This document shows positions 1-64,000 of a DNA stretch of 64,000 bases, in pieces (positions within the stretch are counted from its first letter, which is position 1; every line of letters begins with the position of its first letter). Both the position numbers and the translations under genes were made by a program. Below the pieces are notes generated by a model. The model saw only the letters and a list, made by a program, of their open reading frames with translations. It searched no databases and was not told the origin of the DNA. Source of the DNA: an uncultured Chloroflexia bacterium (GTDB lineage: Bacteria > Chloroflexota > Limnocylindria > Limnocylindrales > CSP1-4). The stretch lies in the NCBI GenBank assembly GCA_963766735.1, contig CAVYBU010000006.1:128001-192000 (forward strand), read 5' to 3'.

Positions 1-1371
1 CAGCTGCGGTTCGGGCTCGCCCAACCGGACACGGACGGGATCCTCGTGCCCAATCCCGAAGCCAACCTGGGCTTCGACATGCCGCTGGACACGGAGCCCG
101 CGAGAGGCCAGGTGCGAGATCCGGCGATCGCCCCGGCTCGCTCCGACGTTGCCCATACAAACGCGGTGCAGGACTGGGGCATGAGCGTGACGCTCTCCAA
201 CCCCTATACCAGCCGCGCCACGACGCTGGCGGCCGTCACCGGCCTGCTGTTGGTCATGGCATCGGTCGCGTTCATGATCGCCGTGCTGGTGGCCGCGTTC
301 ATCGCCCACCGCTTCACCACGCCGATCACGCGCCTCACCGAGGCCTCCCGACGGCTCGCCGAGGGCGACTTCACGTCACGCGTCGCCACCGACGAGCTCT
401 CCTCCGGGACGCTCGAGCTGCGCGCCCTGTCGACGCAGTTCAACATGATGGCCGACCAGCTCGAGGAGAGCGTGTCCATCATCCGTCGGGACCGGGACCG
501 GGGCCGGGACTTCCTGGCGGATGTCAGCCACGAGCTGCGCACGCCAATCGCCGCGATGCGCACGTTTGTCGAGCTGCTCCAGGGCCCGGCGGGAACGGAT
601 CCGGCGGCGCGGACGGAGTTCCTCGACTCCTCGGCCGTCCAGTTGGACCGGCTCGACTGGATGGCCCAGAACCTCCTGGAGCTGTCCAAGCTCGACTCGG
701 GGCTGGTGTTGCTCGACCTGCGGCCGGACGACGTGCGCGGGACGATCGAGTCCGCGGTCGAGCAGCAGCTGGCAGCAGCCGAGCGCAAGGGAATCGCCCT
801 GACCTCGACCCTCCCCGATCACCCCCTCCGGATCCACCACGATGCGCCCAGGATCGGCCAGGTGGTCACCAACCTCGTCGGCAACGCCCTCAAGTTCACC
901 AGGCGAGGCGGCGAGGTGCGGGTGTCGGCGCGCCTCGACGGCGAAGGCGGGGCGCGGATCGAGGTTGCCGACACGGGGGTCGGCATCAGTCCGGGCGAGC
1001 TTCCCCAGATCTTCGATCGCTTCTACCGTGGCGCGGAAGCGAACGAGGCACGGAGCACGGGCTCCGGCCTCGGCCTGGCCATCGTCAAGTCCATCGTGGA
1101 CATGCACCACGGGACGATCGAGGTGGAGAGTCGCGTCGGGTCGGGCACCCGGTTCACGGTGGCGCTGCCGCGCGACCCGCGCCAGACCCTCGACCCGCGC
1201 GAGACCGACGGTCCGGAACTCGCCGGAGCCGAACCGGCGCGGAAGGTGGACAATTCTTCACCAACTGACGCCCCGGTGCTGAACCCCGCTCCGGCACCCT
1301 TGACCCCGTCCCCAGGCCGACCCGACCCCGATCAGCCCCCCGTCACGCATGGAAGCCCATCCTCCACATGA
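1..1371 (+). CDS. Two-component sensor histidine kinase (HAMP-HisKA-HATPase), 5'-partial
   Basis: Frame open from base 1; TM helix, HAMP, H-box DVSHELRTP, N-box NLVGNALKFT, G-boxes DTGVGI and GSGLGLAIV. Confidence 0.93.
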   Translation, partial: QLRFGLAQPDTDGILVPNPEANLGFDMPLDTEPARGQVRDPAIAPARSDVAHTNAVQDWGMSVTLSNPYTSRATTLAAVTGLLLVMASVAFMIAVLVAAFIAHRFTTPITRLTEASRRLAEGDFTSRVATDELSSGTLELRALSTQFNMMADQLEESVSIIRRDRDRGRDFLADVSHELRTPIAAMRTFVELLQGPAGTDPAARTEFLDSSAVQLDRLDWMAQNLLELSKLDSGLVLLDLRPDDVRGTIESAVEQQLAAAERKGIALTSTLPDHPLRIHHDAPRIGQVVTNLVGNALKFTRRGGEVRVSARLDGEGGARIEVADTGVGISPGELPQIFDRFYRGAEANEARSTGSGLGLAIVKSIVDMHHGTIEVESRVGSGTRFTVALPRDPRQTLDPRETDGPELAGAEPARKVDNSSPTDAPVLNPAPAPLTPSPGRPDPDQPPVTHGSPSST

Positions 1372-2867
1372 ACGACGACCAGGACCCGACCCCCCGGGAG
1401 GGCGCCGGCGACGCCGGCGCCCTCGAAGACACGCAGCCCATCGAGGTTGAGCGCTACGCGCCTGCACCCGATCCGCGGCCCGACGACCGCTGGGCCTGGG
1501 CGTCCCCCTCGACCGGCGCGGCGGGGGGCGCGGCCCCGGGGTCGGCGGGTGACCACTGGTATGAGCCGGCCCCGGCCGAGCCCGTCCCCGCCTCGGGCAC
1601 CGCCTTCGCGTCGGATCACGTCCCCGGCGGCCAGGACACCTCCCCCTGGGCAAGGCCGGCGGAGCCCGTCCCGGGCCCGTTCGCCCCGCCGCCGTCGTAC
1701 GGCACGCCTGCGCCCGCCCCCACCGGACCGGCTCACCGCCGCGGTGGTGCGGGCATCGGCAGCATCGTGGTGGCCTCCGTGCTGTCCGCAGTGCTGGCAT
1801 CCGGCGGCACGGTCCTGATCCTGGACCGCGCCGGAGCACTGGACCATCCGGTGGTCGTCACGAATGCGGGAACTGTCCAGCAGACCGCCAGCCAGCAGCC
1901 GGTCACGATCGACGAGTCGTCCGCCGTCATCGACGCAGCGGCGAAGGTCGGCCCGGCCGTGGTCAAGATCAACGTTGCGGGCCAGTCCACCGATCCGTTC
2001 GGGTCCGTGCCCACCGAGGGCATCGGGTCCGGCTTCATCTACGACGCATCGGGCTGGATCCTCACCAACCGTCACGTCATCACGGGCGCCGACACCCTTG
2101 TGGTGGAGCTCAAGGATGGCCGTCGTTTCGACGGCACGGTCTACGGCATCGACACCCTGACCGATCTCGCGATCGTCAAGGTGGACGCCACCGGTCTGCC
2201 CACGGCCCCGGTCGGCCGGTCCGACGGCCTCAAGATCGGCCAGCTCGTCGTCGCGATCGGCAGCCCTCTCGGCCTGTACTCCTTCTCGGTCACGAGCGGG
2301 ATCGTCTCGGGCAAGGGCCGTGATATCCGGGTGGAGGACGGGAAGACCCAGATCTCCAACCTGATCCAGACCGACGCGGCCATCAACCCCGGCAACTCGG
2401 GTGGCCCGCTGGTGGACGGCTCCGGCGCCGTGGTCGGAGTCAACACGGCCGTCGCAACCGACTCGAGCGGCATCGGCTTCGCCATCCCGATCGACATCGC
2501 CCGGCCGATCATGGAGCAGGCGGTCCGCGGCGAGGCGCTGTCCCGGCCCTGGATCGGCATCCGGTTCCAGCCCATCGACCTCCAGGTCAAGGAGGACCTT
2601 GGCCTGAGCGTGGAGGCGGGCGCGCTGGTCACCACCAGCGGCGGTTCGGATCCCGCGGTGGTGGACGGCAGCCCGGCGGCACAGGCGGGCATCGAGGACG
2701 GCGACATCATCGTGGCCATCAACGGGATCGGGATCGACCCGGAGCACCCGCTCAATGTCCTGCTGACCCAGTTCTCGCCGAGCGAGACGGTCGAGCTGGA
2801 CATCCTGCGTGCCGGCGCCCCGATGAAGGTCAACGTCACGCTCGGAACCCGCCCGGCCAACCTCTAG
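1368..2867 (+). CDS. htrA: HtrA/DegP-family membrane-anchored serine protease with PDZ domain
   Basis: ILTNRHV, DLAIVK and TDAAINPGNSGGPL catalytic triad motifs; C-terminal PDZ; ATGA overlap with the kinase. Confidence 0.93.
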   Translation: MNDDQDPTPREGAGDAGALEDTQPIEVERYAPAPDPRPDDRWAWASPSTGAAGGAAPGSAGDHWYEPAPAEPVPASGTAFASDHVPGGQDTSPWARPAEPVPGPFAPPPSYGTPAPAPTGPAHRRGGAGIGSIVVASVLSAVLASGGTVLILDRAGALDHPVVVTNAGTVQQTASQQPVTIDESSAVIDAAAKVGPAVVKINVAGQSTDPFGSVPTEGIGSGFIYDASGWILTNRHVITGADTLVVELKDGRRFDGTVYGIDTLTDLAIVKVDATGLPTAPVGRSDGLKIGQLVVAIGSPLGLYSFSVTSGIVSGKGRDIRVEDGKTQISNLIQTDAAINPGNSGGPLVDGSGAVVGVNTAVATDSSGIGFAIPIDIARPIMEQAVRGEALSRPWIGIRFQPIDLQVKEDLGLSVEAGALVTTSGGSDPAVVDGSPAAQAGIEDGDIIVAINGIGIDPEHPLNVLLTQFSPSETVELDILRAGAPMKVNVTLGTRPANL

Positions 2868-2900
2868 CCGGGTCCGCGTCCTTCGAAGAACCTGCCAGGG

Positions 2901-3266
2901 TCAGCTCGTTCGGCGGCGGTGGATCTCCACGCCCGCGCTCCGGAACGGCCCCGAGAGTGTCACGGCGGGCTTGCGGATGCGCACGGTCACCTCGTCGGCC
3001 GGGTAGTTGGCCAGGAGCTCATGGGCGATCGCCTCCGCCAGCGCCTCGATCAGGTTGAAGCGGGTCGACTCCACGATCTGGCGGCAGGCGTCGTACACGG
3101 CCGCGTAGTCGATCGTCTGCGCGAGATCGTCGCTCAGACCGGCGGGCTGCAGGTTCAGCGCCAGGTCCACGTCAACCTCGAAGGGCTGCGGACTGGCCTG
3201 CTCCTCGGGGAACACGCCGTGCGTGCCCCGGAGGACCATCGCCTCGAGATAGATCCTGTCGCTCAC
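2901..3266 (-). CDS. folB: Dihydroneopterin aldolase
   Basis: HGV..EE...Q.F.VD, DDLAQTIDYA and FNLIEALA motifs; GTG at 3266 overlaps the folP stop. Confidence 0.93.
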   Translation of the reverse strand: MSDRIYLEAMVLRGTHGVFPEEQASPQPFEVDVDLALNLQPAGLSDDLAQTIDYAAVYDACRQIVESTRFNLIEALAEAIAHELLANYPADEVTVRIRKPAVTLSGPFRSAGVEIHRRRTS

Positions 3267-4249
3267 GTGCCCGTCCCATCTGGCCACCCGGCAGGCCGCC
3301 ACCCCCGAAGGATCGCATCCGCGATCCTCGCCGTGCGGACGTTCTCGCGCACGTCGTGGACCCGGACCACGTCGACACCCGCCGCGATGCCCAGCGCCGT
3401 GGTTGCAGCGGTGGCCTCCACGCGCTCTGTCGGGGGCAGGTCCAGCACCTTGCCGAGAGTGGACTTGCGCGAGGTTCCCAGCAGGACCGGGCGGCCCAGC
3501 ACCCGTAGCGAACCCAGATCCCGGAGCAGCGCGAGGTTGTGGTCCGGGGTCTTGCCGAAGCCGAAACCTGGATCCAGGATGAGCTGGTCCCAGGCCACCC
3601 CGGCATCCAGGGCCCGCTCCAGCGCCCGTTGCAGGTCCGCCACGACCTCCGACACCAGGTTGCGATAGCGGGCCTCCGCCCGGTTGTGCATGAGCACGAT
3701 CGGGACCGCCCTCTCGGCGGCCAGGCGGACCATCCCCGGGTCGTCGGCCACGCCCCAGATGTCGTTGAGCAGGTGCGCTCCGGCGTCCAGGGCGGCGGCT
3801 GCCACGGTCGGGCTGGTGGTGTCGACGGAGAGCGGCATCCCGGGGAGCGCGGCGGCGACCGCCCGGATCACGGGCACGACACGCCCCGACTCCGCCTCCA
3901 CATCGATTGGAGCGTGGCCAGGCCGGCTGGACGCGCCTCCGATGTCGAGCAGGTCGGCTCCCTCATCGGCCATCCGTCGGGCCTGGTCAACCGCCGCTGC
4001 GACCGGGTCACCAGCGGCGAGCAGCCCGTCGCCGGAGAACGAGTCCGGCGTGACGTTGAGGACGCCCATCACGAACGTCCGATCACCCCAGGCGAAGGTG
4101 GCAGGCCCGATCGCCAGCGGCTGTGGCGACCCCGGCAGACCGGGACCGGCGCCTTCCGGCAACCCGTACGAGGGAGTGGCCGCACCACCGCCCTCCTCGG
4201 GCCGCTCGTGGATGACGCCACCCTCCCCGGGGAGCCGTCGATCGCTCAT
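3263..4249 (-). CDS. folP: Dihydropteroate synthase
   Basis: MGVLNVTPDSFSGDG, LDPGFGFGKT, GTSRKS, VRVHDV. Confidence 0.96.
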   Translation of the reverse strand: MSDRRLPGEGGVIHERPEEGGGAATPSYGLPEGAGPGLPGSPQPLAIGPATFAWGDRTFVMGVLNVTPDSFSGDGLLAAGDPVAAAVDQARRMADEGADLLDIGGASSRPGHAPIDVEAESGRVVPVIRAVAAALPGMPLSVDTTSPTVAAAALDAGAHLLNDIWGVADDPGMVRLAAERAVPIVLMHNRAEARYRNLVSEVVADLQRALERALDAGVAWDQLILDPGFGFGKTPDHNLALLRDLGSLRVLGRPVLLGTSRKSTLGKVLDLPPTERVEATAATTALGIAAGVDVVRVHDVRENVRTARIADAILRGWRPAGWPDGTGT

Positions 4250-5646
4250 GCGGGCACCGGGTCCCGGAGCCCCGGATCATCCACGAGTCGGGTTCGCACG
4301 GCACCAACCAGGTACAGCGAGCCCGCCACGACCACCGGTCCCTCCGCCCGGGCGAGGGCGCGATCCAGCGCGGCACCCGGGTCCGGTGCGGTCAACACCG
4401 TGCCGCCGGGCAACGCTGCACGCCACGCGGCGGCAAGATCCGCGGGTGCCATCGCCCGTGGCAGGTCCACAGCGGTGCAGACGACAGTCGCACCGGCAAG
4501 GGCGTCCGATCGGGCGGCGGCGGCGACGGTGCCGGGGACGTCCTTGTCCACCATCGCCGCCCAGACGAGCGTGAGGGGAACCGGCGGGGTGACGTCGCCC
4601 CCGGCGAGGTGGGGGCGCAGGTCGTCCAGGGCCGTCGCGAGGGCGGCGGCCCCGTCCGGATTGTGTGCGCCATCGAGGAGGACCTCCCGTCGGCCGCGCC
4701 CCGGCACGGGAGCCTCGAGCAACTCCAGCCGACCTGGCCAGGATGCGGTCGCATAGCCCTCCCGTCGCGCCGCATCCGGCACCGTCACCATCCCGGCGGC
4801 CTCGAGCGCGTCGAGCAGCGCGTCCGCAATCGCGACGTTGGCGGCCTGGTGGCGGCCCCGGAGCCCCACCGCGGTGGCACCCAGCCGCGGCAGGTCCACC
4901 GTGAGCGCGTCGCGCGTCCACCCAAGCACGGGCGGCGGCGGGGCAACGGCCAGCGGGACGCCAAGCCGGGTGCAGCGGCGGCGTACGATCGCGAGCGCCT
5001 CGCCGGAGGTGCCTGTCACGGCACGGTCGCCGCGCATCACGATGGCGGCCTTCTCCCGGGCGATCGCCGGGACCGTGGCGCCCAGCCGGTCCGTGTGGTC
5101 CAGGCCGACGTTGGTGATCACGGCCACGCCGCCGTCCCACGCGTGGGTGGCGTCGAGGCGTCCGCCGAGACCGACCTCGACGAGCGCGACGTCCGGTCGC
5201 ACCTCCGCGAAGCGGCGAAACATGATCGCGGTCAGCAGCTCGAACTCGGTCGGCTGGCCCAGGCGGCGCGCCACACGGTCGGCCAGGGGCAGGGCCTCCG
5301 TCACGAGGCGGCTGAAGTCCTCGGCCGCGATCGGCTGCCCATCGACGACGATGCGCTCCCGGTACGTGACAAGGTGAGGCTTGGGGGTTTCGCCGACGCG
5401 GTACCCGGCAGCTCGGAGTGCCGATCCGGCCAGCGCGATAACGCTCCCCTTGCCGTTGGTCCCGGCGACCAGCGCGCCACGCACGGCCAGCTGGGGATCA
5501 CCCATGGCACGCAGGAGCGCGTTCGTCCGGCCAAGCCCCAGGCGAATGCCGAACCGCCCACGGGCCTCGATCGCCGCGAGGGCTTCCGCGTAGGTGAGGT
5601 CGCCGCTCGCAGCGGAGGGCGGCGGCTCGCGGCGGGGCACGTTCAC
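4246..5646 (-). CDS. folC: Folylpolyglutamate synthase/dihydrofolate synthase
   Basis: VAGTNGKGS, EVGLGGRLDAT, WPGRLE, LDGAHNP, VAGSLYLVG; real start inferred at GTG 5646 within the longer ORF. Confidence 0.95.
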   Translation of the reverse strand: MNVPRREPPPSAASGDLTYAEALAAIEARGRFGIRLGLGRTNALLRAMGDPQLAVRGALVAGTNGKGSVIALAGSALRAAGYRVGETPKPHLVTYRERIVVDGQPIAAEDFSRLVTEALPLADRVARRLGQPTEFELLTAIMFRRFAEVRPDVALVEVGLGGRLDATHAWDGGVAVITNVGLDHTDRLGATVPAIAREKAAIVMRGDRAVTGTSGEALAIVRRRCTRLGVPLAVAPPPPVLGWTRDALTVDLPRLGATAVGLRGRHQAANVAIADALLDALEAAGMVTVPDAARREGYATASWPGRLELLEAPVPGRGRREVLLDGAHNPDGAAALATALDDLRPHLAGGDVTPPVPLTLVWAAMVDKDVPGTVAAAARSDALAGATVVCTAVDLPRAMAPADLAAAWRAALPGGTVLTAPDPGAALDRALARAEGPVVVAGSLYLVGAVRTRLVDDPGLRDPVPA

Positions 5647-6113
5647 TCGCGGGTCAGCTCGTCCTCGTAGAAGACGCACTGGTTGAAGCGGGGCGTGAGG
5701 CACACGTCGTTGACGAAGCCGTCTTCGAGATGGACCCCGCCGCGCAACTGGCAGCGAGAGACGTTGTTCGGCTGGCGAAGCAGCCCCTTGAGCAGGTGCG
5801 GGGCCTGAATGGGGATCGCGCCACGGGACCCGGTCATGTAGAAGTGCGGGCAGACGTTGCGCCGGAGGCTGGGGAGGCCGAACCCGCCGCGGATCGGCGG
5901 GGAGTACGGGCGGGCGGGCGCGGCGCCACGCATCGGATACCCGGGGTCCGGTGGCCGGCGGGCCGGCGGCATGCGCGGGGCAACCGGCTCGGGAGGCGCC
6001 GCTTCCTCGACCGGTGCCGCATGGCGCGTCTGCACGCGGGCGATCGGTCCGTGGCTCCAGGCGCTGCGGTCTCCCGGGCTCGGGCGCACCGGCCTGCGGT
6101 CTCGGGGCTCCAC
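5643..6113 (-). CDS. Hypothetical protein with Cys/His-containing C-terminal domain
   Basis: Purine-rich SD (GGAGAGAGGGA) before GTG 6113; coding-like C-terminus NVCPHFY...SRCQLRG...DVCLTPRFNQCVFYE; stop overlaps folC start. Confidence 0.6.
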   Translation of the reverse strand: MEPRDRRPVRPSPGDRSAWSHGPIARVQTRHAAPVEEAAPPEPVAPRMPPARRPPDPGYPMRGAAPARPYSPPIRGGFGLPSLRRNVCPHFYMTGSRGAIPIQAPHLLKGLLRQPNNVSRCQLRGGVHLEDGFVNDVCLTPRFNQCVFYEDELTRE

Positions 6114-6234
6114 TCCATCCCTCTCTCCGTGACCCTCGGGGACGACGGGGCCACGTGGACGCAGCGTACCACCGGGTCCCACAACCGCACCGGGCGGCGC
6201 CGCCCACAATCCGGCGGGTCGGCTCCGTCGCTTC

Positions 6235-7461
6235 ATGCGACAATCCCGCCCGATGGATCCCCGCCAGGGTGGCCGACCGCCGCAGGTCCGCCCCCGTCCC
6301 TCGTCCAACGGCCGTCCGCGACGCGTGAAGGTTCGCCCTGTCGGTCCGTCGCCGACCCGCCTTGGGCGATACCGGCGCCTCGAGCGCCGCCGTGGGCTGC
6401 CGATCGTGGCCAAGGCCTTCCTCGTTGCCTCGATCGTGGTCATGGGCGGGTTCATCGTGTGGGCCGGGAGTGGCGGCGTGGGCCCGTTCCTTGCCTCCGT
6501 CGCGAGCGGGTTCGGCGGCTTCGTCGAGACCGTGGGTGCGGCCGTCGGCAGCGCACCGCCGACCGCGGCCCCGATGACGAGCGACGCCCCCGCCATCACC
6601 ATGCCCGAGCAGCCGTACACGAACGCGGAGACCATCGACGTGACCGTGACGGTCCCGGCCGCCGTCGCGGGCAGGACGGGCTACACCGTGCGGCTGTACG
6701 TGACCGTGCCCGACACGGCTCCGACGATCCTTGCCCAGGAGCCCGTCGGAGCCACGTCCGTCCTGGTCATCCCGCATGTCACGCTCGCCAAGGGGCCCAA
6801 CGACCTGCAGGCGTCCATCGTGGGGCCGGGCGGCGAGAGCGAGCTGTCGGCGGTCGTCTCCTGGGTTCGCGACAACGTCAAGCCCAAGGTCTCCGTGACA
6901 TCGCCCAAGAGCGGCGCCTCCATCAAGAAGACCAAGACGGCCGTGAAGGGCAAGACCCAGGCCCTCAGCACGGTCCGCCTCAACAACAGCGTCAACGGGG
7001 CCACGACCACGGTCGCGGCCGACGAGGACGGTCTGTGGGAGACCAGCATCGCGCTGGGCGACGGTCTCAACACCATCACCATCACCATCACCGACCCTGC
7101 TGGCAACGAGAACACCGGCACGCTGGACGTGCGCCACGGATCCGGCGAGCTCCGCGCGGATCTCACGGGCAGCGCCTACCGCTTCAAGGCCTCGAAGCTG
7201 CCCACGCGAGTGACCTTCACCGTCACGGTCACCGACCCGGGTGGTCGCCGCCTCTCCGGAGCCACGGCGCTGTTCGCGGTGACCGTGCCCGGCCTCGAGC
7301 CGATCGTCTCGGGCCAGCTCCGCACGAACGGTTCCGGGATCGCGACGTTCACGACGAACCTCCCGAAGGGCGTGGCCAAGGGCAGCGGCCTCGCTGTCGT
7401 GCAGGTGACCACGAAGGGTTACGGGACGATCACCGACCGCCAGGTGCTCACCGTCGAATAG
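6235..7461 (+). CDS. Membrane-anchored protein with extracellular Ig-like repeats
   Basis: Basic N-terminus, single TM, Thr/Val-rich beta repeats (L..G.NTITIT.TD.AGN, D...P.VSVTSP). Confidence 0.8.
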   Translation: MRQSRPMDPRQGGRPPQVRPRPSSNGRPRRVKVRPVGPSPTRLGRYRRLERRRGLPIVAKAFLVASIVVMGGFIVWAGSGGVGPFLASVASGFGGFVETVGAAVGSAPPTAAPMTSDAPAITMPEQPYTNAETIDVTVTVPAAVAGRTGYTVRLYVTVPDTAPTILAQEPVGATSVLVIPHVTLAKGPNDLQASIVGPGGESELSAVVSWVRDNVKPKVSVTSPKSGASIKKTKTAVKGKTQALSTVRLNNSVNGATTTVAADEDGLWETSIALGDGLNTITITITDPAGNENTGTLDVRHGSGELRADLTGSAYRFKASKLPTRVTFTVTVTDPGGRRLSGATALFAVTVPGLEPIVSGQLRTNGSGIATFTTNLPKGVAKGSGLAVVQVTTKGYGTITDRQVLTVE

Positions 7462-7486
7462 GCGTTCGATCCGGGGCAGAAACGCC

Positions 7487-7515
7487 TCGACAAAGGGCGA
7501 GGGCGCAGCTACGAT
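7487..7515 (+). promoter_or_regulatory. Sigma70-like promoter, leaderless
   Basis: TCGACA-17 nt-TACGAT, 6 nt before ATG 7522. Confidence 0.55.
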
Positions 7516-7521
7516 CCCCGC

Positions 7522-7980
7522 ATGCCGCTCTGGCGCTGTCCCCACTGCGGGACCCCGCAGGTCGAGAGCTCGCGCTGCTGGGTCTGCCGGCGTTCGACCA
7601 CGTCGTGCGCCGCGTGCCGCCACTTCCGCCGCGGCGTCGCGGGTGGGCTGGGCGTCTGCGGGCTCGACCCACGCCGCCTGGCGCTGCGGGGCTCCGAGAT
7701 GCGAGCCTGCTGGGAGGCGGCCACCACCACCGGCTCGCTCGGGCCCGTCGCCCCGAGGCCCGGAAGCCCCGAGATGATCCCGGTGATGGCCGCGGCCTCG
7801 TTCCCCGCCGACCGACCGGTTCGAACGTTCGTTCCGGTTGTCACGGGCGAACCGGCCGCGGACAGGCAGTTCGCTGGGTTCCCGGTCCAGGCCACGTTCG
7901 AGGATGAAACGCCCGTTCCGGCGGTCAGGCCGCGGCGGATCCCCGGCTACTGGTCGCTCTGGGGCGACTTCGAGCCCTAG
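7522..7980 (+). CDS. Small Cys-rich (zinc-ribbon-like) hypothetical protein
   Basis: CPHC-x8-CWVC-x6-CAAC...C...C pattern; own promoter. Confidence 0.7.
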   Translation: MPLWRCPHCGTPQVESSRCWVCRRSTTSCAACRHFRRGVAGGLGVCGLDPRRLALRGSEMRACWEAATTTGSLGPVAPRPGSPEMIPVMAAASFPADRPVRTFVPVVTGEPAADRQFAGFPVQATFEDETPVPAVRPRRIPGYWSLWGDFEP

Positions 7981-8007
7981 GCTCAGTGTTGGCGGCGGGT
8001 GCTTCCG

Positions 8008-9879
8008 TCAGGGGGTGCAGGTCCCCACGACCGCCGGGTCCTCAAAGTCGAGCTTGATCGGCGTGCCGGCCGGGTTCTTGGTGCCCGCCGCGGGCGACTG
8101 GCTCGTCACGATCCAATCCGCCGGAACCGGGTCGGGATTGAGCGTCCCGAGGCTGAACCCGTCGTCGTCGATCGTCGTCGTGGCCTTGTCGAGCTTCATG
8201 CACTTGTAGTTGCCCACGTTGGCCGGCGCCGGCGTCGGCGTCGGTGTGGGCGGCGGGGTCGGCGGCGGAGTGGGGCTCGGTGTCGGGCTCGGGGTGGGTG
8301 TGGGCGTCGGGCTCGGGGTGGGCTCAGGCCCCATCGAGACGACGTAGGCCACCGGCGACTCGGGCGCCATCAGCTGGCCGGGTCCGGGTGACTGGTCGAT
8401 GACGGACCCGAGCGGGACCTGCGGGTCGAAGGCCTCTGAGCGCGATCCCACGACGAGGCCCTCGCTGACGATCAGCTGCAGCGCCTCGGCCTCGGTCAGG
8501 CCGCTGAGGTCCGGAACGGCGACCGCGACCTTTCCCCGCGCGAGGATCAGCTTGATCTCGGCACCCTCGGCCACGAGGGCACCTTCGACGGGAGTCTGCT
8601 TGAGGACCGTCTCCGGTTCGACGTCCGCCCGCTCCTCGGTGCCATCGATGACGACGACCAGCCCGAGCTCCTTGGCGGCAACGTCGGCATCGGCATACAG
8701 CATGTCCACGAAGCTGGGGACCGTCACTTCGGCGGCCGCGCTGGGCGACGGCTCGTCCCGACCGCCGGTCAGTGTCTGGAACAGGAGGAAGCCAACGACG
8801 ATCAGGATGCCGACGCCCAGCAGTCCTGCGACCCAGGCCCACGGGGACCCACCCGTCGGCTCATCGTCGGAGATGGGCGGGGGAGGCGGCGCACCCGTCG
8901 TGGACACGGAAGGAGTGGACGACGCCGAGCGGGCGTACGCGTCGGGCGGGTAGGGCACGGGGTTCGGACGAGCCTGGGCGGACGCGACGGTCGCGGCAGC
9001 CGCGGTGGCGGCAGCCGCGCCCGCGGCGGACGCTCCGGCGGCGGTGGCACTGCTGGGATCCGCGAGATACCCCTCCAGGGCGCTGGCCATGGCGGCGGCA
9101 GTCGCATAGCGGGCGGCCGGATCCAGGGCCATCGCGCGCTGGACGACGGTGTCCAGCTGTGCCGGCACGCCGGCACGCAGGGACGAGGGGCGCGGCGGCG
9201 TGGTCGTGAGCCGGGCAAGGGCAACCGCGGCGGCACCATCGCCTGAGAACGGGCGCTGTCCGGTCAGCGTCTCGAACAGGACGATGCCCAGGGCGTAGAT
9301 GTCGGAGGCGACCGTCGCCGGCTCGCCGCGGGCCTGCTCCGGGCTGAAGTAGTGGACGGATCCCATCGTGACGCCCGGCATCGTCAGCTGGGACTCGGCG
9401 AGGGCACGCGCGATGCCGAAGTCGGCAACCTTCACGCGGCCGTCGCGACCGACGAGGACGTTGGACGGCTTGACGTCCCGGTGGACGATCCCGCGGACAT
9501 GCGCGGCGTGCAGCGCCTTCGCGACCTCCACGGAAACCCGCGCGGCCTGCCGGGGGGCCAGGGGACCGTTCTCCCGGAGGATGGCGCCAAGATCCTGGCC
9601 GTCCACCAGCTCCATGACGATGTACGGGCCGGATGCGTCCTCGCCAAAGTCGAAGACGGCCACGATGTTCGGGTGGTTGAGCGACGCGGCGGCACGCGCC
9701 TCGTCCCGGAACCGGGCGAGGAAGTCCGGGTCCTTGCCGAACTCCGGGCGGAGGAGCTTCACGGCAACATCCCGCTCGAGCTGCGCGTCGCGCGCCCGGT
9801 AGATGGTGGCCATGCCGCCCTGTCCGAGGAGCTCCAGGAGGCGGTAACGACCGCCGAGCGTGCTCCCGATCTCCGTCAC
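8008..9879 (-). CDS. pknB: PASTA-domain Ser/Thr protein kinase (PknB/Stk1 family)
   Basis: LGQGGMATIY, VAVK, HRDVKPSN, DFGIARA, SPEQARG; TM; PASTA repeats (VPSFV, VPDLSGL); SD before GTG 9879. Confidence 0.93.
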   Translation of the reverse strand: MTEIGSTLGGRYRLLELLGQGGMATIYRARDAQLERDVAVKLLRPEFGKDPDFLARFRDEARAAASLNHPNIVAVFDFGEDASGPYIVMELVDGQDLGAILRENGPLAPRQAARVSVEVAKALHAAHVRGIVHRDVKPSNVLVGRDGRVKVADFGIARALAESQLTMPGVTMGSVHYFSPEQARGEPATVASDIYALGIVLFETLTGQRPFSGDGAAAVALARLTTTPPRPSSLRAGVPAQLDTVVQRAMALDPAARYATAAAMASALEGYLADPSSATAAGASAAGAAAATAAAATVASAQARPNPVPYPPDAYARSASSTPSVSTTGAPPPPPISDDEPTGGSPWAWVAGLLGVGILIVVGFLLFQTLTGGRDEPSPSAAAEVTVPSFVDMLYADADVAAKELGLVVVIDGTEERADVEPETVLKQTPVEGALVAEGAEIKLILARGKVAVAVPDLSGLTEAEALQLIVSEGLVVGSRSEAFDPQVPLGSVIDQSPGPGQLMAPESPVAYVVSMGPEPTPSPTPTPTPSPTPSPTPPPTPPPTPTPTPAPANVGNYKCMKLDKATTTIDDDGFSLGTLNPDPVPADWIVTSQSPAAGTKNPAGTPIKLDFEDPAVVGTCTP

Positions 9880-9933
9880 AGTGTGCTCGTCTCCCTCTTC
9901 GGTTGCGATGGTCCGTCGCAGCGGACGCATCCT

Positions 9934-9981
9934 AGCGCGCGGGCGGTCTGGCCGCCGAGCGCGCGGGCGGTCTGGCCGCCG
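9934..9981. repeat. Perfect 24-bp tandem duplication (AGCGCGCGGGCGGTCTGGCCGCCG x2)
   Basis: Read directly between the galU stop and pknB start. Confidence 0.9.
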
Positions 9982-9982
9982 G

Positions 9983-10861
9983 TCAGATGTCCAACGTGTG
10001 CAGGTAGTCGCGGAAGGCGCCGCCGAACTCGGGGCGGGCGAGCGCCATCTCCACCGACGCCTGGAGCCAGCCCATCGTGGTGCCGGCGTCGTAGCGGACC
10101 CCCTCGAACGCGTAGCCGAACACGCTCTGCTCGTCCATCAGCGCGTGGATCGCGTCGGTGAGCTGGATCTCGCCCCCGGACCCGCGCTGCGTCTGCTCCA
10201 GCTTCTCGAAGATCTTCGGCGTCAGGACGTACCGCCCGATGACGGCCAGGTTGGATGGGGCCTCCTCCGGGCTCGGCTTCTCCACCACCTCCGTGATGCG
10301 GTACGTCCGATCGCGGTCCGGCCCATCGGTGACACGCTCGCCGCCGATGACGCCGTAGCGGGGCGTGTCTTCGTGCGGGACCTCCATGACCGCGACCACG
10401 GAGCCGTGATGCTGGTGGTAGGCGTGGATCAGCTGGCCGATGCACGGACGGTCCGAGACCACCACGTCGTCCGGCAGGATCACTGCGAACGGCTCGTTTC
10501 CGATCAGGTCCTTCGCCATCAGGACAGCGTGCCCGAGGCCCAGCTGCTCCTTCTGGCGGATGTAGGCGATCTGCGCGAGGTCGCTGATGTGCCGGACCTG
10601 GCGCAGCTTCTCGATCTCGCCCTTCTCCTCGAGCAGGTGCTCCAGCTCGAAGTTGAGATCGAAGTGGTCCTCGATCGCCCGCTTCTGCGAGGAGGTGACG
10701 ATGATGACCTGCTCGATGCCGGCGGCGACCGCCTCCTCGACGGCGTACTGGATGACGGGTTTGTCGACGAGGGGGAGCATCTCCTTCGGCTGGGCCTTCG
10801 TGGCCGGCAGGAAGCGGGTACCCCAGCCGGCGGCAGGGAAGACAGCTTTTCGGACGCGCAT
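9983..10861 (-). CDS. galU: UTP--glucose-1-phosphate uridylyltransferase
   Basis: RKAVFPAAGWGTRFLPATKAQPKEMLP, VEKP, GEIQLTDA. Confidence 0.96.
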   Translation of the reverse strand: MRVRKAVFPAAGWGTRFLPATKAQPKEMLPLVDKPVIQYAVEEAVAAGIEQVIIVTSSQKRAIEDHFDLNFELEHLLEEKGEIEKLRQVRHISDLAQIAYIRQKEQLGLGHAVLMAKDLIGNEPFAVILPDDVVVSDRPCIGQLIHAYHQHHGSVVAVMEVPHEDTPRYGVIGGERVTDGPDRDRTYRITEVVEKPSPEEAPSNLAVIGRYVLTPKIFEKLEQTQRGSGGEIQLTDAIHALMDEQSVFGYAFEGVRYDAGTTMGWLQASVEMALARPEFGGAFRDYLHTLDI

Positions 10862-10968
10862 CGAACCTCTCGGACGGGGGGAAGGAGCCAGCCCAGTATA
10901 CCCGTCACCTTCTCGCAACCATCGTGGGCCGCCCGGGATGTGGTGGCTGCGGGCCGGGGCGCCGCTGG

Positions 10969-11748
10969 TCAGGAGCGACCGGCAACCCCGTCCACGAAGC
11001 GTGCGACATGCCCGGAGAAGATCCGCGGCTGATCGAGGCTGGAGAGGTGCATGGCCCACGGGATGACGACCCGGCGGCCCTGCCGACAGGACGCAGCCCA
11101 CAGGTCGCCACCGGGCGCGAACACCGGGTCCAGCGCCCCGTTGATGATCAGGACGGGCGTCCACAACCGGCCGAGCCGCTCCAGGACCCGGCGGCCCACC
11201 AGGGACCGGACCGCGCGCGCGCCACCTGCGGGCCAGAAGCCGCCGGCGATGATCGGCTCGGCGATCGATCGGCGGTACCGGAGCCGGAAGAACCCGACAT
11301 TGAGCAGCTGGAGGACGCGCTGCGGCAGGTGCTCCAGGGCCCGGGCAAAGGCGCGGAACGGGAGCGCCATGAATCCGAGGGCCTCGCCAGAGCATCCCGC
11401 GAGCACCAGGCCCGCGACGCGGTCCGGAGCCGCATCCGCCACCTCGATGGCGACGAACCCGCCCAGGGAGAGCCCCACGAGGACCGCCCGTCCGGACGGC
11501 ACCTCGGCTTCGATGGCGGCGATCACGCCTGCCCGCGCGGCCTCGATCGACCACGGTTCGCCACCACGCTCGCCATGTCCGGGCAGGTCCACCGCAACGC
11601 ACCGGTACCGCGCGGAGAGGCGTCGCAGCTGCGGGCGCCACTGGCTGCGCGACAGTCGCGTCCCGTGCAGGAACACGATCGCGGGCGCATCGCGGGGACC
11701 GACCGCTGTCCAGGGACCGTGTCCGGTCGTGGCCGGGGCATCATTCAT
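10969..11748 (-). CDS. Alpha/beta fold hydrolase
   Basis: VFLHGT, DLPGHG, GLSLGG nucleophile elbow; TATGCT 7 nt before ATG 11748. Confidence 0.88.
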   Translation of the reverse strand: MNDAPATTGHGPWTAVGPRDAPAIVFLHGTRLSRSQWRPQLRRLSARYRCVAVDLPGHGERGGEPWSIEAARAGVIAAIEAEVPSGRAVLVGLSLGGFVAIEVADAAPDRVAGLVLAGCSGEALGFMALPFRAFARALEHLPQRVLQLLNVGFFRLRYRRSIAEPIIAGGFWPAGGARAVRSLVGRRVLERLGRLWTPVLIINGALDPVFAPGGDLWAASCRQGRRVVIPWAMHLSSLDQPRIFSGHVARFVDGVAGRS

Positions 11749-11770
11749 CGTCGTCAGCATAGCCCGGTGG

Positions 11771-12817
11771 TCAGGGAGGCCCCGCGCGCTCCCGTCGAGC
11801 CGTGGCCAGGCGGACGGAGGTGAACGGTATCCGGAACTCGCGGAAGACCTCCGACGAGACGAGGAACCCGGCCAGGAGGAAGACGACGCCCAGCAGCTTG
11901 CCGATCCCGAACAGCTCCGTGGAGCCGGCGCGATTGAGCGAGTCGGCGATGGTGGGAAAGAACGCGCCGAGGGCAATCAGGATCGTGGCGGGCACCCGCG
12001 AGTGCAGCCTGCCGGCGACAAGGTCCCGGCCCGCGGCCGGCAGCGAGGCCACGAGGTTGACCGCGATCGCCACCGGAGCGATGCACAGGTTGAACAGGAA
12101 CTGGTCGCCGGGCTGGTTGGGGTCCAGCGAGTACGGCAGAACGCGCTTCTTGGGCATGAACGTGTACGTGGAGAACACCGCGCCCAGCAGCAGCGACAGG
12201 GCCCCCGGGATGTTCATCACGGGGGTGAGCAGCCGGAGATAGCCCGGCATCGCGTCACCCACGGGCTGGCCTGTTGCGGGGTCCAGCGCGTAGCCGGGCG
12301 CGGATAGCGGGGGCATCACGACGGTCAGAACCGTCGCCAGCACGGTCACGGCGATGATCGCGCCCGCGGCAAAGCGCGGCCACCGCTCGTTGCCAAAGTA
12401 GGTCTCCATCCCGATCGCCAGGGCCAGGATGACCGTGCCGATGAGGTAGAGGAGCGGCAGCGGCCCCGCGCCCGCGTAGGCGGGGCTGTTGCGGATCATC
12501 AGCGCCACGATGCCCGACAGCAGGAGCAGGACCGCGTACGTGTAGCCGAAGCGGGTCCGGCCCAGCAGGAACGCCGTCCCCAGGCCCAGCCAGGCGGCCG
12601 TCAGCACGGCCCCCGCCAGGTACCAGGCCCGGTACAGGGTCTCGCTCCAGCCGGAGGCGGCGGCCAGGGCCTCCGAACCCGAACCAACGGCGTAGCACAG
12701 CATCCCGAACGCCCACACCAGCTGGAAGCCGTGCCGCCGGTCCCGCCACTGGTCCAGCAGCAGCACGGCGAACAGGAGGGCCAGCAGCGAGGTGACGGTG
12801 GGCAGGAGGACGGACAC
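11771..12817 (-). CDS. Polytopic membrane protein of unknown function
   Basis: About 9 hydrophobic segments; LYRAWYLAGA..TAAWLGLGT motif; coding-like codon usage. Confidence 0.8.
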   Translation of the reverse strand: MSVLLPTVTSLLALLFAVLLLDQWRDRRHGFQLVWAFGMLCYAVGSGSEALAAASGWSETLYRAWYLAGAVLTAAWLGLGTAFLLGRTRFGYTYAVLLLLSGIVALMIRNSPAYAGAGPLPLLYLIGTVILALAIGMETYFGNERWPRFAAGAIIAVTVLATVLTVVMPPLSAPGYALDPATGQPVGDAMPGYLRLLTPVMNIPGALSLLLGAVFSTYTFMPKKRVLPYSLDPNQPGDQFLFNLCIAPVAIAVNLVASLPAAGRDLVAGRLHSRVPATILIALGAFFPTIADSLNRAGSTELFGIGKLLGVVFLLAGFLVSSEVFREFRIPFTSVRLATARRERAGPP

Positions 12818-12831
12818 GGGCGACGCGGGGG

Positions 12832-13542
12832 TCAGGTTTCGGCCGGGGGCGCTTCGGGCTCGGGCTGGACGACAGACAGCTCCCCGGCAGCAGCCTCGTG
12901 GCCCGCCACGAACGCCAGCAGGAGCCGATCCAGAAGGCCGGTGGACACGTCGTACAGGTCCCCGATCCGGACCGCGTCAACGCCCCTGCGCCGGGTGACC
13001 ATGCTCATCTCCGCGAGGAACGGCCGTCGAGCGGACACGAACATCGCGACCCCATCCGCGAGCGGCACCCCGTTGAGCGCGAGCCGCTCTCCCAGGTGGG
13101 TGGCGAGGTCGACGGCGTCGCGCTCCGCCATCGCGCGGGCAGGCCCGGTCTCGTCCAGGTGGCGAACCAGGGCATCGACCAGGCGGCGGCCCGTCTCGCG
13201 AAACGACTCCCGCTCGGCGGCAGGGACATAGGCACGCGGGTCCAGACCGCTCCCGTGGGACTCGCCGTAGCGACGGCGGTACGCTGCGCTCAGGCGGTCC
13301 TGGCTGGCGCCCAGCCCGGCGAGGCCGTTGGCGGGGCCGGTCCGCCTGGATGCGATCAGGCGCTCGAGCGCCCGTCGATCGAAGCGACGATGGCCGCCGG
13401 GCGTGGTGAACGCGGGCACGCGACCCTCGTCCGCCCAGCGGCGCAGGGTGTCGGGGTCCACCCCCAGCAGGCGGCTCGCCGCACCCAGTGCGAGGCGATC
13501 GGGCAGCGGGCGGTCGTCGGGCAGCGGGCGGTCGTCGGACAC
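12832..13542 (-). CDS. Excisionase/MerR-like HTH DNA-binding protein with helical C-terminal domain
   Basis: AASRLLGVDPDTLRRWADEGRVPAFTTPGGHRRF is an HTH_17/MerR-type motif; GTG 13542 with GGAGA SD. Confidence 0.82.
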   Translation of the reverse strand: MSDDRPLPDDRPLPDRLALGAASRLLGVDPDTLRRWADEGRVPAFTTPGGHRRFDRRALERLIASRRTGPANGLAGLGASQDRLSAAYRRRYGESHGSGLDPRAYVPAAERESFRETGRRLVDALVRHLDETGPARAMAERDAVDLATHLGERLALNGVPLADGVAMFVSARRPFLAEMSMVTRRRGVDAVRIGDLYDVSTGLLDRLLLAFVAGHEAAAGELSVVQPEPEAPPAET

Positions 13543-13728
13543 GGGATCTCCGGATGGGGCTCCGGGGCCATGGTCACGCGAGCACAGAACCTGAGTAAAT
13601 CTGGGTATGGTTGGCCGACCGGACCGGGCGAGTGTAGGAGCGGTCGGACCGGGCGTCAAACGAGGCCAACTGGAGCCGGGGTCGGGTCGACGACCGGCCG
13701 GCGCCCGTCAGGCGGGCACGGGCGAACG

Positions 13729-14082
13729 TCAGGCGGGCACGAACTCGTGATCGTCCCGGTGGAGCCCATCACACAGCCCCCAGGCGGGCGGTTCGCCCGG
13801 CAACGGGACGGGGCGCATGATCTCGCGTACCTCGCCGCGACGGCAGAACAGGTGACCGCGCTCGGCCATCCAGCGGCGAACGCACGCTGGGTCCGAGTGG
13901 AACTGGTGCGGGCCTGGGTTGAGCGGCGTGGACTCCGCCCAGCCAACCGCCACCTCGGGAGCGACGATGTCCAGGAGGCTCACGCGCCACGGCGTCCCCG
14001 GGATGGTCTCCCGGCAGCCGTCACACCGGATCGCGAGGTTGTCGTTGACGATCGTACGGATCGTCACACCCATGATCTCCAT
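13729..14082 (-). CDS. Small Cys/His-containing hypothetical protein
   Basis: CDGC...HFH...C...CRR...CDGLHRDDH; GGAGG SD and TATTCT upstream. Confidence 0.7.
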   Translation of the reverse strand: MEIMGVTIRTIVNDNLAIRCDGCRETIPGTPWRVSLLDIVAPEVAVGWAESTPLNPGPHQFHSDPACVRRWMAERGHLFCRRGEVREIMRPVPLPGEPPAWGLCDGLHRDDHEFVPA

Positions 14083-14112
14083 CGCCTCCGAGAATAGCAG
14101 GAGGGACGATGC

Positions 14113-15111
14113 TCAGGGCATCACGTCGGGCACGGTCCTGGGCGGCAGACGGCGGGCCAGGGAGATCGCGACGGGTGCCAGGTGGCGGGCCCAGAAGCGG
14201 CCGGCCTCGCCGTTCGCGGCCTCGTGGTCAGCCGCGCAGCGCACGTACCCGCCGTCGCGCGCCCACGCGACCGCCGCGCCCAGGAGCGCGCTGGCGACGC
14301 CCCGGCCACGGGTGGTCGGGATCGTGTAGGCCGCGGTGATGCTGGCCGTTCCCGGGTCACGGACGATGGTCGCCACGTCGTCGGCGGAGGGGCCGATGCG
14401 CAGGTAGGCGATGGGCTGGTCGTCCGCGAACGCGACGAACGTGGCGCTCGCAGGATCCTCCAGCCGGCGACGCTGGATCTCCAGGACCGGGGCACTCGGG
14501 GTGCGCAGGAACACGGGCGAGGCCCGCAGGTGCCGGACAAGCCCCGCGTGGAGCTCGAGGACAGCGGCCGCATCGGCCGGGGATACGCGCCGGATGGTGA
14601 CGCCCAACGGGACGTCCGCCCCGGCCAGGGGCGACACGTCGCGGACCAGGTCCACGACGTGGGGAGCGAACCCCAGCCGGCCGAATGCTGCCAGTGCGGG
14701 CGCGTCGTCGGCGAGGACGGTGACCACGTGCTCCACGCACGCCGCGCGGACCCAGCCGTCGGCCAAGGAAGCGTAGAGACGTTCCACGACGCGCTCGACG
14801 TCCAGCGATCCGCCCGCCGCCATGCCGGCCGTCGCGTGCCCGATGTCCGGCGTGTAGGCCCAGCGGCTGCCGTGCCCATCGAGCAGCGTGGCCGCCTGGA
14901 AGCCCACGAGCTCACCCCCGGCGAGCAGTGCGGCGCCGTTGCCACGCTCCGCGAGGGCGCGGGTCAGCCGTTCCACGACGGCCGTATCGGACCACGCGGC
15001 CGGCAGGACGGGGACGGCCAGGCGCATGCGGCGCACGCCGACCGTGACGAGGGCCGCGGCAGCCGCGGCATGGGACGCGTCGAGCGGCACGACGGCAAGG
15101 GCACGGGTCAT
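14113..15111 (-). CDS. GNAT family N-acetyltransferase (tandem GNAT)
   Basis: C-terminal RGRGVASALL motif A and ANGEAGRFW. Confidence 0.8.
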   Translation of the reverse strand: MTRALAVVPLDASHAAAAAALVTVGVRRMRLAVPVLPAAWSDTAVVERLTRALAERGNGAALLAGGELVGFQAATLLDGHGSRWAYTPDIGHATAGMAAGGSLDVERVVERLYASLADGWVRAACVEHVVTVLADDAPALAAFGRLGFAPHVVDLVRDVSPLAGADVPLGVTIRRVSPADAAAVLELHAGLVRHLRASPVFLRTPSAPVLEIQRRRLEDPASATFVAFADDQPIAYLRIGPSADDVATIVRDPGTASITAAYTIPTTRGRGVASALLGAAVAWARDGGYVRCAADHEAANGEAGRFWARHLAPVAISLARRLPPRTVPDVMP

Positions 15112-15180
15112 GAGACAAGGATGCCGAGTCGGCGCAACCGGCGTCGAGTCACCGAGTGCGTCCTCAAGCGGTGCGGGAGG

Positions 15181-15257
15181 TGGTACCCCCAAGGGGATTC
15201 GAACCCCTGATCTCCACCTTGAAAGGGTGGCGTCCTAGGCCTCTAGACGATGGGGGC
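15181..15257 (-). tRNA. tRNA-Glu(TTC)
   Basis: Reverse complement GCCCCCATCGTCTAGAGGCCTAGGACGCCACCCTTTCAAGGTGGAGATCAGGGGTTCGAATCCCCTTGGGGGTACCA: cloverleaf, anticodon TTC, T-loop GTTCGAATC, encoded CCA. Confidence 0.97.
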
Positions 15258-15365
15258 CCGTGCCCGCGTGGGGCCGGCCGAGTGTACCAGAGGGGGTTCT
15301 CGGCCCCGGCCGGCGCGTCACCCTGCCGGGCCGGCGCATCCAGGCATCCGTCCGTCAAGACCGCC

Positions 15366-15767
15366 TCAGGCGCCGGGCGTGCCTCGCCAGATGAGGCTCG
15401 CGATCCACGCGGCGGCCAGGGACATCAGGGCTGCGATGGCAAACAGCCCTCCCAGCAGGGCCGTCAGCACCGCGGCCCCATCCCTGCCCTCGCGGCCGGC
15501 CCGCGCGACCGCCGCGACCGACAGGACCGCAGTTGCGGCGAAGACGAGCCCGCAGGTCGCGAAGCCGGTCGCCATCAGCGGCACCTGGAGATGGTCTCGG
15601 ACCAGCACCGACCAGGCGAGGAACCCAAGACCCCCTGCAAGCGCGACGAGCAGCATCACCCGAACGGGTGTGATCCGGATCGGCCCGACATGGTGCCCTG
15701 CACGACGGCGGCCCGACGGATCCCGCGGCACGGCGTGCGAGCGGGCGTCGTACTGGTGGCGGCTCAT
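15366..15767 (-). CDS. Small 3-TM membrane protein
   Basis: Three hydrophobic helices; TACGCT 7 nt before ATG. Confidence 0.7.
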   Translation of the reverse strand: MSRHQYDARSHAVPRDPSGRRRAGHHVGPIRITPVRVMLLVALAGGLGFLAWSVLVRDHLQVPLMATGFATCGLVFAATAVLSVAAVARAGREGRDGAAVLTALLGGLFAIAALMSLAAAWIASLIWRGTPGA

Positions 15768-15802
15768 CGCGGCGAGCGTAGCAGGGCGGGGCTGGCCGTG
15801 GC

Positions 15803-16438
15803 CTACTCGACCACTCCGGCCGGTGCCTCGCCACCCCGCCAGCGGTGATAGACCGCAACGTTCCAGGCGAGTCGCGGCCGCTTGAGCGCAGCGCCGGCCG
15901 CGACTCCCCGCTCCCCGAAGGCATCCGCCAGAAGGTCCTGCGCCTCCTCGACCGTGGCGAACGTCCAGAAGCAGTGCAGCACGCGGATCTTGAACCCGCC
16001 ACCCGCCAGGAACGGGCCGTCACGCCGGCCCCACGAGGCGTACTCGGGCGCGTCGGCGTCGCGCAGGGCGGAGACGTCGTCGCGCCCGTAGTCGTGGACG
16101 ACCAGCAGGCGCCCGCCCGGGCGCAGCGCCCGGTCGACCTCGGCCAGCTCCGCCCCGTCAACGCCGCGGAACCCGGACCAGAGGCTGACCACCGCGTCCA
16201 GGCTGGCATCGGGCACGTCCAGCCGGAAGGGATCCGCAAGGGGGAGGGCGAGCCCGGTGATGCCCGCCGCGGCAAGCCGATCGAGGAGGGGGCCGGCGGG
16301 CACGTCGATCAGGGCCAGGTCGCGTCCCGCGAGCGGGCCGAGCGCCTCGAGGGCCCGGATGATCTTGCCCTCCACGTCGGCGGCCGCCCTGAGACGTTCG
16401 GCCTGCGGAGCCGCAAGCTGGAACGGTAGGTCTGACAC
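15803..16438 (-). CDS. Class I SAM-methyltransferase-like protein (degenerate SAM motif)
   Basis: L..PDASLDAVVS and E..RALRPGGRLLVV motifs; glycine-rich motif I poorly conserved. Confidence 0.65.
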   Translation of the reverse strand: MSDLPFQLAAPQAERLRAAADVEGKIIRALEALGPLAGRDLALIDVPAGPLLDRLAAAGITGLALPLADPFRLDVPDASLDAVVSLWSGFRGVDGAELAEVDRALRPGGRLLVVHDYGRDDVSALRDADAPEYASWGRRDGPFLAGGGFKIRVLHCFWTFATVEEAQDLLADAFGERGVAAGAALKRPRLAWNVAVYHRWRGGEAPAGVVE

Positions 16439-16499
16439 GTCCCCACGAGCATACGTCGTCGGTTGGCGCCGGACTCACCCAAGTCGGACGGGAGCCGGG

Positions 16500-18047
<1,548 letters not shown>

Positions 18048-18247
18048 GCGGCGGACCTCTGTGCGAGCGGGAACGATACAGGCCGCAGTGCAGGAGAGCC
18101 GCCCCGCCCTGCACCACGCCAGGAGGCGCGCGGGCATCGGCTGTCGGGACCGAGCCGGGTGATGAGGGCAGGAACCCTGCCCGGGCCTGGCCGCCAGGCG
18201 TCGCAGCCGACCCCACCGGCGGGCCCGCCGGTGGCATCATCAGGCGT

Positions 18248-18619
18248 GTGTTCGCCCAGCTTCGCGCGATGCCCCCCGGGATCCGCATCTTCCTCGGCTA
18301 CGCCTTCCTCGTCCTGGGCCTGATCGGCCTGTCGCTGCGCTGGGTCGTGGACCAGGCCATCAGCACTCCCATCTCGCTGCCGGGTCTGGTCGTGATGATC
18401 CTGCTCGCCTACACGATCTTCACCACGACGCTGGTGCTCCAGCGCAAGGAGGCGGCGCGGGGATTGGCGCTCGGCCTCTCCACCCTGACGATTCCCGCCG
18501 TGCCGCTGGCGCTGCTTGCGGCCCAGCCGCTGTTCGCAGTGATCGTGGGGGCGCTCGCGATCCTGCTCTTCTCCGGCCTCACCCGCCCCGCAGTCCGCGA
18601 CTGGCTCAACGAGCCCTGA
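18248..18619 (+). CDS. Small 4-TM membrane protein
   Basis: Four hydrophobic segments, coding-like GC3. Confidence 0.7.
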   Translation: MFAQLRAMPPGIRIFLGYAFLVLGLIGLSLRWVVDQAISTPISLPGLVVMILLAYTIFTTTLVLQRKEAARGLALGLSTLTIPAVPLALLAAQPLFAVIVGALAILLFSGLTRPAVRDWLNEP

Positions 18620-18798
18620 CCGACCACGCCCGGGGGAAGTGCCCGCCACGGGCCCATCGCCGATGGCACGACGACGGCAGCAACACGGGCACGGGCGCAT
18701 GGCCACGCGGGGCGCTACGCTTCGGGAAGCGGCACGGTCCTCCGTGCCGCCCGCGATCGGACGTCCCGCGGTCGCGGCCTCGAACAGGGAGCCCCGCT

Positions 18799-19605
18799 TT
18801 GACCGATCCCAGCAGCCGGCCAAGCCGTCGCGATCACAGCACCAGCCCAACCGGCACCTCACGCGCCGGTCGCCGCCAGACGGATCGCCGCAGGCATCAC
18901 GAGGTGTCCACGCTCGAGCGGCTGCGCACGCCGGTGCTGGCGCTCGTGGTCATTGCCGCCCTCGTGGGCATCGGTCTCTTCGTGTTCACCTCCGCGACGT
19001 CGCCCGCCTACGCGTGCTCGAGCATCGACACGATCCAGGCGCCCGCCGAGGGCGAGCTGGGCCAGGTCCAGCCGGACCAGGGCAGCGCCCATGTCCAGGT
19101 CGGCGACCGGATCACATACCCCGTCTGTCCGCCCGCCTCGGGCAAGCACGTCAACCGCGAAGGCTTCGGGCCGCTGGCGCCCAAGATCTTCGGACCGGAC
19201 GACCGGAGCGCTCCCGACGGCTGGGTCCACAACCTGGAGCATGGCGCGCTCGTGCTGCTCTACTCGTGCGAGAAGGGTGCCTGCGACGAGGCATCCCTCG
19301 AGGCGCTCAAGGGCTTCAGCGCCGGGTTCCCCGACAGCCCGGTCTGCGGCCTCCCTGCCGGAACGGTCGGTCCGGTCGTCGCGCGGTTCGAGGAGATGCC
19401 GGCGAAGTACGCGGCGCTCGTCTGGGACCGCGTCCTGTACCTCGACACGCTGGACGCCGCCGCGGCGTACGACTTCTTCCTGCGCTACGCCGAGCGCGTC
19501 GCCGATGATGGGACGTGGCTCGCTCCGCCCGAGCAGCAGTGCCCCACGCCGACATCCACGCCGGTCCCCTCGGCGGATGCCAGTCCCAGCCCGTCCGGCG
19601 GCTGA
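18799..19605 (+). CDS. DUF3105-family membrane-anchored protein
   Basis: Y...PPASGKH and WVHNLEHGALVLLY motifs; N-terminal TM. Confidence 0.8.
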   Translation: MTDPSSRPSRRDHSTSPTGTSRAGRRQTDRRRHHEVSTLERLRTPVLALVVIAALVGIGLFVFTSATSPAYACSSIDTIQAPAEGELGQVQPDQGSAHVQVGDRITYPVCPPASGKHVNREGFGPLAPKIFGPDDRSAPDGWVHNLEHGALVLLYSCEKGACDEASLEALKGFSAGFPDSPVCGLPAGTVGPVVARFEEMPAKYAALVWDRVLYLDTLDAAAAYDFFLRYAERVADDGTWLAPPEQQCPTPTSTPVPSADASPSPSGG

Positions 19606-19615
19606 AAGGAGACCC

Positions 19616-20599
19616 ATGCGGCTGTACGCCTACGAGGACCGGTACGGGGACGAGCGTTTTGGCGTCCTGGTGCTGGGCCGCCTGCTGACCGGAGCGCAGC
19701 TCGAGAAGCGAGGGGGACTCGACCCCGCGGTGGACACCCACCTGGGCATCGGCTTCCAGCTCTCGTTCCAGGACGGCTGGCTGCAGGAGGTCGCCCGCGC
19801 CGCGCGGCGCGCGCTCAAGCGCGGTGCCCCGCTGCTTGACCCCGGGGCGCGACGACCAAGTGCGGCGATCAGCGCGGCGAGCCTCGGCGAGAAGATCGTG
19901 TGCGTCGGCCTCAACTACGCCGACCACGCCGCAGAGGGCGGACGCGCCACGCCGGATCGTCCGATGCTGTTCGCGAAGTTCGCGAACGCGATCGTTGGGG
20001 ACGGCGAGGCCATCGTCCGGCCGCCCGGCACCCGCGCCCTGGACCTCGAGGTGGAGCTGGGGGTGGTGATCGGCCGGTCAGCCCGACGCGTGACCCCGGA
20101 CGAGGCGCAGGATCGCGTCGCCGGCTACGTGGTCGTCAACGACGTCAGCGCCCGGGACTGGCAGGGCAACCCGGGGGCGTTGCGCGAGGGAGAGAAGGGC
20201 GACGGCCAGTGGCTGCGGGCCAAGGGCAGTGACACCTTCCTTCCGGTCGGGCCGGTGTTCGTCACGGCGGACGAGGCGGACCCGGCGGCCGGGATGGCGC
20301 TCCGCAGCTGGCGGATCCCGGGGGACGGCCCCAGCGCAGGCATCCCGGTCCCGATGCAGGACGGCAACACGGCCGACATGCTGTTCACCGTCCCGCAGCT
20401 CGTCAGCTTCATCTCGCAACAGGTCACGCTCCGGCCGGGTGACCTCATCGCCACCGGCACGCCCTCGGGCGTCGGCGTGTTCCGCGACCCGCCCGTGTTC
20501 CTGCAGCCCGGCGATCGCGTCCGGTGCGAGATCGAGGGCATCGGCGCCGTGGAGAACCCGGTCGTCGACTGGACCGACGACACGCGCCAGGACATCTGA
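19616..20599 (+). CDS. Fumarylacetoacetate hydrolase family protein
   Basis: [49 protein letters not shown]; AGGAG SD. Confidence 0.92.
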
Positions 20600-20639
20600 C
20601 CACGCCACGGCCGGCGAGGCCGGGAAGGAGGAAGGGTCC

Positions 20640-21668
20640 ATGCTCGCGCTCGTGAAGACCGCGCCCGGCCCGGGGCTCAGCCTCCTGACGGTCCCCGACC
20701 CCGTGGTGGGCATCAACGACGTCCTCATCCGGGTCCGCCGGACCGGGATCTGCGGGACGGACCTCCACATCGAGTCCTGGGACCCGTGGGCCGCCAGGAC
20801 GATCAAGCCCCCGCTGATCGTCGGCCACGAGTTCGTGGGCGAGATCGTCGAGGTCGGCTCCAACGTCGCGGACTACTCGCCGGGCGACATCGTGAGCGGC
20901 GAGGGGCACGTGACGTGCGGTCGCTGCCGCCACTGCCTGGCCGGCCGCCGGCACCTGTGCGCCAACACCGTCGGCCTGGGCGTCGGGCGGGACGGTGCCT
21001 TCGCCGAGTACGTGGTGCTGCCCATGGCCAACATCTGGCGCCACTGGCCGGGGATCGACGAGGAGGTCGCCTCGATCTTCGACCCGTTCGGCAACGCCGT
21101 GCACACGGCCCTGGCGTTCCCGGTGCTGGGCGAGGACGTCCTGATCACGGGCGCCGGCCCGATCGGGCTCATGGCCACGGCGGTCGTCCGCCACGCCGGC
21201 GCCCGCTTCGTCGTGGTGTCGGAGCCCAACCCGGTCCGCCGGGAGCTTGCGATGCGCATGGGCGCCACGGTGGCCGTGGACCCGCTGGAGCAGGACCTCG
21301 GCGACGTCCAGCGGGACCTGGGGATGGTCGAGGGCTTCGACGTGGCCCTGGAGATGTCCGGCAACCCCGCGGCCATCCGGAGCGCGATGGACAACATGGC
21401 CCACGGCGGCTCGATCGCCATCCTGGGCATTCCCACCCAGGACATCAGCATCGACGTCAACGAGATCGTGTTCAAGCTTCTGACCATCCGGGGCATCTAC
21501 GGCCGGGAGATGTACGAGACCTGGTACAAGATGACGGTGATGCTCCAGTCCGGACTGGACATTCGGCCCGCGATCACGCACCGCTTCCCGTTCCGGGAGT
21601 TCGAGGCGGCCTTCGCGACCGCCCGCTCCGGCGACTCGGGCAAGGTCATCCTGGACTGGACCGCGTGA
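20640..21668 (+). CDS. tdh: L-threonine 3-dehydrogenase
   Basis: [49 protein letters not shown]; adjacent to kbl. Confidence 0.96.
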
Positions 21669-21681
21669 GCGGCACGGAGGA

Positions 21682-22914
21682 ATGACGATGGGCAGCGCAT
21701 CCCGCCCCAACCCGCTCGGGTTCCTGGACGAGGACCTGGCCGCCATGCGGGAGCGGCACCTGTACCGGCCATTGCGGATCATGTCGTCCGCGCAGGGCCC
21801 GATCGTCTCCCTCGACGACCGCCGGGTCATCAGCCTCTCATCCAACGACTACCTGGGCCTCACGCACCACCCGCGCATGAAGAAGGCGGCCATCGAGGCC
21901 GTCGAGCGGTACGGGGCGGGGTCGGGGGCCGTGCGCACGATCGCGGGAACGATGACCCTCCACGAGGCCCTGGAGGCGGATCTCGCCGTGTTCAAGCACA
22001 CCGAGGCCGTCCTGACCTTCCAGTCCGGCTTCACGACCAACACGGGCGTCATCCCCACGATCACCGGTGAGACGGACCTGATCGTCTCCGACGAGCTCAA
22101 CCACGCCAGCATCATCGACGGCATGCGCCTGTCGAAGGCGCCGCGCAGGATCTTCCCGCACGCGGACGTGGACTCGCTGCGCGAGGTGCTGCGCGAGGCC
22201 CGGGCGAAGGGCCGTGACGGCGGCGGCAGCCCCCACCGCCTGATCCTCGTGGTGACCGACGGCGTGTTCAGCATGGACGGCGACATCGCGCCGCTGCCCG
22301 GCATCGTGGAGGCAGCCGAGGCATATGGCGCGGCGGTCATGGTCGATGACGCCCACGCATCCGGCGTCCTGGGCAGGGACGGGCGCGGTACGGTCAGCCA
22401 CTTCGGCCTCGAGGGACGGGTGGCAATCCAGGTCGGCACGATGTCCAAGGCGGTGGGCGTCCTGGGCGGGTACGTGGCGGGGTCGCAGGCCCTGCGCGAC
22501 GTCCTCGTCCAGCGCGCGCGGCCGTTCCTGTTCTCCAACAGCCACCCGCCCGCCGTCGCCGCGGCCTGCCGGGAGGCCATCGCGATCATGCAGGAGGAGC
22601 CGGAGCTGATCGAGCGGCTGTGGACCAACACCCGCCGGTTCAAGGCGGAGCTGGCACGCCTGGGCTTCGACATCGGCCGCAGCGAGACCCCGATCACGCC
22701 GGTGATGCTGGGCGACAGCGAGACCGCGATCCGGTTCTCGGACCGCCTGTTCGCGGAGGGTGTGTTCGGGACGAGCGTGGTGTTCCCAACGGTGGCCCTG
22801 GACCGCGCCCGGATCCGGACGATCGTCACGGCCGCGCACACCGACGACATGCTGGACGAGGCCGTTGCGGCGTTCGATCGGGTCGGCCGCGAACTGGGCG
22901 TGATCGCAGGGTGA
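21682..22914 (+). CDS. kbl: Glycine C-acetyltransferase (2-amino-3-ketobutyrate CoA ligase)
   Basis: SSNDYLGL, DELNHASIIDG, DGVFSMDG, DDAH, GTMSKA; in operon with tdh. Confidence 0.9.
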   Translation: MTMGSASRPNPLGFLDEDLAAMRERHLYRPLRIMSSAQGPIVSLDDRRVISLSSNDYLGLTHHPRMKKAAIEAVERYGAGSGAVRTIAGTMTLHEALEADLAVFKHTEAVLTFQSGFTTNTGVIPTITGETDLIVSDELNHASIIDGMRLSKAPRRIFPHADVDSLREVLREARAKGRDGGGSPHRLILVVTDGVFSMDGDIAPLPGIVEAAEAYGAAVMVDDAHASGVLGRDGRGTVSHFGLEGRVAIQVGTMSKAVGVLGGYVAGSQALRDVLVQRARPFLFSNSHPPAVAAACREAIAIMQEEPELIERLWTNTRRFKAELARLGFDIGRSETPITPVMLGDSETAIRFSDRLFAEGVFGTSVVFPTVALDRARIRTIVTAAHTDDMLDEAVAAFDRVGRELGVIAG

Positions 22915-23855
22915 CCCACCACCGCCAGGGGTTGCCGGACGCCGCGGACACGCGGCCGCGCGCGGAGGTCGAGCGCGACGTGTGGAGGGCGGGCGTGGCC
23001 GCGGGCCTGGGTGGGTCGCGGGACCTGCCGCTCGACTCGCATCTCCATACCGTCCGGTCCCCGGACGCCAACGCGATGCTTGACGCGTACTGTGCGCTGG
23101 CCCTGGAGCGCGGCATCCCGGAGCTGGCGATCACGGATCACGTCGACTTCGACCCCACGATGCCGGCGTACGGGTTCTCGTCCTTCGCCGACCGCGAACG
23201 GGACGTGCGTGAGGCGGCCACGCGCTGGGCTGACAGGGGCCTTGCGATCCGGTTCGGCGTCGAGGTCACGTACGAACGCCGTCTGGAGCACGACATCCGG
23301 GGCTGGCTCGCCCGCCACCCGCACGACTACGTGATCGGCAGCGTCCACATCAGCGAGGTGTCACCGTACAAGGCCTCGAACGTGCGCGCGTTCGTCGCCG
23401 GTCGCTCGCTGGGAGACATCGTGGCGCCGTACTTCGACGAGGTGATCGGCGCGGCGCGATCGGGCCTGTTCGACACGATCGGCCACCTGGACTTCGTCAA
23501 GCGGTACCTGGTCCCGCACGTCATGCCGGCAGACCTCGCCCTGGCGCCCGAGCTGTACGAGCCCGTCCTGGCTGCCCTGGTCGAGACCGGCACCGCCCTC
23601 GAGGTCAACGCCTCGGGGCTGCGACAGCTGCCGCGGGAGACGTACCCGGCAGCGCCGATCGTGGCTCGCTACCGGGAGATGGGCGGGCGGCACGTGACTA
23701 TCGGCTCGGATGCCCACCGAACGGAGTGGTTCGCCTACGGCCTGGCCCAGGCGTATCGTCAGGCTGCGAGCGCCGGGTTCGAGGCTCTCGCGTTCAGGCG
23801 CGGCGGTGAGCGCGTGGCGGTCGCGAACCCCGCATACGGAACTCCACCTACCTGA
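22911..23855 (+). CDS. PHP-domain histidinol-phosphatase (HisJ/HisK family)
   Basis: DSHLHT, ITDH, GVE, GSVH, GHLD, GSDAH; GTGA overlap with kbl. Confidence 0.85.
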   Translation: MTHHRQGLPDAADTRPRAEVERDVWRAGVAAGLGGSRDLPLDSHLHTVRSPDANAMLDAYCALALERGIPELAITDHVDFDPTMPAYGFSSFADRERDVREAATRWADRGLAIRFGVEVTYERRLEHDIRGWLARHPHDYVIGSVHISEVSPYKASNVRAFVAGRSLGDIVAPYFDEVIGAARSGLFDTIGHLDFVKRYLVPHVMPADLALAPELYEPVLAALVETGTALEVNASGLRQLPRETYPAAPIVARYREMGGRHVTIGSDAHRTEWFAYGLAQAYRQAASAGFEALAFRRGGERVAVANPAYGTPPT

Positions 23856-23886
23856 GCCGCCCTAACACCGGGGAGCACGGATCGTT

Positions 23887-24474
23887 ATGACGATCGACGA
23901 CGAGGCGGTCGAACGCCTCGTGGTTGCGGCGAAGGACGGTGATCCCGAGGCATTCGGGTCGCTCTTCGACCACTTCCACGGGCCGGTCTACCGTTACGTC
24001 GCCGCCCGCGTCGGCCGCCCGAGCGACGCGGAGGACCTGGCGCAGCTTGTCTTCGTCAAGGCCCTGGAGGCGCTGCCGCGGTACGAATCGCGGGGCGTCC
24101 CCTTCGGGGGCTGGCTGTTCCGGCTGGCCAGGAATGTCGTCATCGACCATGTCCGGACGCGTCGCGAGCACGCGACGCTCGATCTCATCGTGGAGTGCTC
24201 CGGCAACGATGAGGGACCAGACGATCTGGCGGTGCTCCGCCAGGAAATGGACTGCGTCGCGAGGGCACTGCGAAGGCTGACGCCGGAGCAGCGCGAGGCG
24301 ATCGAGCTGAGGTTCTTCGCGGGACTCTCCGCGAGGGAGGCGGCCGATGCCATGGGCCGGCAGGAGGGCACCGTTCGGGGCCTCCAGTTCCGGGCCATCG
24401 CGGCGCTCCGCCGGGAGCTGGGCGTGGAGCCCGACTCGGACGAGCTGGGCCGGGTCGCCGGGACGACCCGGTGA
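23887..24474 (+). CDS. ECF sigma factor
   Basis: DAEDLAQLVF, WLFRLARN, region 4 LTPEQREAIELRF...GTVRGLQFRA. Confidence 0.93.
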   Translation: MTIDDEAVERLVVAAKDGDPEAFGSLFDHFHGPVYRYVAARVGRPSDAEDLAQLVFVKALEALPRYESRGVPFGGWLFRLARNVVIDHVRTRREHATLDLIVECSGNDEGPDDLAVLRQEMDCVARALRRLTPEQREAIELRFFAGLSAREAADAMGRQEGTVRGLQFRAIAALRRELGVEPDSDELGRVAGTTR

Positions 24475-25415
24475 ACGAGGACGAGATGCAGGCACTTGAG
24501 CCGCAGGCGGGCGAGACGCTCGAGCGGATGCTGGCGCGGTACGCGCGGGTGAGGCTGGACCCCACCCCCGCCGCGGCTCGGCGCGCCCGCGCGGCCGTGA
24601 TGGAGGAGGCCTGGCGCCGCCGGTTCGAGCTGCCGTCCGGAGCCGGGGCCGATCCGTCCGGATCTCGGGCTGCGTCCGCCGTGATCGCCCCGGTCGCCAG
24701 AGCCCGCCGTTGGCCGTTCGCCGGCTGGGGCGCGCGCCGAGTCTCGAGCGCCGTCTCCGCCGCCGTCCTCGCGGGCATGCTCCTGGGAACGACAGCCTTT
24801 GCGACGTCGCGGGCCGGCGGCCCCCTCTACGAGACACGGCTGGCCGTCGAGGAGCTCACGCTGCCCTCGGACCCCGCCTCGCACGTCGAGGCGGAGATCG
24901 CCATGGCGCAGGCGCGCATCGCCGAGATCGTCGAGGCGTCCAGCCGGGACGATGCGGGGGCCCTTGCGGCGGCGCTGGCGGCCTACGAGCACACCGCCGA
25001 GACCCTGGGCGTCACCACCGGCCCTCCGGCCAGGCGAGCCCTGGAGGCGGTTGCCTCGCACCAGGCCGTGCTCCAGCGCGTCGCCGGCGCAGCGCCCGCG
25101 CAGGCTCGTAGCGGCCTCGATCGTGCGCTCGCCGCCAGCGGCAAGGTGATCGACAGGCTCTCGGCCGCGGGTGGCGGGTCGCCCGGCGCCGGGTCGCCCG
25201 GTGGCGCCCCGAACGCGGGCGGCGGCACCGGCGGGAATGGGAACGGAAACGGGAAAGGCCCGGGCAACGGGAATGGTCCTGGGGTCACCGCGACGTCGGA
25301 GCCCGGCCCGACGGACAAGCCCGGTCGCACGCCGCGTCCGCGCCCGGTGAAGGAACCCGTCGACCAGGGCGGCAAGCGCGGAGCCACCCCCTCGCCTGCG
25401 ATCGGCAAGCCCTGA
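24471..25415 (+). CDS. Putative anti-sigma factor (DUF5667-like)
   Basis: Coupled to the ECF gene; TM followed by SRAGGPLYETRLAVEE; Gly/Asn/Pro-rich tail. Confidence 0.7.
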   Translation: MNEDEMQALEPQAGETLERMLARYARVRLDPTPAAARRARAAVMEEAWRRRFELPSGAGADPSGSRAASAVIAPVARARRWPFAGWGARRVSSAVSAAVLAGMLLGTTAFATSRAGGPLYETRLAVEELTLPSDPASHVEAEIAMAQARIAEIVEASSRDDAGALAAALAAYEHTAETLGVTTGPPARRALEAVASHQAVLQRVAGAAPAQARSGLDRALAASGKVIDRLSAAGGGSPGAGSPGGAPNAGGGTGGNGNGNGKGPGNGNGPGVTATSEPGPTDKPGRTPRPRPVKEPVDQGGKRGATPSPAIGKP

Positions 25416-25464
25416 ACAGGATCCCTCCGGCACGCTACCCTGCTCCGACTATGAGGAGCACGCA

Positions 25465-26208
25465 ATGCGACTGACGGTGCTGGGCGCCGGCCCCGCCTAC
25501 ACCGACCGGGATGGAGCCACGGGTGCGTGCTACCTGGTCACCGAGGGTGACACCAACCTGCTGCTCGACCTTGGGCAGGGGTCGTTCACGCGGATCTTCC
25601 GCCATCTGGCGCCCGAGAACCTCACGGCAATCGTGGTGAGTCATCTCCACCCGGATCACATGGTGGATCTCGTCCCGATGCGGCACTACCTGCGCTACGA
25701 GTTCGAGCCGCCGCGCAGGATGCGGGTGCTGGGCCCGGGAGCCTTGGCGGAACGCCTGGATGCGCTGCACGCTGAACCGGGCTTCACGGCCGAAGCGCTG
25801 GACGTCGAACGCCTCGGGGAGGGCGCCAGCAGCATCGGGGCGCTCAGCCTGGAGACTCGCCTGGTCACCCACACCGACGAGAGCTACGGGATCCGCGTTG
25901 CCGGCGACGAGGGGCCGGGGCTCGTCTACAGCGGGGACTGCGGCCGCGCCGAGGACCTGATGCCGCTCGTGCGGCCGGGGGACACCCTCCTCGCCGAGGT
26001 CTCGTTCGGAGCGGGGCCCGTCCCGCCCGGCGTGCTCCACCTGGACGGGCCCGCGGTCGGACGCCTCGCGGCTGCGACGGGCGCCGGCCGAGTGCTCCTC
26101 ACGCACCTCCTGATCGGCCGCGATCCATCCGCCACGGTTGCCTCCGTCCGGACCTCCTTCGATGGACCGGTGGAGATGGTCTGGCCGGGGAGCCGGATCG
26201 AGCTCTGA
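25465..26208 (+). CDS. MBL-fold metallo-hydrolase (RNase Z/YhfI-like)
   Basis: SHLHPDH, YSGD, LTH motifs. Confidence 0.9.
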   Translation: MRLTVLGAGPAYTDRDGATGACYLVTEGDTNLLLDLGQGSFTRIFRHLAPENLTAIVVSHLHPDHMVDLVPMRHYLRYEFEPPRRMRVLGPGALAERLDALHAEPGFTAEALDVERLGEGASSIGALSLETRLVTHTDESYGIRVAGDEGPGLVYSGDCGRAEDLMPLVRPGDTLLAEVSFGAGPVPPGVLHLDGPAVGRLAAATGAGRVLLTHLLIGRDPSATVASVRTSFDGPVEMVWPGSRIEL

Positions 26209-26246
26209 GACTCCCGCACGCAGCGGCCGGGGCCAGCACACAAAGA

Positions 26247-26284
26247 GAACCGGCCGGGGGGCAGATGCCCGACCCGGCCGGTTC
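26247..26284. terminator. Hairpin between convergent genes
   Basis: GAACCGGCCGGG...CCCGGCCGGTTC inverted repeat. Confidence 0.6.
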
Positions 26285-26326
26285 GATCGTGTGGTCCGGC
26301 GCCGCGCGGCGCCGGCTATGCAGGTG

Positions 26327-27334
26327 CTAGCGCTTGCGCGGCGCCTTGGCAGGCGTCGCCGGCGTCAGCAGGAGGACCGTGGCCAGCAGGCCGGCCATGG
26401 CGATCAGGAGCAGCTGCCAGGAGTTGCCTGACGGGCTCGAGCCACCGGAGATCGCGCCGGTGTCGGTCGGGGGAAGGGTGGGGTCCGGCGTGCCGGTCTC
26501 GGCCTCGACCGAGCCGCTGGGCGTCGGAGGCGGCGTCGGGGTCGGCGTGATCACCGGCTCGGGCGTCGGTCGGCGTCGGCGTCGGCGTCGGCGGGGGGTC
26601 GGCGTCGGCGTGGGGGTCGGCGTCGGCGTGGGGGTCGGCGTCGGCGTGGGGGTCGGCGTCGGCGTGGGGGTCGGCGTCGGCGTGGGGGTCGGCGTCGGCG
26701 TGGGGGTCGGCGTCGGCGTGGGGGTCGGCGTCGGCGTGGGGGTCGGCGTCGGCGTGGGGGTCGGCGTCGGCGTGGGGGTCGGCGTCGGCGTGGGGGTCGG
26801 CGTCGGCGTGGGGGTCGGCGTCGGCGTGGGGGTCGGCGTCGGCGTGGGGGTCGGCGTCGGCGTGGGGGTCGGCGTCGGCGTGGGGGTCGGCGTCGGCTCA
26901 ACGTCGTAGCAGAACGAGATGTGGCTGATCCCGTTGCCGTTGCCCGCCTGCGGTCCGAGGTTCGTATCGGACGTCGCCTCGGGGTCGTACACGTACAGGT
27001 TGTGCTTGTCACTGCCGGCCTTCACGAACACGGCGTCCACGCCAATGTTCGATGCCCAGTCGAAGCTGCCGGGAGTGCCGCTAGATGAGTTCACGTAGTT
27101 GGAGATCGTGACGGTCAGCGTCCCGTCGGTCACGGTGCCGTTGCCGAGATCTCCGCCTTCCACCTTGAGCTGGGTCCAGCCGGCGTTGAAGTCGTCGCAG
27201 TCGGGATTGCCCGCGTTGACAGGCGTTGGCGCGACGCTGGCGGCTGCGGCACCCGATGGTGCGATAAGCGCCGCGCCGAGCATCGCGGCGACCGCCAACC
27301 AGCCGGCCTTTCGAGTGATCCCCGTGAGTTTCAT
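26327..27334 (-). CDS. Secreted surface protein with long Pro-Thr linker and C-terminal LPPTDT-TM-basic anchor
   Basis: Signal peptide MKLTGITRK...AAA; small domain with VFVKAG and ISHISFCY; (PT)~50; TLPPTDT, hydrophobic helix, KAPRKR. Confidence 0.85.
26594..26897. repeat. 18-bp tandem repeat (GGGGGTCGGCGTCGGCGT) x16 plus partial copy, coding poly-(Pro-Thr)
   Basis: Read directly; identical units. Confidence 0.95.
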
Positions 27335-27583
27335 ATGCGGTCCCCTGTGCGGCCTGAGCGGCATTCGCCGCGAATGAGAGCCGGGCGATGAGTTGGATCA
27401 TCGGCCGCTGCCTGATCGATGCGCCAATCCTGACGGAAGGTTCGGTGCGAGTCCAGTACTGATTCTCTATCGATAACCGCCTATAACGGCACCCAACCGC
27501 AACGCGGTCTGCGGTTCCGTTGCCCATCAGCAACGCCGGGTCCCGGTACCAATGGCCGAACGCGCTTCCGCGGGAGGAAGCGA

Positions 27584-27613
27584 ACGGGACGCACCCAGGC
27601 TGGTGCGTCCCGT
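27584..27613 (-). terminator. Hairpin downstream of adhesin-like gene
   Basis: ACGGGACGCACC-CAGGCT-GGTGCGTCCCGT inverted repeat followed by TCGCTTC on the minus strand. Confidence 0.55.
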
Positions 27614-27689
27614 CCTGGTCTCGGGGACCCGAGGTGAGGCGACGGATCAAGCAGGGCCGGCCGGAGACCGACCCTGGCTCAGCGGAGCG

Positions 27690-29428
27690 TCAGCTCCGAT
27701 TGTTCCGCCGGCGAGCCCGCGCCGGGGCCGGGACGAGATACCCGGCGGTCAGCATGAGCCCGGCAAGGGAGATCAGGATGAAGAGCAGGCCGTTGCCAGC
27801 CGTGCCGGTGGTGCCGCCATCAACGGTGGACGTCGGCGGCAAGGTCAGGTCCTCGACCGTCCCGGAGGGTGTCGGGGTCGGGGTGACCTCGGGCTCCGGG
27901 ACACGGATGACGGCGTCATCCGTGTCGCTGACCTTGCCCTCGGGGTCGAGGACCGGCTGGCCGTGACCGTGGCGATGTTGACCCGGAGGCCGATGCCCAC
28001 GGGCAGCGTCGCGGAACAGGTCATCGCCTCGCCGGCGGCGAGGGTGGTCTTCGGGCAGATGATGGCGATGTCATCGGACGTGTCGCCCTGGCCGGCGAGG
28101 ATCGGGCTGTTGTCGGCGGTCTTGCTGATCGTCACGTCGGGCGTCACGACGTTGACGGTGGAGTCATCGTCGCGCTCGGCGCCGATGCACGGGCCCTCGG
28201 TGATCTCGGCCACGTTCGTGTAGCTGCCGGCGGGGTTCCGTCGGCGATGCCGAGGAGGATGTAGCCGGCGCGCGGATCCAGGTCGTTCGCGTCGCCGTCG
28301 GTGATCGTCAGGGTGGAGTTCGCCGGGGCTCCCAGGAGCGGGTTCGGCGCGATCTCAAAGGTGGCACCGGCGAGGTGCTTGCCGTCCTTGTCGACCTTCT
28401 CGATGCGGATCTGGGCGCAGGTGTTGACCGTCAGCGGGAAGGGCTGGCTGGCGTCCTTGAGCGCCGACGTGGACGGCGAGCCGCCGGTCCGGCTGCGGAT
28501 GGAGCCCTGGCCGAAGTTGAGGCAGGTCACGGGCAGGCCGAGGGAGGCGATGTTGACCGAGGCCTCGGCCCACGCAAAGGCCGGCACGTGTAGGTCGCCG
28601 AGGGGAAGGCGACGTTGGCAGCGTCGGAAGTTGGTCGCCGAACGGACGGCGTTCGCCACATTCGCGTCGCTGATCTTGCTGAAGGTCACCTTCTGCCCGG
28701 TGTTGAACGCCTGCTACCGCGCTAACGCGGTAGAGGGTGACCTCGGGGTTCGAGCCGCCGTTGGCATACTCGAGGGAGATGAGGATGTCGTTGATGCTCC
28801 GGTCGGGCTTCGAGACGCCGGGGGCACCCGGGAAGACCTTGAAGGGCTTCTGGTTCAGCTCGAAGTCGACGACCATCGTCCCGGTGGTGTCGATACGCTC
28901 GGCACCGAGGAAGACGTACGGATTGCCGCCGGAGACCTTGACGCCCGCCATCACGTGGCGGTAGTCGGTCTTGTCGTTGGGGCCGGAGTTGTTGAAGTAG
29001 CCCCAGTCGGTGGTGTCGAACTCCTTGTTCCCACCCACGTAGGCGCTGGTGTCCGGCGCGACGTCGCCGGGGACGCTCGCCTTGTCGACCGCGTCGCGGA
29101 AGAGAAACGACTCCGGCGGGCTCGCCGGGTCAACGAGGCCATTGATCCCGTTGCCGTCCAGCCAATCCTGGGCATTGGTCAGGCCGCTGTACAGGCCGGC
29201 CGGGATGTTGCCCGGGTTGCTGGCGGCGTTGCCGGACTTCAGGTCGCCGTCGACCTCGAAGCCCGCCACCGTGCCCGCCAGCAGGCCGCTGGCGGCGATG
29301 ACGGGCGCTGGTGCGGCCGCGACCACGTACTGCAGCAGCATCGAGCACAGAAGGACCGCCGTCCAGAGGAGCACAAGGCCTCTCCTGGCACCGGCGCCCA
29401 AGGCGTACATGGATCCCCGAGACTTCAT
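27690..29428 (-). pseudogene. Frameshifted/decayed surface adhesin-like gene (SpaA/CnaB- and DUF11-like Ig fragments, LPPTST anchor)
   Basis: GGGGAGG SD and ATG 29428; signal/TM; coding continues across several frames: IRIEKVDKDGKHLAGATFEI, VTISKTAD, CPKTTLAAGEAMTC; ends TLPPTST-TM-ARARRRNNRS* at 27690. Confidence 0.72.
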
Positions 29429-29569
29429 GATCCCCGACCTCCCCGTGTGTTGGGACGCGAAACTGGCGATACCGCCAATCTCCTTTGGTTCGACTGCCGG
29501 CCATGAGGGCCGGTGATAAGTCCTGGCGGGACCGCTCCCTGGTGACAGAGGGCGGTACCGTCGCCGCAC

Positions 29570-29619
29570 GGTACTGCTCGAGGGCCGAAATAGGTACTGC
29601 TCAGGACTGCACCGGACTG
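29570..29619. promoter_or_regulatory. Phased direct repeats, putative transcription-factor site
   Basis: G(T/G)ACTG at 29594, 29604 and 29614 (10-bp period) plus 29571; GGTACTGCTC repeated at 29570 and 29593. Confidence 0.5.
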
Positions 29620-29726
29620 ACAGGCGAGCGGCGGCCGCCTCGTGACATGCGGACCGCGACACAGGAAGTGGTGCGGTCTCGCAACGATCGTCCTGGTACC
29701 AAGGGCGCATCCGCGGACCCGCTACG

Positions 29727-31462
29727 ATGACCGTCGCGACCCCCGCAAGCACCCAGGAGATGTCCGTGCCCAGCCCCGCCGATCCCACCGCACTGCGCGC
29801 CTCCATCCGTGCCCGGGTCCGCGCCGCGGTGGATCGGGCGTGGGCCGACTCGGTGGCGGCCGGGCGCCTGCCCGCGCTCGAGGACGGAGCCGTCGTGCCG
29901 GTCGTGGAGATCGAGCGACCGGGGAACCCTGCGTTTGGCGATTTCGCCACGAACCTCGCGATGAAGCTGGCGCGGCCGCTCCGCCGGTCCCCGCTGGAGA
30001 TCGCGGAGGCTCTGGCGACCGCGCTGCGGATGGGGACGGCCACTGCGTTGATCGCCTCGGTGGAGGTCGCGAGGCCGGGCTTCCTCAACATCCGCCTCAC
30101 GGACGTCGCCCTGGAGGGCGTCGTCAGCGGGATCCTCGCGGCGCCCACGGCCTGGGGCCGGATCCCGGCGGTCAACCCGCGCCGGGTCAACGTGGAGTTC
30201 GTGTCGGCCAATCCGACCGGGCCGCTCACGGTGGGCAACGCGCGCGGGGCGTTCGTCGGCGACCTCCTGTGCCGGGTGCTGGAGGCGGGCGGCCAGACCG
30301 TCACGCGGGAGTACTACTTCAACGACTCGGGCACGCAGATCGAGCACCTGGGCGCCTCCGTGGCGGCCGTCCGGCGCGGCGAGCCGGTGCCCGAGGACGG
30401 GTACAAGGGCGCGTACGTGGAGGACCTGGCCAGGGCGGTTCCGGCGGACGTCTGGGCGGCCGCCTCCGCACCCGGCGCCGATGTGGCGGATGTCGTCGGC
30501 CGGTGGGCGGCGACCCGCGTCCGGGCAATGATCGAGGCCTCTCTCGCGCGGCTGGGTGTCCGTTTCGACGTCTGGAGGACGGAGGCCTCGCTTCACGAGG
30601 ACGGCTGGGTCGCCCGGGCAGTGGACCGGCTGCGCGAGGCCGGCCACGTCTACGAGCTGGATGGCGCCCTGTGGTTCCGCTCCACGACGTTCGGGGACGA
30701 CAAGGACCGCGTCGTCTACCGCGCGGACGGGCGGCCGACGTACTTCGCGGCCGACATCGGGTACGTGACCGAGAAGTTCAGCCGCGGATTCGACCACCTG
30801 ATCTACATCTGGGGCGTGGACCACCACGGGACGGTCGCCCGCAACCAGAACGCCGCGCAGGCGATGGGCTACGACCGCGAGCACTTCCAGGTGCTGCTGA
30901 TCGGCTGGGTCCGGTTCGTGGTGGAGGGCGTCGAGGTCTCGATGTCCAAGCGGGCCGGGACCTTCGTGACGCTGGACGACCTGCTGGACGCGGTGGGCAC
31001 GGACGCGGCGCGCTGGTTCTTCGCCTCGCGTGCCGCGCACGTGGAGATCGACTTCGACATCGAGCTGGCGCGCAAGCAGTCGGCCGAGAACCCCGTCTAC
31101 TACGTCCAGTACGCCCATGCCCGGATCGCGTCGATCCTGCGCAAGGCGGAGGAGGCGGGGCTGGCTCCCGCGGCGGACGTGGCGGGTCTGCTGGCCGGCG
31201 AGGCGGAGGGCGCCCTGGCCCGCGCGGTGACCCGGTTCCCGGAGGTGGTGGAGGACGCGGTCCTGGCCGAGGAGACGCAGGGCATCACGGCGTACGCGAC
31301 GGAGCTCGCGACGCAGTTCCACGCGTTCTACCGGGATGCGCGGGTCGTGGACGCCACGAGCCGGAGCGATCCGGGAAGCGGCTGGCGCTGGCGCTGGCCG
31401 CCAGGACGACGCTGGCGAACGCGCTCGCGCTGCTGGGGATCTCCGCGCCCGAATCGATGTAG
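29727..31462 (+). CDS. argS: Arginine--tRNA ligase (single-base frameshift near 31355)
   Basis: FGDFATNLA, VEFVSANPTGPL.VGNARG, MSKRAG, NPVYYVQYAHAR; C-terminal LALLGISAPESM is in a different frame. Confidence 0.93.
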
Positions 31463-31486
31463 GCCCAGCGCCGGCTGGTGGACCGC

Positions 31487-31705
31487 TCAGCGGTCTCCGT
31501 CCGGAGGTTGCAGCCGCGCCCCCAGGATCGCCTCGATCGACGGCATCTGTGGACCGGCCGGCTCGCCGCATCGCGGGCACGCGAGCACCTGCCCGTCGCC
31601 GGCAGGGCCGGGGCCCGTCATCTGTGCTTCGAGACCGTTCCAGCCGCAGGCGTCGCAGGTCCGCGATCGGTCAGGATCAAGGCCGAGTGCAAGGGGCTCG
31701 TCCAT
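31487..31705 (-). CDS. Small zinc-finger-like protein
   Basis: CDACGW...CPRCG. Confidence 0.55.
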   Translation of the reverse strand: MDEPLALGLDPDRSRTCDACGWNGLEAQMTGPGPAGDGQVLACPRCGEPAGPQMPSIEAILGARLQPPDGDR

Positions 31706-31732
31706 CGGAACGCTCGCGATCTCCGGTGCGAC

Positions 31733-33037
31733 CTACTGGGCCAGCCCGAGGACGTTCGCGAGCCGACCGAGCACGTCGTCGGAGCTGCCGCTGACCAGGA
31801 CGACCCGCCCCGGCTCCGGAACCAGCACGGCGGCGCTCCGGCCCGCGGCCTTGAGCTTCGCGACGAGCGGCTCGAGCGCCGCGGCGTACTCGCCCGCGTC
31901 CGCCTCGGTGTCCCAGGCGGTGTCGAGGACCACGCCAACAGCCCCATCCGGGCCTTTCACGAGCGCAACGCGGTCACCGCCCCAGCCCGCCGCCGCGTCG
32001 CTCGAGTTCGCGGCACCGCCCTCGCGCAGGAGGATCTCGAGCTGCATCTCTCCGAACGTGTCCTGGAGCGGGACCGTCCAGCCGGTGCCCAGCCGCTGCG
32101 CGAGGTCCTCGGGGAACGTCACGACCACCGGCTCCTCCCCCGCGGCCAGCTTGTCGGCGTGGAGGACCTGCTCTGTCGAGGCGGGAGGATTGGCAAAGCG
32201 ATCATCGATCGCGCCGAAGCCTCCCCGGGAGTAGTCGCTGATCGCCAGCCCGATCCCCGAGGTCGCGGGGAACAGCAGGGCCTGTTTGACGATCTCCGGC
32301 AGCTTCGCCAGCGCCGCCTCCGAGGCGGGATCGGTCAGGGACGCCACCTGGCCAAGCTCCGCGGCCGACAGGTTCGCCTGCGCCCACAGACCCATCGTGA
32401 GGTAGGCGTCGCCCTCAACGGCCGTCGTGCGAGCCAGGGACCGGTCGGACTGATCGGTCGCGTCACCGATGAACGCCTCCAGGTCGTGGTTCTGGTCCTG
32501 CAGGGCGTGGGTGTACTCGTGGGCATACGTGATCCTCTCGAGCAGGCCGATCTCGCCCGACTTCGACACCACGTACAGCTGCTTGGTCTTCGAGTCGTAC
32601 ACGCCTGCGGCAGAGCTCGAGTACAGCTCGATGAAGAGGTCCTCCAGCGACGCGTCCTGCGGCATGAGGAGCAGCTCCTTGTAGAGCGTCTCGCCGGCCT
32701 CGACAAGCGACACCGGGGTGTTCTCCCTGAAGTTCTCCGTGAGGATGGTGCGGAGCTCCGCCTCGTCGACCACGTTCCGGGAGACCGGTGTCTTCGGCTG
32801 GAGGCCACGCAGCGCGACCACCTGGTCCTCGATCTCCGCGTAGAGCGCGGCGAGATCAGCCGGGGAGGTGAGGGACGGCGAGGCGGAGGGACTGGCCGGC
32901 GCGGCGGACGAGCCCGGGGATGCGGTGGGCTCCGGGCTGGCCGGAACCCCGCTCGGGCTGGCGGTTCCGCAGGCCGCGACCAGGAGAACGACGGCCGCGA
33001 GGGCGGTTGCGAGCCCGCGATTTCGTAGGAGGGTCAT
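31733..33037 (-). CDS. Lipoprotein with zincin-like HEXXH motif
   Basis: Lipobox VAAC; AHEYTHALQDQ, EGDA, PPASTEQVLH, AAAGWGGD motifs. Confidence 0.85.
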   Translation of the reverse strand: MTLLRNRGLATALAAVVLLVAACGTASPSGVPASPEPTASPGSSAAPASPSASPSLTSPADLAALYAEIEDQVVALRGLQPKTPVSRNVVDEAELRTILTENFRENTPVSLVEAGETLYKELLLMPQDASLEDLFIELYSSSAAGVYDSKTKQLYVVSKSGEIGLLERITYAHEYTHALQDQNHDLEAFIGDATDQSDRSLARTTAVEGDAYLTMGLWAQANLSAAELGQVASLTDPASEAALAKLPEIVKQALLFPATSGIGLAISDYSRGGFGAIDDRFANPPASTEQVLHADKLAAGEEPVVVTFPEDLAQRLGTGWTVPLQDTFGEMQLEILLREGGAANSSDAAAGWGGDRVALVKGPDGAVGVVLDTAWDTEADAGEYAAALEPLVAKLKAAGRSAAVLVPEPGRVVLVSGSSDDVLGRLANVLGLAQ

Positions 33038-33305
33038 GGTGGTGGATATTGCCATGTCTGGCCGACGCACCCCGACTGCGGCACCCTTCCCGGATCGAGA
33101 TGTCCGTTTCTTAACCGTTAGGCCGCTCACGGCTGAATCCGCCGCCGCGTATGTTGCTCTCGGAACAACCCTCACGTTCCATCCTCCCTCCCTCGGGACC
33201 GGGGGCGCCGATTGGGCAGGCGTCTCCGGTCCTTCTCTTTGCCCCGGTTTCACGGGTTCGCAGGACAGGGAGGCCCGAGTGAGCGGCCTGTGCAAGAATC
33301 GGGCC

Positions 33306-33977
33306 ATGGAGCTCACTTGGTACGGAAGAACCTGCATCCGCCTGCGCGGCAAGGACGCTGTCGTCGTGAACGACCCCTACCCATCGATCGTCGGGCCGAC
33401 CGGCCGCGGGATCACTGGTGACGTCGTCACGTTCAGCCACCCCGACGACAGCCCGATGGGCAAGAAGGCGGGCAAGGTCTCGCGGGACGGCGGCACCGTC
33501 ATCCCGACCAGCCTGGAGACGGCGTTCGTGCTGGACGGGCCCGGCGAATACGAGGTTCACGATGCCCTGGTGACGGGCGTTCGGACGTACCGGGATGCGA
33601 CTCGGGGCATCGAGCGGGGTCGCCAGACCGCGTTTGCCACGGAGCTGGACGGGATCCACACGATCCACCTCGGGGACATCGGCCACGAGCTGACCCAGGA
33701 GAAGCTGGGCGATATCGGCCACGTGGACGTCGTGTGCGTCCCGATCGGTGGTGCGCTCTCGGCCACCACGGCGGCCGCCATCGTCGCCCAGCTGGACCCC
33801 AAGATCGTGGTCCCGATGCCGGTCTGCGAGGAAGAGGCGGACTGCGAGGAAGCGCTGAGCAGGTTCCTGCACGAGATGGGCGCGGAGCGGGTGGTGCAGC
33901 AGAAGCTCTCGATCACGGCCTCGAGCCTGCCGGCCGAGACGACGACGGTCCTGCTGGAGTCGCGCGGCAAGGCCTGA
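33306..33977 (+). CDS. MBL-fold metallo-hydrolase (Lactamase_B_3-like)
   Basis: MELTWYG, DP, GPGEYEV, HLGD, PKIVVPM. Confidence 0.85.
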   Translation: MELTWYGRTCIRLRGKDAVVVNDPYPSIVGPTGRGITGDVVTFSHPDDSPMGKKAGKVSRDGGTVIPTSLETAFVLDGPGEYEVHDALVTGVRTYRDATRGIERGRQTAFATELDGIHTIHLGDIGHELTQEKLGDIGHVDVVCVPIGGALSATTAAAIVAQLDPKIVVPMPVCEEEADCEEALSRFLHEMGAERVVQQKLSITASSLPAETTTVLLESRGKA

Positions 33978-33981
33978 GCCG

Positions 33982-34647
33982 GTGACGCCGATCATCGGGG
34001 GGCTGCTCGCGATCGCCGCCTGCGCGGCCGTCATCGACTGGATCGCCGTCTGGGTGGACGGACCGCACTCGCGGACGGTCGAGCGAATCGCCAAGCCGCT
34101 CGTGCTCCTGGCGCTCCTTGGCGCAACGCTCGCCTGGCCGGTGGATTCGGGTGACACCGCCTCCGTTCGTCCGTGGCTGGTCGCCGCGCTGACGGCATCA
34201 CTTGTCGGTGACGTGCTGCTGCTTCCGCCCGGACGGTTCATCCCGGGGCTCATCGCGTTCCTCCTCGCGCACCTGGCGTACCTGGTCGCGTTCGTCCAGA
34301 TGCCCGGTTCGATGCCCTGGGTCATCGTGGGCGTCGTAATGGCGGGCGTCGTCGTCGCCACCGTGGGTCGCGTGGTGCTGCGGGCGGCGCGGCGGGTCGG
34401 GCTCGTGGCGCCGGTTGCCGTCTACCTGGTCGCGATCTGCGGTATGGCGATCGCCGCGACGAGGACGGGCCTGCCGGCCGCGATCCTGGGCGCGTGGCTG
34501 TTCGTCGCCTCCGACGCGATGCTCGCGTGGGGCAGGTTCCGGGTGCCCCTGGCCGGGTCCCCGAGGGGCGCGGCCCGCCTGCGCGGGGCGGTGATGGTCA
34601 CCTATCACCTCGGCCAGGTGCTGCTGGTGGCGGCGCTCCTTCGGTAG
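33982..34647 (+). CDS. YhhN/lysoplasmalogenase family membrane protein
   Basis: KP, SLVGDVLL, FLLAHLAY, GAWLFVASD, TYHLGQ. Confidence 0.9.
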   Translation: MTPIIGGLLAIAACAAVIDWIAVWVDGPHSRTVERIAKPLVLLALLGATLAWPVDSGDTASVRPWLVAALTASLVGDVLLLPPGRFIPGLIAFLLAHLAYLVAFVQMPGSMPWVIVGVVMAGVVVATVGRVVLRAARRVGLVAPVAVYLVAICGMAIAATRTGLPAAILGAWLFVASDAMLAWGRFRVPLAGSPRGAARLRGAVMVTYHLGQVLLVAALLR

Positions 34648-34736
34648 GGCGAGCGCGGACCGGGTCGCTCTGACCACTTGGGCGGGCGCAGATCGGTGGC
34701 TCGTCCGGCGGCCGGAGTTGACCGGACCCGGAGGTG

Positions 34737-36104
34737 TCAGGTTCCGCGGCGATGGACGACGCGGCCGCGCTTCACCACGACGTCGACCAGGTCGGCGCCC
34801 ACCCAGTACGGCAGCTGCTCGACCGACGGAACCCGCCAGATCACGAGGTCGGCCACCTTGTCGGGCTCGATCGCGCCCGCCTGGTCGCCAATCCCGACGG
34901 CGTGCGCCGCGTTGACCGTGACCGCCGCCAGCGCCTCCGCCGGCGAGAGCTTCATCTCCAGGCACGCAATGGTCATCACCAGCGGCAGGTTGGATGTGGG
35001 CGAGGTCCCCGGGTTGAAGTCCGTCCCCAGCGCCACCGGCACACCCGCGTCGATGAACCGGCGGGCCGGCGCGGCGTCGCCGGTCATGAGGAACCAGGTC
35101 GTCGCGGGGAGCAGGGTCGCCACCACCGGCTGCGGACCCTCCGCGGCGGCCGCAAGGGCCGCCAGCCCCTCATCACTCGGGACGTGCAGGTGGTCCGCCG
35201 ACAGCGCCCCAAGCTCCGCGGCGAGCTCAGCGCCGCCCGAGGGCGCCAGCTCGTCCGCATGGAGCCGGACGGCCATCCCGTACCCGATCGCCGCCTGCAG
35301 GATCCGCCGGCTCTGGTCCGCCGTGAACACGCCCTGTTCGCAGAACACGTCGCACGAGCGTGCCCGGCCCTGGGCCGCCACGCCCGGCAGCTGGTCTTCG
35401 ATCACGCTCCGGACGTAGGCCTCCGTACCGTCCGGGCGCGCCCGGAACTCGGGCGGAACAGCGTGGGCGCCCAGGAACGTGGGCACGACGTCCACCGGAC
35501 CCTCGCTCCCCAGCTCGTGGGCAACCGCCAGCAGCCGCAGCTCCGTGGGGAGGTCCAGGCCGTAGCCCGACTTGGCCTCGATCGAGGTGACGCCGTGGCG
35601 AAGCATCTCGTCCAGCCACTGGCGGCCGTGCGCCGCCAGATCCTCGGCCGAGGCTTCGCGGGTGGCGGCCACGGTGGCCAGGATCCCGCCACCCGCCTGG
35701 AGGATCTCCATGTAGCCAGCACCCCGCTGGCGCAGGACCAGCTCCTGCTCGCGGGTCCCGGCGAACAGCAGGTGCGTGTGCGGGTCCACGAGCCCGGGCG
35801 TGACGACGCCACCATCGGCATCCACCCGGACGAACCGGGCCAGGGGATAGCCGCTCAGCTCAAGGCCCTGCTCCACGCGGTCCCGCGGCCCGACCCCGAC
35901 GATCCGGCCCTCCCAGCACGCCACGACGGGCGCGCCCGCCGCGCCGGGACCGCCGACGGGTGCCGCGTCCAGCAGCGCAAGGTCCGCCTGTCCGGGGCCG
36001 CGCCGGATCCCGCCCGCCAGCGTGGCGATCTGCGACGCACCGTGGATCAGGAGCCCGGGGACGTCCGCGTGGCCCAGGCCCCCTTCGATGAGCCGGAGGG
36101 TCAT
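34737..36104 (-). CDS. hutI: Imidazolonepropionase
   Basis: PGLVDPHTH, EAKSGYGL, FLGAHA, DVFCE, LHADEL, GTDFNPG. Confidence 0.96.
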   Translation of the reverse strand: MTLRLIEGGLGHADVPGLLIHGASQIATLAGGIRRGPGQADLALLDAAPVGGPGAAGAPVVACWEGRIVGVGPRDRVEQGLELSGYPLARFVRVDADGGVVTPGLVDPHTHLLFAGTREQELVLRQRGAGYMEILQAGGGILATVAATREASAEDLAAHGRQWLDEMLRHGVTSIEAKSGYGLDLPTELRLLAVAHELGSEGPVDVVPTFLGAHAVPPEFRARPDGTEAYVRSVIEDQLPGVAAQGRARSCDVFCEQGVFTADQSRRILQAAIGYGMAVRLHADELAPSGGAELAAELGALSADHLHVPSDEGLAALAAAAEGPQPVVATLLPATTWFLMTGDAAPARRFIDAGVPVALGTDFNPGTSPTSNLPLVMTIACLEMKLSPAEALAAVTVNAAHAVGIGDQAGAIEPDKVADLVIWRVPSVEQLPYWVGADLVDVVVKRGRVVHRRGT

Positions 36105-37075
36105 GCGGGCTCGCGGGCGGCGGCGAGCCGGAGCTCGAGCGCCATCTGGGGCGAGAAGTCGCGGAGGTGGATCGCGGCGGCCGCGGCGGCCAGGCGCACT
36201 CCGGTGGGGGCATCGGCAGGAACGCCCGCGTGGTCCGCGACGCCCATGAAGGCCGCCAGCGGCGCGAGGCCGATCAGCTCCGACTCGGCCAGCTCCACGC
36301 CGTCCTCCGCGGCCAGCTCCCCCACCGCCTCCCAGGCCTGCCAGAGCGGTGTGACGCGGAAGTCGAGCAGGTTCATGGAAACCTGGGCAAGGACGGGGTG
36401 GCCGCGCTCGGGCTCCTCGACGCGGAACCCGTTGCCCTGGACGCGCGGCAGACCGCCCCCGGACTCCCGGACCCGCCGCGCGATGCGCTTCGCCAGATCC
36501 ACGTCGTCCGAGTCGAGGTTGATGTTCCAGGCGATGAGGAAGGGGCGGGCTCCGACGGCCACCGCACCGGCCCGCGGATGCATGCGGGACGGGCCGAAGT
36601 CCGGCTCCCGGCCGTTGTGCGCGATCTCCGCCTTGAGGCCCTCGTACTGGCCCCGACGCACGTTTGCGAGCGTGACCCTGTCGGAGCGCGTCGCGGCCTG
36701 CGCGTACAGGTAGACCGGCAGGTCATGGCGCGTGGCGATCCTGGCCCCGAACTCGCGGGCCATCTCCACGCAGGCGTCCATCGAGGTGTCGCCGAGCGGC
36801 ACGAACGGGACCACGTCGACGGCCCCGATGCGGGGGTGCTCGCCGGCGTGGGCCTCCATGTCGATGTCGTCGATCGCCTGGGCGATGAGCCGCTCCAGGC
36901 CGGCACTGACGGCCACGTGCTCGCCCGCGACCGTGAACACGGACCGGTTGTGGCTGGCATCCGAGGTGCGGTCCAGGAGATGGACACCCGGTACCGAGGT
37001 CAGGGCATCCGCCAATCGCTCGACCACGTCGAGGCGCCGACCCTCGGAGACGTTGGGAACGGATTCGACGAGCAC
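36101..37075 (-). CDS. ftcD: Glutamate formimidoyltransferase
   Basis: VESVPNVSEGR, D.SHNRSV, HPRIGAVDVVPF, QVSMNL. Confidence 0.94.
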   Translation of the reverse strand: MLVESVPNVSEGRRLDVVERLADALTSVPGVHLLDRTSDASHNRSVFTVAGEHVAVSAGLERLIAQAIDDIDMEAHAGEHPRIGAVDVVPFVPLGDTSMDACVEMAREFGARIATRHDLPVYLYAQAATRSDRVTLANVRRGQYEGLKAEIAHNGREPDFGPSRMHPRAGAVAVGARPFLIAWNINLDSDDVDLAKRIARRVRESGGGLPRVQGNGFRVEEPERGHPVLAQVSMNLLDFRVTPLWQAWEAVGELAAEDGVELAESELIGLAPLAAFMGVADHAGVPADAPTGVRLAAAAAAIHLRDFSPQMALELRLAAAREPA

Positions 37076-37151
37076 GGATCGATGCTACCTGTCCCCGGCG
37101 TCCCGATTGTGACGTGTGCGCGAACCCGCGGGGCACCGATGCCCGGTGCGT

Positions 37152-38837
37152 CTACCCGTCGAGCATCGGGATATGCACCCCGCGCTCCCGGGCAACCTCG
37201 ATGGCGTGCTCGTAGCCCGCGTCCACGTGTCGCGCGACGCCCATTCCCGGGTCGGACGTGAGTACCCGCTCCAGCTTGCGCGCCGCCAGCTCGGTCCCGT
37301 CGGCCACCACGACCATCCCGGCGTGCTGTGAGTACCCGATGCCCGTCCCGCCGCCGTGGTGGATCGAGACCCAGGTGGCTCCCGCGGCGGTGTTCACGAG
37401 CGCGTTGAGCAGCGGCCAGTCGGCCACGGCATCGGACCCGTCCAGCATCGCCTCCGTCTCCCGGTTGGGCGACGCAACGGATCCCGCATCGAGGTGGTCC
37501 CGCCCGATGACGATGGGCGCCTTGACCTCGCCGGCCGCAACCAGGCGGTTGAACTCCAGCCCCGCCTTCGCCCGCTCGCCGTAGCCCAGCCAGCAGATCC
37601 GCGCGGGCAGCCCCTGGAACGGCACCTTGGCCTCGGCCAGCTCCAGCCATCGCCGGAGGCCCCGATCGTGCGGGAACAGCTCCAGCATCGCCTGGTCGGT
37701 GCGGCGGATGTCGTCCGGGTCGCCGGAGAGCGCCACCCAGCGGAACGGGCCCTTGCCTTCACAGAACAGCGGGCGGATGTAGGCGGGCACGAAGCCCGGG
37801 TAGTCGAAGGCGTTTGCGACGCCTCCCTCCTGGGCCTGCGCCCTGAGGTTGTTGCCGTAGTCGAATGCGACGGCGCCGGCCTCCTTGAACGCCAGGATCG
37901 CGCGGACGTGGTCCGCCATCGACCGCACCGACCGCTGCATGTACACGTCCGGCTGCGTGATCCGGAGGACGTGCGCATCACGGAGGGTCAGCTCCGCGGG
38001 CACGTAGCCACCCAGCGAATCGTGCGCAGAGGTCTGGTCCGTGACCACGTCGAAGTATTCGCCGGCCTTCGCCCACGCTGGCTCGATCTCCGCCGCGTTG
38101 CCGATGAGCGCGATCGACAGCGGGTCGTTCGCCTCGGCCGCCTGCCGCGCCATCGCGAGCGCCTCCTGCGGGGAGTGCGTGAACCGGTCCACGTAGCCGA
38201 TCTCGTGACGCCGCCGGGCCCGGGTCTCGTCCACCTCGATCGCGATGCAGACACCCTCGTTCATCGTCACGGCCAGCGGTTGGGCGCCGCCCATCCCGCC
38301 CAGGCCGGCGGTGAGGACCACCTTCCCGCGCAGGGTCCCACCGAAGTGCTGGTGCGCCAGCTCCGCGAACGTCTCGTACGTGCCCTGGAGGATCCCCTGG
38401 GTGCCTATGTAGATCCAGGACCCCGCTGTCATCTGGCCGTACATCATCAGGCCCTGCCGTTCGAGGTCCCGGAAGACGTCCCAGTTCGCCCACTTGCCCA
38501 CGAGGTTCGAATTGGCGATGAGCACCCGGGGCGCCCACTCGTTTGTGCGGAACACGGCCACCGGCTTGCCGGACTGGACGAGGAGGGTCTCGTCGTCGGC
38601 CAGGTTGCGCAGCTCGCGCACGATGGCGTCGAACGCGGGCCAGCTGCGGGCCGCGCGCCCGGTGCCGCCGTAGACGACCAGCTCGTCCGGGTTCTCGGCG
38701 ACTTCCGGGTCCAGGTTGTTCATCAGCATCCGCAGCGCGGCTTCCTGCTGCCAGCCGCGGGTGGACAGGGTGGTGCCGTGCGGGGCTCGGACGGGGCGCG
38801 GACCGGAGGGCGCGACGCCGGGGGCTTCGGTGCTCAC
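37152..38837 (-). CDS. hutU: Urocanate hydratase
   Basis: [56 protein letters not shown]. Confidence 0.98.
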
Positions 38838-38898
38838 GAAGCGAGTCTACGACGGGCACGACGGCGGAGAACGTCCGTAGCGTGCCAGTGGCGAACCG

Positions 38899-39531
38899 TC
38901 AGGGGCGCAGGCCCCGAACCAGCTGCTCCCCGAACCTCTGTTCCCCCAGGGAGAACACGGATACCACGGCCTCGCGCTCCGGCACGTATGCGTGGTAGAC
39001 GCGCAGGCCGCCGGAGCAGGTCGTGACGTACATCGTCCGGTCATCGTCAAGGCCCACCTGGGCATGCGCGGCAACGCCGCCGGCCTGTGCGCAGGCGCCC
39101 TCGTCGTAGGAATCGCGCCAGTCACGGAAGAACGCGTCGGAGAACACGTCCGGCCGCAGGTGGGCGACCACGCCCGAGGCCAGGTCATCCCCCTCCGTCA
39201 CGATCGCGAAGGCGGCGGCATCCACGTTGGCCACGAAGGACGGATCCGCGACCGCCTCGCCGAACGACTCCGGCTCGATCTCCACCCTGGCCGCCCCGAC
39301 GGCTGCCGGCAGGATCTCGATGAGGGCCGGGTCCATCACGACGTCCACGCCGGGGATGTCGCGAGGGCGGGCCGGGCGAGATCGCGGGCACGCCGATGCC
39401 GATGCCGACGGGGTGGGGGTCGATATGGCCGGTGAGGTCGATGTGGCCGGTGGGATGGACCCTTCCGTGGAGCCGCAGCCCGCAATCGCGAGCGCGACCG
39501 CGACCACCGCGAGCCCGCCCCGCACCCTCAC
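38899..39531 (-). CDS. Hypothetical lipoprotein
   Basis: Lipobox IAGC; Ser/Pro/Thr linker; WRDSYDEGAC. Confidence 0.7.
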   Translation of the reverse strand: MRVRGGLAVVAVALAIAGCGSTEGSIPPATSTSPAISTPTPSASASACPRSRPARPRDIPGVDVVMDPALIEILPAAVGAARVEIEPESFGEAVADPSFVANVDAAAFAIVTEGDDLASGVVAHLRPDVFSDAFFRDWRDSYDEGACAQAGGVAAHAQVGLDDDRTMYVTTCSGGLRVYHAYVPEREAVVSVFSLGEQRFGEQLVRGLRP

Positions 39532-40292
39532 CCCAGCTCCCGGCGCAGCACCGGGAAGCGCTCGTCCGACGCCGCGACCACGAAGCCGAGTCGTTCCCAG
39601 AACCCCGGGCCGGCGGCGCTGGTCGCCTCGAGCCGCGCCCCCACCTCCGGGTAGACCTCCACGGCCGCAAAACCCCGGGTGGCGAGGTCGTCGCAGACGG
39701 CGGCGACCAGCGCGGCAGCGTGGCCGCGCCCCCGTCCCTCGGCGGTGGTCGAGATGCAGGTGATCACCGCGGGTAGCGGAGAGACCGGCAATTGCGGGTA
39801 GAGCTCGCGGGTCCGCATTGCCCGAGGGTACGCGGACAACGGGCCGAACTGGGCGTACGCCGCTGGAACGCCGTCCTCCTCCAGCACCTTGGCGTACGAA
39901 CCGAACACCTTGAGGCCGCGGGCGAGGAGCCGGAGCTTGGGCGGCGCGTCGGCAGCCACGCTGGGCCCGGCGGCGGGGCGTGGGGCGAACGGGTTCTCCA
40001 CCGGTTCGTCGTCGCGCTCCAGGAACGGGTTTGCCGCAGGCTGGCGGGCGGCGGGGAGGAACGGGTTCACGGCGGCCCCGTCGTCATCGTCGAGCGCGAA
40101 CGGGTTCCGCGGACGTGCGCGAGCGGGAGCAGGCGCGGACGACGGAGCGAGCCAGGACGCGCGGGCCGCCTTCGAGCCGTGGTCGGCGTCCTCCCAGTAG
40201 TTGCAGGACCGGTGATCGAAGCCGGCGTCCGCGCACGGCGGCACCAGCGCGAACCCGGCCCCATCGATCACGTCGAGGATGCGGATGACCAT
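39528..40292 (-). CDS. GNAT-like acetyltransferase with NPF-repeat insertion
   Basis: C..WE N-terminus, AQFGP...YPR, RGRGHA, FW..LGF; four NPF motifs. Confidence 0.75.
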   Translation of the reverse strand: MVIRILDVIDGAGFALVPPCADAGFDHRSCNYWEDADHGSKAARASWLAPSSAPAPARARPRNPFALDDDDGAAVNPFLPAARQPAANPFLERDDEPVENPFAPRPAAGPSVAADAPPKLRLLARGLKVFGSYAKVLEEDGVPAAYAQFGPLSAYPRAMRTRELYPQLPVSPLPAVITCISTTAEGRGRGHAAALVAAVCDDLATRGFAAVEVYPEVGARLEATSAAGPGFWERLGFVVAASDERFPVLRRELG

Positions 40293-40326
40293 AGGCGGAG
40301 TCTATCGGGCCGCCCGCGAGCCGGGC

Positions 40327-42009
40327 TCAGCCGGGCGTGACGAGGTCCGCCAGGACACCCTCGCGAACGATCGCCAGGCTCGCGGCGAGGTCCGGACCCG
40401 GCTCCCGGTCACCGCCCAGCGGCGTCACGCGCTCGCGGATGCGATCCAGCGCCTCTGCCACGCCCGCGCCCGGAACCGGGGCGCCGGCATTCGCGCCAAC
40501 CGGGGTGCCGGCATCCGCGCCAGAGCCTGACGCCTCACCCGCCTGCGCCGCCAGCGCCGCCAACCGCAGGTCCAGCCCCTGGGCAGCACACATCAGCTCG
40601 ATCGCCACTATCTGCTGCACGTGTCCCAGCACCGTGCGGGCGTGCCGCGCCGCAGCCGCGCCCATCGACACGTGGTCCTCCTGGTTGGCGGACGTGGGGA
40701 TCGAGTCCGCCGAGGACGGGTGCGCCAGGACCTTGTTCTCTGACGCGAGTGCGGCCGCCGTGTACTGGGTGATCATCAGCCCGCTGTTGAGGCCGGGGTC
40801 GGGTGCCAGGAATGCCGGCAACCCGCCGTTGAGACGCGGGTCCATCAGCAGTGCCGTCCGCCGCTCCGAGATCGCGCCGAGCTCGGACAGGGCGAGCTTG
40901 GCAAAGTCCAGCGCCAGCGCGATCGGCTCGCCGTGGAAGTTGCCGCCGCTGATCACCAGGCCACCGCCGGTGGCAAGCGCATCCACGGGCACCTCGCCGC
41001 CGGCCGGGAACACCAGCGGGTTGTCCGTGGCCGAGTTCAGCTCCACGTCCAGCACGCGCCGGAGATGATCCATGGCATCGCGCACGGCCCCGTGGACCTG
41101 CGGCACACAGCGCAGGGAGTACGGGTCCTGCACCTTGTGCGCGCTCCCGTGGTGGGCAGCCTGGAGCCCTGAGTCCCGCAGCAGGTGCCGAAGCTCCGCG
41201 GCCACCATGACCTGCCCGGGGTGCGGGCGCGCCAGCTGGTACGGCGCCGCGTAGGCGACCTCCGTCCCCAGCAGCGCCTCCAGGGACATCGCCGCCGCGA
41301 CGGACGCCGTCCGCAGCAGCCGATCCGCATCGACCAGAAGCAGCGCCCCCAGCGCGCTCATCAGCTGCGTCCCGTTGAGGAGCGCCAGCCCCTCCTTCGC
41401 CTGCAGCACCAGGGGCTCGAGGCCGCACTCGCGGAGCGCAATCATCGCGGGCATCACCTGCCCGCCAAGCTCCACCTGCCCCCGCCCGATGAGCGGCAGC
41501 GCGAGGTGCGCGAGCGGAGCCAGGTCCCCGGACGCCCCGACGCTCCCCTGCTCCGGCACGACCGGATGGATGCCCTTCTCCAGGAACTCGCAGATCCGGT
41601 CCACCAGCAGCGGCCGGCACCCCGAGTGGCCGAGAGCCAGCGTGTTCGCGCGCAGCAGGAGCATCGCCCGCACGACCTCGCGCGGGAACGGGCGGCCGAC
41701 CCCCGCCGCGTGCGAGGCCAGGAGGTTCTCCTGGAGCCGCTCCGCATCCTCGGAGGGGATGAAGGTGGTGGCCAGGTCGCCGAACCCGGTCGTGACCCCG
41801 TAGACCACCTCGCCGCGGGCGACGAGCGTCTCGATGACGTCGCGCGCCTCCTGCATCCGCCCGCGGGCGGCCTCGTCGAGCGATACGCGGGCGCCCGACC
41901 GGGCCACCGCCTCCACGTCGGCCACGGACAGGTCCGCGCCGGTCAGCACGATCAGGTCGCGCGGACCGCGGGCGGGGGATCGCTCGGGGAGCGGATGGGT
42001 CTCGGTCAC
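40327..42009 (-). CDS. hutH: Histidine ammonia-lyase
   Basis: [17 protein letters not shown] (MIO), [33 protein letters not shown]; start GTG 42009 or 42012. Confidence 0.97.
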
Positions 42010-42040
42010 CACGCCGAGGATAGTCCGCTACCCTCAGTCC

Positions 42041-42742
42041 GTGTTCGACTTCCTGAACGGCCCCGTCCGTGATCTCGTGACACAGATCTACGAGGCGGTC
42101 GGCTACCTCGGCGTCGCCCTGTGGGTGGCGATCGAGAGCGTGATCATCCCCATCCCGTCCGAGGTGGTGCTGCCGTTCGCCGGCTTCCTGGCGGCTGACC
42201 CGTCGTCCCTCGAGTCGATCACCGGCGCGCGCTGGAGCATCCCCCTGCTGGTGGTCTTTGCGACGATCGGCTCGCTCGTCGGGGCTCTGATCGCCTATGC
42301 CATCGGGTACTGGGGTGGACGACCGTTGCTCATCCGCTGGGGCCGCTTTCTGCGGTTCACGGAGGACGACCTCGTGCGCACCGAGGGGTTCTTCGAGCGA
42401 TGGGGCACGGCTGCGGCCCTGCTCGGACGGCTGGTACCGGTCGTCCGGTCGCTGGTCTCGTTCGGGGCAGGGGTGGGCAGGATGCGCCTCGGCCCCTTCG
42501 TGCTGTACACGGTCCTGGGCTCCGCGCTCTGGAACTTCGCCCTGATCCTCACCGGCTACCTGCTGGGCGAGAACTGGAACGTGGTCGGCGCACTGCTCAA
42601 GCAGTACGAGTACCTTGTCCTGGCGGTCCTGGCGGTCGCGTGCCTGGTCTGGGTCTGGTTCCGCTTCATCCGGCCGCGGCGGGGTGCGCCCGGACTCGAG
42701 GAGCCACCCGCGCCCGAGGCCTCCGCCGGACCTGACGCGTAG
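42041..42742 (+). CDS. DedA family membrane protein
   Basis: IESVIIPIPSEVVLPFAG, GRLVPVVRSLVS..AG. Confidence 0.92.
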   Translation: MFDFLNGPVRDLVTQIYEAVGYLGVALWVAIESVIIPIPSEVVLPFAGFLAADPSSLESITGARWSIPLLVVFATIGSLVGALIAYAIGYWGGRPLLIRWGRFLRFTEDDLVRTEGFFERWGTAAALLGRLVPVVRSLVSFGAGVGRMRLGPFVLYTVLGSALWNFALILTGYLLGENWNVVGALLKQYEYLVLAVLAVACLVWVWFRFIRPRRGAPGLEEPPAPEASAGPDA

Positions 42743-42798
42743 CCCGCCACCCGAACGCTGGGCGGCCACGCGCTACGCCCAGCTGCGGCGGCCTCGCG

Positions 42799-43191
42799 CT
42801 ACTCCAGCCGCGGGGGGATCGGGTCCCCGTTCACGGCGTCCTCGTTGAGCGGCAGCAGCGGATCCGTGCCCGGCGTGCCCGTGAGCGTCGTAGTCAGCCA
42901 CTCCGCGGAGAGCTGTGCCATACGGGCGAAGTTGACCCCGTCGCCGAGAACACGGGCCGCCTCCTGCGGGCTGTGGAACCCGGTGCTGTCCTCTGAGGAG
43001 ATGAAGTCCCAGCGCAGACTGGCCTTGCGGTGGAAGTCGCGCGCCTCCTCCAGCTGCCCGTCCGTCGCGCCCGCCGCCCGGGCCGCGTTGATCGCATCGA
43101 TGGCGGCGATGATCGCCGTCTCCGTCTCGCGGAGCTGCCCGGAGGTGCGCTCCTGGATGGTGAGGATCCGATCGACCAGCGGGCGCCTCAC
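42799..43191 (-). pseudogene. C-terminal fragment of NrfA-like cytochrome c552 nitrite reductase
   Basis: AR.FHRKA..RWDF.SSEDSTGFHSPQEAARVL matches the NrfA C-terminal helices; no CXXCH and no signal peptide. Confidence 0.7.
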
Positions 43192-43202
43192 TCCCGGGAG
43201 GA

Positions 43203-43913
43203 TCAGCAACCCCAGGGTGCCTCGCTGGCGCCCCGCAGGTGCTGCGTGTCGTTCGCGACCAGGAGCTTCGCGTCCTCCGGCCCATCCCCCACCTCCCAGC
43301 GCAGCACCGTGAGGTTCGCCTGCGCCTGGACGAAGCGCTTGCGGTAGTCCCGCAGGTCCGTGCCCAGCGCCACGCACATGAGCACCCGGTTCGTGGAGCT
43401 GTGGCCGACGGCCAGGATCGGGCGCTCACCGGGACCGCCGCCGGGACCGCCGACCGCGGTGGCCGCCCGGAATGAGGCGCGCGCGTGCCACGCCGCGTGT
43501 TCCGCGATGAGGTCCGCCAGGAACGAGCGGACGCGGGTCGCCACGTCATGGCCGGACTCGCCACCCGGGCAGGCGAGGCGATCGGGCGCCAGCTCCCATT
43601 CGCGTCGGAAGGCTCCGTCGCGCTGGTCGATCTCGCCGTAGGTCATCCCCTCCCAGGCGCCGTAGTCCATCTCCCTCAGGCGCGGGTCGGGCTCGATTCG
43701 GGCGCCGGCGTCAAGGATCCCGGCGGTCTCCTGGGCCCGGAACAGCGGGCTGCTGATGACCCGGTCGAAGCGCACCGGCGCCAGGCGGCGCGCCAGGGCC
43801 TGCGCCTGCCGACGGCCGGCGTCGCTGATGGAGATGTCGATGTGCTGGCCCAGGTGCTGCTCGGGCTCCGAGCGGTCCGTGAGGCCATGACGGGTGAGGA
43901 CAAGGGTGAGCAT
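43203..43913 (-). CDS. Histidine phosphatase (phosphoglycerate mutase) family protein
   Basis: RHG, SSPLFRA, LREMDYGAWEG, GGES, VGH. Confidence 0.9.
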   Translation of the reverse strand: MLTLVLTRHGLTDRSEPEQHLGQHIDISISDAGRRQAQALARRLAPVRFDRVISSPLFRAQETAGILDAGARIEPDPRLREMDYGAWEGMTYGEIDQRDGAFRREWELAPDRLACPGGESGHDVATRVRSFLADLIAEHAAWHARASFRAATAVGGPGGGPGERPILAVGHSSTNRVLMCVALGTDLRDYRKRFVQAQANLTVLRWEVGDGPEDAKLLVANDTQHLRGASEAPWGC

Positions 43914-43975
43914 CAGGCCCAGTCTAGGACGGGCGCTCATGGGAGAATGGGGGCGGAGGTAGCAATCAGACAACC

Positions 43976-44212
43976 ATGAGCGATATGCACGGCACCAACG
44001 GCCCTGAGCAGCATGGCTCGGCCCACGCGGCGGCGGACGATCACGGCTCCGCGGACGACCACGCGGACGCTCACGGCCACGACGACCACGGGGGCGAGGC
44101 GCTCGGCCCGATCGACTGGCGGATGTGGGGCGCGGGTGTGGTCGGCGTGGTCTCGGCGCTGATCGTCGTCGCCGGGTTCGTGGCCGCGACGGACTTCTCC
44201 TTCATCGCCTGA
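43976..44212 (+). CDS. Small His-rich single-TM protein
   Basis: GGAGG upstream; 8 His in an acidic N-terminus, then LGPIDW and a TM helix. Confidence 0.65.
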   Translation: MSDMHGTNGPEQHGSAHAAADDHGSADDHADAHGHDDHGGEALGPIDWRMWGAGVVGVVSALIVVAGFVAATDFSFIA

Positions 44213-44307
44213 GCGCACCGTCTCCGCGCTCCGCGCTTGCCCAAGCGGCGCCCCTGCGCGACTCGCGCGATCGGGCTCGGCGCTTTGGGGCGCGGCGCGA
44301 TAGTGCG

Positions 44308-45262
44308 TCAGCCCGAGAACACGACCGCCACGATCGGGAACGCCACCAGCGTGGCCAGGGTGGCCAGGGACAGCGTGTCGGCAACGTAGTCGCGCTCGTC
44401 CTCGTCCTCCGGGCGCGACCCCATGTACAGCGGGATCACGAAGGGCGGCGGCAGAATCGCCATCGTCATCACGGCCGCCCCGAACAGCGCATCCAGCCCC
44501 AGCATGCCCTCCACGACCACCTTGTCGAAGACGATCGCGAGCAGCACCCACGCAGTCAGCCGCACCGCAACCGTCCGCGACGGCCAGCTCAGCGCCCCGC
44601 GGCTCAGCCGCGTGCTGTACCCGATCACGATGGCGATGAGCGGCGTCGTGCAGACAGCCAGCAGCCCCAGCGTCCGCAGCAGGGATTCGGTGAGCGGTGT
44701 CGAGTCCATCGCCGGGCCCAGTCCCACGAAGTTGCCGGCCACACCGGCCAGGATGGCGAGGATCACCGGCGTTCGCAGGAAGCCGCCAACCGTGTCCCGC
44801 AACCCCGGGGTCACGCCGGTCGCCCGCCGCGTGAGCATCGTCGCCAGGACGAAGAACACGAACAGGACCTGGCCGAGATCGACGATCCCGAAACGGTACA
44901 GCGCCTCCTGGCCGAACACGCCGCCGTAGATCGCATAGCCCAGCATCCCGACCTCGAAGCCGGTCATGAGGGGCCCGGTCAACGGCGAGCGCACCCCCGC
45001 CACCCGGCACAGATAGGGCCCGACGAGCAGCATCCCCACGCACGCGGCGAACACGAGCAGCACGATCGGCAGGTAGCGCAGCTCCAAGCGAGACGCGCAG
45101 GAAGGTCAGGAACAGCGCCGAGGGGAGCGTGATGGCGAGCACGAACCGCCGGAGGTCGACGATCGTCGACTCCGACAGGAACCCACGCCGGCGCATGACG
45201 GCGCCCAGCGCGAACAGCAGCAGGACCGGAAGCACCCGCCCGAGGGCGTCGATGATCGCCAC
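44308..45262 (-). CDS. AEC-family membrane transporter (single-base frameshift near 45090)
   Basis: GGAGG-GTG 45262; ITLPSALFLTF, GFEVGMLGY, PPPFVIPLY; N- and C-terminal halves in different frames. Confidence 0.8.
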
Positions 45263-45317
45263 GAGCCTCCTCGCGGACCGGGAAGCGTGCCCGGGAAGTG
45301 GCCCGGGCGCCCTCCGC

Positions 45318-47024
45318 CTAGAAGAGGCCGACGATCTCCCCGTCGTCGTCGATGTCGATGCGCTCGCCGCCGGGGCGGCTGTTGAGGCCCGGCATCGTCC
45401 GCATGTCGCCGCAGAGCGGGGTGATGAACCCGGCGCCGGCGCTGAGGCGGACCTCCCGGATCGGCAGCCTGTAGCCGCTGGGGCGGCCCAGGAGCTTTGC
45501 GTCGTGAGAGAGGCTGTACTGGGTCTTGGCCATGCACACGGGCAGGTGGCCGTAGCCCATGTCCTCGTACAGCTTGAGGCTCTTCGTCGCGGCCGGCGTG
45601 TAATCCACGCCGTCCGCGCCGTAGACGCGGGTTGCGATCGTCTCGATCTTGTCCTTGAGGGACATCTCGTCCGGGTAGAGCAACTGGAAGTCCGGGGAGC
45701 CCTCCTCCGCCGCCGCCCAGACTGCCCGGGCCAGGTCCTCGGCACCGGCGCCACCGTCGGTGAAGTGGCGGGCGACAACCGCGTCGCGCGCCCCGGCCGC
45801 GAGAGAGACGTCCTTGATCGCCTGGATCTCGGCCTCGGTGTCGGTCGGGAAGACGTTGATCGCCACGACGACCGGCACGCCATACGCGCGGACGTTCTCG
45901 ATGTGCTTGGCGAGGTTGACGCCGCCGCGCCGGACCGCGTCCGGGTTGTCCTCCAGGAGCGCCGGGTCGAGCGGCTTGCCAGCGACGATCCGGCCGACGC
46001 CACCGTTCATCTTGAGCGCGCGGATCGTGGCGACGATGACGGCGGCGTCGCAGGTCAGGCCCGATGCGCGGCACTTGATGTCGAAGAACTTCTCGGCGCC
46101 CATGTCGGCACCGAAGCCGGCCTCGGTCACGACGATGTCGGAGCCCGGCAGCGCGGCACGATCGGCGAGCACCGAGTTGTTGCCGTGGGCGATGTTGGCG
46201 AACGGGCCGCAATGGACGAAGGCGGGACCGCCTTCGAGCGTCTGCATCAGGTTCGGCTTCAGCGCGTCCTTGAGCAGCACCGTCATCGAGCCTGCGACCT
46301 TGAGGTCCTCGGCCGTGATCGGGGTGCCGTCCTTCTTCGTGGCCAGGACGATGCGGCCGAGCCGGGCCCGGAGATCCTTGAGGTCCGAGGCGAGGGCCAG
46401 GATCGCCATGACCTCGGACGCGACCGTGATCACGAACTGGCCCTGGCGGGGATACCCGTTGTCCTTGCCGCCGAGGCCGATGACGATCTCGCGCAGGGCG
46501 CGGTCGCTGATGTCGAGGACTCGCGGCCAGAGCACGTTGTTGGCGTCGATCCCGAGCGCGTTGCCGTGGTGGATGTGGTTGTCGATGAACGCCGCGGCGA
46601 GGTTGTGCGCTGCGCCGATGGCGTGGATGTCACCGGTGAGGTGGAGGTTGAAGTCCTCCATCGGGATGACCTGGCTGTAGCCACCGCCGGCGGCGCCGCC
46701 CTTGATCCCGAAGACCGGACCGAGGCTGGGCTGGCGAAGGGCGACGGTCGCCTTCTTGCCGATTCGCTGGAGGCCCTGGGCGAGGCCGACGGTGGTCGTG
46801 CTCTTGCCCTCGCCGAGCGGTGTCGGGCTGATGGCGGTGACGAGCACGTACTTGCCTCGCGGGCGCTCCCGCTCCTGGCGCTCGATCCCCTCGATCGTGA
46901 CCTTGGCCTTGCTGTTGCCGTAGAGCTCGATCTCGTCGTCGCGGTAGCCCAGCTCGTGGGCGACGTCGACGATGGGACGGGGCGTGACCGAGCGGGCGAT
47001 CTCGAGATCGGACGGGAAGGACAT
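45318..47024 (-). CDS. fhs: Formate--tetrahydrofolate ligase
   Basis: TPLGEGKST, RQPSLGPVFGIKGGAAGGG, HCGPFANIAHG, EAGFGADMGAEKF, AKTQYS. Confidence 0.98.
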   Translation of the reverse strand: MSFPSDLEIARSVTPRPIVDVAHELGYRDDEIELYGNSKAKVTIEGIERQERERPRGKYVLVTAISPTPLGEGKSTTTVGLAQGLQRIGKKATVALRQPSLGPVFGIKGGAAGGGYSQVIPMEDFNLHLTGDIHAIGAAHNLAAAFIDNHIHHGNALGIDANNVLWPRVLDISDRALREIVIGLGGKDNGYPRQGQFVITVASEVMAILALASDLKDLRARLGRIVLATKKDGTPITAEDLKVAGSMTVLLKDALKPNLMQTLEGGPAFVHCGPFANIAHGNNSVLADRAALPGSDIVVTEAGFGADMGAEKFFDIKCRASGLTCDAAVIVATIRALKMNGGVGRIVAGKPLDPALLEDNPDAVRRGGVNLAKHIENVRAYGVPVVVAINVFPTDTEAEIQAIKDVSLAAGARDAVVARHFTDGGAGAEDLARAVWAAAEEGSPDFQLLYPDEMSLKDKIETIATRVYGADGVDYTPAATKSLKLYEDMGYGHLPVCMAKTQYSLSHDAKLLGRPSGYRLPIREVRLSAGAGFITPLCGDMRTMPGLNSRPGGERIDIDDDGEIVGLF

Positions 47025-47939
47025 CTAGCGGGCCTCCGGCATGGGAACGGCGAGGGATCGGGCGCCGAGCGGGATGCGGCCAGTCGCCTGGTCACGCGCG
47101 GCGCGCACGAGGTGGGTGAGGAGGATGGCGTTGGTCAGCGGGCCGACACCGCCCGGGACGGGGGTGATCGCGGAGGCGACGAGGCTGGCGGATGCAAACT
47201 CGACGTCGCCTACGAGCTTGCCGTCGACGACGTTGATGCCGACGTCCACGACCACGGCGCCGGGCTTGAGCATGTCGCCGGTCACGAAGTTGGCCTTGCC
47301 GATCGCCACGACGACGATGTCGGCGGTCCGGATCACCGAAGGCAGGTCCTGGGTCTTGCTGTGGCAGACCGTCACCGTGGCGTTCTCGCGAAGGAGGAGG
47401 AGCGCCGCGGGCTTGCCGATCACGTTCGACCGGCCGACAACGACCGCATGCTTGCCGGCGATCTCGATCCCGGACTGCTTGAGGATCTCGATGCTCGCAT
47501 GCGCCGTGGCGGGGAGGAAGCCGTCGTAGCCCAGCGACAGCAGGCCCGCGTTGAGCGGGTGGATGCCGTCGATGTCGCGCATCGGGTCAAGGACGTCGAT
47601 GACGGCCCGCAGCCCGATCCCCTTCGGCAGCGGCATCTGGGTGATGATCCCGGCGACCCGCGGGTCCGCCTGCAGCGTGCGGAGCGCCGCGGCGATGTCC
47701 GGTTCGCCGGCGTCGCCCGGCAGCTCGACGAGGCGGTCCTCGATGCCGACGAGGCGGCAGCCGTCCAGGATCTTGTGGAGGTAGACCGCCGACGGGGCGT
47801 CCTTGCCCACGACCACGACGGCCAGGGCGGGCGCGTAGCCGTGTTCCCCGCGGAAGGAGGCGACGTCGGTGGCCACCTGCTCCCGGATTGCGGCCGCGAT
47901 CGGGCCGCCCCGCAGGAGGCGGGGTTCAGACTCGGTCAT
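47025..47939 (-). CDS. folD: Bifunctional methylene-THF dehydrogenase/cyclohydrolase
   Basis: QMPLP, DIDGIHP, GRSNVIGKP, DVGIN, TPVPGGVGP. Confidence 0.96.
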   Translation of the reverse strand: MTESEPRLLRGGPIAAAIREQVATDVASFRGEHGYAPALAVVVVGKDAPSAVYLHKILDGCRLVGIEDRLVELPGDAGEPDIAAALRTLQADPRVAGIITQMPLPKGIGLRAVIDVLDPMRDIDGIHPLNAGLLSLGYDGFLPATAHASIEILKQSGIEIAGKHAVVVGRSNVIGKPAALLLLRENATVTVCHSKTQDLPSVIRTADIVVVAIGKANFVTGDMLKPGAVVVDVGINVVDGKLVGDVEFASASLVASAITPVPGGVGPLTNAILLTHLVRAARDQATGRIPLGARSLAVPMPEAR

Positions 47940-47946
47940 CGGGGGC

Positions 47947-48615
47947 TCACTCGGTGCCGCGCTCGAGCGGCTCGCGGGGGTCTCCGCCGCGCACGACGCC
48001 GCGGGTCTGGCCCGCCAGGCGGTCGATTGCGTCCGCGAGCTCCTCGGTGCGGCGGAAGAGGTCACGCTCCATCAACGGGTCCCCGATGGATGGCAGGTTG
48101 ATGTACACGTTCGCCGCGGCGGAACGGGCGGCCGCGACGGCCATCAGGCTGGCGACCTCGAGGTCCGAGGAGGCGTTCCTGTTGCTGCGCCCGGCGAGCG
48201 CCTCGGCGAGGACGGCAACCTCGTAGCAGGCCTCGACGGTCCGGAACGGCGCAGCGGACGCGCCCTTGGCGGCCTCGCGCAGGGCCGCGGCGCGCGCTTC
48301 GCGCTCCTCGTCCGTCTCGCGGGGCATCTTCATCACCCTGGCGTAGACGGCGAACGCCGCGGCGTCCTCGTCCGCGAGGGCCAGGAAGCGGTCCGCCAGG
48401 GCCCGGGCAGCGGCGCCGGCCTCGGCAATGAGGGCTGCGTGCTCCGCGTACTTCGGGCGGCCCTCGGACAGGGTCGCGACCATCGCGACCAGTGCTGCCC
48501 CAAGGCTCCCGGCGATCGCGGCGGCACTGCCGCCCCCGGGGACAGGCTCGCCGGATGCGAGCCTCTCAACAAACGTCGCGACGGTCAGGTCGCGGAAGCG
48601 GGCATTTGGTTCCAC
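47947..48615 (-). CDS. fchA: Formimidoyl-THF cyclodeaminase/methenyl-THF cyclohydrolase (FTCD_C)
   Basis: ASGEPVPGGGSAAA, D.DAAAF, N.NASSD, NVYINL. Confidence 0.88.
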   Translation of the reverse strand: MEPNARFRDLTVATFVERLASGEPVPGGGSAAAIAGSLGAALVAMVATLSEGRPKYAEHAALIAEAGAAARALADRFLALADEDAAAFAVYARVMKMPRETDEEREARAAALREAAKGASAAPFRTVEACYEVAVLAEALAGRSNRNASSDLEVASLMAVAAARSAAANVYINLPSIGDPLMERDLFRRTEELADAIDRLAGQTRGVVRGGDPREPLERGTE

Positions 48616-48751
48616 CCGGCGATTGTAGGGATACGGAATGGTTGCGAGGGGGCCCGACCGGCCGGATTGTGACGGGCCGTCCAGCCCACCGCCCGTCATG
48701 GCCCGCGGGGCGAGCGCGCCGCGCCCGCCCCGCAGACGACCCGAGGAAGCC

Positions 48752-48777
48752 GACGGGGAGGAGCCGCGACTCCCGTC
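48752..48777. terminator. Hairpin downstream of SOS-regulated small gene
   Basis: GACGGGGAG...CTCCCGTC. Confidence 0.45.
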
Positions 48778-48790
48778 TGTGGTGGCGGGC

Positions 48791-49060
48791 TCAGGCGGCG
48801 GGCGCCAGCTCGTCCAGCCCGTCGATCGTCCAGCGCCGCGAACGGTGCTGGAAGGTGAGAGCCACCCGGAGTCCGGGCGTGTCCACCTCGAACAGCGTGC
48901 GGGGCCCGGTGATGGCCGGGTAGGCGGACTGCTCGTCCCGGACCGCCACGAGGCGGGTCACGGTGAGGTGTTCCTCACCCCAGGTGATCTCCCGGGGCGT
49001 GCCGCTGAACCAGTCGGTGCGGACCTGGACCTTCACGGGTGCGACGCGAACCATCGCCAT
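48791..49060 (-). CDS. Small beta-rich protein under LexA boxes (DUF6504-like)
   Basis: GGAGA SD, ATG 49060; G.P..I.W...L.V.R...F.V.T...W pattern. Confidence 0.7.
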   Translation of the reverse strand: MAMVRVAPVKVQVRTDWFSGTPREITWGEEHLTVTRLVAVRDEQSAYPAITGPRTLFEVDTPGLRVALTFQHRSRRWTIDGLDELAPAA

Positions 49061-49114
49061 GGCGGTGTCTCCTTGGACTTGGCGGGTCATCGTCACCCGG
49101 GGGCACTCCGGATG

Positions 49115-49167
49115 CGAACGTTTGTTCGTTTCGAGAGACACTAGATCGAACATGTGTTCGATGTCAA
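49115..49167 (-). promoter_or_regulatory. Sigma70 promoter with two LexA (SOS) boxes
   Basis: TTGACA-18-TAGTGT on minus strand; TCGAACATGTGTTCGA (49146-49161) and CGAACGTTTGTTCG (49115-49128) match GAAC-N4-GTTC. Confidence 0.88.
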
Positions 49168-50459
49168 GCGTCCGTGTCGAAATCTTCCGCCGTGTCCGTG
49201 ACATCTTGGATGTCACGATCCTCGGGCTCCGGGATGGATCTTCGGAGGCCCTGGCGATGCTCGACAGGGGTCATCGGGTCGCGTTCGAAGGGCGCCGGCA
49301 ACGCGGCCCTGACGAGGCGCGCCCGGGTCACGGCACGGTCGCCGTACTTGCGGCGGATGCGGTCGAGCGCCTCGGCCGCCTGGTGGCGTCTCGGATCGTC
49401 GCCGCCGAAGAGCGCCAGCTGGTCCCGGTCCCGGAAGTTCGACGCCGTCACGCCCACCAGCCGGATCCGCTGGCCGTGAAGCTCCTTGCGGAGCAGGGCC
49501 AGGGCGGCCTCGTAGATCGGTTCGGTGAGATCCGCCGCCACCTCGAGGCTCACCTGCCGCGTGAAGGTCGTGAAGTTCGAGTCGCGGAGCTTGAGCGTGA
49601 TCGTCACCGCCTTGATCCCCGAGGCCCGCAGGCGCCAGGCCACCCCATCGGCCATGCCCAGCAGGGTGCGTTCGATGACCTCGCGATCGGACGTGTCCAC
49701 GTCGAAGGTGTGCTCGTGCCCGATCGACTTCGCCGGTTCGCCGGTCGCCACCGGGTCCGGGTCCACCCCGCGCGCCCGCCCCACGAGCGCGGCCCCGTGC
49801 TTGCCGAAGCGACGCTCCAGCACCGCCGGATCGAGCGCGGCCAGGTCCCCGATCGTCCGCACCCCGAAGTCCAGCAGTGCGGCCGCGGTCTTCTCGCCCA
49901 CCCCCCACAGGCGCGAGATCGGCAGCGGGGCGAGGAACGAGGCCTCCTCGCCGGGCGACACCACGACCAGCCCGTCCGGCTTGCGCAGGTCGGACGCCAC
50001 CTTTGCGACCAGCTTGGTCGTCGCCACGCCGACCGAGGCCGTCAGGCCAACCTCGTCCCGGACCGCCTCCCTGATCCGGTGCGCGATCGCCTCCCCGTCG
50101 CCGAACAGGGCGCGCGACGCGGTGACGTCCAGGAATGCCTCATCGATCGAGATGGGCTGCACCTGCGGCGTGAACCGGCGGAGGATCGCCATGACCTCGC
50201 GGCTGGCCTGCTGGTACCTGCGGCCGTCCACGGGGAGGAACACGCCGTGGGGGCAGAGGCGGCCGGCCGTGCGGAGGGGCATCGCCGAATGGACGCCGAA
50301 CGTCCGGGCCTCGTAGCTGGCGGCGCTGACCACCCCGCGCTGGTTGGGCCCACCGCCGCCGACGATGACGGGCCTGCCCCGGAGCTCCGGCCGGTCGCGC
50401 TGCTCGACCGCGGCGAAGAAGGCGTCGAGGTCGACGTGCAGGATGGTCCGGGTGCTCAC
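49164..50459 (-). CDS. dinB: DNA polymerase IV
   Basis: HVDLDAFFA, SAASYEAR, SIDEAFLD, KVASDLRKPDG. Confidence 0.96.
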   Translation of the reverse strand: MSTRTILHVDLDAFFAAVEQRDRPELRGRPVIVGGGGPNQRGVVSAASYEARTFGVHSAMPLRTAGRLCPHGVFLPVDGRRYQQASREVMAILRRFTPQVQPISIDEAFLDVTASRALFGDGEAIAHRIREAVRDEVGLTASVGVATTKLVAKVASDLRKPDGLVVVSPGEEASFLAPLPISRLWGVGEKTAAALLDFGVRTIGDLAALDPAVLERRFGKHGAALVGRARGVDPDPVATGEPAKSIGHEHTFDVDTSDREVIERTLLGMADGVAWRLRASGIKAVTITLKLRDSNFTTFTRQVSLEVAADLTEPIYEAALALLRKELHGQRIRLVGVTASNFRDRDQLALFGGDDPRRHQAAEALDRIRRKYGDRAVTRARLVRAALPAPFERDPMTPVEHRQGLRRSIPEPEDRDIQDVTDTAEDFDTDA

Positions 50460-50572
50460 GTGCGTGATTCTCCCCCCCGTGAGGTGACAACGTCATGGCA
50501 TGGTGACGGGGGCTATCGCAGGGGACGCATGTTGCTACTCTCAGCGCCACGGGAACCGAAGGGATAACGAGC

Positions 50573-51871
50573 GTGGGAGAGGGCAGGGCCATCGAGGCGG
50601 CGCGACCGGGCACGACCGCGCGAGTTCGCGTCTACTTGGGTGAGACCGACGGCGCGCGGGCCGTGGAATATGCCCGACGCCACCCCGACCTGTCAGGCTT
50701 CGTCATCGTTGCTGTCCTCGCGGCAGGCGTGTTCCTGTTCACCGCGGACCGCACGCCCCAGTCCCTCGACTACTTCAACCGGCTGGCCGAGGCACTTCTC
50801 CACGGCCGCTGGTGGCTCGACGACGGGCCGTCATGGCTCAACGAGCTCATCCCCGGCGGCGACGGTCGCTGGTACGTGCCCTATCCGCCCGTGCCGGCCG
50901 TCCTGGCACTGCCGTTCGTCGCGGTGTTCGGCCGAGAAGTACCGGCACAGGTCTACAGCTCGCTGTACGCGGGCCTCGCCGTGGGACTGATGTACCTCGT
51001 CTTCGGGCGACTCGGCCTGGTCCTGCGAACCCGGGATCGCCTCGCTCTCGCGGCCGTGTTCGCGTTCGGGACAGTCTTCTGGTTCACGGCGATAGGCGGT
51101 TCGGCCTGGTACTTCGCCCATGTCGCGGCCGTGCTGCTGTTCGCCGCCTCCCTGCTGTGCGCGTTGACGAAGAGGCCGGCGTGGATGGCGGGGCTGCTGC
51201 TGGGGCTCGCCGCCCTGTCGCGACTCCCCGTCGGTCTCGCGCTGCCGTTCGTCCTGGCCGCGCAACTCGGCTTCCCGGGCCTCGCGGCCCTCCGGTCGAT
51301 CGACCGCCGCCTCGTGCGGACGGTCGTCGTGTTCGGCCTCGGGCTGGCGGTCCCGGCTGGTGTCTATGTCGCATTCAACCTGGTCCGGTGGGGCACCGTC
51401 CTGGACCAGAGCTACGTGCTCATCCCCGGAGTCCTCGAGGACCCCATCTACGCGAAACACGGGATCCTGTCGCCCTGGTACATCCCGCGGAACCTTCACG
51501 CGATCCTGTTCCGCAGCTGGAACTACGTCGACGACGCGCCGTGGCTCCAGCCGAGCTGGTGGGGCCTCGGCATCTTCCTCACGACGCCCCTGTACCTCTG
51601 GCTCCTCAAGGCGCGCCTGCGGACGCCGACGGTCGCGTGGGCCGTACTGGCCACCGCGATCGTCTCGATCCCGATCATCACCCACGGCAACGTCGGCATC
51701 AGCCAGTTCGGGTACCGGTTCAGCCTCGACTTCCAGCCGCTGTTGTTCGTGATCCTGGCGACGGTCATCGTCCGCGGGTGGTCGAGGCTCGCGACCGTGG
51801 CCGCGGTCGCCTCGATCGTGATCTGCGGCTACGCGGTCTGGGCGATCTCCATCGGCTTCGTCGCCTTCTGA
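50573..51871 (+). CDS. Polytopic membrane glycosyltransferase-like protein (GT-C fold)
   Basis: Many TMs; YVPYPPVPA, WYFAH, L.R.P, QFGYRFSLDF. Confidence 0.65.
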   Translation: MGEGRAIEAARPGTTARVRVYLGETDGARAVEYARRHPDLSGFVIVAVLAAGVFLFTADRTPQSLDYFNRLAEALLHGRWWLDDGPSWLNELIPGGDGRWYVPYPPVPAVLALPFVAVFGREVPAQVYSSLYAGLAVGLMYLVFGRLGLVLRTRDRLALAAVFAFGTVFWFTAIGGSAWYFAHVAAVLLFAASLLCALTKRPAWMAGLLLGLAALSRLPVGLALPFVLAAQLGFPGLAALRSIDRRLVRTVVVFGLGLAVPAGVYVAFNLVRWGTVLDQSYVLIPGVLEDPIYAKHGILSPWYIPRNLHAILFRSWNYVDDAPWLQPSWWGLGIFLTTPLYLWLLKARLRTPTVAWAVLATAIVSIPIITHGNVGISQFGYRFSLDFQPLLFVILATVIVRGWSRLATVAAVASIVICGYAVWAISIGFVAF

Positions 51872-51911
51872 GCCCGGCCCAAGGCCACCGGGCCAGACGA
51901 CGACCAGCGGG

Positions 51912-53129
51912 TCAGGCCACCCAGTCGCCGATGATGAACAGCCAGGTGAGCGCCCCCAGGGCAAGCGTGGACATGACCGTCCAGGTCACGGCCCGCCGCC
52001 GCCCGCTGGTCGCAAGGGCGACGACGACGAATGCTGGAAACACCACCTCCAGCAGCCGGGCCGTGGACGTCAGCGGCGTGGGCTGGATACGGACGGCGAT
52101 CAGGGCGACTTGCGGGATCGCGAGCAGCGAATAGGAGACAGGCAACCGGCGCGCTCCGACGACCACGAGCACCATGAACAGCAGCAGCATGCCGAGGTTG
52201 AGCGCCTGGAGCGAGTCGTGCCGGTCGATGATCCACTGCAGACTGGCGCCGACGACCTCCCACGGAGGATGGAAGTTCTTGCCGCCCCACACGTCCTGCG
52301 TGTCGAGCGGCGACCTGCCCATGACGAGACCGGTTGCCAGCACGAATGAGCCGAAGCCAATCACCGGGGCAGCGATGGCGGCGATCGACGAGAGTGCCGG
52401 CATCGATCGCCCGGTCTCCTCCGGGCGCTCACGCCACGCGGACCAGGCTTCCCATGCGACGGGGAGGACGAGGAACAGGCCCTGGATGCGCGTGAGACCA
52501 GCAAGCAGGCCGACGATGGCCGCAACACCCCAGGAACGCTCCCGTGCGGCGAGGATCGTCCATACGGTGAACGCGAGGAAGGGCGCTTCGGTGAACGGCG
52601 CGAACAGGAAGAGCGCCGCGGGGGCGACCGTGATGAACAGCACCGTTCGCTGGGCGACCTCCCGGCTGAAATCCCGGGCCACCAGCCGGAACAGCCCGGT
52701 GATCGCCGCAACGTAGGCCAGTCCGGCGACGACGAGCCCGCTCAGCGCGATGTTCCCGCCAAGCGGCCAGGCCACGAGGCGCATCAGTGCGGGCAGGACC
52801 GGCCAGAAGTTGGTCGAGTCGCCCCCGGGCTCGTACCAGAAGGCCGCCACCTTCGAGTACCAGCACGCGTCCCACCGCTGCCACACCCCGACCAGCGGGA
52901 ACTCGAGTCCGGAGTCCGCGAGGGGCGGGATCGTCGTCCAGCCATCCCGCGCCAGCTCGAAGTGGCATGGCCCAGGGATTGCCATGTGGGCCCAGATGAA
53001 GAGGGCGAGCAGCCCGAGGCCCAGGCGCATGACCACGAAGAGCCACAGAGCCTCTCCGAGCCCTTCCGGCAGGGCTGGGAGGCGAACGGGCCCAAACCGC
53101 GACGGTGGCCGGGTGACGCCGGTCGTCAT
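51912..53129 (-). CDS. PIG-V-like mannosyltransferase family protein (GT-C)
   Basis: RWDACWY..VA...Y, F.P..P, FTEAPFL, TR..G. Confidence 0.8.
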   Translation of the reverse strand: MTTGVTRPPSRFGPVRLPALPEGLGEALWLFVVMRLGLGLLALFIWAHMAIPGPCHFELARDGWTTIPPLADSGLEFPLVGVWQRWDACWYSKVAAFWYEPGGDSTNFWPVLPALMRLVAWPLGGNIALSGLVVAGLAYVAAITGLFRLVARDFSREVAQRTVLFITVAPAALFLFAPFTEAPFLAFTVWTILAARERSWGVAAIVGLLAGLTRIQGLFLVLPVAWEAWSAWRERPEETGRSMPALSSIAAIAAPVIGFGSFVLATGLVMGRSPLDTQDVWGGKNFHPPWEVVGASLQWIIDRHDSLQALNLGMLLLFMVLVVVGARRLPVSYSLLAIPQVALIAVRIQPTPLTSTARLLEVVFPAFVVVALATSGRRRAVTWTVMSTLALGALTWLFIIGDWVA

Positions 53130-53220
53130 GAGGCAAGAGTCTAGCGCCCGCTCCGGCACGCACGGGCCTCTGCCGGCACCCTGGGCCCTCGCGATGCCCC
53201 TGGCCATTGGCCCGGGGCAC

Positions 53221-53252
53221 AGAAACGCCCGGCTCCGCATCCGGGCCGGGCG
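53221..53252 (-). terminator. Rho-independent terminator of rplI
   Basis: CGCCCGGC..GCCGGGCG hairpin followed by TTTCT on minus strand. Confidence 0.65.
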
Positions 53253-53295
53253 AGTCTTCGTGCTTCGAGCGGGCGGGCGGCGGGCCCGCGAGCCG

Positions 53296-53742
53296 TCAGC
53301 CCTTCGGCTCGACGACGATCGTGACCTCGGGCGTCATGCCCGCGTGCACCCTGATCGCCACCTTGTAGGTGCCGAGGGACTTGATCGGCGATTCGAGCTC
53401 GATCTTGTGCTTGTCAACCACGATCCCACGCCGGCCGAGAGCCTCCGCGATGTCCTGGTTGTTGATGGAGCCGTACAGCTTGCCGCCCTCGCCAACCTTG
53501 ACGCCCATCGTCAGGGTGGTGCTGGCGATCCGGGTCGCGGCGATCTCGGCGTCCGCGCGCTCGCGCTGGCGCTTGTCCTCGCGGCTCGCGATGTCGTGCT
53601 GGTACGCGCGATAGGCGCCACCCGAAGCGGACACGGCGAGCTTCTGCGGGATGAGGAAGTTCTGGGCGTACCCGTCAGCAACCGTCTTCATCTCGCCCGT
53701 CTTGCCGAGCTTCGCGACGTCCTTCGTCAGGATGACCTTCAC
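53296..53742 (-). CDS. rplI: 50S ribosomal protein L9
   Basis: MKVILTKDV.KLG..G....VADGYAQNFLIP, GKLYGSI. Confidence 0.97.
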   Translation of the reverse strand: MKVILTKDVAKLGKTGEMKTVADGYAQNFLIPQKLAVSASGGAYRAYQHDIASREDKRQRERADAEIAATRIASTTLTMGVKVGEGGKLYGSINNQDIAEALGRRGIVVDKHKIELESPIKSLGTYKVAIRVHAGMTPEVTIVVEPKG

Positions 53743-54281
53743 GCGATCGAACCCTCCTTGTTGATCCAGGTCCGGAGCCAGGGCCCGAGCCTGCTGTTGT
53801 TGAGCGTATCGCCTGCGAACGAGATGAGCTCGGGCGCCTGCCGCATGATGCGCCGGAGTGGTGCCGGCGTGAAGCGCCGGATCCTGGCCACATCCGCGTG
53901 GAACACCCGGCGATCGATCCCCAGGTCGTCCAGCTTCTCGTCGAGCACGAGGTCCGGCACGCCGTCCAGGAACAGGTCCACGGCCAGCACCACGATGACC
54001 AGGTCCTCGATGCCTCCCACCAGCGGCAGGTCGTCCGGGACGAGGTCCCGTCCGATGATCAGGTACCCGAGGGCCGCCGCGAGCAGCGCCTTGCGGCCAA
54101 CGGGGGTCCGATCATCGCGGATCAGCTCCCAGAACAGGCGTCCGTAGATCGGCGCCCGGCTCGCAAGCGGCAGGACGAGGACCAAGCCCAACAGCCGCCT
54201 GAGGCCGATCCGCCGGTCGCGGCGTCCCCGTGGCGTGTGCTGACGGTCTTCCTCGCGGTCAACCCGCGATCCTCGAGCCAC
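53739..54281 (-). CDS. YkvA/DUF1232-like membrane protein
   Basis: DDRTP...K..L.A.LGY....DLVPDD.P.VG..ED. Confidence 0.8.
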   Translation of the reverse strand: MARGSRVDREEDRQHTPRGRRDRRIGLRRLLGLVLVLPLASRAPIYGRLFWELIRDDRTPVGRKALLAAALGYLIIGRDLVPDDLPLVGGIEDLVIVVLAVDLFLDGVPDLVLDEKLDDLGIDRRVFHADVARIRRFTPAPLRRIMRQAPELISFAGDTLNNSRLGPWLRTWINKEGSIA

Positions 54282-54381
54282 CCTGCTCCTCGTGTCGAAC
54301 CCGGCGACCCGCTGCGGCTGCCGGGGAGGGGGAGTCTATCAGGGGCGCCGGACCGTTCCCCAGGGCCGCATCGGACCATGG

Positions 54382-54409
54382 TTGACATCGAACGTCCGTT
54401 CGGTATGAT
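54382..54409 (+). promoter_or_regulatory. lexA promoter with LexA box between -35 and -10
   Basis: TTGACA-TCGAACGTCCGTTCGG-TATGAT. Confidence 0.92.
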
Positions 54410-54432
54410 GCTAGGTGGAAAGGAGGCGCCCG

Positions 54433-55098
54433 ATGACTCGTCACGACGCCGAACGCAAGCGCAAGATCCTGGACGTGATCGCCGCGACCATCCGCGCGCG
54501 CGGCTTCCCGCCGTCTGTCCGCGAGATCGCGAAGGCCGTCGGGCTCGCCTCCACGTCTGCCGTGCACCACCACCTCCAGATCCTCGAGAAGGAGGGCTAC
54601 CTGGAGCGCGGCGTGTCGGACGACGGCACGTCCCAGTCACGCGCCATCCGCTTCACCCCCCATGCCGCCCTGATGCTGGGTCTCGCGTCCGAGCTGACGC
54701 CCCAGACCATCCCGGGGGACTCGCACACCCTGCCGATCATCGGGGAGATCGCGGCCGGCGGCCCCATCGAGGCCTACCAGGACGCGTCCGAGACGCTTGC
54801 CGTGCCGGACATCCTCGCCCCCGCCGGGGACGCCTACGTCCTCCGCGTGCGCGGGGACTCCATGATCGAGGCCCACATCGCGGACGGGGACTTCGTCGTG
54901 ATCCGCCCGCAGGAAACAGCCAGGGACGGGGACATCGTGGTGGCCCAGGTGGAGGAGAACGCCGTCACGCTCAAGCGGTTCTTCCGGGAGAAGGACCAGG
55001 TCCGCCTCCAGCCCGCCAACACGGCCTACGCGCCGCAGTTCTACCCCTCCGTCCGGATCCAGGGCAAGCTCATCGGCGTGATCCGGCGCCTGGACTGA
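54433..55098 (+). CDS. lexA: SOS repressor LexA
   Basis: FPPSVREI..AVGL.STS.V..HL, IAAG cleavage site, GDSM, TLKR; AAGGAGG SD. Confidence 0.96.
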   Translation: MTRHDAERKRKILDVIAATIRARGFPPSVREIAKAVGLASTSAVHHHLQILEKEGYLERGVSDDGTSQSRAIRFTPHAALMLGLASELTPQTIPGDSHTLPIIGEIAAGGPIEAYQDASETLAVPDILAPAGDAYVLRVRGDSMIEAHIADGDFVVIRPQETARDGDIVVAQVEENAVTLKRFFREKDQVRLQPANTAYAPQFYPSVRIQGKLIGVIRRLD

Positions 55099-55128
55099 TC
55101 GCCGGCGGACCGGCGGTGCGCGGACACG

Positions 55129-55195
55129 AGTGGACCGCACCGGGATCCGTCCACATCTCGTCCACAGTCGCGGCAACTCCGTGGATGAACCACAG
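55129..55195. promoter_or_regulatory. Cluster of degenerate DnaA-box-like 9-mers upstream of dnaB
   Basis: CCGTCCACA (55147), TCGTCCACA (55158), TCATCCACG (minus, 55180-55188), TGAACCACA; consensus TT(A/G)TCCACA. Confidence 0.45.
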
Positions 55196-55282
55196 CGCGG
55201 AGGCCGCATTCGTTGACCCGTACGCCGGGCAGCCCGGCGACCATCTGAGCCTGACCCAAGCCCGTCGGAGTCTCCGCGCCCC

Positions 55283-56632
55283 GTGATCGATCGCCTGCCG
55301 CCGCAATCCCTCGAAGCCGAGCAATCGGTTCTGGGCGCCGTGCTCATCGACCGCGACGCCATGATCGAGATCGCAGAGTTCCTCAAGCCCGAGGACTTCT
55401 ACCGGCAGGCCCACGGTCGCATCTACGCCGTGATGCTGGACCTGTCCGAGCGCCGCGAGCCGATCGACGTCGTGACGGTCTCGGAGGCCCTGGAGCGTTC
55501 CGGTGACCTCGAGACCATCGGCGGCCGCGCCTATCTGAGCACGCTGACCAACCAGACCCCGACGGCCGTGCATGCCGCGCAGTACGCGCGGATCGTGGAG
55601 CGGAAGTCGCTGCTGCGGAACCTCATCGGGGCGGCAGGCAAGATCGCAGGGATCGGCTACGAGGACCCGGCGGAGGTCCAGGAGGCGATCGACCGGGCGG
55701 AGTCAGAGCTGTTCGCCGTCAGCCAGCGGCGCGTCGGGGCCAGCTTCTCGCCCCTGAAGACGCTGCTGCACGACGCGTACGACCGCCTCGACTACCTCCA
55801 CGCGCATCGCGGGGAGATCAGCGGCATCAGAACGGGCTTCGGGGACCTGGACACGCTGACGACCGGGCTCCAGAAGAGCGACCTCGTGATCGTCGCGGCA
55901 CGGCCGTCCGTGGGCAAGACCAGCCTCGCGCTCAACATCGCGGAGCACGCGGCGGTCACGGACCGCAAGAGCGTCGGCATCTTCAGCCTCGAGATGAGCA
56001 AGGAGCAGCTCGTGCTGCGCCTTCTCTCATCCGTCGCGAACATCGACTCGCAGCGGCTGCGGACCGGCTTCCTGGAGGAGCTGGACTTCGCCCGGATCGC
56101 CCCGGCGATGAATGCCCTCTCGGAGGCGCCGATCTACATCGACGACACGCCCAACATCACCACGATGGAGCTCCGGACCAAGGCGCGCCGGCTCCAGGCA
56201 GAGGCGGGCGTCGACCTGATCATCGTGGACTACCTGCAGCTGATGCAGTCCTCCACCACCAGCCGGGATGCGAACCGCGTGCAGGAGGTCTCGGAGATCT
56301 CGCGCGGCCTCAAGGCGCTCGCCCGCGAGCTCAAGATCCCCGTGATCGCCCTCAGCCAGCTATCGCGCCAGCCGGAGATGCGCGAATCGAAGGAGCCCCG
56401 GCTCTCTGACCTCCGGGAGTCCGGCAGCATCGAGCAGGACGCGGATCTCGTGATGTTCCTGTGGCGGGAGAAGGAGCGCGGTTCGGACGACCAGGTCACC
56501 GACGGAGAGGTCGTGAAGCTCAAGCTCTCCAAGCACCGCAACGGCCCCACCGGCGAGATCGATCTGTGGTTCAAGAAGGCCCAGACGCGTTTCGTGTCCT
56601 ACGCCGGGGAGCGGTTCGCGGACGTCAACTAG
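55283..56632 (+). CDS. dnaB: Replicative DNA helicase
   Basis: PPQSLEAEQSVLG, AARPSVGKT, FSLEM, DYLQL, SDLRESGSIEQDAD, KHRNGPTG. Confidence 0.98.
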   Translation: MIDRLPPQSLEAEQSVLGAVLIDRDAMIEIAEFLKPEDFYRQAHGRIYAVMLDLSERREPIDVVTVSEALERSGDLETIGGRAYLSTLTNQTPTAVHAAQYARIVERKSLLRNLIGAAGKIAGIGYEDPAEVQEAIDRAESELFAVSQRRVGASFSPLKTLLHDAYDRLDYLHAHRGEISGIRTGFGDLDTLTTGLQKSDLVIVAARPSVGKTSLALNIAEHAAVTDRKSVGIFSLEMSKEQLVLRLLSSVANIDSQRLRTGFLEELDFARIAPAMNALSEAPIYIDDTPNITTMELRTKARRLQAEAGVDLIIVDYLQLMQSSTTSRDANRVQEVSEISRGLKALARELKIPVIALSQLSRQPEMRESKEPRLSDLRESGSIEQDADLVMFLWREKERGSDDQVTDGEVVKLKLSKHRNGPTGEIDLWFKKAQTRFVSYAGERFADVN

Positions 56633-56642
56633 ACGCCCGCCG

Positions 56643-57539
56643 CTACTGGTCCTCGTCCGGCAGCAGCGGCCGCAGGGCCAGCGAGTACAGCGTCCCGTCG
56701 GGGGCGTTGAGGTACACACCGGCCACGATCCCTCCCTCGTACCCGTCCACGCCGACGGCCGATGCCTCGGCGGGCGTCAGCACCCTCGTTCGCAACTGGA
56801 GCGTGTTCGGGTCGGCCGGGAGCGCGAAGTCGGCCGGCGTGAGGTCCGGCCACGGCCACTCGCGAACCCTGACGCCCTGGGCGCCAGCCGCATCGATCAG
56901 GACGCCGCGGAAGGCCGCGGGCTCGTACGGCGCGCTGCCCAGCGAACCGCCCCGATCGAAGTCCCGCAGTGAGTCGGCGAGCTTCATGAATGCGCCCTTG
57001 ATGGCGGTGTCGGCGTCCGGCTCCCCCATCAACCCGAGGGCGGAGATGGTGACAACCTTCGAATCGCCATCCGCGTGGATCTCGAAGACGGTGCTCGGCG
57101 CGTCGGCGACGAGCGGGTTCTGGTACTCCTTCCTGGCCGCAGCGAGGCCGCCCTCTGCCAGCGCGAACACGAGCAGGTCCTGGATCTGGGCCTCCGAGAG
57201 AGTGGCGGTGCGGACCGGGCTGCCCGTGATCACGTCATCGGCCGAGGGCGTGATCGTCGTTGAGTTGCTGACGAACACGACGCGTCCGTCGCCGTAGAGC
57301 GTGAAGTACGGGACGTGGGCGGCAATCCACTCGACGGGCACGAAGCCGCCGGCCTCGTCGGCCCGCAGGATGATCTCGTTGGCCCCGGTCGGGTGGGCCA
57401 GCCCTTCCGGAGTGGCCGTGGGCGGTGACGTCGGGTCGGTGTCGGCGGGGCGCGCGGTGCCGGAGCCCGTCGCGGTGCAGGCAGAGAGGGCGATCGCCAG
57501 GGTGAGGAGCGCGGCTGGGCGCCGCAGGCGGGTGGACAT
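56643..57539 (-). CDS. Hypothetical lipoprotein
   Basis: Lipobox LSAC; P.FTLYGDGRV, ADAPST.F, LRPLLPDE. Confidence 0.8.
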   Translation of the reverse strand: MSTRLRRPAALLTLAIALSACTATGSGTARPADTDPTSPPTATPEGLAHPTGANEIILRADEAGGFVPVEWIAAHVPYFTLYGDGRVVFVSNSTTITPSADDVITGSPVRTATLSEAQIQDLLVFALAEGGLAAARKEYQNPLVADAPSTVFEIHADGDSKVVTISALGLMGEPDADTAIKGAFMKLADSLRDFDRGGSLGSAPYEPAAFRGVLIDAAGAQGVRVREWPWPDLTPADFALPADPNTLQLRTRVLTPAEASAVGVDGYEGGIVAGVYLNAPDGTLYSLALRPLLPDEDQ

Positions 57540-57572
57540 GTCGTCCGGGACGCGGGTCCGCGCCGTGCGGTT

Positions 57573-57625
57573 CCATCGCCGTTCGGTTCCATCGCCAGTC
57601 GGCCCATCGCCGTTCGGCCCATCGC
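57573..57625. repeat. Short imperfect tandem repeat CCATCGCC(GT/AG)TCGG x3.5
   Basis: Units of 15-16 bp at 57573, 57589, 57604 and 57619. Confidence 0.8.
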
Positions 57626-57725
57626 GGGAGGCAGTCCAGTGGGGCGCTCCGTCGGTCAGGGCCCGCGGACGCCCTGCCGCCGCGAAGCCTATGCTGGCCA
57701 CGACCCAACCACCAGGAGGAGCCCG

Positions 57726-57929
57726 ATGGGCGTGATCATCATCCGGGAAATGGTCGGGACGAGCCCCCGATCGTGGAGCGACGCCGCTCGCCAGGCCGTG
57801 GCGACCGCCTCGAAGACCGTGCGCAACATCCGCACGATCGAGGTGGTGAAATCGACCGCCCAGATCGACGACGGTGAGATCGTCGAGTACGAGGTCCAGC
57901 TCAAGATCGGCTTCGAGTACGAGGGCTGA
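57726..57929 (+). CDS. Dodecin family flavin-binding protein
   Basis: EMVGTS..SW.DA...AV..ASKTVRNI...EV....GEI.EY.V.LKIGF; AGGAGG SD. Confidence 0.92.
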   Translation: MGVIIIREMVGTSPRSWSDAARQAVATASKTVRNIRTIEVVKSTAQIDDGEIVEYEVQLKIGFEYEG

Positions 57930-58247
57930 TCCCAGATAAGTCGCGGGTGAGCGGCGCGCGGCACCATGCCGCGCATGCCTGCGACGACCCATGGCTCCGA
58001 CCGCCACGGAGCCAGATCCAACCACCCAGGGCCAACCGCCCGGGTTCCCGGGCACCCGCCGCTGGGCGGCCGGGTTGACGCTGCCGATCCCGCATCCCTA
58101 TCGTTCGCGCCATCAGACGGCGCCGCTACCGGCAGCAGTTCCCGGCCGAACCCGTCGACGTCAGGGCACGAGGGACATGCGCTGGTCGCGGTCGGGCCTG
58201 GGATCGCAGGTTCAATGCTGTTCGCGGGACCGATCGGGCGGCTGGGG

Positions 58248-61200
58248 ATGAACCCGCTGCCGATCCAGCCGGCGAAGATCCACCCGCCGCTGCTCCGCCA
58301 CGATGTCCTCTCCCGAGAGCGCCTCAACGGCTGGCTGGACAACGCGGCGAACGGGCGCGTCGCGCTGGTCATCGCCGAGGCCGGGTTCGGCAAGACCACG
58401 TTCCTTGCGGACTGGGCGCGCCACACCCGACGCGCAACGGCGTGGTACCGCCTGGAACCGGATGACCGGGACTGGCTCGCCTTCATCAGGCATCTGGTCG
58501 CAAGCGGCCGGGAGATCGACCCCGGGTTCGCTCCGGATACCTACGACCTGCTGGCCGCACTGGGGCCAGGTGGTCCGTCCAGGGATGACCTGATCGTCAG
58601 CGTCGCCCAGGAGATGGCCGAACTCGCATCGTCGCTGCCCAACGGCCTGAGCCTCCTGTTCGACGACTACCACTCCGTCGACGGCAGCCCCGAGACCGAG
58701 CCCGTCATGAAGGCCCTGGTCGATCGAACGGGACCCGAATTCTCCCTGGTCATCGCGTCCCGGGCGGCGCCATCGCTCGCCCTGGGCAGGCTGCGCGCCC
58801 GCGGCGCCCTCTCGCGGATCGACGGCGACGGCCTCTGTTTCGACGTCCCCGAGACGGAGCGCCTCTTCCGGGATGCCTACCACCAGCCCCTGGACGCGGA
58901 CGTGGTGGTGGACCTGATCGCCCGGACGGAAGGCTGGGCCGCGCTCCTGTCGCTGGTCCACACGAGCCTTGAGGGCCGAGCGGCCGTCGAGGCTCGCGGG
59001 CTCGTCCGGCACCTGTCGGGCGCTCGCGGCGACATTCGTGACTATCTCGCCGAGGAGGTTCTCGACCACCTTGCTGATCATCTTGCTGACTTCTTGGTGC
59101 GCGCTTCGATCCTCGATGTTGTCGGGCCCGAGTCTGCGGCGCTACTTGGGATCGGCTCCAGAGATGAGTGCGTGGCAATGATCCGAGACGCCGCTGGCCT
59201 TGGTCTTTTGGTCGAGATCACGACGGGTGATGGCCACAGGTTCGTTCCGCTCGTTCGCGAGTACTTGTCCGCCCGTCTGAGCCGAGAAGAGGGGTGGGCC
59301 GCGATCCGCGATGCCCACATGATGCTGGGTGCGCACTACGTCGACTCTGACTGGAGGCTCGCCGCTCATCACTATCGCGCTGCGGGGCAGCCGAGTTTGG
59401 CAGTCCAAGTCATCCAGAACTCCCTGAGCACCATCCTCGGCAGCGGACAGTACCGAGCTGCAGCTGACCTACTCGCCGGTTCCGACGAACTCGTCGTAGG
59501 CGAGGTCCTTCGCTCACGACTCTTGCTACAAGTCGGCGCGGTCGCCGAAGCCCGATCCGCGTCGAGTTCCGCAGTCGCTGCCGCAGCATCGCACCGCCCA
59601 GCCGACCAATCGCTCGCTCTGCAGAACGCCGCAACGATCTCTCTGGTGTCTCGTCAGTACGAGGAAGGTCTCAAATACGCCGAAGAGGCGGAGGCGGCAG
59701 CCACCGACAGGTGGGAAGGGGAGCTCGCCCGGGCTCATGTCGCTCTGCTTGGCGCATCGGGAACTGGGAGCCTTCCGGCCCTGGTGCACCAACTTGAGCG
59801 CCTTCTGGGCGTCCAGCGCAAGCGGGCCTACTGGCATCACGCCGCCATCACAAGCCTCAACCTTGCTCAGGTCCTGGTTTGGCTGGACCGAGACACGGAA
59901 GCGCTGCGACATGCAGCCGACGCTGAAGAATTCCTGACCCGGTCATCCCAAGGCTATGAGTTGGTTTCCGTCAAGCTGGCGCAGGCTCACGCCGAGGCGC
60001 ACCTCGGTCACTGGTGCGCAGCGCAGGCACTACTCGAGACCTCAGTTCAGACAGGCCACCCCGAGGGACAGGCTGAAGCGGTTCTAGACGCGGCAGGACT
60101 TGCTGCGTGGTTCGGGCCGAACGATCTCCCAGCGCGAATCCTGGCTCAGGTTCGGCGCGAGTCCCTCCCGTCCAGCTGGAAGGCACATTGGCGTATCGTC
60201 GATTTGTGGCTTGAGGAAGAGTCGCAGCGGCGGTCAGAGATCCTCGATGAGTTGCGGGCCGATCCGCCCCCCTCACTGGAGGTGGGGGCGGCATTTCGAT
60301 GGCACTACACGAAGGCCAGGGCCTACCACGCTCAAGGGGATGCCAAAGGGTTCGACGACGAGATCGCGCGGGTTGACCAAGTCTGCCAACTCCAACGCTC
60401 ACCGGTCGAGGAGCGGCTTCAGGCGTTGCTCCGTGGGGTCGCATCAGGACCACAGCATCTGTCGAGGGTGATTGAGTCTTGGAGTCCGGCCTCCGCCCCT
60501 CTGATTGGGGTACTCGCGTACGAGGTCGCGGGCCTCCTAGGCTCCCTATCCGATGACGCCGCCGCTGCGGTTGGTCGTGCCGTGGCAGGTGCCCCATACA
60601 GATGGCGACGACCTCTGAGGGTCATGCTCGAGAAGGCCGGCCCGGCGCGACACCTGGACCGTATTGCACAACTGCTTGAGGAGATCGGCGAATCGGCCGA
60701 TGTTCAACTGCTTCGCGAGTACGGTCGTAGGTCGAAACGCGCGCGCGGAAACTGGGGCGAGGACTTGGGGCGACGACTCGCCCCGAGGGCGTTCATCGAG
60801 GATCTAGGCCCGATCTCGATCATCATTGGTGATCGCGTGATCGACGGGCGAGGAATCCGCCGCAGAGTCCTCGGCCTTCTTGCCTTTCTGATTAGCCAGC
60901 CCAACGGATCAGCAACGCCCGACCGCGTCATGGATGCACTGTGGCCTGAGTTGGACCCCGGGCAAGGGAGCAACTCGATCCACCAGACCATCTACTTCCT
61001 TCGGCGCGTGATCGACCCAGACTACCGGGCAGGCGTCTCTCCCGAGTACGTGCACTTCGATAGTGAGGTGATCTGGCTCGATCGGGATCTCGTGCAGTGC
61101 AGGAGTTGGCGCTGTCAGGCTCTCCTAGGCAAGCGCGCCCTCTCGCCATCAGAGGTCGACGAACTCGTCCGGGACTACTGCGGGCGGTTCGCGGCCGAGT

Positions 61201-61493
61201 TCCCGTACGAGGACTGGGCGTCGGACTATCGGGACCATCTACATGCGCGCTACCTGGGCGAGATCGAGAAGGTCCTCTCAGAGCCTCGTCATAGTCCAGA
61301 CCTGCGATGGAGATTATGGGTCGGCCAGCGGGCGCTTTCGGTCGATCCTGAAGCCGATGCGGTCGAGGCTCACGTGATCCGGTTGTATCGCCGACTTGGG
61401 GCGTCTGCCGCCGCGGCAGAGCAGTACGGGCACTACTCGACCGTCATGAGAGACCAGCTCGGCGTCGAGCCCCCTGGGATCGAGGACCTCTGA
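58248..61493 (+). CDS. Large MalT-like AAA ATPase - TPR - wHTH/BTAD transcriptional regulator
   Basis: KIHPP..R...RERL, Walker A AEAGFGKTT, LFDDYH, TEGWAA, DYLAEEV; helical TPR-like middle; LLAFL...DALWPE...LRRV wHTH and BTAD-like end. Confidence 0.88.
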   Translation: MNPLPIQPAKIHPPLLRHDVLSRERLNGWLDNAANGRVALVIAEAGFGKTTFLADWARHTRRATAWYRLEPDDRDWLAFIRHLVASGREIDPGFAPDTYDLLAALGPGGPSRDDLIVSVAQEMAELASSLPNGLSLLFDDYHSVDGSPETEPVMKALVDRTGPEFSLVIASRAAPSLALGRLRARGALSRIDGDGLCFDVPETERLFRDAYHQPLDADVVVDLIARTEGWAALLSLVHTSLEGRAAVEARGLVRHLSGARGDIRDYLAEEVLDHLADHLADFLVRASILDVVGPESAALLGIGSRDECVAMIRDAAGLGLLVEITTGDGHRFVPLVREYLSARLSREEGWAAIRDAHMMLGAHYVDSDWRLAAHHYRAAGQPSLAVQVIQNSLSTILGSGQYRAAADLLAGSDELVVGEVLRSRLLLQVGAVAEARSASSSAVAAAASHRPADQSLALQNAATISLVSRQYEEGLKYAEEAEAAATDRWEGELARAHVALLGASGTGSLPALVHQLERLLGVQRKRAYWHHAAITSLNLAQVLVWLDRDTEALRHAADAEEFLTRSSQGYELVSVKLAQAHAEAHLGHWCAAQALLETSVQTGHPEGQAEAVLDAAGLAAWFGPNDLPARILAQVRRESLPSSWKAHWRIVDLWLEEESQRRSEILDELRADPPPSLEVGAAFRWHYTKARAYHAQGDAKGFDDEIARVDQVCQLQRSPVEERLQALLRGVASGPQHLSRVIESWSPASAPLIGVLAYEVAGLLGSLSDDAAAAVGRAVAGAPYRWRRPLRVMLEKAGPARHLDRIAQLLEEIGESADVQLLREYGRRSKRARGNWGEDLGRRLAPRAFIEDLGPISIIIGDRVIDGRGIRRRVLGLLAFLISQPNGSATPDRVMDALWPELDPGQGSNSIHQTIYFLRRVIDPDYRAGVSPEYVHFDSEVIWLDRDLVQCRSWRCQALLGKRALSPSEVDELVRDYCGRFAAEFPYEDWASDYRDHLHARYLGEIEKVLSEPRHSPDLRWRLWVGQRALSVDPEADAVEAHVIRLYRRLGASAAAAEQYGHYSTVMRDQLGVEPPGIEDL

Positions 61494-61587
61494 TCCAGCT
61501 GGTCGCGCCCGGCGACGAATGGGCGAGCGAGCGTGTCGGTATTGGCTTCCGAGTGGGCGGCCCGGTGGGCATAGGTAGGGTTGCGTA

Positions 61588-61649
61588 TTGACCGGTGTAG
61601 TCCGCCGTGCATATAGTCCGGCCCTGCACCAGTACTTTCGTACGGTGCA
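61588..61649 (+). promoter_or_regulatory. Putative promoter with direct repeat and inverted repeat upstream of peptide genes
   Basis: TTGACC-18-TATAGT; TAGTCCG x2; TGCACC-A-GTAC-TTTC-GTAC-GGTGCA. Confidence 0.5.
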
Positions 61650-61795
61650 CCAAGGAAACGCTTGGACGCGCTGATGCCACCACCTGAAATGGGCACTTAG
61701 GGTGGAGGCGGAGCGAGTAGTGCAACCGACCGGCTTTCGAGTCAGGTCGGTTTTCGTGTTCCCGGCGGACACGGAGGCCGCAAGGAGGTACGAGC

Positions 61796-61828
61796 GTGGC
61801 ACCGAGCAAGGGCCTCAAGGGCTGGTAG
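61796..61828 (+). CDS. Putative 10-aa micropeptide MAPSKGLKGW
   Basis: Strong SD AAGGAGGT 6 nt before GTG; TAG stop; C-terminus resembles the tail of the next peptide. Confidence 0.5.
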   Translation: MAPSKGLKGW

Positions 61829-61854
61829 GACCAGGATCGCGGGAGGATCGACCG

Positions 61855-61944
61855 ATGAAGGATCGCCTCATGCGACTCCTGGCCACTCTCGGCGCAGTCG
61901 CCGCATTGGCGCTCGCCGGAGGCGCGTCGCTAAAGGGCTTCTAG
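61855..61944 (+). CDS. 29-aa signal-peptide-like precursor MKDRLMRLLATLGAVAALALAGGASLKGF
   Basis: GGGAGGA SD; basic n-region, hydrophobic h-region, LAG-G, short tail. Confidence 0.75.
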   Translation: MKDRLMRLLATLGAVAALALAGGASLKGF

Positions 61945-62029
61945 AAGCAGGCAAGGGCCTCAGTACACAAGTCCTCTTCACTTGTGGGTCGAAGGGGCTA
62001 GAGTCCCACCGTTCGGGAACTGAGGACGA

Positions 62030-63394
62030 ATGCCGACAAAGCTGAAGCTCTACATTATTGGAGTCGTAGCGACGAGCGCTATCGCGCTCGCTGCTACGAC
62101 TCGTTTGATTCCAGTCGAGGACGGGGTTGCCCTGACTGTGGGGCCGTTCGGATCTCTCTCGACTCAGGCAGGCCTCGCATTCTGGTGTGCGGTGACCCTG
62201 ATCGCGTCCGCGCTTCCCGTCCGAATGCCTCGCGGAACCATGGTGGGCGTTTCGATCGCGCCGCTGATTGCGGCCACGGTCCTGGGCGGTCCGACTGCCG
62301 GAGCCTGGGTCGCGCTCATCGGGACGACGGAGGTGCGTGAGCTGCGCGGCCGTGTTCCGTGGTACGGCTCGCTGGCCAACCACGCCGGGCTGATGATCCC
62401 CGCGATGGTGGCCGGCATGGTCATGCGAGTACTCGGCGTCCCGGGGAGCGAGGAGTACGCGATCACCTTCATCGCGGCTCTGATCGGTGCGGCCGCCTTC
62501 TTCCTGGTCAACGCGACGCTCACCGCTGCCGCGGTGGCCCTCCAAACTGAGCAGCCATTTCGCAGCGTGTTGCTGGGCGACGCCAAGGTCTTCGCCACGA
62601 ACCTAATTGGGCTTGCCCCGCTCGCTTGGCTCATGGCCCAGATGTACGAGGTAGCTTGGTGGGCGAGCTTGCTGTTCGCCGTTCCGCTCTACACGACGCG
62701 GCTCGCGTACCACAACATCATCGAGATGCGCGAGATGTTCACTCAGACCATCACCGCGCTGGCTGGGGCCGTGGACAAGCGCGATCCGTACACCAGCAAG
62801 CACTCGTGGCGGGTCAAGGAGATCGCAGGCGATATCGGACGGGTCATGCGCCTGGGCGAGAGTGACCTCGAGGCCCTCGAATGGGGCGGCCTGCTGCACG
62901 ACGTGGGCAAGATCGGCGTGCGGGACGCGGTGCTGCTCAAGCAGGAGAAGCTCAACAAGGAGGAACGGGCGCAGATGAACGCGCACCCGGTCCTCGGTGC
63001 GGAGATCATCGCGCCGGTGACGCGGCTGTCCCGGGAGCTGCCGATCATCCGCCACCACCACGAGTGGTACAACGGCTCGGGGTACCCGGACCGGCTGATC
63101 GGGGACGAGATCCCGCTGCTGGCACGCATCCTTCACGTCGCGGACGCCTTCGAGGCGATGACCGCCGCCCGGCCATACCGGATGACGCCGCTGACCTCGG
63201 AGCAGGCACTGGGCGAGCTGCGCAAGTTCGCCGGCGTCCAGTTCGATCCCAAGGTGGTGGACGCCTTCGTGAAGACAGACTGGGCCCAGGATGTGGCCGA
63301 CCCGGGCCGGACGGCGCAGGCGCGACCGATCCCGCTGATCTCGCAGCACGCGAACCGGACGGCCAACGCCGTTGCCACTCCCGACGCAACCTGA
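62030..63394 (+). CDS. Membrane-sensor (MASE-like, about 7-8 TM) HD-GYP c-di-GMP phosphodiesterase
   Basis: N-terminal TMs; DKRDPYTSKHS, LHDVGKIG, HHHEWYNGSGYP, ADAFEAMT..RPYR, QFDP. Confidence 0.92.
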   Translation: MPTKLKLYIIGVVATSAIALAATTRLIPVEDGVALTVGPFGSLSTQAGLAFWCAVTLIASALPVRMPRGTMVGVSIAPLIAATVLGGPTAGAWVALIGTTEVRELRGRVPWYGSLANHAGLMIPAMVAGMVMRVLGVPGSEEYAITFIAALIGAAAFFLVNATLTAAAVALQTEQPFRSVLLGDAKVFATNLIGLAPLAWLMAQMYEVAWWASLLFAVPLYTTRLAYHNIIEMREMFTQTITALAGAVDKRDPYTSKHSWRVKEIAGDIGRVMRLGESDLEALEWGGLLHDVGKIGVRDAVLLKQEKLNKEERAQMNAHPVLGAEIIAPVTRLSRELPIIRHHHEWYNGSGYPDRLIGDEIPLLARILHVADAFEAMTAARPYRMTPLTSEQALGELRKFAGVQFDPKVVDAFVKTDWAQDVADPGRTAQARPIPLISQHANRTANAVATPDAT

Positions 63395-63503
63395 GCACTT
63401 CCGCCTCGCCGGACAGCCTCGGCGGAGGTCGCACGGGTCGTAGCGGCAAACCGCTGCGGCACTGGCCGCACATGGATCGGGTGCCCGGCCCCACAATCTC
63501 GGG

Positions 63504-64000
63504 ATGCTGATCGGCGGTATCGCGCTCGGGCTGGTGCTCGGTCTGCTCCTGGGCGGGCGCCTGGAGAACCTGGCCGGCATCCGGCTGCGCTTCCTGCCGC
63601 TGCTGTTCGCGGCGGTGATCCTGCGGTTTGCGACGGAGGCGCTGCTCGGGATGGGCGTCGAGGTCGTGGACCTGCTGCGCGTGCCGCTGCTCGGAGGCGC
63701 GTACGGGCTCCTGCTCTTCACCCTCTGGCACAACCGCTCGTACCCGGGCCTGGCGCTGGCCTTCATCGGGATCGCGTCCAACACCCTGGTGATCGTGTGG
63801 AACGGGGGCTGGATGCCGGTGTGGCAGCCCGCCTACGACGCGTCCGGGCTGGCGGGACCGCTCTACTCGCAGCTCCACTTCCCGATCAGTGGCACCGGCG
63901 CCGAGTTCCTGGTCCACCTGGGCCCGCTGGCGGACGTCGTCCCGTTCCCCATCCCACCGCTGCAGAACGTCGCCTCGGTCGGTGACCTGTTCCTGACGGC
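63504..64000 (+). CDS. DUF5317-family membrane protein, 3'-partial
   Basis: Translated by hand: MLIGGIALGLVLGLLLGGRL.NL..IRLR...N..VI..NGGWMPV...LADVVP...SVGD; runs off the window. Confidence 0.85.
   Translation, partial: MLIGGIALGLVLGLLLGGRLENLAGIRLRFLPLLFAAVILRFATEALLGMGVEVVDLLRVPLLGGAYGLLLFTLWHNRSYPGLALAFIGIASNTLVIVWNGGWMPVWQPAYDASGLAGPLYSQLHFPISGTGAEFLVHLGPLADVVPFPIPPLQNVASVGDLFLT

Follow-up and report, generated by a model that had tools for sequence, protein, structure and literature searches.

The first descriptions of c-di-GMP-II riboswitches (RF01786), which control genes through a terminator, came from Clostridia and Deinococcus, and genes for c-di-GMP turnover are known to be among the targets of riboswitches. 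The RRNPP, Rgg-SHP and ComRS systems employ tiny precursors, and double-glycine peptides are exported by peptidase-containing ABC transporters. Sensors or transporters can be modulated by small membrane proteins with a single helix, such as MgrB (acting on PhoQ), AcrZ (on AcrB) and KdpF, while TnaC, SecM, MifM and the erm leaders are regulatory leader or arrest peptides. In the available part of a report on the MASE9-HD-GYP enzymes, these are described as carrying a complete HD-GYP domain behind an N-terminal domain that is integral to the membrane, with a ligand that is not known but whose binding within the membrane is suggested (Galperin and Chou, 10.1101/2021.11.05.467447). No mention of a riboswitch, DUF5317 or small peptide partners was found in that part of the report ("riboswitch" occurs 0 times).

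The locus described here lies at the end of a window of 64,000 nucleotides, the whole stretch of DNA that was analysed. It has in common with the c-di-GMP-II riboswitches the aptamer class, the position in a 5′ leader and an overlapping terminator that would give an ON switch. Unlike them, it has two conserved mini-ORFs separating the switch from the enzyme gene, and a structured spacer ahead of that gene, in an arrangement conserved over two families of an uncultured class of Chloroflexota. A literature search found no paper describing the combination of riboswitch, two mini-ORFs and enzyme gene.

Results

All of the genes listed in an earlier note on this DNA (a large regulator, a 10-codon ORF, a 29-codon ORF, an HD-GYP enzyme and DUF5317) were found in place, co-oriented on the + strand. 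A consensus scan located a promoter 3′ of the regulator gene (61570..61617, + strand), comprising an upstream element (61570-61587), a −35 element, TTGACC (61588-61593), and a −10 element, TATAGT (61612-61617), with an 18-nt spacer between the last two. The promoter columns were invariant in an alignment of 15 of 15 same-genus leaders, and the layout was repeated in an alignment of family representatives. Alignments also contained a conserved hairpin at the 5′ end of the transcript (AGTAC-NNNN-GTAC; 61626..61648, + strand), in which G-U wobble changes suggested pairing at the RNA level. Downstream is a c-di-GMP-II riboswitch aptamer (61655..61738, + strand), which matched the full RF01786 model (1-84) with 59.5 bits against a gathering score of 53.5 and an E value of 1e-11 to 1e-12; a control search with RF01786 was positive in Deinococcus radiodurans. 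Each of the 14 distinct same-genus loci has an aptamer 5′ of its HD-GYP orthologue (11 at or above the cut-off and three at 49-51 bits). Of 19 further loci, which come from two families, 11 reached the cut-off and the other eight fell below. Compensatory changes were observed in the P2 helix in the alignment of leaders. The riboswitch (61655-61738) is a key element that was absent from the earlier note.

A hairpin scan detected a terminator-like structure (61728..61762, + strand) of 9 pairs with a short U-rich tail, TTCGTGTTCC. The 5′ arm of this hairpin shares 11 nt with the end of the aptamer, namely the 3′ strand of P1, and hence the arrangement would be an ON switch. The terminator was almost invariant in the alignment of 31 leaders (columns 83-110) and was followed by a second hairpin with compensatory changes (columns 111-144). 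The terminator tail has only about four U's, and the folding energy of the leader was only 1.84 sd below that of shuffled sequences. Contigs from RNA libraries of three studies, each with at most one difference from the window, covered 61636-61952; one (61636-61761) began shortly downstream of the promoter and reached the terminator tail, and another (61664-61952) bridged the terminator and both mini-ORFs. As contigs only, these data weakly hint at transcription of the leader.

The gene at 62030..63394 (+ strand) encodes a membrane-anchored HD-GYP c-di-GMP phosphodiesterase, as the earlier note had proposed, with an HD_5 match of 129.9 bits (Pfam) and an intact catalytic motif (HHEWYNGSGYP) in the translation. 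The layout is that given for MASE9-HD-GYP proteins in the available part of their description, but the MASE9-like N-terminal domain, at 23.4 bits, is just short of the Pfam cut-off of 24.3. An orthologue (E <= 1e-80) was present in 123 of 151 family genomes. Alignment and folding defined a structured spacer (61945..62029, + strand) between the stop of the 29-codon ORF and the HD-GYP start. The spacer carries a conserved TAGAGT-like motif and, in this genus, a CCTCAGT element that can pair with the ACTGAGG holding the HD-GYP Shine-Dalgarno sequence. For 22 of 31 spacers, the folding energy was lower than the mean of the shuffles by 5 kcal/mol or more; end-to-end pairing alone was no better than in shuffles of these 31.

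The 10-codon ORF ending LKGW (61796..61828, + strand) has a GTG start with a Shine-Dalgarno sequence, AGGAGG, 7 nt upstream, while the 29-codon ORF ending LKGF (61855..61944, + strand) has an ATG start and was further identified by codon statistics. Both had been predicted in the earlier note and are confirmed by the sequence, with conservation beyond chance: neither is missing from any of the 14 distinct same-genus loci, and both are conserved across two families. Within the longer ORF, single-base codon differences comprised 893 synonymous and 269 non-synonymous changes, third positions varied in 25 of 29 codons as compared to 10 of 29 for second positions, and all three stop codons occurred; purifying selection acted over the whole sequence, beyond its end. 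The 29-aa peptide has a basic N terminus, a hydrophobic stretch of ∼15 residues, an invariant A-G-G-A-S and then [LI]-[KRT]-G-F-stop, with no cysteine for a thiolactone. A profile of this peptide matched 76 of 151 family genomes (31 of 49 genera) and 7 of 16 in the sister family. A further 47 genomes with an HD-GYP orthologue escaped the profile; among 12 profile-negative loci that were inspected, 10 had a diverged peptide and two, from one genus, had none that could be seen. Public gene calls included 21 proteins related to the 29-aa ORF, of which 19 have a length of exactly 29 aa; a functional name was attached to none of the 21. The 10-codon ORF keeps its length, start, K-x-W end and stop (TAG in 13 cases and TAA in one), with codons 4 to 7 varying freely. 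An ORF of 6 to 10 codons ending [KR]-x-[WF]-stop was detected in 34 of the 37 loci with a located 29-aa ORF (39 screened) and in 12 of 12 loci from genera without a match to the peptide profile. The pattern of conservation suggests that both mini-ORFs are translated. The tail of the 10-codon ORF is of the same kind as that of the 29-aa peptide.

The DUF5317 assignment of the earlier note was upheld (Pfam, 72 bits from 63504), with the domain forming the N terminus of a 719-aa DUF5317-linker-MFS fusion that occupies 63504..64000 (+ strand) up to the window end and extends to window-equivalent position 65663. DUF5317 accounts for the first ∼190 aa, and the remainder is an MFS_1/MFS_3 transporter matching TIGR00900 (H+ antiporter, Mef/EntS-like); the frame was unbroken in 22 of 26 related loci. 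DUF5317 is a five-helix domain (AlphaFold2 model, pLDDT of 93.7) with conserved polar residues N77, N93, N100, D144 and S158-x-G-D161, which the positive-inside rule would place on the outer side. A Foldseek search against solved structures, proteases included, gave 0 matches at an E value of <= 0.001, Pfam matches to the genes of the locus included no C39 peptidase, ABC transporter or AgrB-like protein, and no paper mentioning DUF5317 was found in a literature search. A predicted complex of DUF5317 and the 29-aa peptide scored 0.42, as compared to 0.00 for the best control, in a range where passes are mostly wrong unless the guess was likely beforehand. The mark was passed by 58 of 80 solved complexes and 2 of 110 mismatched pairs, with seven of the 80 and both of the mismatches passing at 0.60 or under, in a calibration with no protein under 30 residues (the peptide here has 29). 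The runs agreed in at least 95% of contacts, with a partner pLDDT of 68, and the prediction lends weak support to a contact between the two.

The regulator (58248..61493, + strand, within an ORF spanning 57966..61493) consists of a MalT-like STAND ATPase, an unassigned helical middle part of ∼530 aa and a SARP-type DNA-binding end made up of a winged helix and BTAD, according to Pfam, PDB and NCBIfam comparisons. The N-terminal 385 aa matched the solved nucleotide-binding module of MalT (PDB 8bob, E value of 2.7e-27), and a match of 165.8 bits to NCBIfam MalT was under the equivalog cut-off. BTAD passed its Pfam cut-off (23.4 versus 22.1 bits), while AAA_16 (22.4 bits) and Trans_reg_C (19.2 bits) were both under theirs. 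The earlier description of an ATPase-TPR-BTAD regulator therefore holds for the ATPase and BTAD but not for TPR, none being detected in residues 385 to 917 (best TPR_2 match of 8.3 bits, E value of 3.8). By tblastn, the regulator adjoins the leader at every locus compared (20 in the family and 7 in the sister family), and its tie to the peptides is this adjacency and nothing further.

None of the 20 family loci departs from the order of regulator, leader, HD-GYP, DUF5317 and MFS, which also holds for 6 of 7 sister-family loci, the seventh contig stopping inside the HD-GYP gene; the two families probably belong to the class Limnocylindria, Chloroflexota. Within the family, much of the synteny takes in the DnaB, dodecin and PCMT genes and so may be plain vertical inheritance; the DnaB and dodecin flanks are different in the sister family.

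Stand-alone DUF5317 paralogues in related genomes were also analysed. The 74 assessable copies comprised 21 with both a c-di-GMP enzyme gene and peptide ORFs, 7 with the enzyme only, 6 with peptides only and 40 with neither, in genomes that are kin, so that these counts are not independent. The 28 copies with an enzyme lie directly 3′ of its gene; such genes make up, on a rough estimate, ∼1% of a genome. The scan proposed in the earlier note, for short ORFs ending GA-x(2-5)-aromatic beside DUF5317, was positive for 27 of the 74, with one or two ORFs of ∼30 aa ending [AGS]G-x-[RK]W-x within 700 nt downstream. In 21 of these 27, a GGDEF-EAL or HD-GYP gene ends within 400 nt upstream (domains confirmed by Pfam at 5 loci). 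Tandem peptide ORFs share a tail according to module type, K-G-[WF] at the locus and R-W-x at stand-alone DUF5317; their last five residues were identical in three lineages, although a test of tail co-variation is inflated by relatedness. The MFS fusion accompanies the module whose first peptide is without a hydrophobic segment, and an MFS match was obtained at only 1 of 80 stand-alone loci. The trio of enzyme, DUF5317 and tiny peptides is thus seen again elsewhere within the same bacterial class, and the link drawn in the earlier note is real and recurrent, with both neighbours at 21 of 74 stand-alone copies. The combination is a genuine module without prior description.

Discussion

The simplest reading of the core of this locus is a c-di-GMP-induced phosphodiesterase operon, i.e., a feedback loop. 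As the riboswitch gates the HD-GYP operon, c-di-GMP serves as input and output alike, and such a loop is a simpler reading than the quorum-sensing frame of the earlier note; the association of peptide, DUF5317 and c-di-GMP enzyme stands. A sigma-70-like promoter directly 3′ of the regulator gene would drive the leader; c-di-GMP-bound aptamer would hold the 5′ arm of the terminator, permitting read-through into RNA encoding the 10-codon ORF, the 29-codon ORF, HD-GYP and the DUF5317-MFS fusion; and the enzyme, judging by the function of its family, would degrade c-di-GMP and close a negative feedback loop. The 29-aa product most likely sits in the membrane as a single helix with its N terminus inside, so that the aromatic residue closing its GG-x6 tail would be on the outer face, where the peptide would work with DUF5317, a putative recurrent accessory to membrane c-di-GMP enzymes in this class. 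Together with DUF5317, the peptide may tune the enzyme's membrane sensor or report on it. The 10-codon ORF may act in cis, with its translation or termination setting downstream expression, or may encode a leaderless peptide passed outward by the fused MFS exporter. Taken as a whole, an ON-switch operon with negative feedback and with peptide and DUF5317 tuning or reporting on the sensor is, on balance, probable.

An unlikely alternative is that the mini-ORFs have no function in trans and that their translation, or pausing at K-x-aromatic-stop, opens downstream RNA structure or guards the leader from premature termination. In the 10-codon ORF, conservation is limited to the length, the start and the last three residues, as in known leader peptides, the base of the stable spacer fold adjoins the 29-aa ORF stop and the HD-GYP ribosome-binding site, and the two tails are alike though just one ORF has a membrane segment. 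No arrest motif of the form K-x-W-stop is known. Purifying selection, however, covers the entire 29-aa sequence, end-to-end pairing of the spacer is at shuffle level, and the similar ORFs downstream of stand-alone DUF5317 genes, being 3′ of them, cannot be their leaders.

Rather improbable is a model in which DUF5317 cuts the 29-aa product after the double glycine, the fused MFS exports it, the HD-GYP membrane domain senses an extracellular (quorum or autocrine) signal and the regulator senses the 10-mer or re-imported peptide. An intracellular signal gates the operon, which a cell-density sensor would not need, and the tail is strongly conserved across the whole family rather than diversified into pherotypes as the proposed likeness to agr, com and RRNPP would lead one to expect. 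DUF5317 resembles no solved fold, those of proteases included, and the missing C39, ABC transporter and AgrB-like matches, the cysteine-free peptide and the lack of detected TPRs in the regulator also argue against this model. In its favour are the precursor-like anatomy of the peptide (basic N terminus, hydrophobic core, A-G-G-A-S and aromatic tail), the fusion of DUF5317 to an efflux-type MFS, the conserved Asp, Asn and Ser that topology would place outside, the repeated occurrence of peptide ORFs beside DUF5317 and an always adjacent regulator of the ligand-sensing STAND type. It is very improbable that DUF5317-MFS is an efflux pump apart from c-di-GMP and the small ORFs conserved non-coding RNA: although family synteny reaches unrelated housekeeping genes and 40 of 74 stand-alone copies have neither neighbour, third positions vary with amino acids kept and stop codons interchanged, a variable codon sits between invariant Lys and Trp codons, 28 of 74 copies directly follow an enzyme gene, and the cluster is intact in the sister family despite different flanks.

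The feedback operon can be set against several known systems. The N-terminal module of the regulator is homologous to that of MalT, with a SARP-type end in place of the LuxR-type end; with SARPs such as AfsR it shares the C-terminal winged helix and BTAD, in a domain order that is the reverse of that of AfsR-type SARPs. Like the RRNPP, Rgg-SHP and ComRS systems, the locus has a peptide with a basic N terminus, hydrophobic core and short C-terminal part and pairs the peptide gene with a large ligand-sensing regulator, but that regulator is MalT-like with a SARP-type end and has no TPR match, and expression would be gated by c-di-GMP. As in double-glycine export, a double glycine precedes the tail and an exporter carries a fused processing-like domain, but no C39 peptidase or ABC transporter was matched in the genes of the locus. 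The 10-codon ORF is as short as TnaC, SecM, MifM and erm leaders and, as with these, is conserved mainly at the C terminus and stop, before structured RNA, whereas membrane peptides encoded 3′ of genes bear this tail too. MgrB, AcrZ and KdpF are similar to the 29-aa peptide in having ∼30 residues, one hydrophobic helix and small-residue motifs and in being encoded beside the partner, which at this locus would be DUF5317 and/or the c-di-GMP enzyme; the 29-aa peptide differs in being best conserved in its tail and in being accompanied by a second, helix-less mini-ORF with the same tail.

Gene order and conservation of the cluster

The earlier note had drawn attention to a run of co-oriented genes in which two very small ORFs precede an HD-GYP gene and a DUF5317 gene. 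This observation was confirmed and extended: the genes were all present, and an Rfam scan added a c-di-GMP-II riboswitch that had been overlooked. The region has a G+C content of 63 to 71%, and an intergenic leader of 536 nt separates the regulator from the HD-GYP gene. The order regulator, leader, HD-GYP, DUF5317-MFS was present in 20 genus representatives of the host family. As the DnaB, dodecin and protein-L-isoaspartate O-methyltransferase (PCMT) genes were syntenic in this family as well, the family gene order alone may reflect vertical inheritance. In a sister family of the same class, the core cluster was intact (one short contig ended inside the HD-GYP gene) and DnaB and dodecin were not adjacent to it.

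The genes preceding the module encode LexA (54415-55098; Peptidase_S24 and LexA_DNA_bind), the DnaB replicative helicase (55283-56632) and dodecin (57639-57929); a 470-aa ORF (56643-58055, reverse strand) had no Pfam match and, like DnaB and dodecin, keeps its place near the module throughout the family but not in the sister family. The PCMT gene comes directly after the MFS part here (positions 8413-9072 of locus L001, equivalent to 66413-67072 of the window), and it does so in 13 of 20 loci of the family and 4 of 7 of the sister family. Contig C10 of the source assembly bears the whole module once more (4657-7033; loci L003, L035 and L108), with an identical aptamer and identical mini-ORFs, an HD-GYP gene that is 87% identical and divided between two reading frames close to the 5′ end, and a regulator that is only 42% identical over the last ∼275 residues. 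This copy may be a paralogue, or it may lie on a contig from another strain, as the estimated contamination is 4.2%; genome G014, of the same genus, likewise carries the module twice.

The large regulator gene (58248-61493, forward strand) encodes a protein that shares homology with the nucleotide-binding module of MalT over its N-terminal ∼385 residues. In SARP regulators, BTAD stands behind an OmpR-type winged helix; here, the last ∼200 residues matched BTAD at 23.4 bits (cut-off, 22.1) and, weakly, the winged helix Trans_reg_C at 19.2 bits (cut-off, 26.2). No match was obtained for the ∼530 residues in between. The TPR repeats that the earlier note had assigned to this protein were not borne out, the best TPR_2 match in the middle region (8.3 bits; E = 3.8) being noise.

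A c-di-GMP-II riboswitch and its putative expression platform

The riboswitch (RF01786; 61655-61738, forward strand) scored 59.5 bits (gathering score, 53.5) in a scan of positions 57000 to 64000 and covers the whole model (1-84 of 84). It was found in all 14 distinct same-genus loci, in 11 at or above the cut-off and in 3 at 49 to 51 bits. In an RNAalifold analysis of 31 leaders, whose fold did not capture P1 of the aptamer, three pairs of helix P2 (columns 36/64, 37/63 and 39/60) had compensatory changes of both partners in four to six sequences. A sigma-70-like promoter (TTGACC, 18 nt, TATAGT; 61588-61617, forward strand) lies ahead of the riboswitch, and a terminator-like hairpin (61728-61752, forward strand), followed by TTCGTGTTCC, overlaps it. 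The 5′ arm of this hairpin is the 3′ strand of the aptamer closing helix; hence, ligand binding should block the terminator, and this overlap suggests that the riboswitch is an ON switch. The U-tract of the terminator is short, and the folding energy of the leader is only 1.84 standard deviations under that of shuffled sequences.

Directly 5′ of the −35 box, a stretch that shows no variation in the genus, and whose sequence is similar throughout the family, is a candidate binding site for the regulator. At the predicted 5′ end of the transcript, a hairpin (61626-61648; AGTAC-NNNN-GTAC core) is kept in both families with G-U wobble changes and could be an RNA stability element or an operator. 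The c-di-GMP-II-GAG variant (RF03169), which is not known to have an established ligand, is present in the source assembly in at least 10 copies (55 to 76 bits; cut-off, 40). These include copies at C2:353897-353982, C8:11144-11226, C7:2913-2999, C7:5530-5616, C7:8174-8259 and C3:312819-312903 (loci L004 to L009), with more inside these loci; several lie in a row on contig C7, each 5′ of an ORF whose N terminus resembles that of a lipoprotein or a protein with a signal peptide.

Contigs from four RNA-library runs of four studies were compared with the window; such contigs give no strand, ends or level, and DNA can occur in RNA libraries. Together, contigs from three of the four studies, each with at most one difference, covered positions 61636 to 61952. 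One whole contig corresponded without a difference to 61636-61761, from just past the promoter to the terminator tail, and another (61664-61952) bridged the terminator and both mini-ORFs. These matches hint weakly at transcription of the leader and at the existence of both terminated and read-through forms. Contigs of two studies ended at 61951/61952, where strain variation, which can also break contigs, starts. For the HD-GYP coding region, no near-identical contig was found in the four runs, a lack of cover that proves nothing. Short contig matches near 62880-62940 were bordered on either side by sequence that differs from the window and probably stem from HD-GYP genes of other organisms.

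Two conserved mini-ORFs

Both mini-ORFs lie 3′ of the terminator on the forward strand. The first has 10 codons (61796-61828), with a GTG start and an AGGAGG sequence 7 nt upstream, and the second has 29 codons (61855-61944) and an ATG start. Orthologous loci of the genus were gathered by a genome search with the HD-GYP protein, and all 14 distinct loci contained both mini-ORFs in an identical gene order. Among these loci, single-base codon differences in the 29-codon ORF were synonymous in 893 cases and nonsynonymous in 269; the third position varied in 25 of the 29 codons and the second in 10, and the stop codons were TAG (7 loci), TGA (5) and TAA (2). The synonymous excess and the interchange of stop codons are the mark of a translated gene. 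Twelve positions of the peptide do not vary, among them A-G-G-A-S and the last two residues, G-F. In the 10-codon ORF, codons 4 to 7 are free to change (39 synonymous versus 172 nonsynonymous differences), and the constant features are the length, the start, Pro at position 3, Lys-x-Trp and the stop.

In a profile search, the 29-aa peptide was detected in 76 of 151 family genomes (a tally that counts the unpublished genome G121), which represent 31 of 49 genera. When 401 genomes were drawn from the phylum, only members of this family (12/23) and of the sister family (7/16) gave matches. In the sister family, the peptide ends in AGGAS[FL][KR]GW and the upstream ORF has 8 to 9 codons, an ATG start and a K-[GS]-W end. 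As the HD-GYP orthologue was more widespread than the profile matches (123 of 151 family genomes, counting unpublished genomes G121 and G178), 12 loci from profile-negative genera were inspected. All 12 had a 6- to 10-codon ORF ending in [KR]-x-W, and 10 had a diverged 28- to 29-aa peptide with a GG-x6 tail; in the other two, both of one genus, a pattern search found no peptide of the 29-aa type. Public gene calls included 21 relatives of the 29-aa peptide, 19 of them exactly 29 aa long and all nameless or termed "hypothetical protein." An Atlas search gave clusters of unnamed 29- to 30-aa proteins, which are a lead only.

The two tandem ORFs share a tail that differs by module type, K-G-[WF] here and R-W-x in the modules with a stand-alone DUF5317 gene. 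Within a locus, 1.61 of the last five residues were identical between the upstream and 29-aa ORFs compared with 1.44 between loci (51 distinct pairs), a slight excess that was reached by 26 of 5,000 shuffles in a test that is inflated by relatedness. Identical tail 5-mers in both ORFs were found in three lineages.

The HD-GYP gene and its spacer

The HD-GYP gene (62030-63394, forward strand; HD_5, 129.9 bits) encodes the sequence HHEWYNGSGYP, which fits the motif HHExx[DN]GxGYP by which Galperin and Chou (10.1101/2021.11.05.467447) define HD-GYP domains. The same source already describes MASE9-HD-GYP enzymes; here, MASE9 (PF20972) matched at 23.4 bits, under the gathering score of 24.3, and a paralogue in locus L126 scored 22.5. 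In this genus, a CCTCAGT sequence just past the 29-codon ORF is complementary to the ACTGAGG that bears the HD-GYP ribosome-binding site, and the spacer folded at least 5 kcal/mol better than its shuffles in 22 of 31 loci. End-to-end pairing of the spacer was rejected as evidence in itself: it occurred in 26 of 31 folds, yet 5 to 58 of 100 shuffles matched or exceeded it. A TAGAGT/TACAGT motif is kept in the spacer of 31 related loci (61970-61995), ∼45 nt upstream of the HD-GYP start codon; its sequence is similar to the main −10 box, a GGAGGG loop often flanks it, and it may be an internal promoter, part of a hairpin or a ribosome standby site.

DUF5317 and its fusion to an exporter

The DUF5317 gene starts at 63504 (forward strand) and runs past the end of the window. 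DUF5317 (PF17248; 72 to 76 bits against a gathering score of 25) occupies the N-terminal ∼190 residues of a 719-aa ORF, which continues with a low-complexity linker and an efflux-type MFS transporter (MFS_1, MFS_3) that matched TIGR00900 in NCBIfam, with Mef- and EntS-like matches under their cut-offs. DUF5317 and the MFS part form one unbroken frame in 22 of 26 loci. In a confident AlphaFold2 model from 42 sequences (pLDDT, 93.7), the domain is built of five long helices, with a small sheet of four strands separating the last two; N77, P81, G82, N93, N100, M104, P105, D144, S158, G160 and D161 are invariant or nearly so. By the positive-inside rule, the N terminus and the sheet-bearing loop should be outside and the C terminus cytoplasmic, which fits fusion to the cytoplasmic N terminus of an MFS protein and would place the conserved polar residues at the outer face. 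If the 29-aa peptide has its N terminus inside, its GG-x6-aromatic tail would be found there as well.

The earlier note had proposed that DUF5317 matures the peptide, and D144, the S-x-G-D161 motif and the small sheet led us to examine its likeness to proteases. A Foldseek search of the PDB returned nine matches, all with E values of at least 3 and none at or below 0.001, so the fold offers no functional hint; this search supported no likeness to signal peptidase II or to GxGD-type aspartyl proteases, and a protease function would be speculation. A complex prediction for DUF5317 and the 29-aa peptide scored 0.42, compared with 0.00 for the best of three controls. In the calibration, 58 of 80 solved complexes and 2 of 110 mismatches reached the mark set for this score; those that did so with a score of at most 0.60 comprised only 7 of the solved complexes but both mismatches. 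The pLDDT of the partner was 68, contact agreement among the runs was at least 95%, and the peptide is shorter than any calibration protein. This model lends weak support to binding of the 29-aa peptide by DUF5317.

The DUF5317 profile had 5,732 representatives in a library of 1.84 billion proteins. Among ten longer profile matches, none was fused to a c-di-GMP domain, and only MFS fusions were seen. A control search also found DUF5317 in Thermus and Thermotoga, an Atlas search gave Actinomycetota as a lead only, and, in the library searched, no paper names DUF5317.

Stand-alone DUF5317 modules in related genomes

A scan for distant DUF5317 relatives yielded 80 loci, mostly from metagenome-assembled genomes, with a stand-alone DUF5317 gene of ∼178 aa. 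Seventy-six were titled Chloroflexota, Chloroflexia, Anaerolineaceae or Limnocylindria/-ales; the others were titled Methylomirabilota (L149) and Verrucomicrobiia (L184 and L189), and one (L162) was without a DUF5317 match. Pfam analysis of the neighbours in eight loci detected GAF-GGDEF-EAL (three loci) or HD-GYP (two loci) genes ending at the start of DUF5317. In a peptide-profile search of the 80 loci, weak matches clustered just 3′ of DUF5317 and corresponded to one or two tandem ORFs of ∼30 aa with a basic N terminus, ∼20 hydrophobic residues and a tail of the type GAGMRW-x or EAGQRW-x. Codon statistics for these peptides were blurred by the misalignment of tails that differ in length.

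Peptide ORFs beside DUF5317 in other genomes, a check set beforehand with the earlier proposal, were indeed found. Of the 74 DUF5317 copies with enough flanking sequence in the 80 loci, 21 had an enzyme upstream and peptides downstream, 7 the enzyme only, 6 the peptides only and 40 neither; no statistic is given for these counts, as the genomes are related. We estimate that about one gene in a hundred encodes a c-di-GMP enzyme, so the 28 of 74 copies beside such an enzyme represent a large excess. An MFS match was found in only 1 of the 80 stand-alone loci, and the exporter-fused DUF5317 belongs to the module whose first peptide is without a hydrophobic segment. This association suggests that the MFS part may carry the leaderless first peptide outward; alternatively, the short ORF may act in cis.

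Some modules (L157, L160, L182, L184, L186 and L189) have two DUF5317 genes, which in L160, L184, L186 and L189 flank a GAF-GGDEF-EAL gene and precede the two peptide ORFs. The order in L126 is HD-GYP, DUF5317, a GAF-GGDEF gene and the peptides.

Significance and comparison with known systems

The core mechanism predicted from the sequence is a riboswitch-gated feedback operon, and the role of the peptides and DUF5317 is worth testing. A fuller reading, which we regard as unlikely, is that DUF5317 would be an outer-face peptide-binding or -processing domain for membrane c-di-GMP enzymes, with two co-encoded, tail-matched mini-peptides as ligands. The peptides of stand-alone modules would carry their own membrane or signal segment, and here the first peptide would have shrunk to a leaderless 6- to 10-mer, delivered outward by an MFS exporter that DUF5317 would have gained by fusion. 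The resulting circuit would be autocrine or cell to cell, gated by the riboswitch, with c-di-GMP hydrolysis as its output.

The signal is unknown for most c-di-GMP enzymes, especially those with purely membrane-embedded sensors such as MASE9. The locus offers a concrete, testable candidate signal in the form of tiny co-encoded peptides and the five-helix DUF5317. Class-II c-di-GMP riboswitches have already been described; one that drives a predicted phosphodiesterase would form a clean homeostatic loop, here with two conserved mini-ORFs in the leader, and if either of these acts in cis, a riboswitch and a leader peptide would be arranged in series. A literature search found no paper on two conserved mini-ORFs in a riboswitch leader together with the recurrent enzyme-DUF5317-peptide trio. 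As the host organisms are uncultured, tests need heterologous hosts, and the parts are small enough that they could be synthesized and expressed in another host.

The earlier interpretation was quorum sensing after the manner of the RRNPP and agr systems; the association of peptides, DUF5317 and c-di-GMP enzymes stood, and membership in the RRNPP, agr or double-glycine/ABC classes did not. RRNPP systems have a cytoplasmic TPR receptor with a DNA-binding domain, and their secreted and processed peptides return through an oligopeptide permease; the regulator here has a MalT-like N terminus and no TPR match above noise. The agr peptides have a ring-forming cysteine or serine and an AgrB-like peptidase; in contrast, the 14 aligned peptides contain no cysteine, AgrB was absent from the Pfam matches of the locus, and DUF5317 resembled no solved structure. 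The invariant GG is shared with double-glycine peptides; however, those systems have a C39 peptidase on an ABC transporter, and here DUF5317 is found on an MFS transporter. The locus thus falls outside all three classes and may nevertheless work like a peptide-ligand system.

Follow-up and report, generated by a model that had tools for sequence, protein, structure and literature searches.

Genes of ten codons or fewer escape gene callers, and to our knowledge very few of them have a demonstrated role. Short arrest peptides are exemplified by TnaC, the Erm and Cat leaders and the MAGDIS uORF, while microcin C is made from the 7-codon precursor gene mccA and has an MFS pump, MccC. In the enterococcal cCF10/iCF10 pair, the inhibitor comes from prgQ, a small ORF that opens the regulated operon at its 5' end, and in the hypervariable agr specificity cassette the variable halves of the processing and sensing genes lie on either side of the peptide gene. 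In the RpfG/DSF system, an HD-GYP enzyme couples a cell-cell signal to c-di-GMP turnover. We know of no peptide signalling in Chloroflexota. The available part of one report (PMC11260477) describes a riboswitch-controlled uORF in Mycobacterium tuberculosis ppe2 that is needed for downstream expression and works by termination-reinitiation.

Here we describe a 10-codon micro-ORF in a Limnocylindria (Chloroflexota) genome, found in a window of 64,000 nucleotides, which is the whole stretch of DNA analysed. With a probability of roughly 60%, we read it as the first cistron of a c-di-GMP-II-gated operon, translated into a micropeptide that shares a partner with the tail of the neighbouring 29-residue peptide and also feeding ribosomes to the 29-codon gene. 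It is kept class-wide at a defined regulatory spot, the first cistron behind a second-messenger riboswitch, and has a C-terminus matched to the next peptide. Conservation of the micro-ORF together with this match suggests a device for control or signalling that uses two peptides and has not been described before. A full-text literature search, judged mainly from search listings, found no published account of the micro-ORF or the operon, no paper on DUF5317 and, among the papers listed, none naming Limnocylindria in connection with c-di-GMP, riboswitches, quorum sensing or small peptides.

Each described system resembles the locus in part. Like TnaC, the Erm and Cat leaders and MAGDIS, the micro-ORF is a very short leader ORF with its tightest conservation by the stop, a biased stop and a cistron downstream. 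With mccA it shares a Shine-Dalgarno (SD) sequence ahead of fewer than 11 codons, a C-terminal residue that would be critical, and an MFS transporter in the operon; unlike the microcin locus, the neighbourhood scan showed no MccB-like adenylating enzyme or immunity genes, and the terminal residue is aromatic rather than Asn. As in the cCF10/iCF10 pair, two short related peptides would address one receptor, one of them coming from a tiny ORF that heads the controlled transcript, but the enterococcal precursors carry export sequences and act after re-import, whereas the micro-ORF has no export segment and its transcript is gated by a second-messenger riboswitch. The agr comparison concerns a lower-GC block (~58900-62800), partly swapped between copies, in which both peptides lie together with the regulator's C-terminal two thirds and the HD-GYP membrane half. 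Unlike agr, it has no AgrB-like protease, no Cys for a thiolactone and two peptides, its output would be c-di-GMP hydrolysis, and only the regulator part is swapped in the pair compared. An HD-GYP phosphodiesterase as the output of a putative signal-sensing module recalls RpfG/DSF, which differs in its fatty-acid signal and receiver domain; here the signal would be a peptide and the HD-GYP protein has a membrane domain of its own.

The ppe2 and metE B12 leaders of M. tuberculosis, so far as the available part of the report describes them, resemble the locus in that a short translated ORF in a riboswitch leader governs the downstream gene, with close stop-start spacing (PMC11260477). They form a B12 translational OFF switch (PMC11260477), whereas the Chloroflexota locus has a c-di-GMP-II aptamer with an overlapping terminator and is probably an ON switch. 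Unlike the mycobacterial leaders as described in that part, the Chloroflexota peptide is conserved class-wide, is sometimes tandem and mirrors the tail of the next peptide. It differs from the arrest peptides above in that its motif is also internal in the tandem versions and partly co-varies with a second peptide.

The micro-ORF and its riboswitch leader

The preliminary description had read an SD, a 6-nt gap and a GTG-to-TAG frame encoding MAPSKGLKGW, lying in a frame other than that of the ORF-track call, ending LKGW where the 29-mer ends LKGF, and having no hydrophobic export segment. Direct reading agrees on every count: the codons are GTG GCA CCG AGC AAG GGC CTC AAG GGC TGG TAG (product M(V)APSKGLKGW), the mechanically called 80-aa ORF (61702-61944) is offset by 94 nt, and no export or processing segment is found in the product, which across loci has 8-10 residues and no hydrophobic stretch. 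The micro-ORF sits between the riboswitch terminator and the 29-codon gene (Table 1), with the HD-GYP and DUF5317-MFS genes downstream. A scan of both strands of the 3.62-Mb host genome (GGAGG, 4-9 nt, ATG/GTG, 5-10 codons, then K-[GPAS]-[WFY]-stop) returned two matches, the window locus and a near-identical copy on contig C10. By the comparative data given below, we judge the 33-nt stretch to be a real gene rather than a chance frame.

Table 1. Positions of the features in the window, with the evidence for each
Feature	Position	Strand	Evidence or remark
STAND-type (MalT-like NTPase) regulator with C-terminal BTAD/SARP-type module	57966..61493	+	Pfam AAA_16, BTAD
Promoter-like site TTGACC-18-TATAGT	61588..61617	+	Consensus scan, 10/12 matches
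c-di-GMP-II riboswitch aptamer	61655..61738	+	Rfam RF01786 at 59.5 bits (gathering score 53.5)
Terminator-like hairpin and U-rich tract	61728..61762	+	Terminator scan
Second conserved hairpin, using the terminator U-tract	61749..61779	+	RNAalifold on 49 leaders
Shine-Dalgarno AAGGAGGT of the micro-ORF	61782..61789	+	Spacer ACGAGC (6 nt) to GTG
Micro-ORF (main finding)	61796..61828	+	GTG 61796-61798, 10 codons MAPSKGLKGW, TAG 61826-61828
Shine-Dalgarno GGGAGGA of the 29-codon gene	61841..61847	+	GGAGGA kept in same-genus loci
29-codon gene	61855..61944	+	Product MKDRLMRLLATLGAVAALALAGGASLKGF*
Structured spacer, 29-mer stop to HD-GYP start	61945..62029	+	Complementarity read by eye, and folds
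HD-GYP c-di-GMP phosphodiesterase with N-terminal multi-pass membrane domain	62030..63394	+	Pfam HD_5 1e-37, HD 3e-22
DUF5317 + MFS (MFS_1/MFS_3) fusion, 719 aa	63504..64000, runs off the window	+	Pfam on the full ORF from the genome

The promoter-like site probably acts as a promoter, and the aligned same-genus loci retain its TTGAC and TATAGT. The aptamer match spans model positions 1-84 of 84 (E = 4.1e-12) and has the same score in a search of the genome; this full-model score above the gathering score, together with an expression platform that competes with the aptamer, supports its assignment as a riboswitch. Aptamer P1 and the terminator hairpin (61728-61752) compete for sequence, since the 3' strand of P1 (61729-61738) overlaps the hairpin's 5' arm, and in the ligand-free MFE and centroid folds the terminator hairpin forms and P1 does not. 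All pairs of the terminator hairpin are kept in 49 leaders. We infer an ON switch from the overlap: high c-di-GMP would stabilise P1, the overlapping terminator would be blocked and the leader would be transcribed. Of the 13 pairs in the second hairpin, 5 show compensatory double changes across the 49 leaders. RNAalifold on the same leaders gave no conserved pairing over the micro-ORF SD, its start, the ORF or the spacer to the 29-mer, and the SD is unpaired in the consensus structure. Once the leader is transcribed, the strong SD and GTG would be exposed for translation of an 8-10-residue M-x-P-[ED]-x-x-phi-K-G-W peptide, as the coding signatures suggest.

One pairing that involves the start was considered and rejected. 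The ligand-free MFE of the window pairs AGCGUG in the start region with CGCGCU of the aptamer, but the pairing (CGAGC-GUG with CGCGCU) is unsupported: both sides are nearly invariant, a variable aptamer base (T/C/A) is uncompensated, and the second family, which has another leader, lacks the pairing. This motif comparison covered only about half of the loci.

Contigs from RNA libraries of three studies (>=99% identity) bridge the riboswitch, the micro-ORF and the 29-mer (61636-61952), a hint of expression, although such contigs cannot prove transcription. The body of the HD-GYP gene had no 99%-identity cover in the four RNA libraries compared, and in two of the studies the cover of the leader ends near 61952; these were RNA libraries only, and we do not take the pattern as a sign of a short leader transcript.

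Conservation and coding signatures

The preliminary description had pointed to orthologous loci as the place to look for an SD and a micro-ORF at the same position, and they are present there across two families of the class. An SD-led micro-ORF is kept in 25 of 27 same-genus loci, and 87 of 90 unique related loci (drawn from 107 examined) have an SD-led ORF at its position, 83 with 9-11 codons and 4 as in-frame tandem, multi-unit versions. It also occurs in 21 of 22 additional loci that have both a riboswitch anchor and the long peptide. The second family adds 39 unique loci with a different leader and SD context, an ATG start and 8-9 codons. The related loci keep (A/T)GGAGG 6-7 nt from the start, and across the whole set (A/T)GGAGG or AGAGGG lies 5-9 nt ahead of it. 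Among the 87 loci, the start is GTG in 79 and ATG in 8, and the stop is TAG in 78, TAA in 9 and TGA in 0; the second family has TAG in 23, TAA in 16 and TGA in 0.

The consensus is M-x-P-[ED]-x-x-phi-K-G-W, where the terminal aromatic can also be F or Y, and residues are kept while letters vary across the class (AAG/AAA; GGC/GGT/GGG; TGG/TTC/TTT/TAC; CCN). Codon 3 uses all four proline codons (CCG 43, CCC 21, CCT 5, CCA 3), and codon 4 is GAA, GAG, GAT or GAC in 57 of 82. Mapped on the tree, changes at the three codon positions number 8, 1 and 17 for codon 3, 0, 0 and 2 for the Lys codon and 0, 0 and 6 for the stop; codon 3 shows at least 12 synonymous-only changes, and both changes in the Lys codon are synonymous. 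Lengths are 9, 10 or 11 codons (21, 24, 30 and 37 in the tandem versions) and change by whole codons only, while the spacer to the 29-mer takes every length class (modulo 3 = 0/1/2: 23/27/33). With an RBS at start spacing in unpaired RNA, a preserved frame, tolerance of synonymous change and few replacements at the constrained codons, the micro-ORF behaves as a translated small ORF would, and its translation into a peptide is the probable outcome.

These patterns bear on whether the stretch is a gene at all, since its letters could instead be conserved as an element of the RNA or DNA (a site bound by a protein, say, or a piece of the expression platform) and be open in one frame by chance. AAGGGCTGGTAG is nearly invariant within the genus, three or four frame-broken loci still keep the conserved letters, and the start-aptamer pairing described above appears in the ligand-free fold. 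Class-wide variation in letters with residues held, whole-codon length changes, the lack of consensus pairing in the 49 leaders, and the failure of the start-aptamer pairing to show compensation or to occur in the second family leave this reading hardly credible and, by the comparative data, largely refuted. The micro-ORF is out of frame in four loci, the three exceptions among the 90 unique loci (L012, L034, L073) and L142, each of which also has a broken 29-mer or a truncated HD-GYP ORF, so that assembly indels are the likely cause.

The tandem versions contain 2, 3, 3 and 4 units (L087, L093, L110 and L117, respectively). The three units of the L110 ORF differ from one another in their first four codons, yet each retains ITKGW, where the sole difference is a synonymous GGC/GGT change; by this comparison of the units, the peptide product is under selection. 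Such multi-unit precursors would suit a RiPP-like precursor or core peptide in one or several copies, for instance with a Lys-Trp cross-link, exported by the MFS protein. An MFS_3-type transporter is indeed in the operon, and radical-SAM peptides use Lys/Trp motifs. We regard this as very improbable: a Pfam scan of large ORFs recognised no RiPP-modifying enzyme from ~8 kb upstream to 12 kb downstream, the aromatic residue can be F or Y, and in this genome such peptides occur only at the window locus and its copy.

Translation might also matter as an act alone, through termination-reinitiation or Rho protection, with the peptide sequence having no role. In many distant loci the 29-mer gene has no SD of its own and the spacer is only 2-12 nt, and the available part of the ppe2 report provides a precedent in a riboswitch-controlled uORF (PMC11260477). 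A pure ribosome-delivery role is nevertheless quite improbable, because two families with different leaders retain the Pro, acidic, Lys, Gly and aromatic residues while their codons change synonymously, the in-frame tandem expansions retain the motif, and the tail matches the next peptide.

The two peptide tails

The 29-mer has a basic N-terminus, a hydrophobic core, A-x-A and then GGASLKGF, and it looks like a signal peptide with an 8-residue tail or a single-pass membrane peptide; the A-x-A pattern marks a putative signal-peptidase site. Across the class the long peptide gene has 29-32 codons. Among 52 aligned sequences, G22, G23 and S25 never vary and A19, A21, A24, G28 and F29 are conserved at >=90%. 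An HMM of the 29-mer matched 15 of 23 genomes in one family of the class and 12 of 16 in another, compared with 5 marginal matches in 355 other genomes of the phylum.

Tail identity between the two peptides exceeds that with shuffled partners, at 164 identical residues against 151.9 +/- 2.7 in 83 loci and 128 against 111.3 +/- 2.7 in the second family. The preliminary description had allowed that the similarity might be explained only by DNA duplication. This is contradicted by 16 loci, 8 in each of the two sets, in which the tail pentapeptides are identical despite synonymous differences: the micro-ORF writes Ser as AGC where the 29-mer has TCN, a different codon family, and GGT/GGG, CTT/CTC and AAG/AAA differences also occur. 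In L181 and L229, the Ser at -2 is likewise encoded by AGC in the micro-ORF but by TCT/TCC in the gene of the long peptide. Because the same pentapeptides are written with different codons, the class-wide tail resemblance is, on this comparison, selected at the peptide level. The window itself contains two direct repeats, one of 12 nt (at 61806 and 61951) and one of 22 nt with 77% identity, but the alignment shows that they are not conserved in relatives, and they therefore do not explain the resemblance.

Co-variation of the tails holds in part. Rare changes (Ile, Thr, Tyr, Ser) occur jointly in both peptides. Independent contrasts gave 4 same and 0 opposite changes in 5 pairs for Ile at -4, and ~4.7 same and 0.1 opposite for W, Y, V and Thr(-5), while those of the second family were weak (~4.2 same against 1.4 opposite; 0.6 against 1.4 for Val at -4). 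Phylogeny-corrected support for co-variation is modest. Terminal W/F co-variation taken alone is not significant, since W is the majority state in micro-ORFs anyway, although all four W-ending 29-mers pair with W micro-ORFs. The preliminary description had proposed a copy of the signal tail, as agonist or antagonist, or a leader peptide. The conserved ORF and the partly co-varying tails lend this partial support. The tails are mostly not identical, with W against F in 66 of 83 loci, and in 44 of 83 the micro-ORF has K where the long peptide has R.

In our preferred reading, the operon runs from the micro-ORF through the 29-32-codon signal-peptide-like gene and the membrane HD-GYP gene to DUF5317-MFS, with the STAND/BTAD regulator just upstream. 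Ribosomes ending at the micro-ORF UAG or UAA would sit 2-33 nt from the next start, and in the many species where the 29-mer has no separate SD they would probably re-initiate on the 29-mer gene. The micro-peptide keeps its C-terminal phi-K-G-aromatic, which matches the long-peptide tail S-phi-[KR]-G-aromatic. Most economically, one shared partner would recognise both tails; it may be the cassette's sensor, transporter or processing protein. On this view the long peptide shows an epitope after membrane insertion or secretion, and the leaderless micro-peptide would be its soluble counterpart in the cytoplasm (or exported by the MFS protein). We infer the coupling of the cistrons, the shared partner and its identity alike. 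If it is true, the shared partner would connect peptide signalling with c-di-GMP turnover in a new way, in which a peptide inside the cell mimics an epitope outside it.

Under the positive-inside rule, the long-peptide tail is expected outside the cell. This topology counts against a shared partner, as the micro-peptide is made inside.

A more specific form of the proposal, possible but doubtful, is a two-peptide signalling cassette with matched tails. Both peptides would be made at high c-di-GMP with the same phi-K/R-G-aromatic C-terminus, the leaderless 8-10-mer inside and the 8-residue tail of the Sec-type pre-peptide outside. Both would be read by the sensor halves in the block, namely the STAND/BTAD regulator and the HD-GYP membrane domain, with DUF5317-MFS moving peptide. 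The micro-peptide would act as an inside mimic of the outside signal, whether as a primer, a competitor or a self/non-self discriminator. This would amount to a pherotype-like peptide system setting c-di-GMP turnover in Chloroflexota.

The main rival is that the micro-ORF encodes a cis-acting leader peptide, in which nascent phi-K-G-W and an RF1-read stop slow or arrest termination, possibly in response to a small molecule, and the paused ribosome controls the next cistron or protects the leader RNA, with the 29-mer motif likewise holding open a hairpin ahead of HD-GYP. Conservation does peak in the last three codons and the stop class, with no TGA in either family, whereas TGA ends 72% of the genome's long frames overall and 45% of those with TGG before the stop. 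Both short ORFs lie directly upstream of another cistron, a hairpin begins 2-7 nt past the 29-mer stop in most loci, and arrest peptides of 5-10 residues are an established kind. We consider this reading unlikely, because the 49 leaders have no conserved structure masking the 29-mer start that a paused ribosome could open, and the locus thus departs from an attenuator on this point. The tandem versions moreover keep internal K-G-W/F copies under selection before sense codons, matched rare substitutions in the two tails would be unexpected if the invariant ribosome were the only partner, and the 29-mer accepts a TGA stop in 16 of 84. If it is true, K-G-W-UAG would be a new arrest-type motif.

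Strong C-terminal conservation together with the absence of TGA stops fits a cis-acting termination mechanism and the shared partner of the preferred reading equally well.

The downstream spacer and the operon neighbours

In the spacer behind the 29-mer, CCUCAGU (61958-61964) is complementary to ACUGAGG (62019-62025), the ribosome-binding site of the HD-GYP gene in the window. In 48 of 52 loci, single-sequence MFE folds join the spacer's first 28 nt to its last 25 nt, with a mean of 11.4 pairs against 5.5 in shuffled sequences; the end-to-end pairing is absent from the window's own MFE. RNAalifold gave no consensus structure for this spacer because the alignment is poor.

The regulator matches the NCBIfam MalT N-terminal model at 1.5e-48, below the family cut-off, and also BagI/FevR SARP. 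In 68 of 80 loci its C-terminal 330 aa are encoded upstream with unchanged orientation, and most of the misses have cut flanks. The membrane HD-GYP gene flanks the peptides in 80 of 80 loci, and DUF5317-MFS follows it in 77 of 80. At least 544 HD-GYP relatives were recovered. The N-terminus of the HD-GYP protein scores 23.4 bits against MASE9, below the cut-off of 24.3. In a complex prediction, the HD-GYP membrane domain (residues 1-235, 52-row alignment) and the 29-mer scored 0.01, a value that is uncontrolled, involves a partner of only 29 residues and speaks neither for nor against an interaction.

The copies on C6 and C10 are otherwise 95-99% identical, and only the regulator part of the lower-GC block is swapped between them: from residue ~334 on, the regulators are 50% identical overall, and the peptides are identical. 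Identical peptides beside such different regulators argue against tight sensor specificity between peptide and regulator. Alongside several ORFs with no family match, the wider neighbourhood has Pfam matches to DnaB, PCMT, AAA_14/DUF4143, PIG-L and MFS.

The micro-ORF and the riboswitch-led operon around it

A hidden 10-codon ORF had been proposed just upstream of a 29-codon ORF, and direct reading of the sequence bore it out: an SD, a 6-nt spacer, a GTG start, the product MAPSKGLKGW and a TAG stop, with the mechanical 80-aa ORF (61702-61944) read in another frame. The stop of this micro-ORF lies 26 bases ahead of the start of the longer ORF. In the 29-mer that the latter encodes, a basic N-terminus leads into a hydrophobic core, and a near-invariant A-x-A stands ahead of an invariant GG; to judge from its residues, it looks like either a signal peptide whose mature tail would be 8 residues long or a membrane peptide with a single pass and its tail outside. 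The surroundings, none of which the preliminary description had, matter for how the micro-ORF is read and are collected in the table.

Features of the micro-ORF locus, in window positions
Feature	Position	Strand	Remarks
Regulator, 1175 aa	upstream of riboswitch		MalT-like STAND NTPase, C-terminal BTAD module
Promoter-like site	61588-61617	+	5' of aptamer
Class-II c-di-GMP riboswitch aptamer	61655-61738	+	RF01786, full-length, 59.5 bits (gathering score 53.5)
Terminator-like hairpin	61728-61752	+	U-rich tract after; 5' arm overlaps aptamer
Second hairpin	61749-61779	+	directly 3' of terminator, U-tract as 5' arm; compensatory changes in 5 of 13 pairs
Micro-ORF SD AAGGAGGT	61782-61789	+	read from sequence
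Micro-ORF	61796-61828	+	GTG at 61796, nine more codons, TAG 61826-61828
29-codon ORF	61855-61944	+	preceded by GGGAGGA; product MKDRLMRLLATLGAVAALALAGGASLKGF
HD-GYP phosphodiesterase, membrane-anchored	62030-63394	+	HD_5 1e-37; MASE9 slightly below cut-off
DUF5317 + MFS_1/MFS_3 transporter fusion, 719 aa	63504-64000 in window; also L121 (fetched DNA) 105-2264	+	Pfam domains; 3' of HD-GYP gene

Because the 5' arm of the terminator overlaps the aptamer, and the fold without ligand contains the terminator and not helix P1, the geometry is that of an ON-switch. With the riboswitch 5' and the HD-GYP gene 3', the micro-ORF would stand first among the cistrons of an operon that c-di-GMP induces and that, by its gene content, encodes an enzyme predicted to degrade c-di-GMP. 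MASE9 was defined in an HD-GYP survey preprint (10.1101/2021.11.05.467447), which also suggests that ligands bind inside the membrane. In the ligand-free MFE structure, aptamer bases CGCGCU (61667-61672) were also paired with AGCGUG (61793-61798), the end of the spacer and the GUG start. Such a pairing could bring in control at the level of translation and might account for the GTG preference; it showed no compensatory change among the loci and was absent from the second family of loci described below. Contigs of the leader were found in four RNA libraries from four studies. In three of these (X15-X17), contigs of at least 99% identity jointly cover 61636-61952, and one 289-nt contig (61664-61952, a single mismatch) bridges the riboswitch, micro-ORF and 29-mer gene; contigs of this kind are no proof of transcription and are silent on translation.

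Conservation of the micro-ORF as a gene

A scan of the window's own genome (3.62 Mb, 70.6% G+C) for GGAGG, a start and a 7-12-codon ORF ending K-[GPAS]-[WFY] returned two places, the micro-ORF itself and its copy on a second contig, C10. Of 36 other genomes in the genus, 26 have a match to the 501-nt leader (79-90% identity), and the SD, 6-7 nt, GTG, ten codons and stop were kept in 25 of the 27 aligned genus loci (24 TAG, 1 TAA). For a wider sample, 80 loci were fetched by HD-GYP proteins 60-81% identical to the window's from named MAGs titled Chloroflexota, Candidatus Limnocylindria or Limnocylindrales, bringing the loci examined to 107; the riboswitch anchor was present in 100, of which 90 were unique. 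The SD-led micro-ORF recurred at the orthologous position in 87 of these 90, as the preliminary description had suggested looking for, with 10 codons in 73 loci, 9 in nine, 11 in one, and 21, 24, 30 and 37 in four. The DUF5317-MFS fusion adjoins the HD-GYP gene in 77 of the 80 fetched loci; DUF5317, a family without known function and the subject of no paper in our literature search, is here joined to an MFS_3-type transporter.

The loci without an intact micro-ORF, L012, L034 and L073, carry one or two additional bases; their HD-GYP ORFs are cut short, at 293, 267 and 401 aa, and two of the three also have a broken 29-mer. With L142, a fourth out-of-frame case, they are likely caused by assembly indels. 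In many of the MAG loci, L012, L016, L018, L034, L073 and L142 among them, single-base indels disrupt the 29-mer or shorten the HD-GYP ORF, making single-locus frame arguments unreliable in these assemblies.

A profile of the 29-mer matched 15 of 23 genomes in the family to which the window belongs; in a second family of the class it matched 12 of 16. There was no match in the four and two genomes sampled from two further families, and only five marginal matches among 355 genomes of the remaining phylum. In the second family (39 unique loci from a second fetch), the order of the parts is unchanged and the leader differs (SD context AGAGGGCACCUUCUG, ATG start). Its micro-ORF has 8-9 codons (M-A-R-x-x-[VI]-K-G-W), and its long peptide has 32 residues, ending ...AGGA[SG]FKGW.

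The pattern of change favours a gene over an RNA element. Starts (GTG 79, ATG 8) and stops (TAG 78, TAA 9) interchange across the 87 loci, and length differs by whole codons only, while the following spacer falls into all length classes (23, 27 and 33 loci at 0, 1 and 2 modulo 3). Codon 3, Pro, is CCG in 43, CCC in 21, CCT in 5 and CCA in 3; codon 4 is Glu or Asp in 57 of 82 with all four codons in use; Lys is AAG in 80 and AAA in 2; and the last codon is TGG in 70, TTC in 8, TTT in 1 and TAC in 3. Changes at the three codon positions, counted on the HD-GYP tree (66 rows), were 8, 1 and 17 for Pro, 0, 0 and 2 for Lys, and 0, 0 and 6 for the stop. RNAalifold on 49 leaders recovered only the terminator and the second hairpin that uses its U-tract, and no pairing over the SD, start, micro-ORF or spacer. 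Tandem micro-ORFs, in which a unit of 7-11 residues closing with K-G-W or K-G-F occurs 2-4 times, were seen as in-frame repeats in L087 (NPKSALKGW-SLNPESALKGW), L093 (SSVTKGF three times), L110 (...ITKGW three times) and L117 (...VTKGW four times); their differing unit lengths imply at least two independent expansions. The three units of L110 have diverged from one another over their first four codons, while all keep ITKGW with one synonymous difference, which argues for selection on the product and not merely on a stop-proximal copy. On these comparisons the micro-ORF is real and conserved, and it is almost certainly translated.

Partial matching of the two peptide tails

The tail LKGW had been described as mimicking the LKGF of the 29-mer, and the resemblance extends across the class, with ...[S/x]-phi-K-G-W in the micro-ORF and ...A-S-phi-[KR]-G-[FW] in the long peptide. 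Over the last five residues, 83 unique loci had 164 common residues against 151.9 +/- 2.7 in partner shuffles (reached in 0 of 10000), and the second family had 128 against 111.3 +/- 2.7; these shuffles ignore the relatedness of loci. Identical pentapeptides occur in eight loci of the first set, which has the window's riboswitch-anchor type (SIKGF, SLKGF, SVKGW, SIKGW, SLKGW, TLKGF, SLKGY), and in eight of the second (SVKGW, SIKGW, SLKGW). A DNA duplication as the source of this likeness was rejected, since the same residues come from different codons: in the first set the micro-ORF writes its tail Ser as AGC, the 29-mer as TCN, identical tails also differ in their Gly, Leu and Lys codons, and in L164 four of five codons are synonymously different. 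Ser replaces Gly at -2 in both peptides of L181 and L229, encoded by AGC in one and TCT or TCC in the other.

Independent contrasts on FastTree trees gave a consistent but small signal for co-variation. In the first set, Ile at -4 changed in the same direction four times and never oppositely in five pairs, with same/opposite values of 1.7/0 for W, 1/0 for Y, 1/0.1 for V and 1/0 for Thr at -5. The second set gave ~ 4.2 same versus 1.4 opposite (Val 0.6 versus 1.4) on 28 rows, 11 HD-GYP ORFs being too short and left out. Co-variation of the tails is thus upheld in part: the shuffle excess, shared rare residues and first-set contrasts speak for it, but the second-set contrasts are weak and most tails are non-identical, 66 of 83 loci having W against F. 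The resemblance is more accurately worded as a common tail motif with partial, selected matching.

Possible roles of the C-termini and of translational coupling

Peptide-level conservation together with tail matching calls for something that reads the C-termini, and the best explanation is probably one partner within the cassette, common to both peptides. The MFS protein is, speculatively, a possible route for the leaderless micro-peptide. Against a common partner stand the opposite inside/outside topologies expected for the two peptides, and the C10 copy, which is colinear with the window's contig (C6) for >11 kb at 95-99% identity except in the regulator. Starting near residue 334, the rest of the C10 regulator (L122; window 58966-61557) is too diverged for blastn, and the whole proteins share 50% amino-acid identity, yet the riboswitch and both peptides are identical. 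Either C10 represents a strain variant within the bin, or the locus was duplicated recently and the sensor and DNA-binding part were swapped. A lower-GC island (~ 58900-62800, 62-65% against 68-72% around it) takes in the regulator's C-terminal two thirds, the riboswitch and the two peptide genes, together with the membrane half of HD-GYP; the C6/C10 swap is limited to the regulator part.

The strongest rival to a common partner is that the micro-ORF is a termination-linked regulatory leader peptide, for which the stop bias is the best support. Apart from a single exception, L148, no micro-ORF is closed by TGA (0 of 87 and 0 of 39), and TGA ends 72% of long frames in the window's genome, or 45% after TGG (45/101). 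TGA is likewise absent from the 39 W-ending long peptides, and ends 16 of 84 first-set long peptides, which are mostly F-ending. Of the three stops UGA leaks most, being misread by tRNA-Trp, so its avoidance at Trp-ending ORFs might just as well reflect the importance of an exact C-terminal Trp; the need could be for that exact C-terminus or for RF1. Either mechanism, a common-partner peptide or a termination-linked leader, would fit.

In the sequence of events that we propose, c-di-GMP would open transcription of the leader, the micro-ORF would be translated from its exposed strong SD, and ribosomes ending on it would be handed on to the 29-mer gene. Spacer lengths between the two are bimodal: 8-12 nt, where a separate SD is often lacking, and 22-28 nt, where GGAGGA is present. 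Beyond the 29-mer, a hairpin runs from 2-7 nt past the stop as far as the ribosome-binding site of HD-GYP, with at least five end-to-end pairs in 48 of 52 loci (mean 11.4 versus 5.5 in shuffles). Since the window's pairing, CCUCAGU/ACUGAGG, would mask that site, the hairpin suggests a coupling chain that may reach down to the HD-GYP enzyme. Searches on riboswitch, uORF/leader-peptide, HD-GYP, MASE9, DUF5317 and Limnocylindria topics did not find this system; a riboswitch-uORF precedent with termination-reinitiation is given in PMC11260477. In most of the loci L047-L120 and the window (61945-62029), the 29-mer/HD-GYP spacer folds as a long hairpin, at whose apex a motif centred on UAGAGU is conserved (window: GGGCUAGAGUCC); it might serve to bind a protein or an RNA, or act in processing.

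Elsewhere in the window's genome, riboswitches of the c-di-GMP-II-GAG variant (RF03169) are numerous, with 10 matches of 55-77 bits at six scanned loci (L003-L010; contigs C2, C3, C7 and C8), three of them in tandem gene units on C7. Each lies just 5' of an ORF with a signal-peptide-like or lipoprotein-like beginning.

Follow-up and report, generated by a model that had tools for sequence, protein, structure and literature searches.

A conserved micropeptide gene between a predicted c-di-GMP-II riboswitch and a membrane phosphodiesterase gene in the class Limnocylindria

Toward the end of the window, the whole 64,000-nucleotide stretch of DNA analysed here, a leader with a promoter-like site, a c-di-GMP-II riboswitch aptamer and two tiny open reading frames (ORFs) precedes the gene of a membrane HD-GYP c-di-GMP phosphodiesterase, all on the forward strand (Table 1). 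The longer of the two tiny ORFs, called sORF2 here, had been picked out in a sequence-only reading of this DNA, and our analysis confirms it: behind a GGGAGGA ribosome-binding site, it runs from an ATG to a TAG stop at 61942-61944 and encodes MKDRLMRLLATLGAVAALALAGGASLKGF (29 aa). That reading did not include the riboswitch, the second micro-ORF, the spacer predicted to mask the next ribosome-binding site or the link to the phosphodiesterase. The riboswitch, the micro-ORF and the phosphodiesterase link alter what the peptide is about.

Table 1 Features of the sORF2 locus (positions in the window)
Feature	Position	Strand	Basis or remark
Large STAND-type regulator (AAA_16 ATPase, helical middle, Trans_reg_C + BTAD/SARP DNA-binding end)	57966..61493	+	true start uncertain
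Promoter-like site, TTGACC-18 nt-TATAGT	61588..61617	+	10/12 matches; shuffles mean 0.1 sites
5' leader hairpin, GTAC-N4-GTAC core, between promoter and aptamer	61625..61649	+	minimum-free-energy fold; conserved in genus alignment
c-di-GMP-II riboswitch aptamer (RF01786)	61655..61738	+	59.5 bits, E 1e-10, full model 1-84
Expression platform: terminator hairpin AACCGACCGGCU...GGUCGGUU, then U-rich tract	61724..61761	+	5' arm is the aptamer 3' strand
Shine-Dalgarno of micro-ORF, AAGGAGG	61782..61788	+	conserved in genus alignment
Micro-ORF, 10 codons, GTG start, (M)APSKGLKGW, stop TAG	61796..61828	+	f1 and f4 conservation
Small hairpin CUGGU-AGG-ACCAG around micro-ORF stop codon	61822..61834	+	predicted fold
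Shine-Dalgarno of sORF2, GGGAGGA	61841..61847	+	7 nt ahead of ATG; GGAGGA conserved in genus
sORF2 (signal-peptide-like or single-span membrane micropeptide)	61855..61944	+	29 codons
Structured spacer	61945..62029	+	predicted fold and RNAalifold
Membrane HD-GYP c-di-GMP phosphodiesterase, 454 aa, MASE9-like N-terminal membrane domain	62030..63394	+	HD_5 1e-37
DUF5317-MFS fusion gene start, 719 aa, extends past window	63504..64000	+	DUF5317 6.7e-20

sORF2 is a genuine, conserved tiny gene, linked to the riboswitch and locked to the phosphodiesterase gene. Among 22 distinct congeneric sequences, 19, 13 and 26 of the 29 sites vary at codon positions 1, 2 and 3, respectively, and pN/pS is 0.25. 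The motif AGGAS is invariant in the peptides of the genus while every one of its wobble bases varies, and the stop codons differ too. The start, ribosome-binding site, length (28-32 codons) and stop are conserved over three families. Pfam and NCBIfam assign the peptide to no family, the lone match (NAGPA, E 0.23) being noise, and an ESM Atlas search with a 32-aa homologue from family f4 returned only unnamed clusters of 29-32-aa ‘hypothetical protein’ entries. Public records already contain gene-caller predictions of sORF2 under that same label. Contigs assembled from four RNA libraries (four studies) span at least 61636-61952, and both tiny ORFs are unbroken in them; DNA carry-over in these libraries is possible. 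Contigs of two of these studies end at 61951/61952; the sequence right after the sORF2 stop is the most variable among relatives and can by itself break assemblies. In the four libraries, the phosphodiesterase body and the end of the upstream gene have no near-identical contigs save short, conserved, loose-ended pieces, and this missing cover is not counted as evidence of differential expression. Twenty sequencing runs matched, each at a small share only (0.05-0.14), and we draw no habitat from them.

Homologous short ORFs are present in the genus, in families f1, f3 and f4 and in diverged genera. Within the genus, 23 of the 27 canonical riboswitch loci contain an intact 29-codon homologue; three others are frameshifted, in assemblies whose neighbouring gene is broken too, and one ends at a contig edge. 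When 80 loci were fetched with the neighbouring phosphodiesterase, 71 had the sORF, and four of the nine misses had no upstream DNA. At all 12 loci of genera missed by the first profile, a diverged copy lies 23-82 nt upstream of the enzyme gene. A further 20 of 20 distant loci have the sORF directly ahead of a 440-530-aa membrane ORF, and the three of these that were tested carry HD_5 plus MASE9. A search of 354 genomes from other families of the phylum with the peptide profile matched nothing, and sORF2 has no paralogue elsewhere in its own genome. In family f3, the pair of sORF and enzyme gene remains without riboswitch or micro-ORF, and a terminator-like hairpin directly follows the sORF, before the enzyme gene. 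Wherever the sORF was examined in the class Limnocylindria (Chloroflexota), it sits a short way ahead of a MASE9-type HD-GYP phosphodiesterase gene. The layout of leader, tiny ORFs and phosphodiesterase is kept throughout this class, which comprises uncultured soil and sediment bacteria; the arrangement of riboswitch, two tiny ORFs and phosphodiesterase is not described in print.

The peptide has the anatomy of a signal peptide, as the sequence-only reading had it, and this anatomy is real: a basic n-region (MKDRLMR), an h-region (LLATLGAVAALALA) and then ALA-GG-ASLKGF. The hydrophobic core measures 14-19 residues, about 14 of them before the ALA-GG junction, and is rich in small residues. Read by eye, the features of a Sec-type signal peptide are there, namely a basic n-region, an h-region of ~7-15 residues and small residues at -3/-1. 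Across 45 sequences from three families, hydrophobic composition is maintained despite sequence drift, G22, G23 and A24 are invariant and the tail is the best-conserved part of the peptide. The residues before GG stay small at -3/-1 in the three families (ALA, AIA, VLA, ILG), so processing by signal peptidase I or within the membrane is possible. By genus, the tails read KGF, RGF, RPF, RVF, KGW, KSW or NGF, and some genera are without the basic and aromatic residues (GPV, RLV, HLL).

The two precedents that had been invoked for the GG site did not hold. A lipobox has Cys at the cleavage position, and none of the 45 homologues has one there: positions 22 and 23 are always Gly, the window reads L-A-G-G, and the diverged copies lack the Cys as well. 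We therefore reject a lipoprotein signal peptide. A double-glycine leader, as in class II bacteriocins or ComC, has conserved hydrophobic and acidic positions upstream of GG. We found no such consensus: the 21 residues before GG are without the acidic positions, just six residues follow GG, and no C39-peptidase ABC exporter is encoded among the Pfam-scanned neighbours, so this assignment is rejected too. As for the proposed release of a pheromone, an uncleaved single-span membrane peptide accounts for the data at least as well as a cleaved one.

The window aptamer scores above the RF01786 gathering score of 53.5 bits. Orthologous aptamers precede the same tiny ORFs in the genus, where 26 of 61 genomes are over this cut-off, and in family f4 all 17 loci examined have an aptamer (E<=2.2e-6), which scores above the cut-off at 11. 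Upstream, the -35 hexamer is invariant in an alignment of 25 genus loci, and the -10 element reads TATAGT in 20 of them, the five variants being TATTGT (twice), TAGAGT, TAAAGT and TAGTCC. In the predicted fold without ligand, 61728-61752 plus TTCGTGTT takes the shape of a terminator; f1 and f4 have its outer helix in common, with differing inner stems. Because the terminator needs the free 3' strand of the aptamer, high c-di-GMP is predicted to allow transcriptional read-through. The competing terminator fold thus suggests ligand-dependent control by a predicted ON switch.

In 63 loci of families f1 and f4, the micro-ORF has 8-10 whole codons and ends in K-x-W/F; it was not found at three f3 loci, which are also without the riboswitch. 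Its tail, ...LKGW in the window, resembles the ...LKGF of the 29-aa peptide. Of 111 distinct micro-ORF/sORF pairs, 11 agree in all five C-terminal residues despite Ser codons from different families (AGC versus TCN), which speaks for recognition of the free tails more than for contact between helices. Tail identity averages 1.99 of 5 in real pairs and 1.80 of 5 in shuffled ones, a small excess that is inflated by relatedness. The penultimate residue matches inconsistently, as in KPW with RGF or KGW with RVF, and given such pairings and the small excess we reject strict co-variation of the tails as a general rule. The micro-ORF stop is TAG at 51, TAA at 12 and TGA at none of the 63 loci, although in the genome of the window TGA terminates 72% of long open frames; a rule that the stop is never TGA fails at two loci of another genus (L195, L197). 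At the position of the stop-codon hairpin, f4 loci pair GGGCUGG with CCAGCCC (read by eye). An ORF of 10 codons falls below every gene caller's limit.

Between sORF2 and the enzyme gene, the fold of the spacer is predicted to mask the phosphodiesterase ribosome-binding site. CCUCAGU (61958-61964) is complementary to that site, ACUGAGG (62019-62025). In an RNAalifold analysis of 18 genus sequences, each of the six anti-SD:SD pairs is standard in 16-17 of the sequences with nearly no covariation, and anti-SD and SD pair in 17 of the 18. Since this helix is almost invariant, covariation gives it no support; an inner helix of the spacer shows two compensatory changes. The spacer also holds a conserved TAGAGT box (61999-62004), kept as TAGAGT/TAGACT in f1 and f4, which in the genus also pairs with a conserved box upstream and is either a -10 promoter element or a part of the RNA fold. 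TTCAC-N16-18-TAGAGT is a candidate second promoter, with a spacing of just 16 nt in the window. For the spacers of other f1 genera RNAalifold gave only four pairs, and we therefore do not claim the long-range helices seen there by eye.

The membrane domain of the window enzyme matches MASE9 (PF20972) with 23.4 bits (E 6.4e-5), just under the cut-off of 24.3. Among the orthologues, L071 (26.0) and L077 (27.8) pass and L087 (21.7) stays below. A complex prediction for the peptide with enzyme residues 1-240 (45-row alignments) gave 0.01 against a mark of 0.32, which counts neither for nor against a contact. Upstream, the 1175-aa STAND regulator matches BTAD (8.6e-5), AAA_16 (1.8e-4) and Trans_reg_C (1.3e-3) in Pfam. 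A STAND-type gene lies upstream on the same strand at 4/4 f4 loci, where it has TPR matches, and at 3/3 other f1 loci tested. Downstream, the DUF5317-MFS gene, as read at L090:105-2261, consists of DUF5317, MFS_1 and MFS_3. The Pfam-scanned neighbours comprise the STAND/SARP regulator, the HD-GYP enzyme, the DUF5317-MFS protein, two ORFs without a family and a DUF4143 ATPase.

We propose that the sORF2 peptide resides in the membrane and partners the membrane sensor of the phosphodiesterase in a c-di-GMP feedback, a reading that we prefer tentatively and rate a little below an even chance. The leader RNA would begin at the promoter and run through the class-II riboswitch, where rising c-di-GMP would let transcription continue past the terminator. 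The micro-ORF and then the 29-residue peptide would both be translated from the leader. With its basic N-terminus, hydrophobic core, genus-invariant AGGAS and short tail, the peptide should insert N-in/C-out. It would stay in the membrane as a single-span micropeptide and act on the MASE9-type sensor of the adjoining enzyme, such that a rise in c-di-GMP would induce a small modulator of its own breakdown, in a feedback like that of MgrB and PhoQ. Ribosomes completing sORF2 would probably help open the phosphodiesterase ribosome-binding site. Four elements of this model are inferred: the topology, that the peptide stays uncleaved, which partner it has and in which direction it acts. In their preprint, the MASE9 authors argue that ligand binding occurs inside the membrane (bioRxiv 10.1101/2021.11.05.467447).

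Some observations sit less easily with a membrane partner. The core of ~14 residues has the length of a signal peptide, and the conserved small residues at -3/-1 fit processing. Conservation is best beyond the would-be cut, and the hydrophilic 10-mer, unable to sit in a membrane, has a similar tail. The window enzyme, moreover, is slightly under the MASE9 cut-off. Known regulators offer a template for the membrane-partner reading: MgrB (PhoQ), SafA (PhoQ), AcrZ (AcrB) and MgtS (MgtA) are all shorter than 50 residues, with a single hydrophobic helix; they are induced by their own pathway and contact a larger membrane protein. The sORF2 peptide has no sequence relation to them, and its contact with the enzyme is proposed. 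We know of none among these regulators that is controlled by a riboswitch, accompanied by a tail-sharing micro-ORF or directed at a c-di-GMP enzyme.

One alternative, rather unlikely in our view yet carrying real weight, is that the 29-mer is the precursor of a processed peptide signal, by analogy with the tiny precursors from which Firmicutes make the pheromones SHP, XIP and iCF10. A cut at or near A-L-A/G-G, made by signal peptidase I or by a protease within the membrane, would leave an active C-terminal 6-8-mer, (GG)ASLKGF. The sensor would be the MASE9 domain or, after re-import, the TPR-bearing STAND regulator upstream, and the 10-mer of the micro-ORF would be an intracellular or MFS-exported analogue acting as agonist or competitor. 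The n-region, the 14-residue h-region and the small -3/-1 residues, conserved in three families, fit this reading, as does the peak of conservation at or after the putative cut. So do a separately encoded 9-10-mer, close in length to the supposed mature peptide, with a matching tail under peptide-level selection, and tails that differ by genus as pheromone types do. The conserved neighbours include a STAND regulator with TPR matches and an MFS_3 ‘secretion effector’-type transporter fusion, and in f3 the terminator-like hairpin stands right after the sORF, as with many precursor-peptide genes. However, the peptide has no Cys and no double-glycine leader, and no C39 exporter lies among the neighbours scanned; the residue before last matches inconsistently between the tails, whose excess identity is small, and some genera no longer keep the basic and aromatic residues there. 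To our knowledge, no precedent exists either for a 29-mer that Sec exports with a passenger of eight residues.

The Firmicutes model itself fits in part. SHP (sensed by Rgg), ComS/XIP (ComR) and PrgQ/iCF10 and iAD1 (PrgX/TraA) derive from precursors of 17-25 residues that are nearly all signal-like and carry the active 7-8-mer at the C-terminus. Their genes adjoin that of a repeat-domain transcription regulator, and similar peptides compete for one receptor (cCF10/iCF10). The mature pheromones are themselves hydrophobic and form the end of the hydrophobic stretch; Eep cuts them free, PptAB carries them out of the cell, Opp brings them back in, and RRNPP-type regulators bind them. In contrast, the peptide described here has 29 aa, a polar basic tail and putative processing, comes from another phylum and neighbours a 1175-aa STAND/SARP regulator. 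This regulator, a STAND ATPase with Trans_reg_C/BTAD and TPR-like repeats, is not of the Rgg/ComR/PrgX type and thus no RRNPP neighbour.

Cis-acting leader peptides are another, improbable explanation. By analogy with ermC, SecM, MifM and SpeFL, the K/R-x-W/F-stop tails would slow termination, and the paused ribosome would melt RNA structures at or after each stop, which would couple translation of sORF2 to the micro-ORF and that of the phosphodiesterase to sORF2, layered on the riboswitch. A strong ribosome-binding site precedes each of the two ORFs, which follow one another on a single leader, and the stop codon of the micro-ORF lies inside a hairpin. At 1-14 nt past the sORF stop, in or near the footprint of a terminating ribosome, comes the start of the anti-SD or of the 5' arm of a long-range helix. 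The ribosome is also the sole reader certain to see both tails, and the micro-ORF ends in TAG or TAA at all 63 loci, although TGA ends most long open frames in the genome of the window. Yet TGA stops exist in another genus, and the whole peptide is under purifying selection with a membrane-type composition that an arrest motif would not need. In f3 the sORF persists without riboswitch or micro-ORF and with a terminator-like hairpin before the enzyme gene, and the tails vary by genus whereas the ribosome tunnel hardly varies. Moreover, given the length of the tunnel, a 29-residue chain is still inside the ribosome at termination, which makes sensing of an insertion force impossible.

Finally, that sORF2 is a chance ORF in a GC-rich 5' untranslated region and yields no peptide is scarcely credible: although high-GC DNA yields many spurious ORFs (83 of >=20 aa in 6 kb here), the codon-position pattern and pN/pS, the features conserved over three families, the amino-acid identity held across non-adjacent Ser codon families and the free third-position variation, which argues against an overlapping RNA structure spanning all 87 nt, speak against it.

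It is also tempting to speculate, as something of a long shot, that the locus encodes a signalling module of two peptides under riboswitch control. When c-di-GMP rises, a 10-mer would be made in the cytoplasm together with a 29-mer bound for the membrane, whose C-terminal tail, exposed or released, would repeat the short motif of the 10-mer. A lineage-specific receptor would read these tails, and the signal could pass between cells. Candidates for this receptor are the MASE9 sensor on the outside and, on the inside, the TPR repeats of the STAND/SARP regulator, alone or together.

Operons behind c-di-GMP-II riboswitches were reportedly described by Lee et al. in 2010. The locus resembles them: its aptamer matches the full model with a score that exceeds the family cut-off, and its terminator platform overlaps the 3' strand of the aptamer. 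In the literature found, the known examples directly control pili, adhesins, ribozyme splicing or signalling enzymes, whereas here two micropeptide ORFs come first and the ligand-degrading enzyme third, behind a predicted masked ribosome-binding site. An experimental precedent for small membrane-associated proteins behind c-di-GMP riboswitches is the CD1980.2 family of Clostridioides difficile (PMC13724677, Nat Commun 2026). As described there, the likeness lies in a gene directly behind the riboswitch, overlooked or hypothetical in annotation, whose tiny protein links the messenger to a downstream process (PMC13724677). That report gives the CD1980.2 proteins as 58 aa, a predicted four-helix bundle with a C-terminal hydrophobic helix, encoded in multiple copies behind class-I riboswitches that are OFF with c-di-GMP; they act on sporulation and do not adjoin a phosphodiesterase (PMC13724677). 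Its authors find no homologues outside C. difficile (PMC13724677). By these descriptions the present locus is set apart: a 29-aa peptide with a 10-codon companion, behind a class-II riboswitch predicted to be ON, in single copy beside a MASE9-HD-GYP gene and in another phylum.

For MASE9, as for most membrane sensor domains in c-di-GMP enzymes, no ligand is known, and the gene of a 29-residue peptide beside MASE9-HD-GYP across a whole class is a concrete candidate for what the sensor senses. In most lineages, the messenger that the enzyme destroys is also predicted to turn the peptide gene on. Together, these observations extend the recent finding of riboswitch-controlled tiny membrane proteins, made in one Firmicute with class-I OFF switches, to a second phylum and a second riboswitch class with the opposite predicted sign. 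Two micro-ORFs in series with related tails, followed by a ribosome-binding site that is predicted to be masked, are an unusual arrangement, and annotation pipelines miss sORF2 or label it as hypothetical. If the two-peptide module were true, a second messenger would be converted into a peptide signal, giving a pheromone-type circuit in Chloroflexota and the first ligand of a MASE9 domain.

The 29-aa peptide first described by the sequence-only reading was recovered as the same ORF and translation, MKDRLMRLLATLGAVAALALAGGASLKGF (sORF), and the mining of homologous short ORFs proposed there yielded an intact 29-codon homologue in 23 of the 27 canonical riboswitch loci of the genus, 111-119 nt 3' of the aptamer. 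Three of the other four are frameshifted, in assemblies where the neighbouring downstream gene is likewise fragmented, and one is truncated at a contig end. Across the 23 sequences (22 distinct), 19, 13 and 26 of 29 sites vary at codon positions 1, 2 and 3, respectively, pN/pS is 0.25, and the A-G-G-A-S residues are invariant with all wobble bases in their codons; the stop codon also differs among genus sequences. This codon-position signature, with the low pN/pS, the invariant AGGAS and the varying stops, argues that sORF is a translated peptide under selection. The peptide is present among public gene calls, labelled only 'hypothetical protein', and a peptide profile search found no further sORF copy in the own genome.

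Features of the riboswitch-peptide-enzyme locus and its neighbours
Feature	Position	Strand	Description
STAND ATPase gene	57966-61493	+	1175 aa, Trans_reg_C/BTAD end; 5' of riboswitch
Promoter-like element	61588-61617	+	TTGACC-18-TATAGT; 5' of aptamer
c-di-GMP-II riboswitch aptamer (class II)	61655-61738	+	Rfam scan, RF01786
Terminator	61724-61752	+	terminator-like hairpin, then U-rich tract; overlaps aptamer 3' end
Micro-ORF ribosome-binding site	61782-61788	+	AAGGAGG
Micro-ORF	61796-61828	+	GTG start, 10 codons, (M)APSKGLKGW
sORF Shine-Dalgarno	61841-61847	+	GGGAGGA, 7 nt 5' of start
sORF	61855-61944	+	29 codons, ATG start, TAG stop
Phosphodiesterase gene	62030-63394	+	454-aa membrane protein; HD-GYP domain, HD_5 1e-37
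DUF5317-MFS fusion gene			3' of phosphodiesterase gene

In the Rfam scan of the window, the aptamer scored 59.5 bits on the full model (gathering score 53.5; E 1e-10). The 5' arm of the terminator in the predicted ligand-free fold is AACCGACCGG, the aptamer's conserved 3' strand; the outer terminator helix is common to two families and the inner stems differ. Since terminator and aptamer share one strand, we infer that the riboswitch would act as a transcriptional ON switch. A genus-wide hairpin with a varying loop, GCAC.AGUAC-N4-GUAC.GGUGC, occupies 61625-61649 (+), 3' of the predicted transcription start and 5' of the aptamer. The sole other above-threshold Rfam match in the window is a tRNA gene at 15184-15257 (-) (RF00005, 63.5 bits).

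RNA evidence comes from the assembled contigs of four RNA libraries, each of a different study; twenty runs contained small shares of the stretch. One near-identical 289-nt contig spans 61664-61952 with a single mismatch, others cover 61636-61761, 61778-61871, 61842-61951, 61654-61828 and 61775-61925, and a more divergent one spans 61567-62006. Neither tiny ORF is disrupted in these contigs, and the differences include A17S and A10G in sORF. Such contigs fit transcription that starts at the predicted promoter and runs past the terminator, bearing in mind that RNA libraries can contain DNA.

The own genome, 3.62 Mb in 35 contigs, contains the canonical riboswitch twice, in the window and on a 16-kb contig. 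The latter (C10, 16.4 kb) repeats the entire locus collinearly, with 95-99% identity over ~11 kb to positions 184974-197621 of the window's contig C6; it has the same riboswitch and 29-codon ORF, small indels in the spacers and a broken phosphodiesterase frame. C10 stems either from a second strain binned together with the first or from a recent duplication. RF01786 matches above cut-off were found in 26 of 61 genomes (own plus 60 relatives), all from the window's genus; a sister family, represented by 24 small genomes, had none. Elsewhere in the own genome there are at least 11 distinct riboswitches of the c-di-GMP-II-GAG variant (RF03169; loci L003-L010, on contigs C2, C3, C7 and C8). They score 55-77 bits, where the cut-off is 40, and the canonical RF01786 model gives them no more than 28-45 bits. 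Most of them are 5' of a secreted- or lipoprotein-like ORF, and several lie within tandem gene arrays of C7.

The micro-ORF recurs at 63 loci in f1 and f4, two of the families (f1-f4) of the class Limnocylindria, as 8-10 whole codons with a K-x-W/F end; its middle varies, between a constant start with its ribosome-binding site and a constant tail. It was not found in three riboswitch-less f3 loci. The last five residues of the micro-ORF and sORF peptides are identical in 11 of 111 distinct pairs and differ at a single position in 5 pairs, the final residues are W/F in 79, W/W in 22 and F/F in 8, and the penultimate residues are frequently unlike. Tail identity is 1.99 of 5 versus 1.80 with shuffled pairing, a small excess that is inflated by relatedness. 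Because matching tails often encode Ser by different codon families (AGC versus TCN), the match is maintained at the peptide level, not through DNA copying. The micro-ORF stop, enclosed by a small hairpin in the predicted fold, is TAG at 51, TAA at 12 and TGA at none of the 63 loci; TGA makes up 72% of stops among long open frames of the own genome, and a TGA micro-ORF stop exists in another genus outside the 63 loci. At one g5 locus (L196), an in-frame 27-nt unit occurs three times in the micro-ORF region (…ERINKPW repeated), ~100-200 nt 5' of sORF.

The 85-nt spacer between sORF and the enzyme gene shows block-wise conservation within the genus. The enzyme ribosome-binding site, ACUGAGG, has its complement, CCUCAGU, 14 nt 3' of the sORF stop; each of the six pairs is a standard pair in 16-17 of 18 genus sequences, and they are nearly invariant, with covariation uninformative. 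The inner spacer helix shows two compensatory changes. Given such masking of the ribosome-binding site, ribosomes terminating on sORF would help to unmask it. A TAGAGT/TAGACT box ~30-40 nt 5' of the enzyme start, kept in f1 and f4, may be a -10 element or a piece of the RNA fold. In three f3 loci (L087-L089), terminator-like G+C-rich hairpins and T runs lie directly 3' of the sORF stop, before the phosphodiesterase gene.

To follow the peptide across the class, we searched with the genus peptide profile, which matched 156 of 401 class genomes at E<=0.01 (f1, 81/137; f4, 49/153; f3, 24/92; f2, 1/16); this tally and that of the MASE9-domain query below count a few genomes flagged unpublished, none of whose sequences were used. 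A broader profile of 45 sequences matched 28 of 46 class genomes and none of 354 genomes of other families in a phylum-wide sample. All 20 distant loci examined (17 f4, 3 f3) carry a 25-32-codon homologue, ending in ...LA[LI]AGGAS[LFI][KR]GW in f4 and ...LAGGAG.NGF in f3, with a membrane ORF of 440-530 aa ~35-130 nt 3' of it. HD_5 and MASE9 were found in all three downstream ORFs scanned, two passing the MASE9 cut-off; the MASE9-like N-terminal domain of the window enzyme scores 23.4 bits (cut-off 24.3). RF01786 lies directly upstream in all 17 f4 loci (all E<=2.2e-6, 11 above cut-off) and in none of the three f3 loci at E<=0.01.

Among 80 loci with the enzyme, from Candidatus Limnocylindrales/Limnocylindria or Chloroflexota MAGs, 71 have sORF at the equivalent position, and upstream DNA is absent in four of the nine misses. 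A MASE9-domain query found the enzyme with no peptide-profile match in genera g5 (14/14), g6 (3/3), g10 (3/3), g15 (4/4), g24 (6/7) and g17 (8/8). At 12 of 12 loci of such profile-missed genera, a hydrophobic ORF of 28-32 codons, diverged in sequence and bearing a GG-centred motif, lies 23-82 nt 5' of the enzyme gene, and ten have a c-di-GMP-II-type match. As the pair is kept in distant and diverged loci and the riboswitch is absent from some, the peptide-enzyme pair is the constant element, with the riboswitch usual, not universal. Two g17 loci, L204 and L205, have no RF01786 match at E<=0.01 upstream of their micro-ORFs and share a conserved leader, UGCCUUC...GUAC-N4-GUAC...GAAGGCAGGGCAC, where the aptamer would be; this leader represents either an aptamer that has diverged strongly or another kind of sensor governing the same tiny ORFs and enzyme.

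A TPR-bearing STAND regulator lies upstream on the same strand in all seven further f1 and f4 loci tested, and at L087 (f3) a divergent LuxR/GerE-type regulator replaces the SARP-type one. The STAND/SARP frame of the window opens with ~100 Pro/Gly/Ser-rich residues, the AAA_16 ATPase domain begins at residue 118, and the true start codon is probably farther inside the frame.

From its basic N-terminus and neutral tail, the sORF peptide is predicted to be N-in/C-out. Its hydrophobic stretch, 14 residues to A-L-A and 19 with GGASL included, is of borderline length between signal peptide and membrane span. We tentatively prefer a peptide that stays uncleaved and partners the enzyme in the membrane, because the gene pairing is unbroken over three families, even without riboswitch and micro-ORF, the helix is rich in small residues, and a preprint on MASE9 (bioRxiv 10.1101/2021.11.05.467447) argues for ligand binding by this domain within the membrane. 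Small membrane proteins behind c-di-GMP riboswitches were described in C. difficile in 2026 (PMC13724677); that family is of 58 aa, follows class-I OFF switches and is unrelated according to its authors.

A processed tail peptide, as first proposed, seems rather unlikely. In its favour, small residues at -3/-1 are conserved, the tail is the best-conserved part, the hydrophilic 10-mer of the micro-ORF bears the same tail, and a TPR-bearing STAND regulator and an MFS transporter adjoin, but the peptide lacks the defining features of the two precedents invoked for cleavage, the lipobox and the double-glycine leader. More doubtful still is a mainly cis-acting role of the tiny ORFs, to which the RNA structures positioned at both stop codons would point. 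A chance ORF is very hard to credit, and the remaining weight is assigned to explanations not yet conceived.

In the literature, subscription journals and supplements aside, we found no description of a module of riboswitch, tiny ORFs and enzyme and no paper on Limnocylindria and c-di-GMP; nearest to the module is the C. difficile report. The window provides an independent instance of this module, together with class-wide counts.
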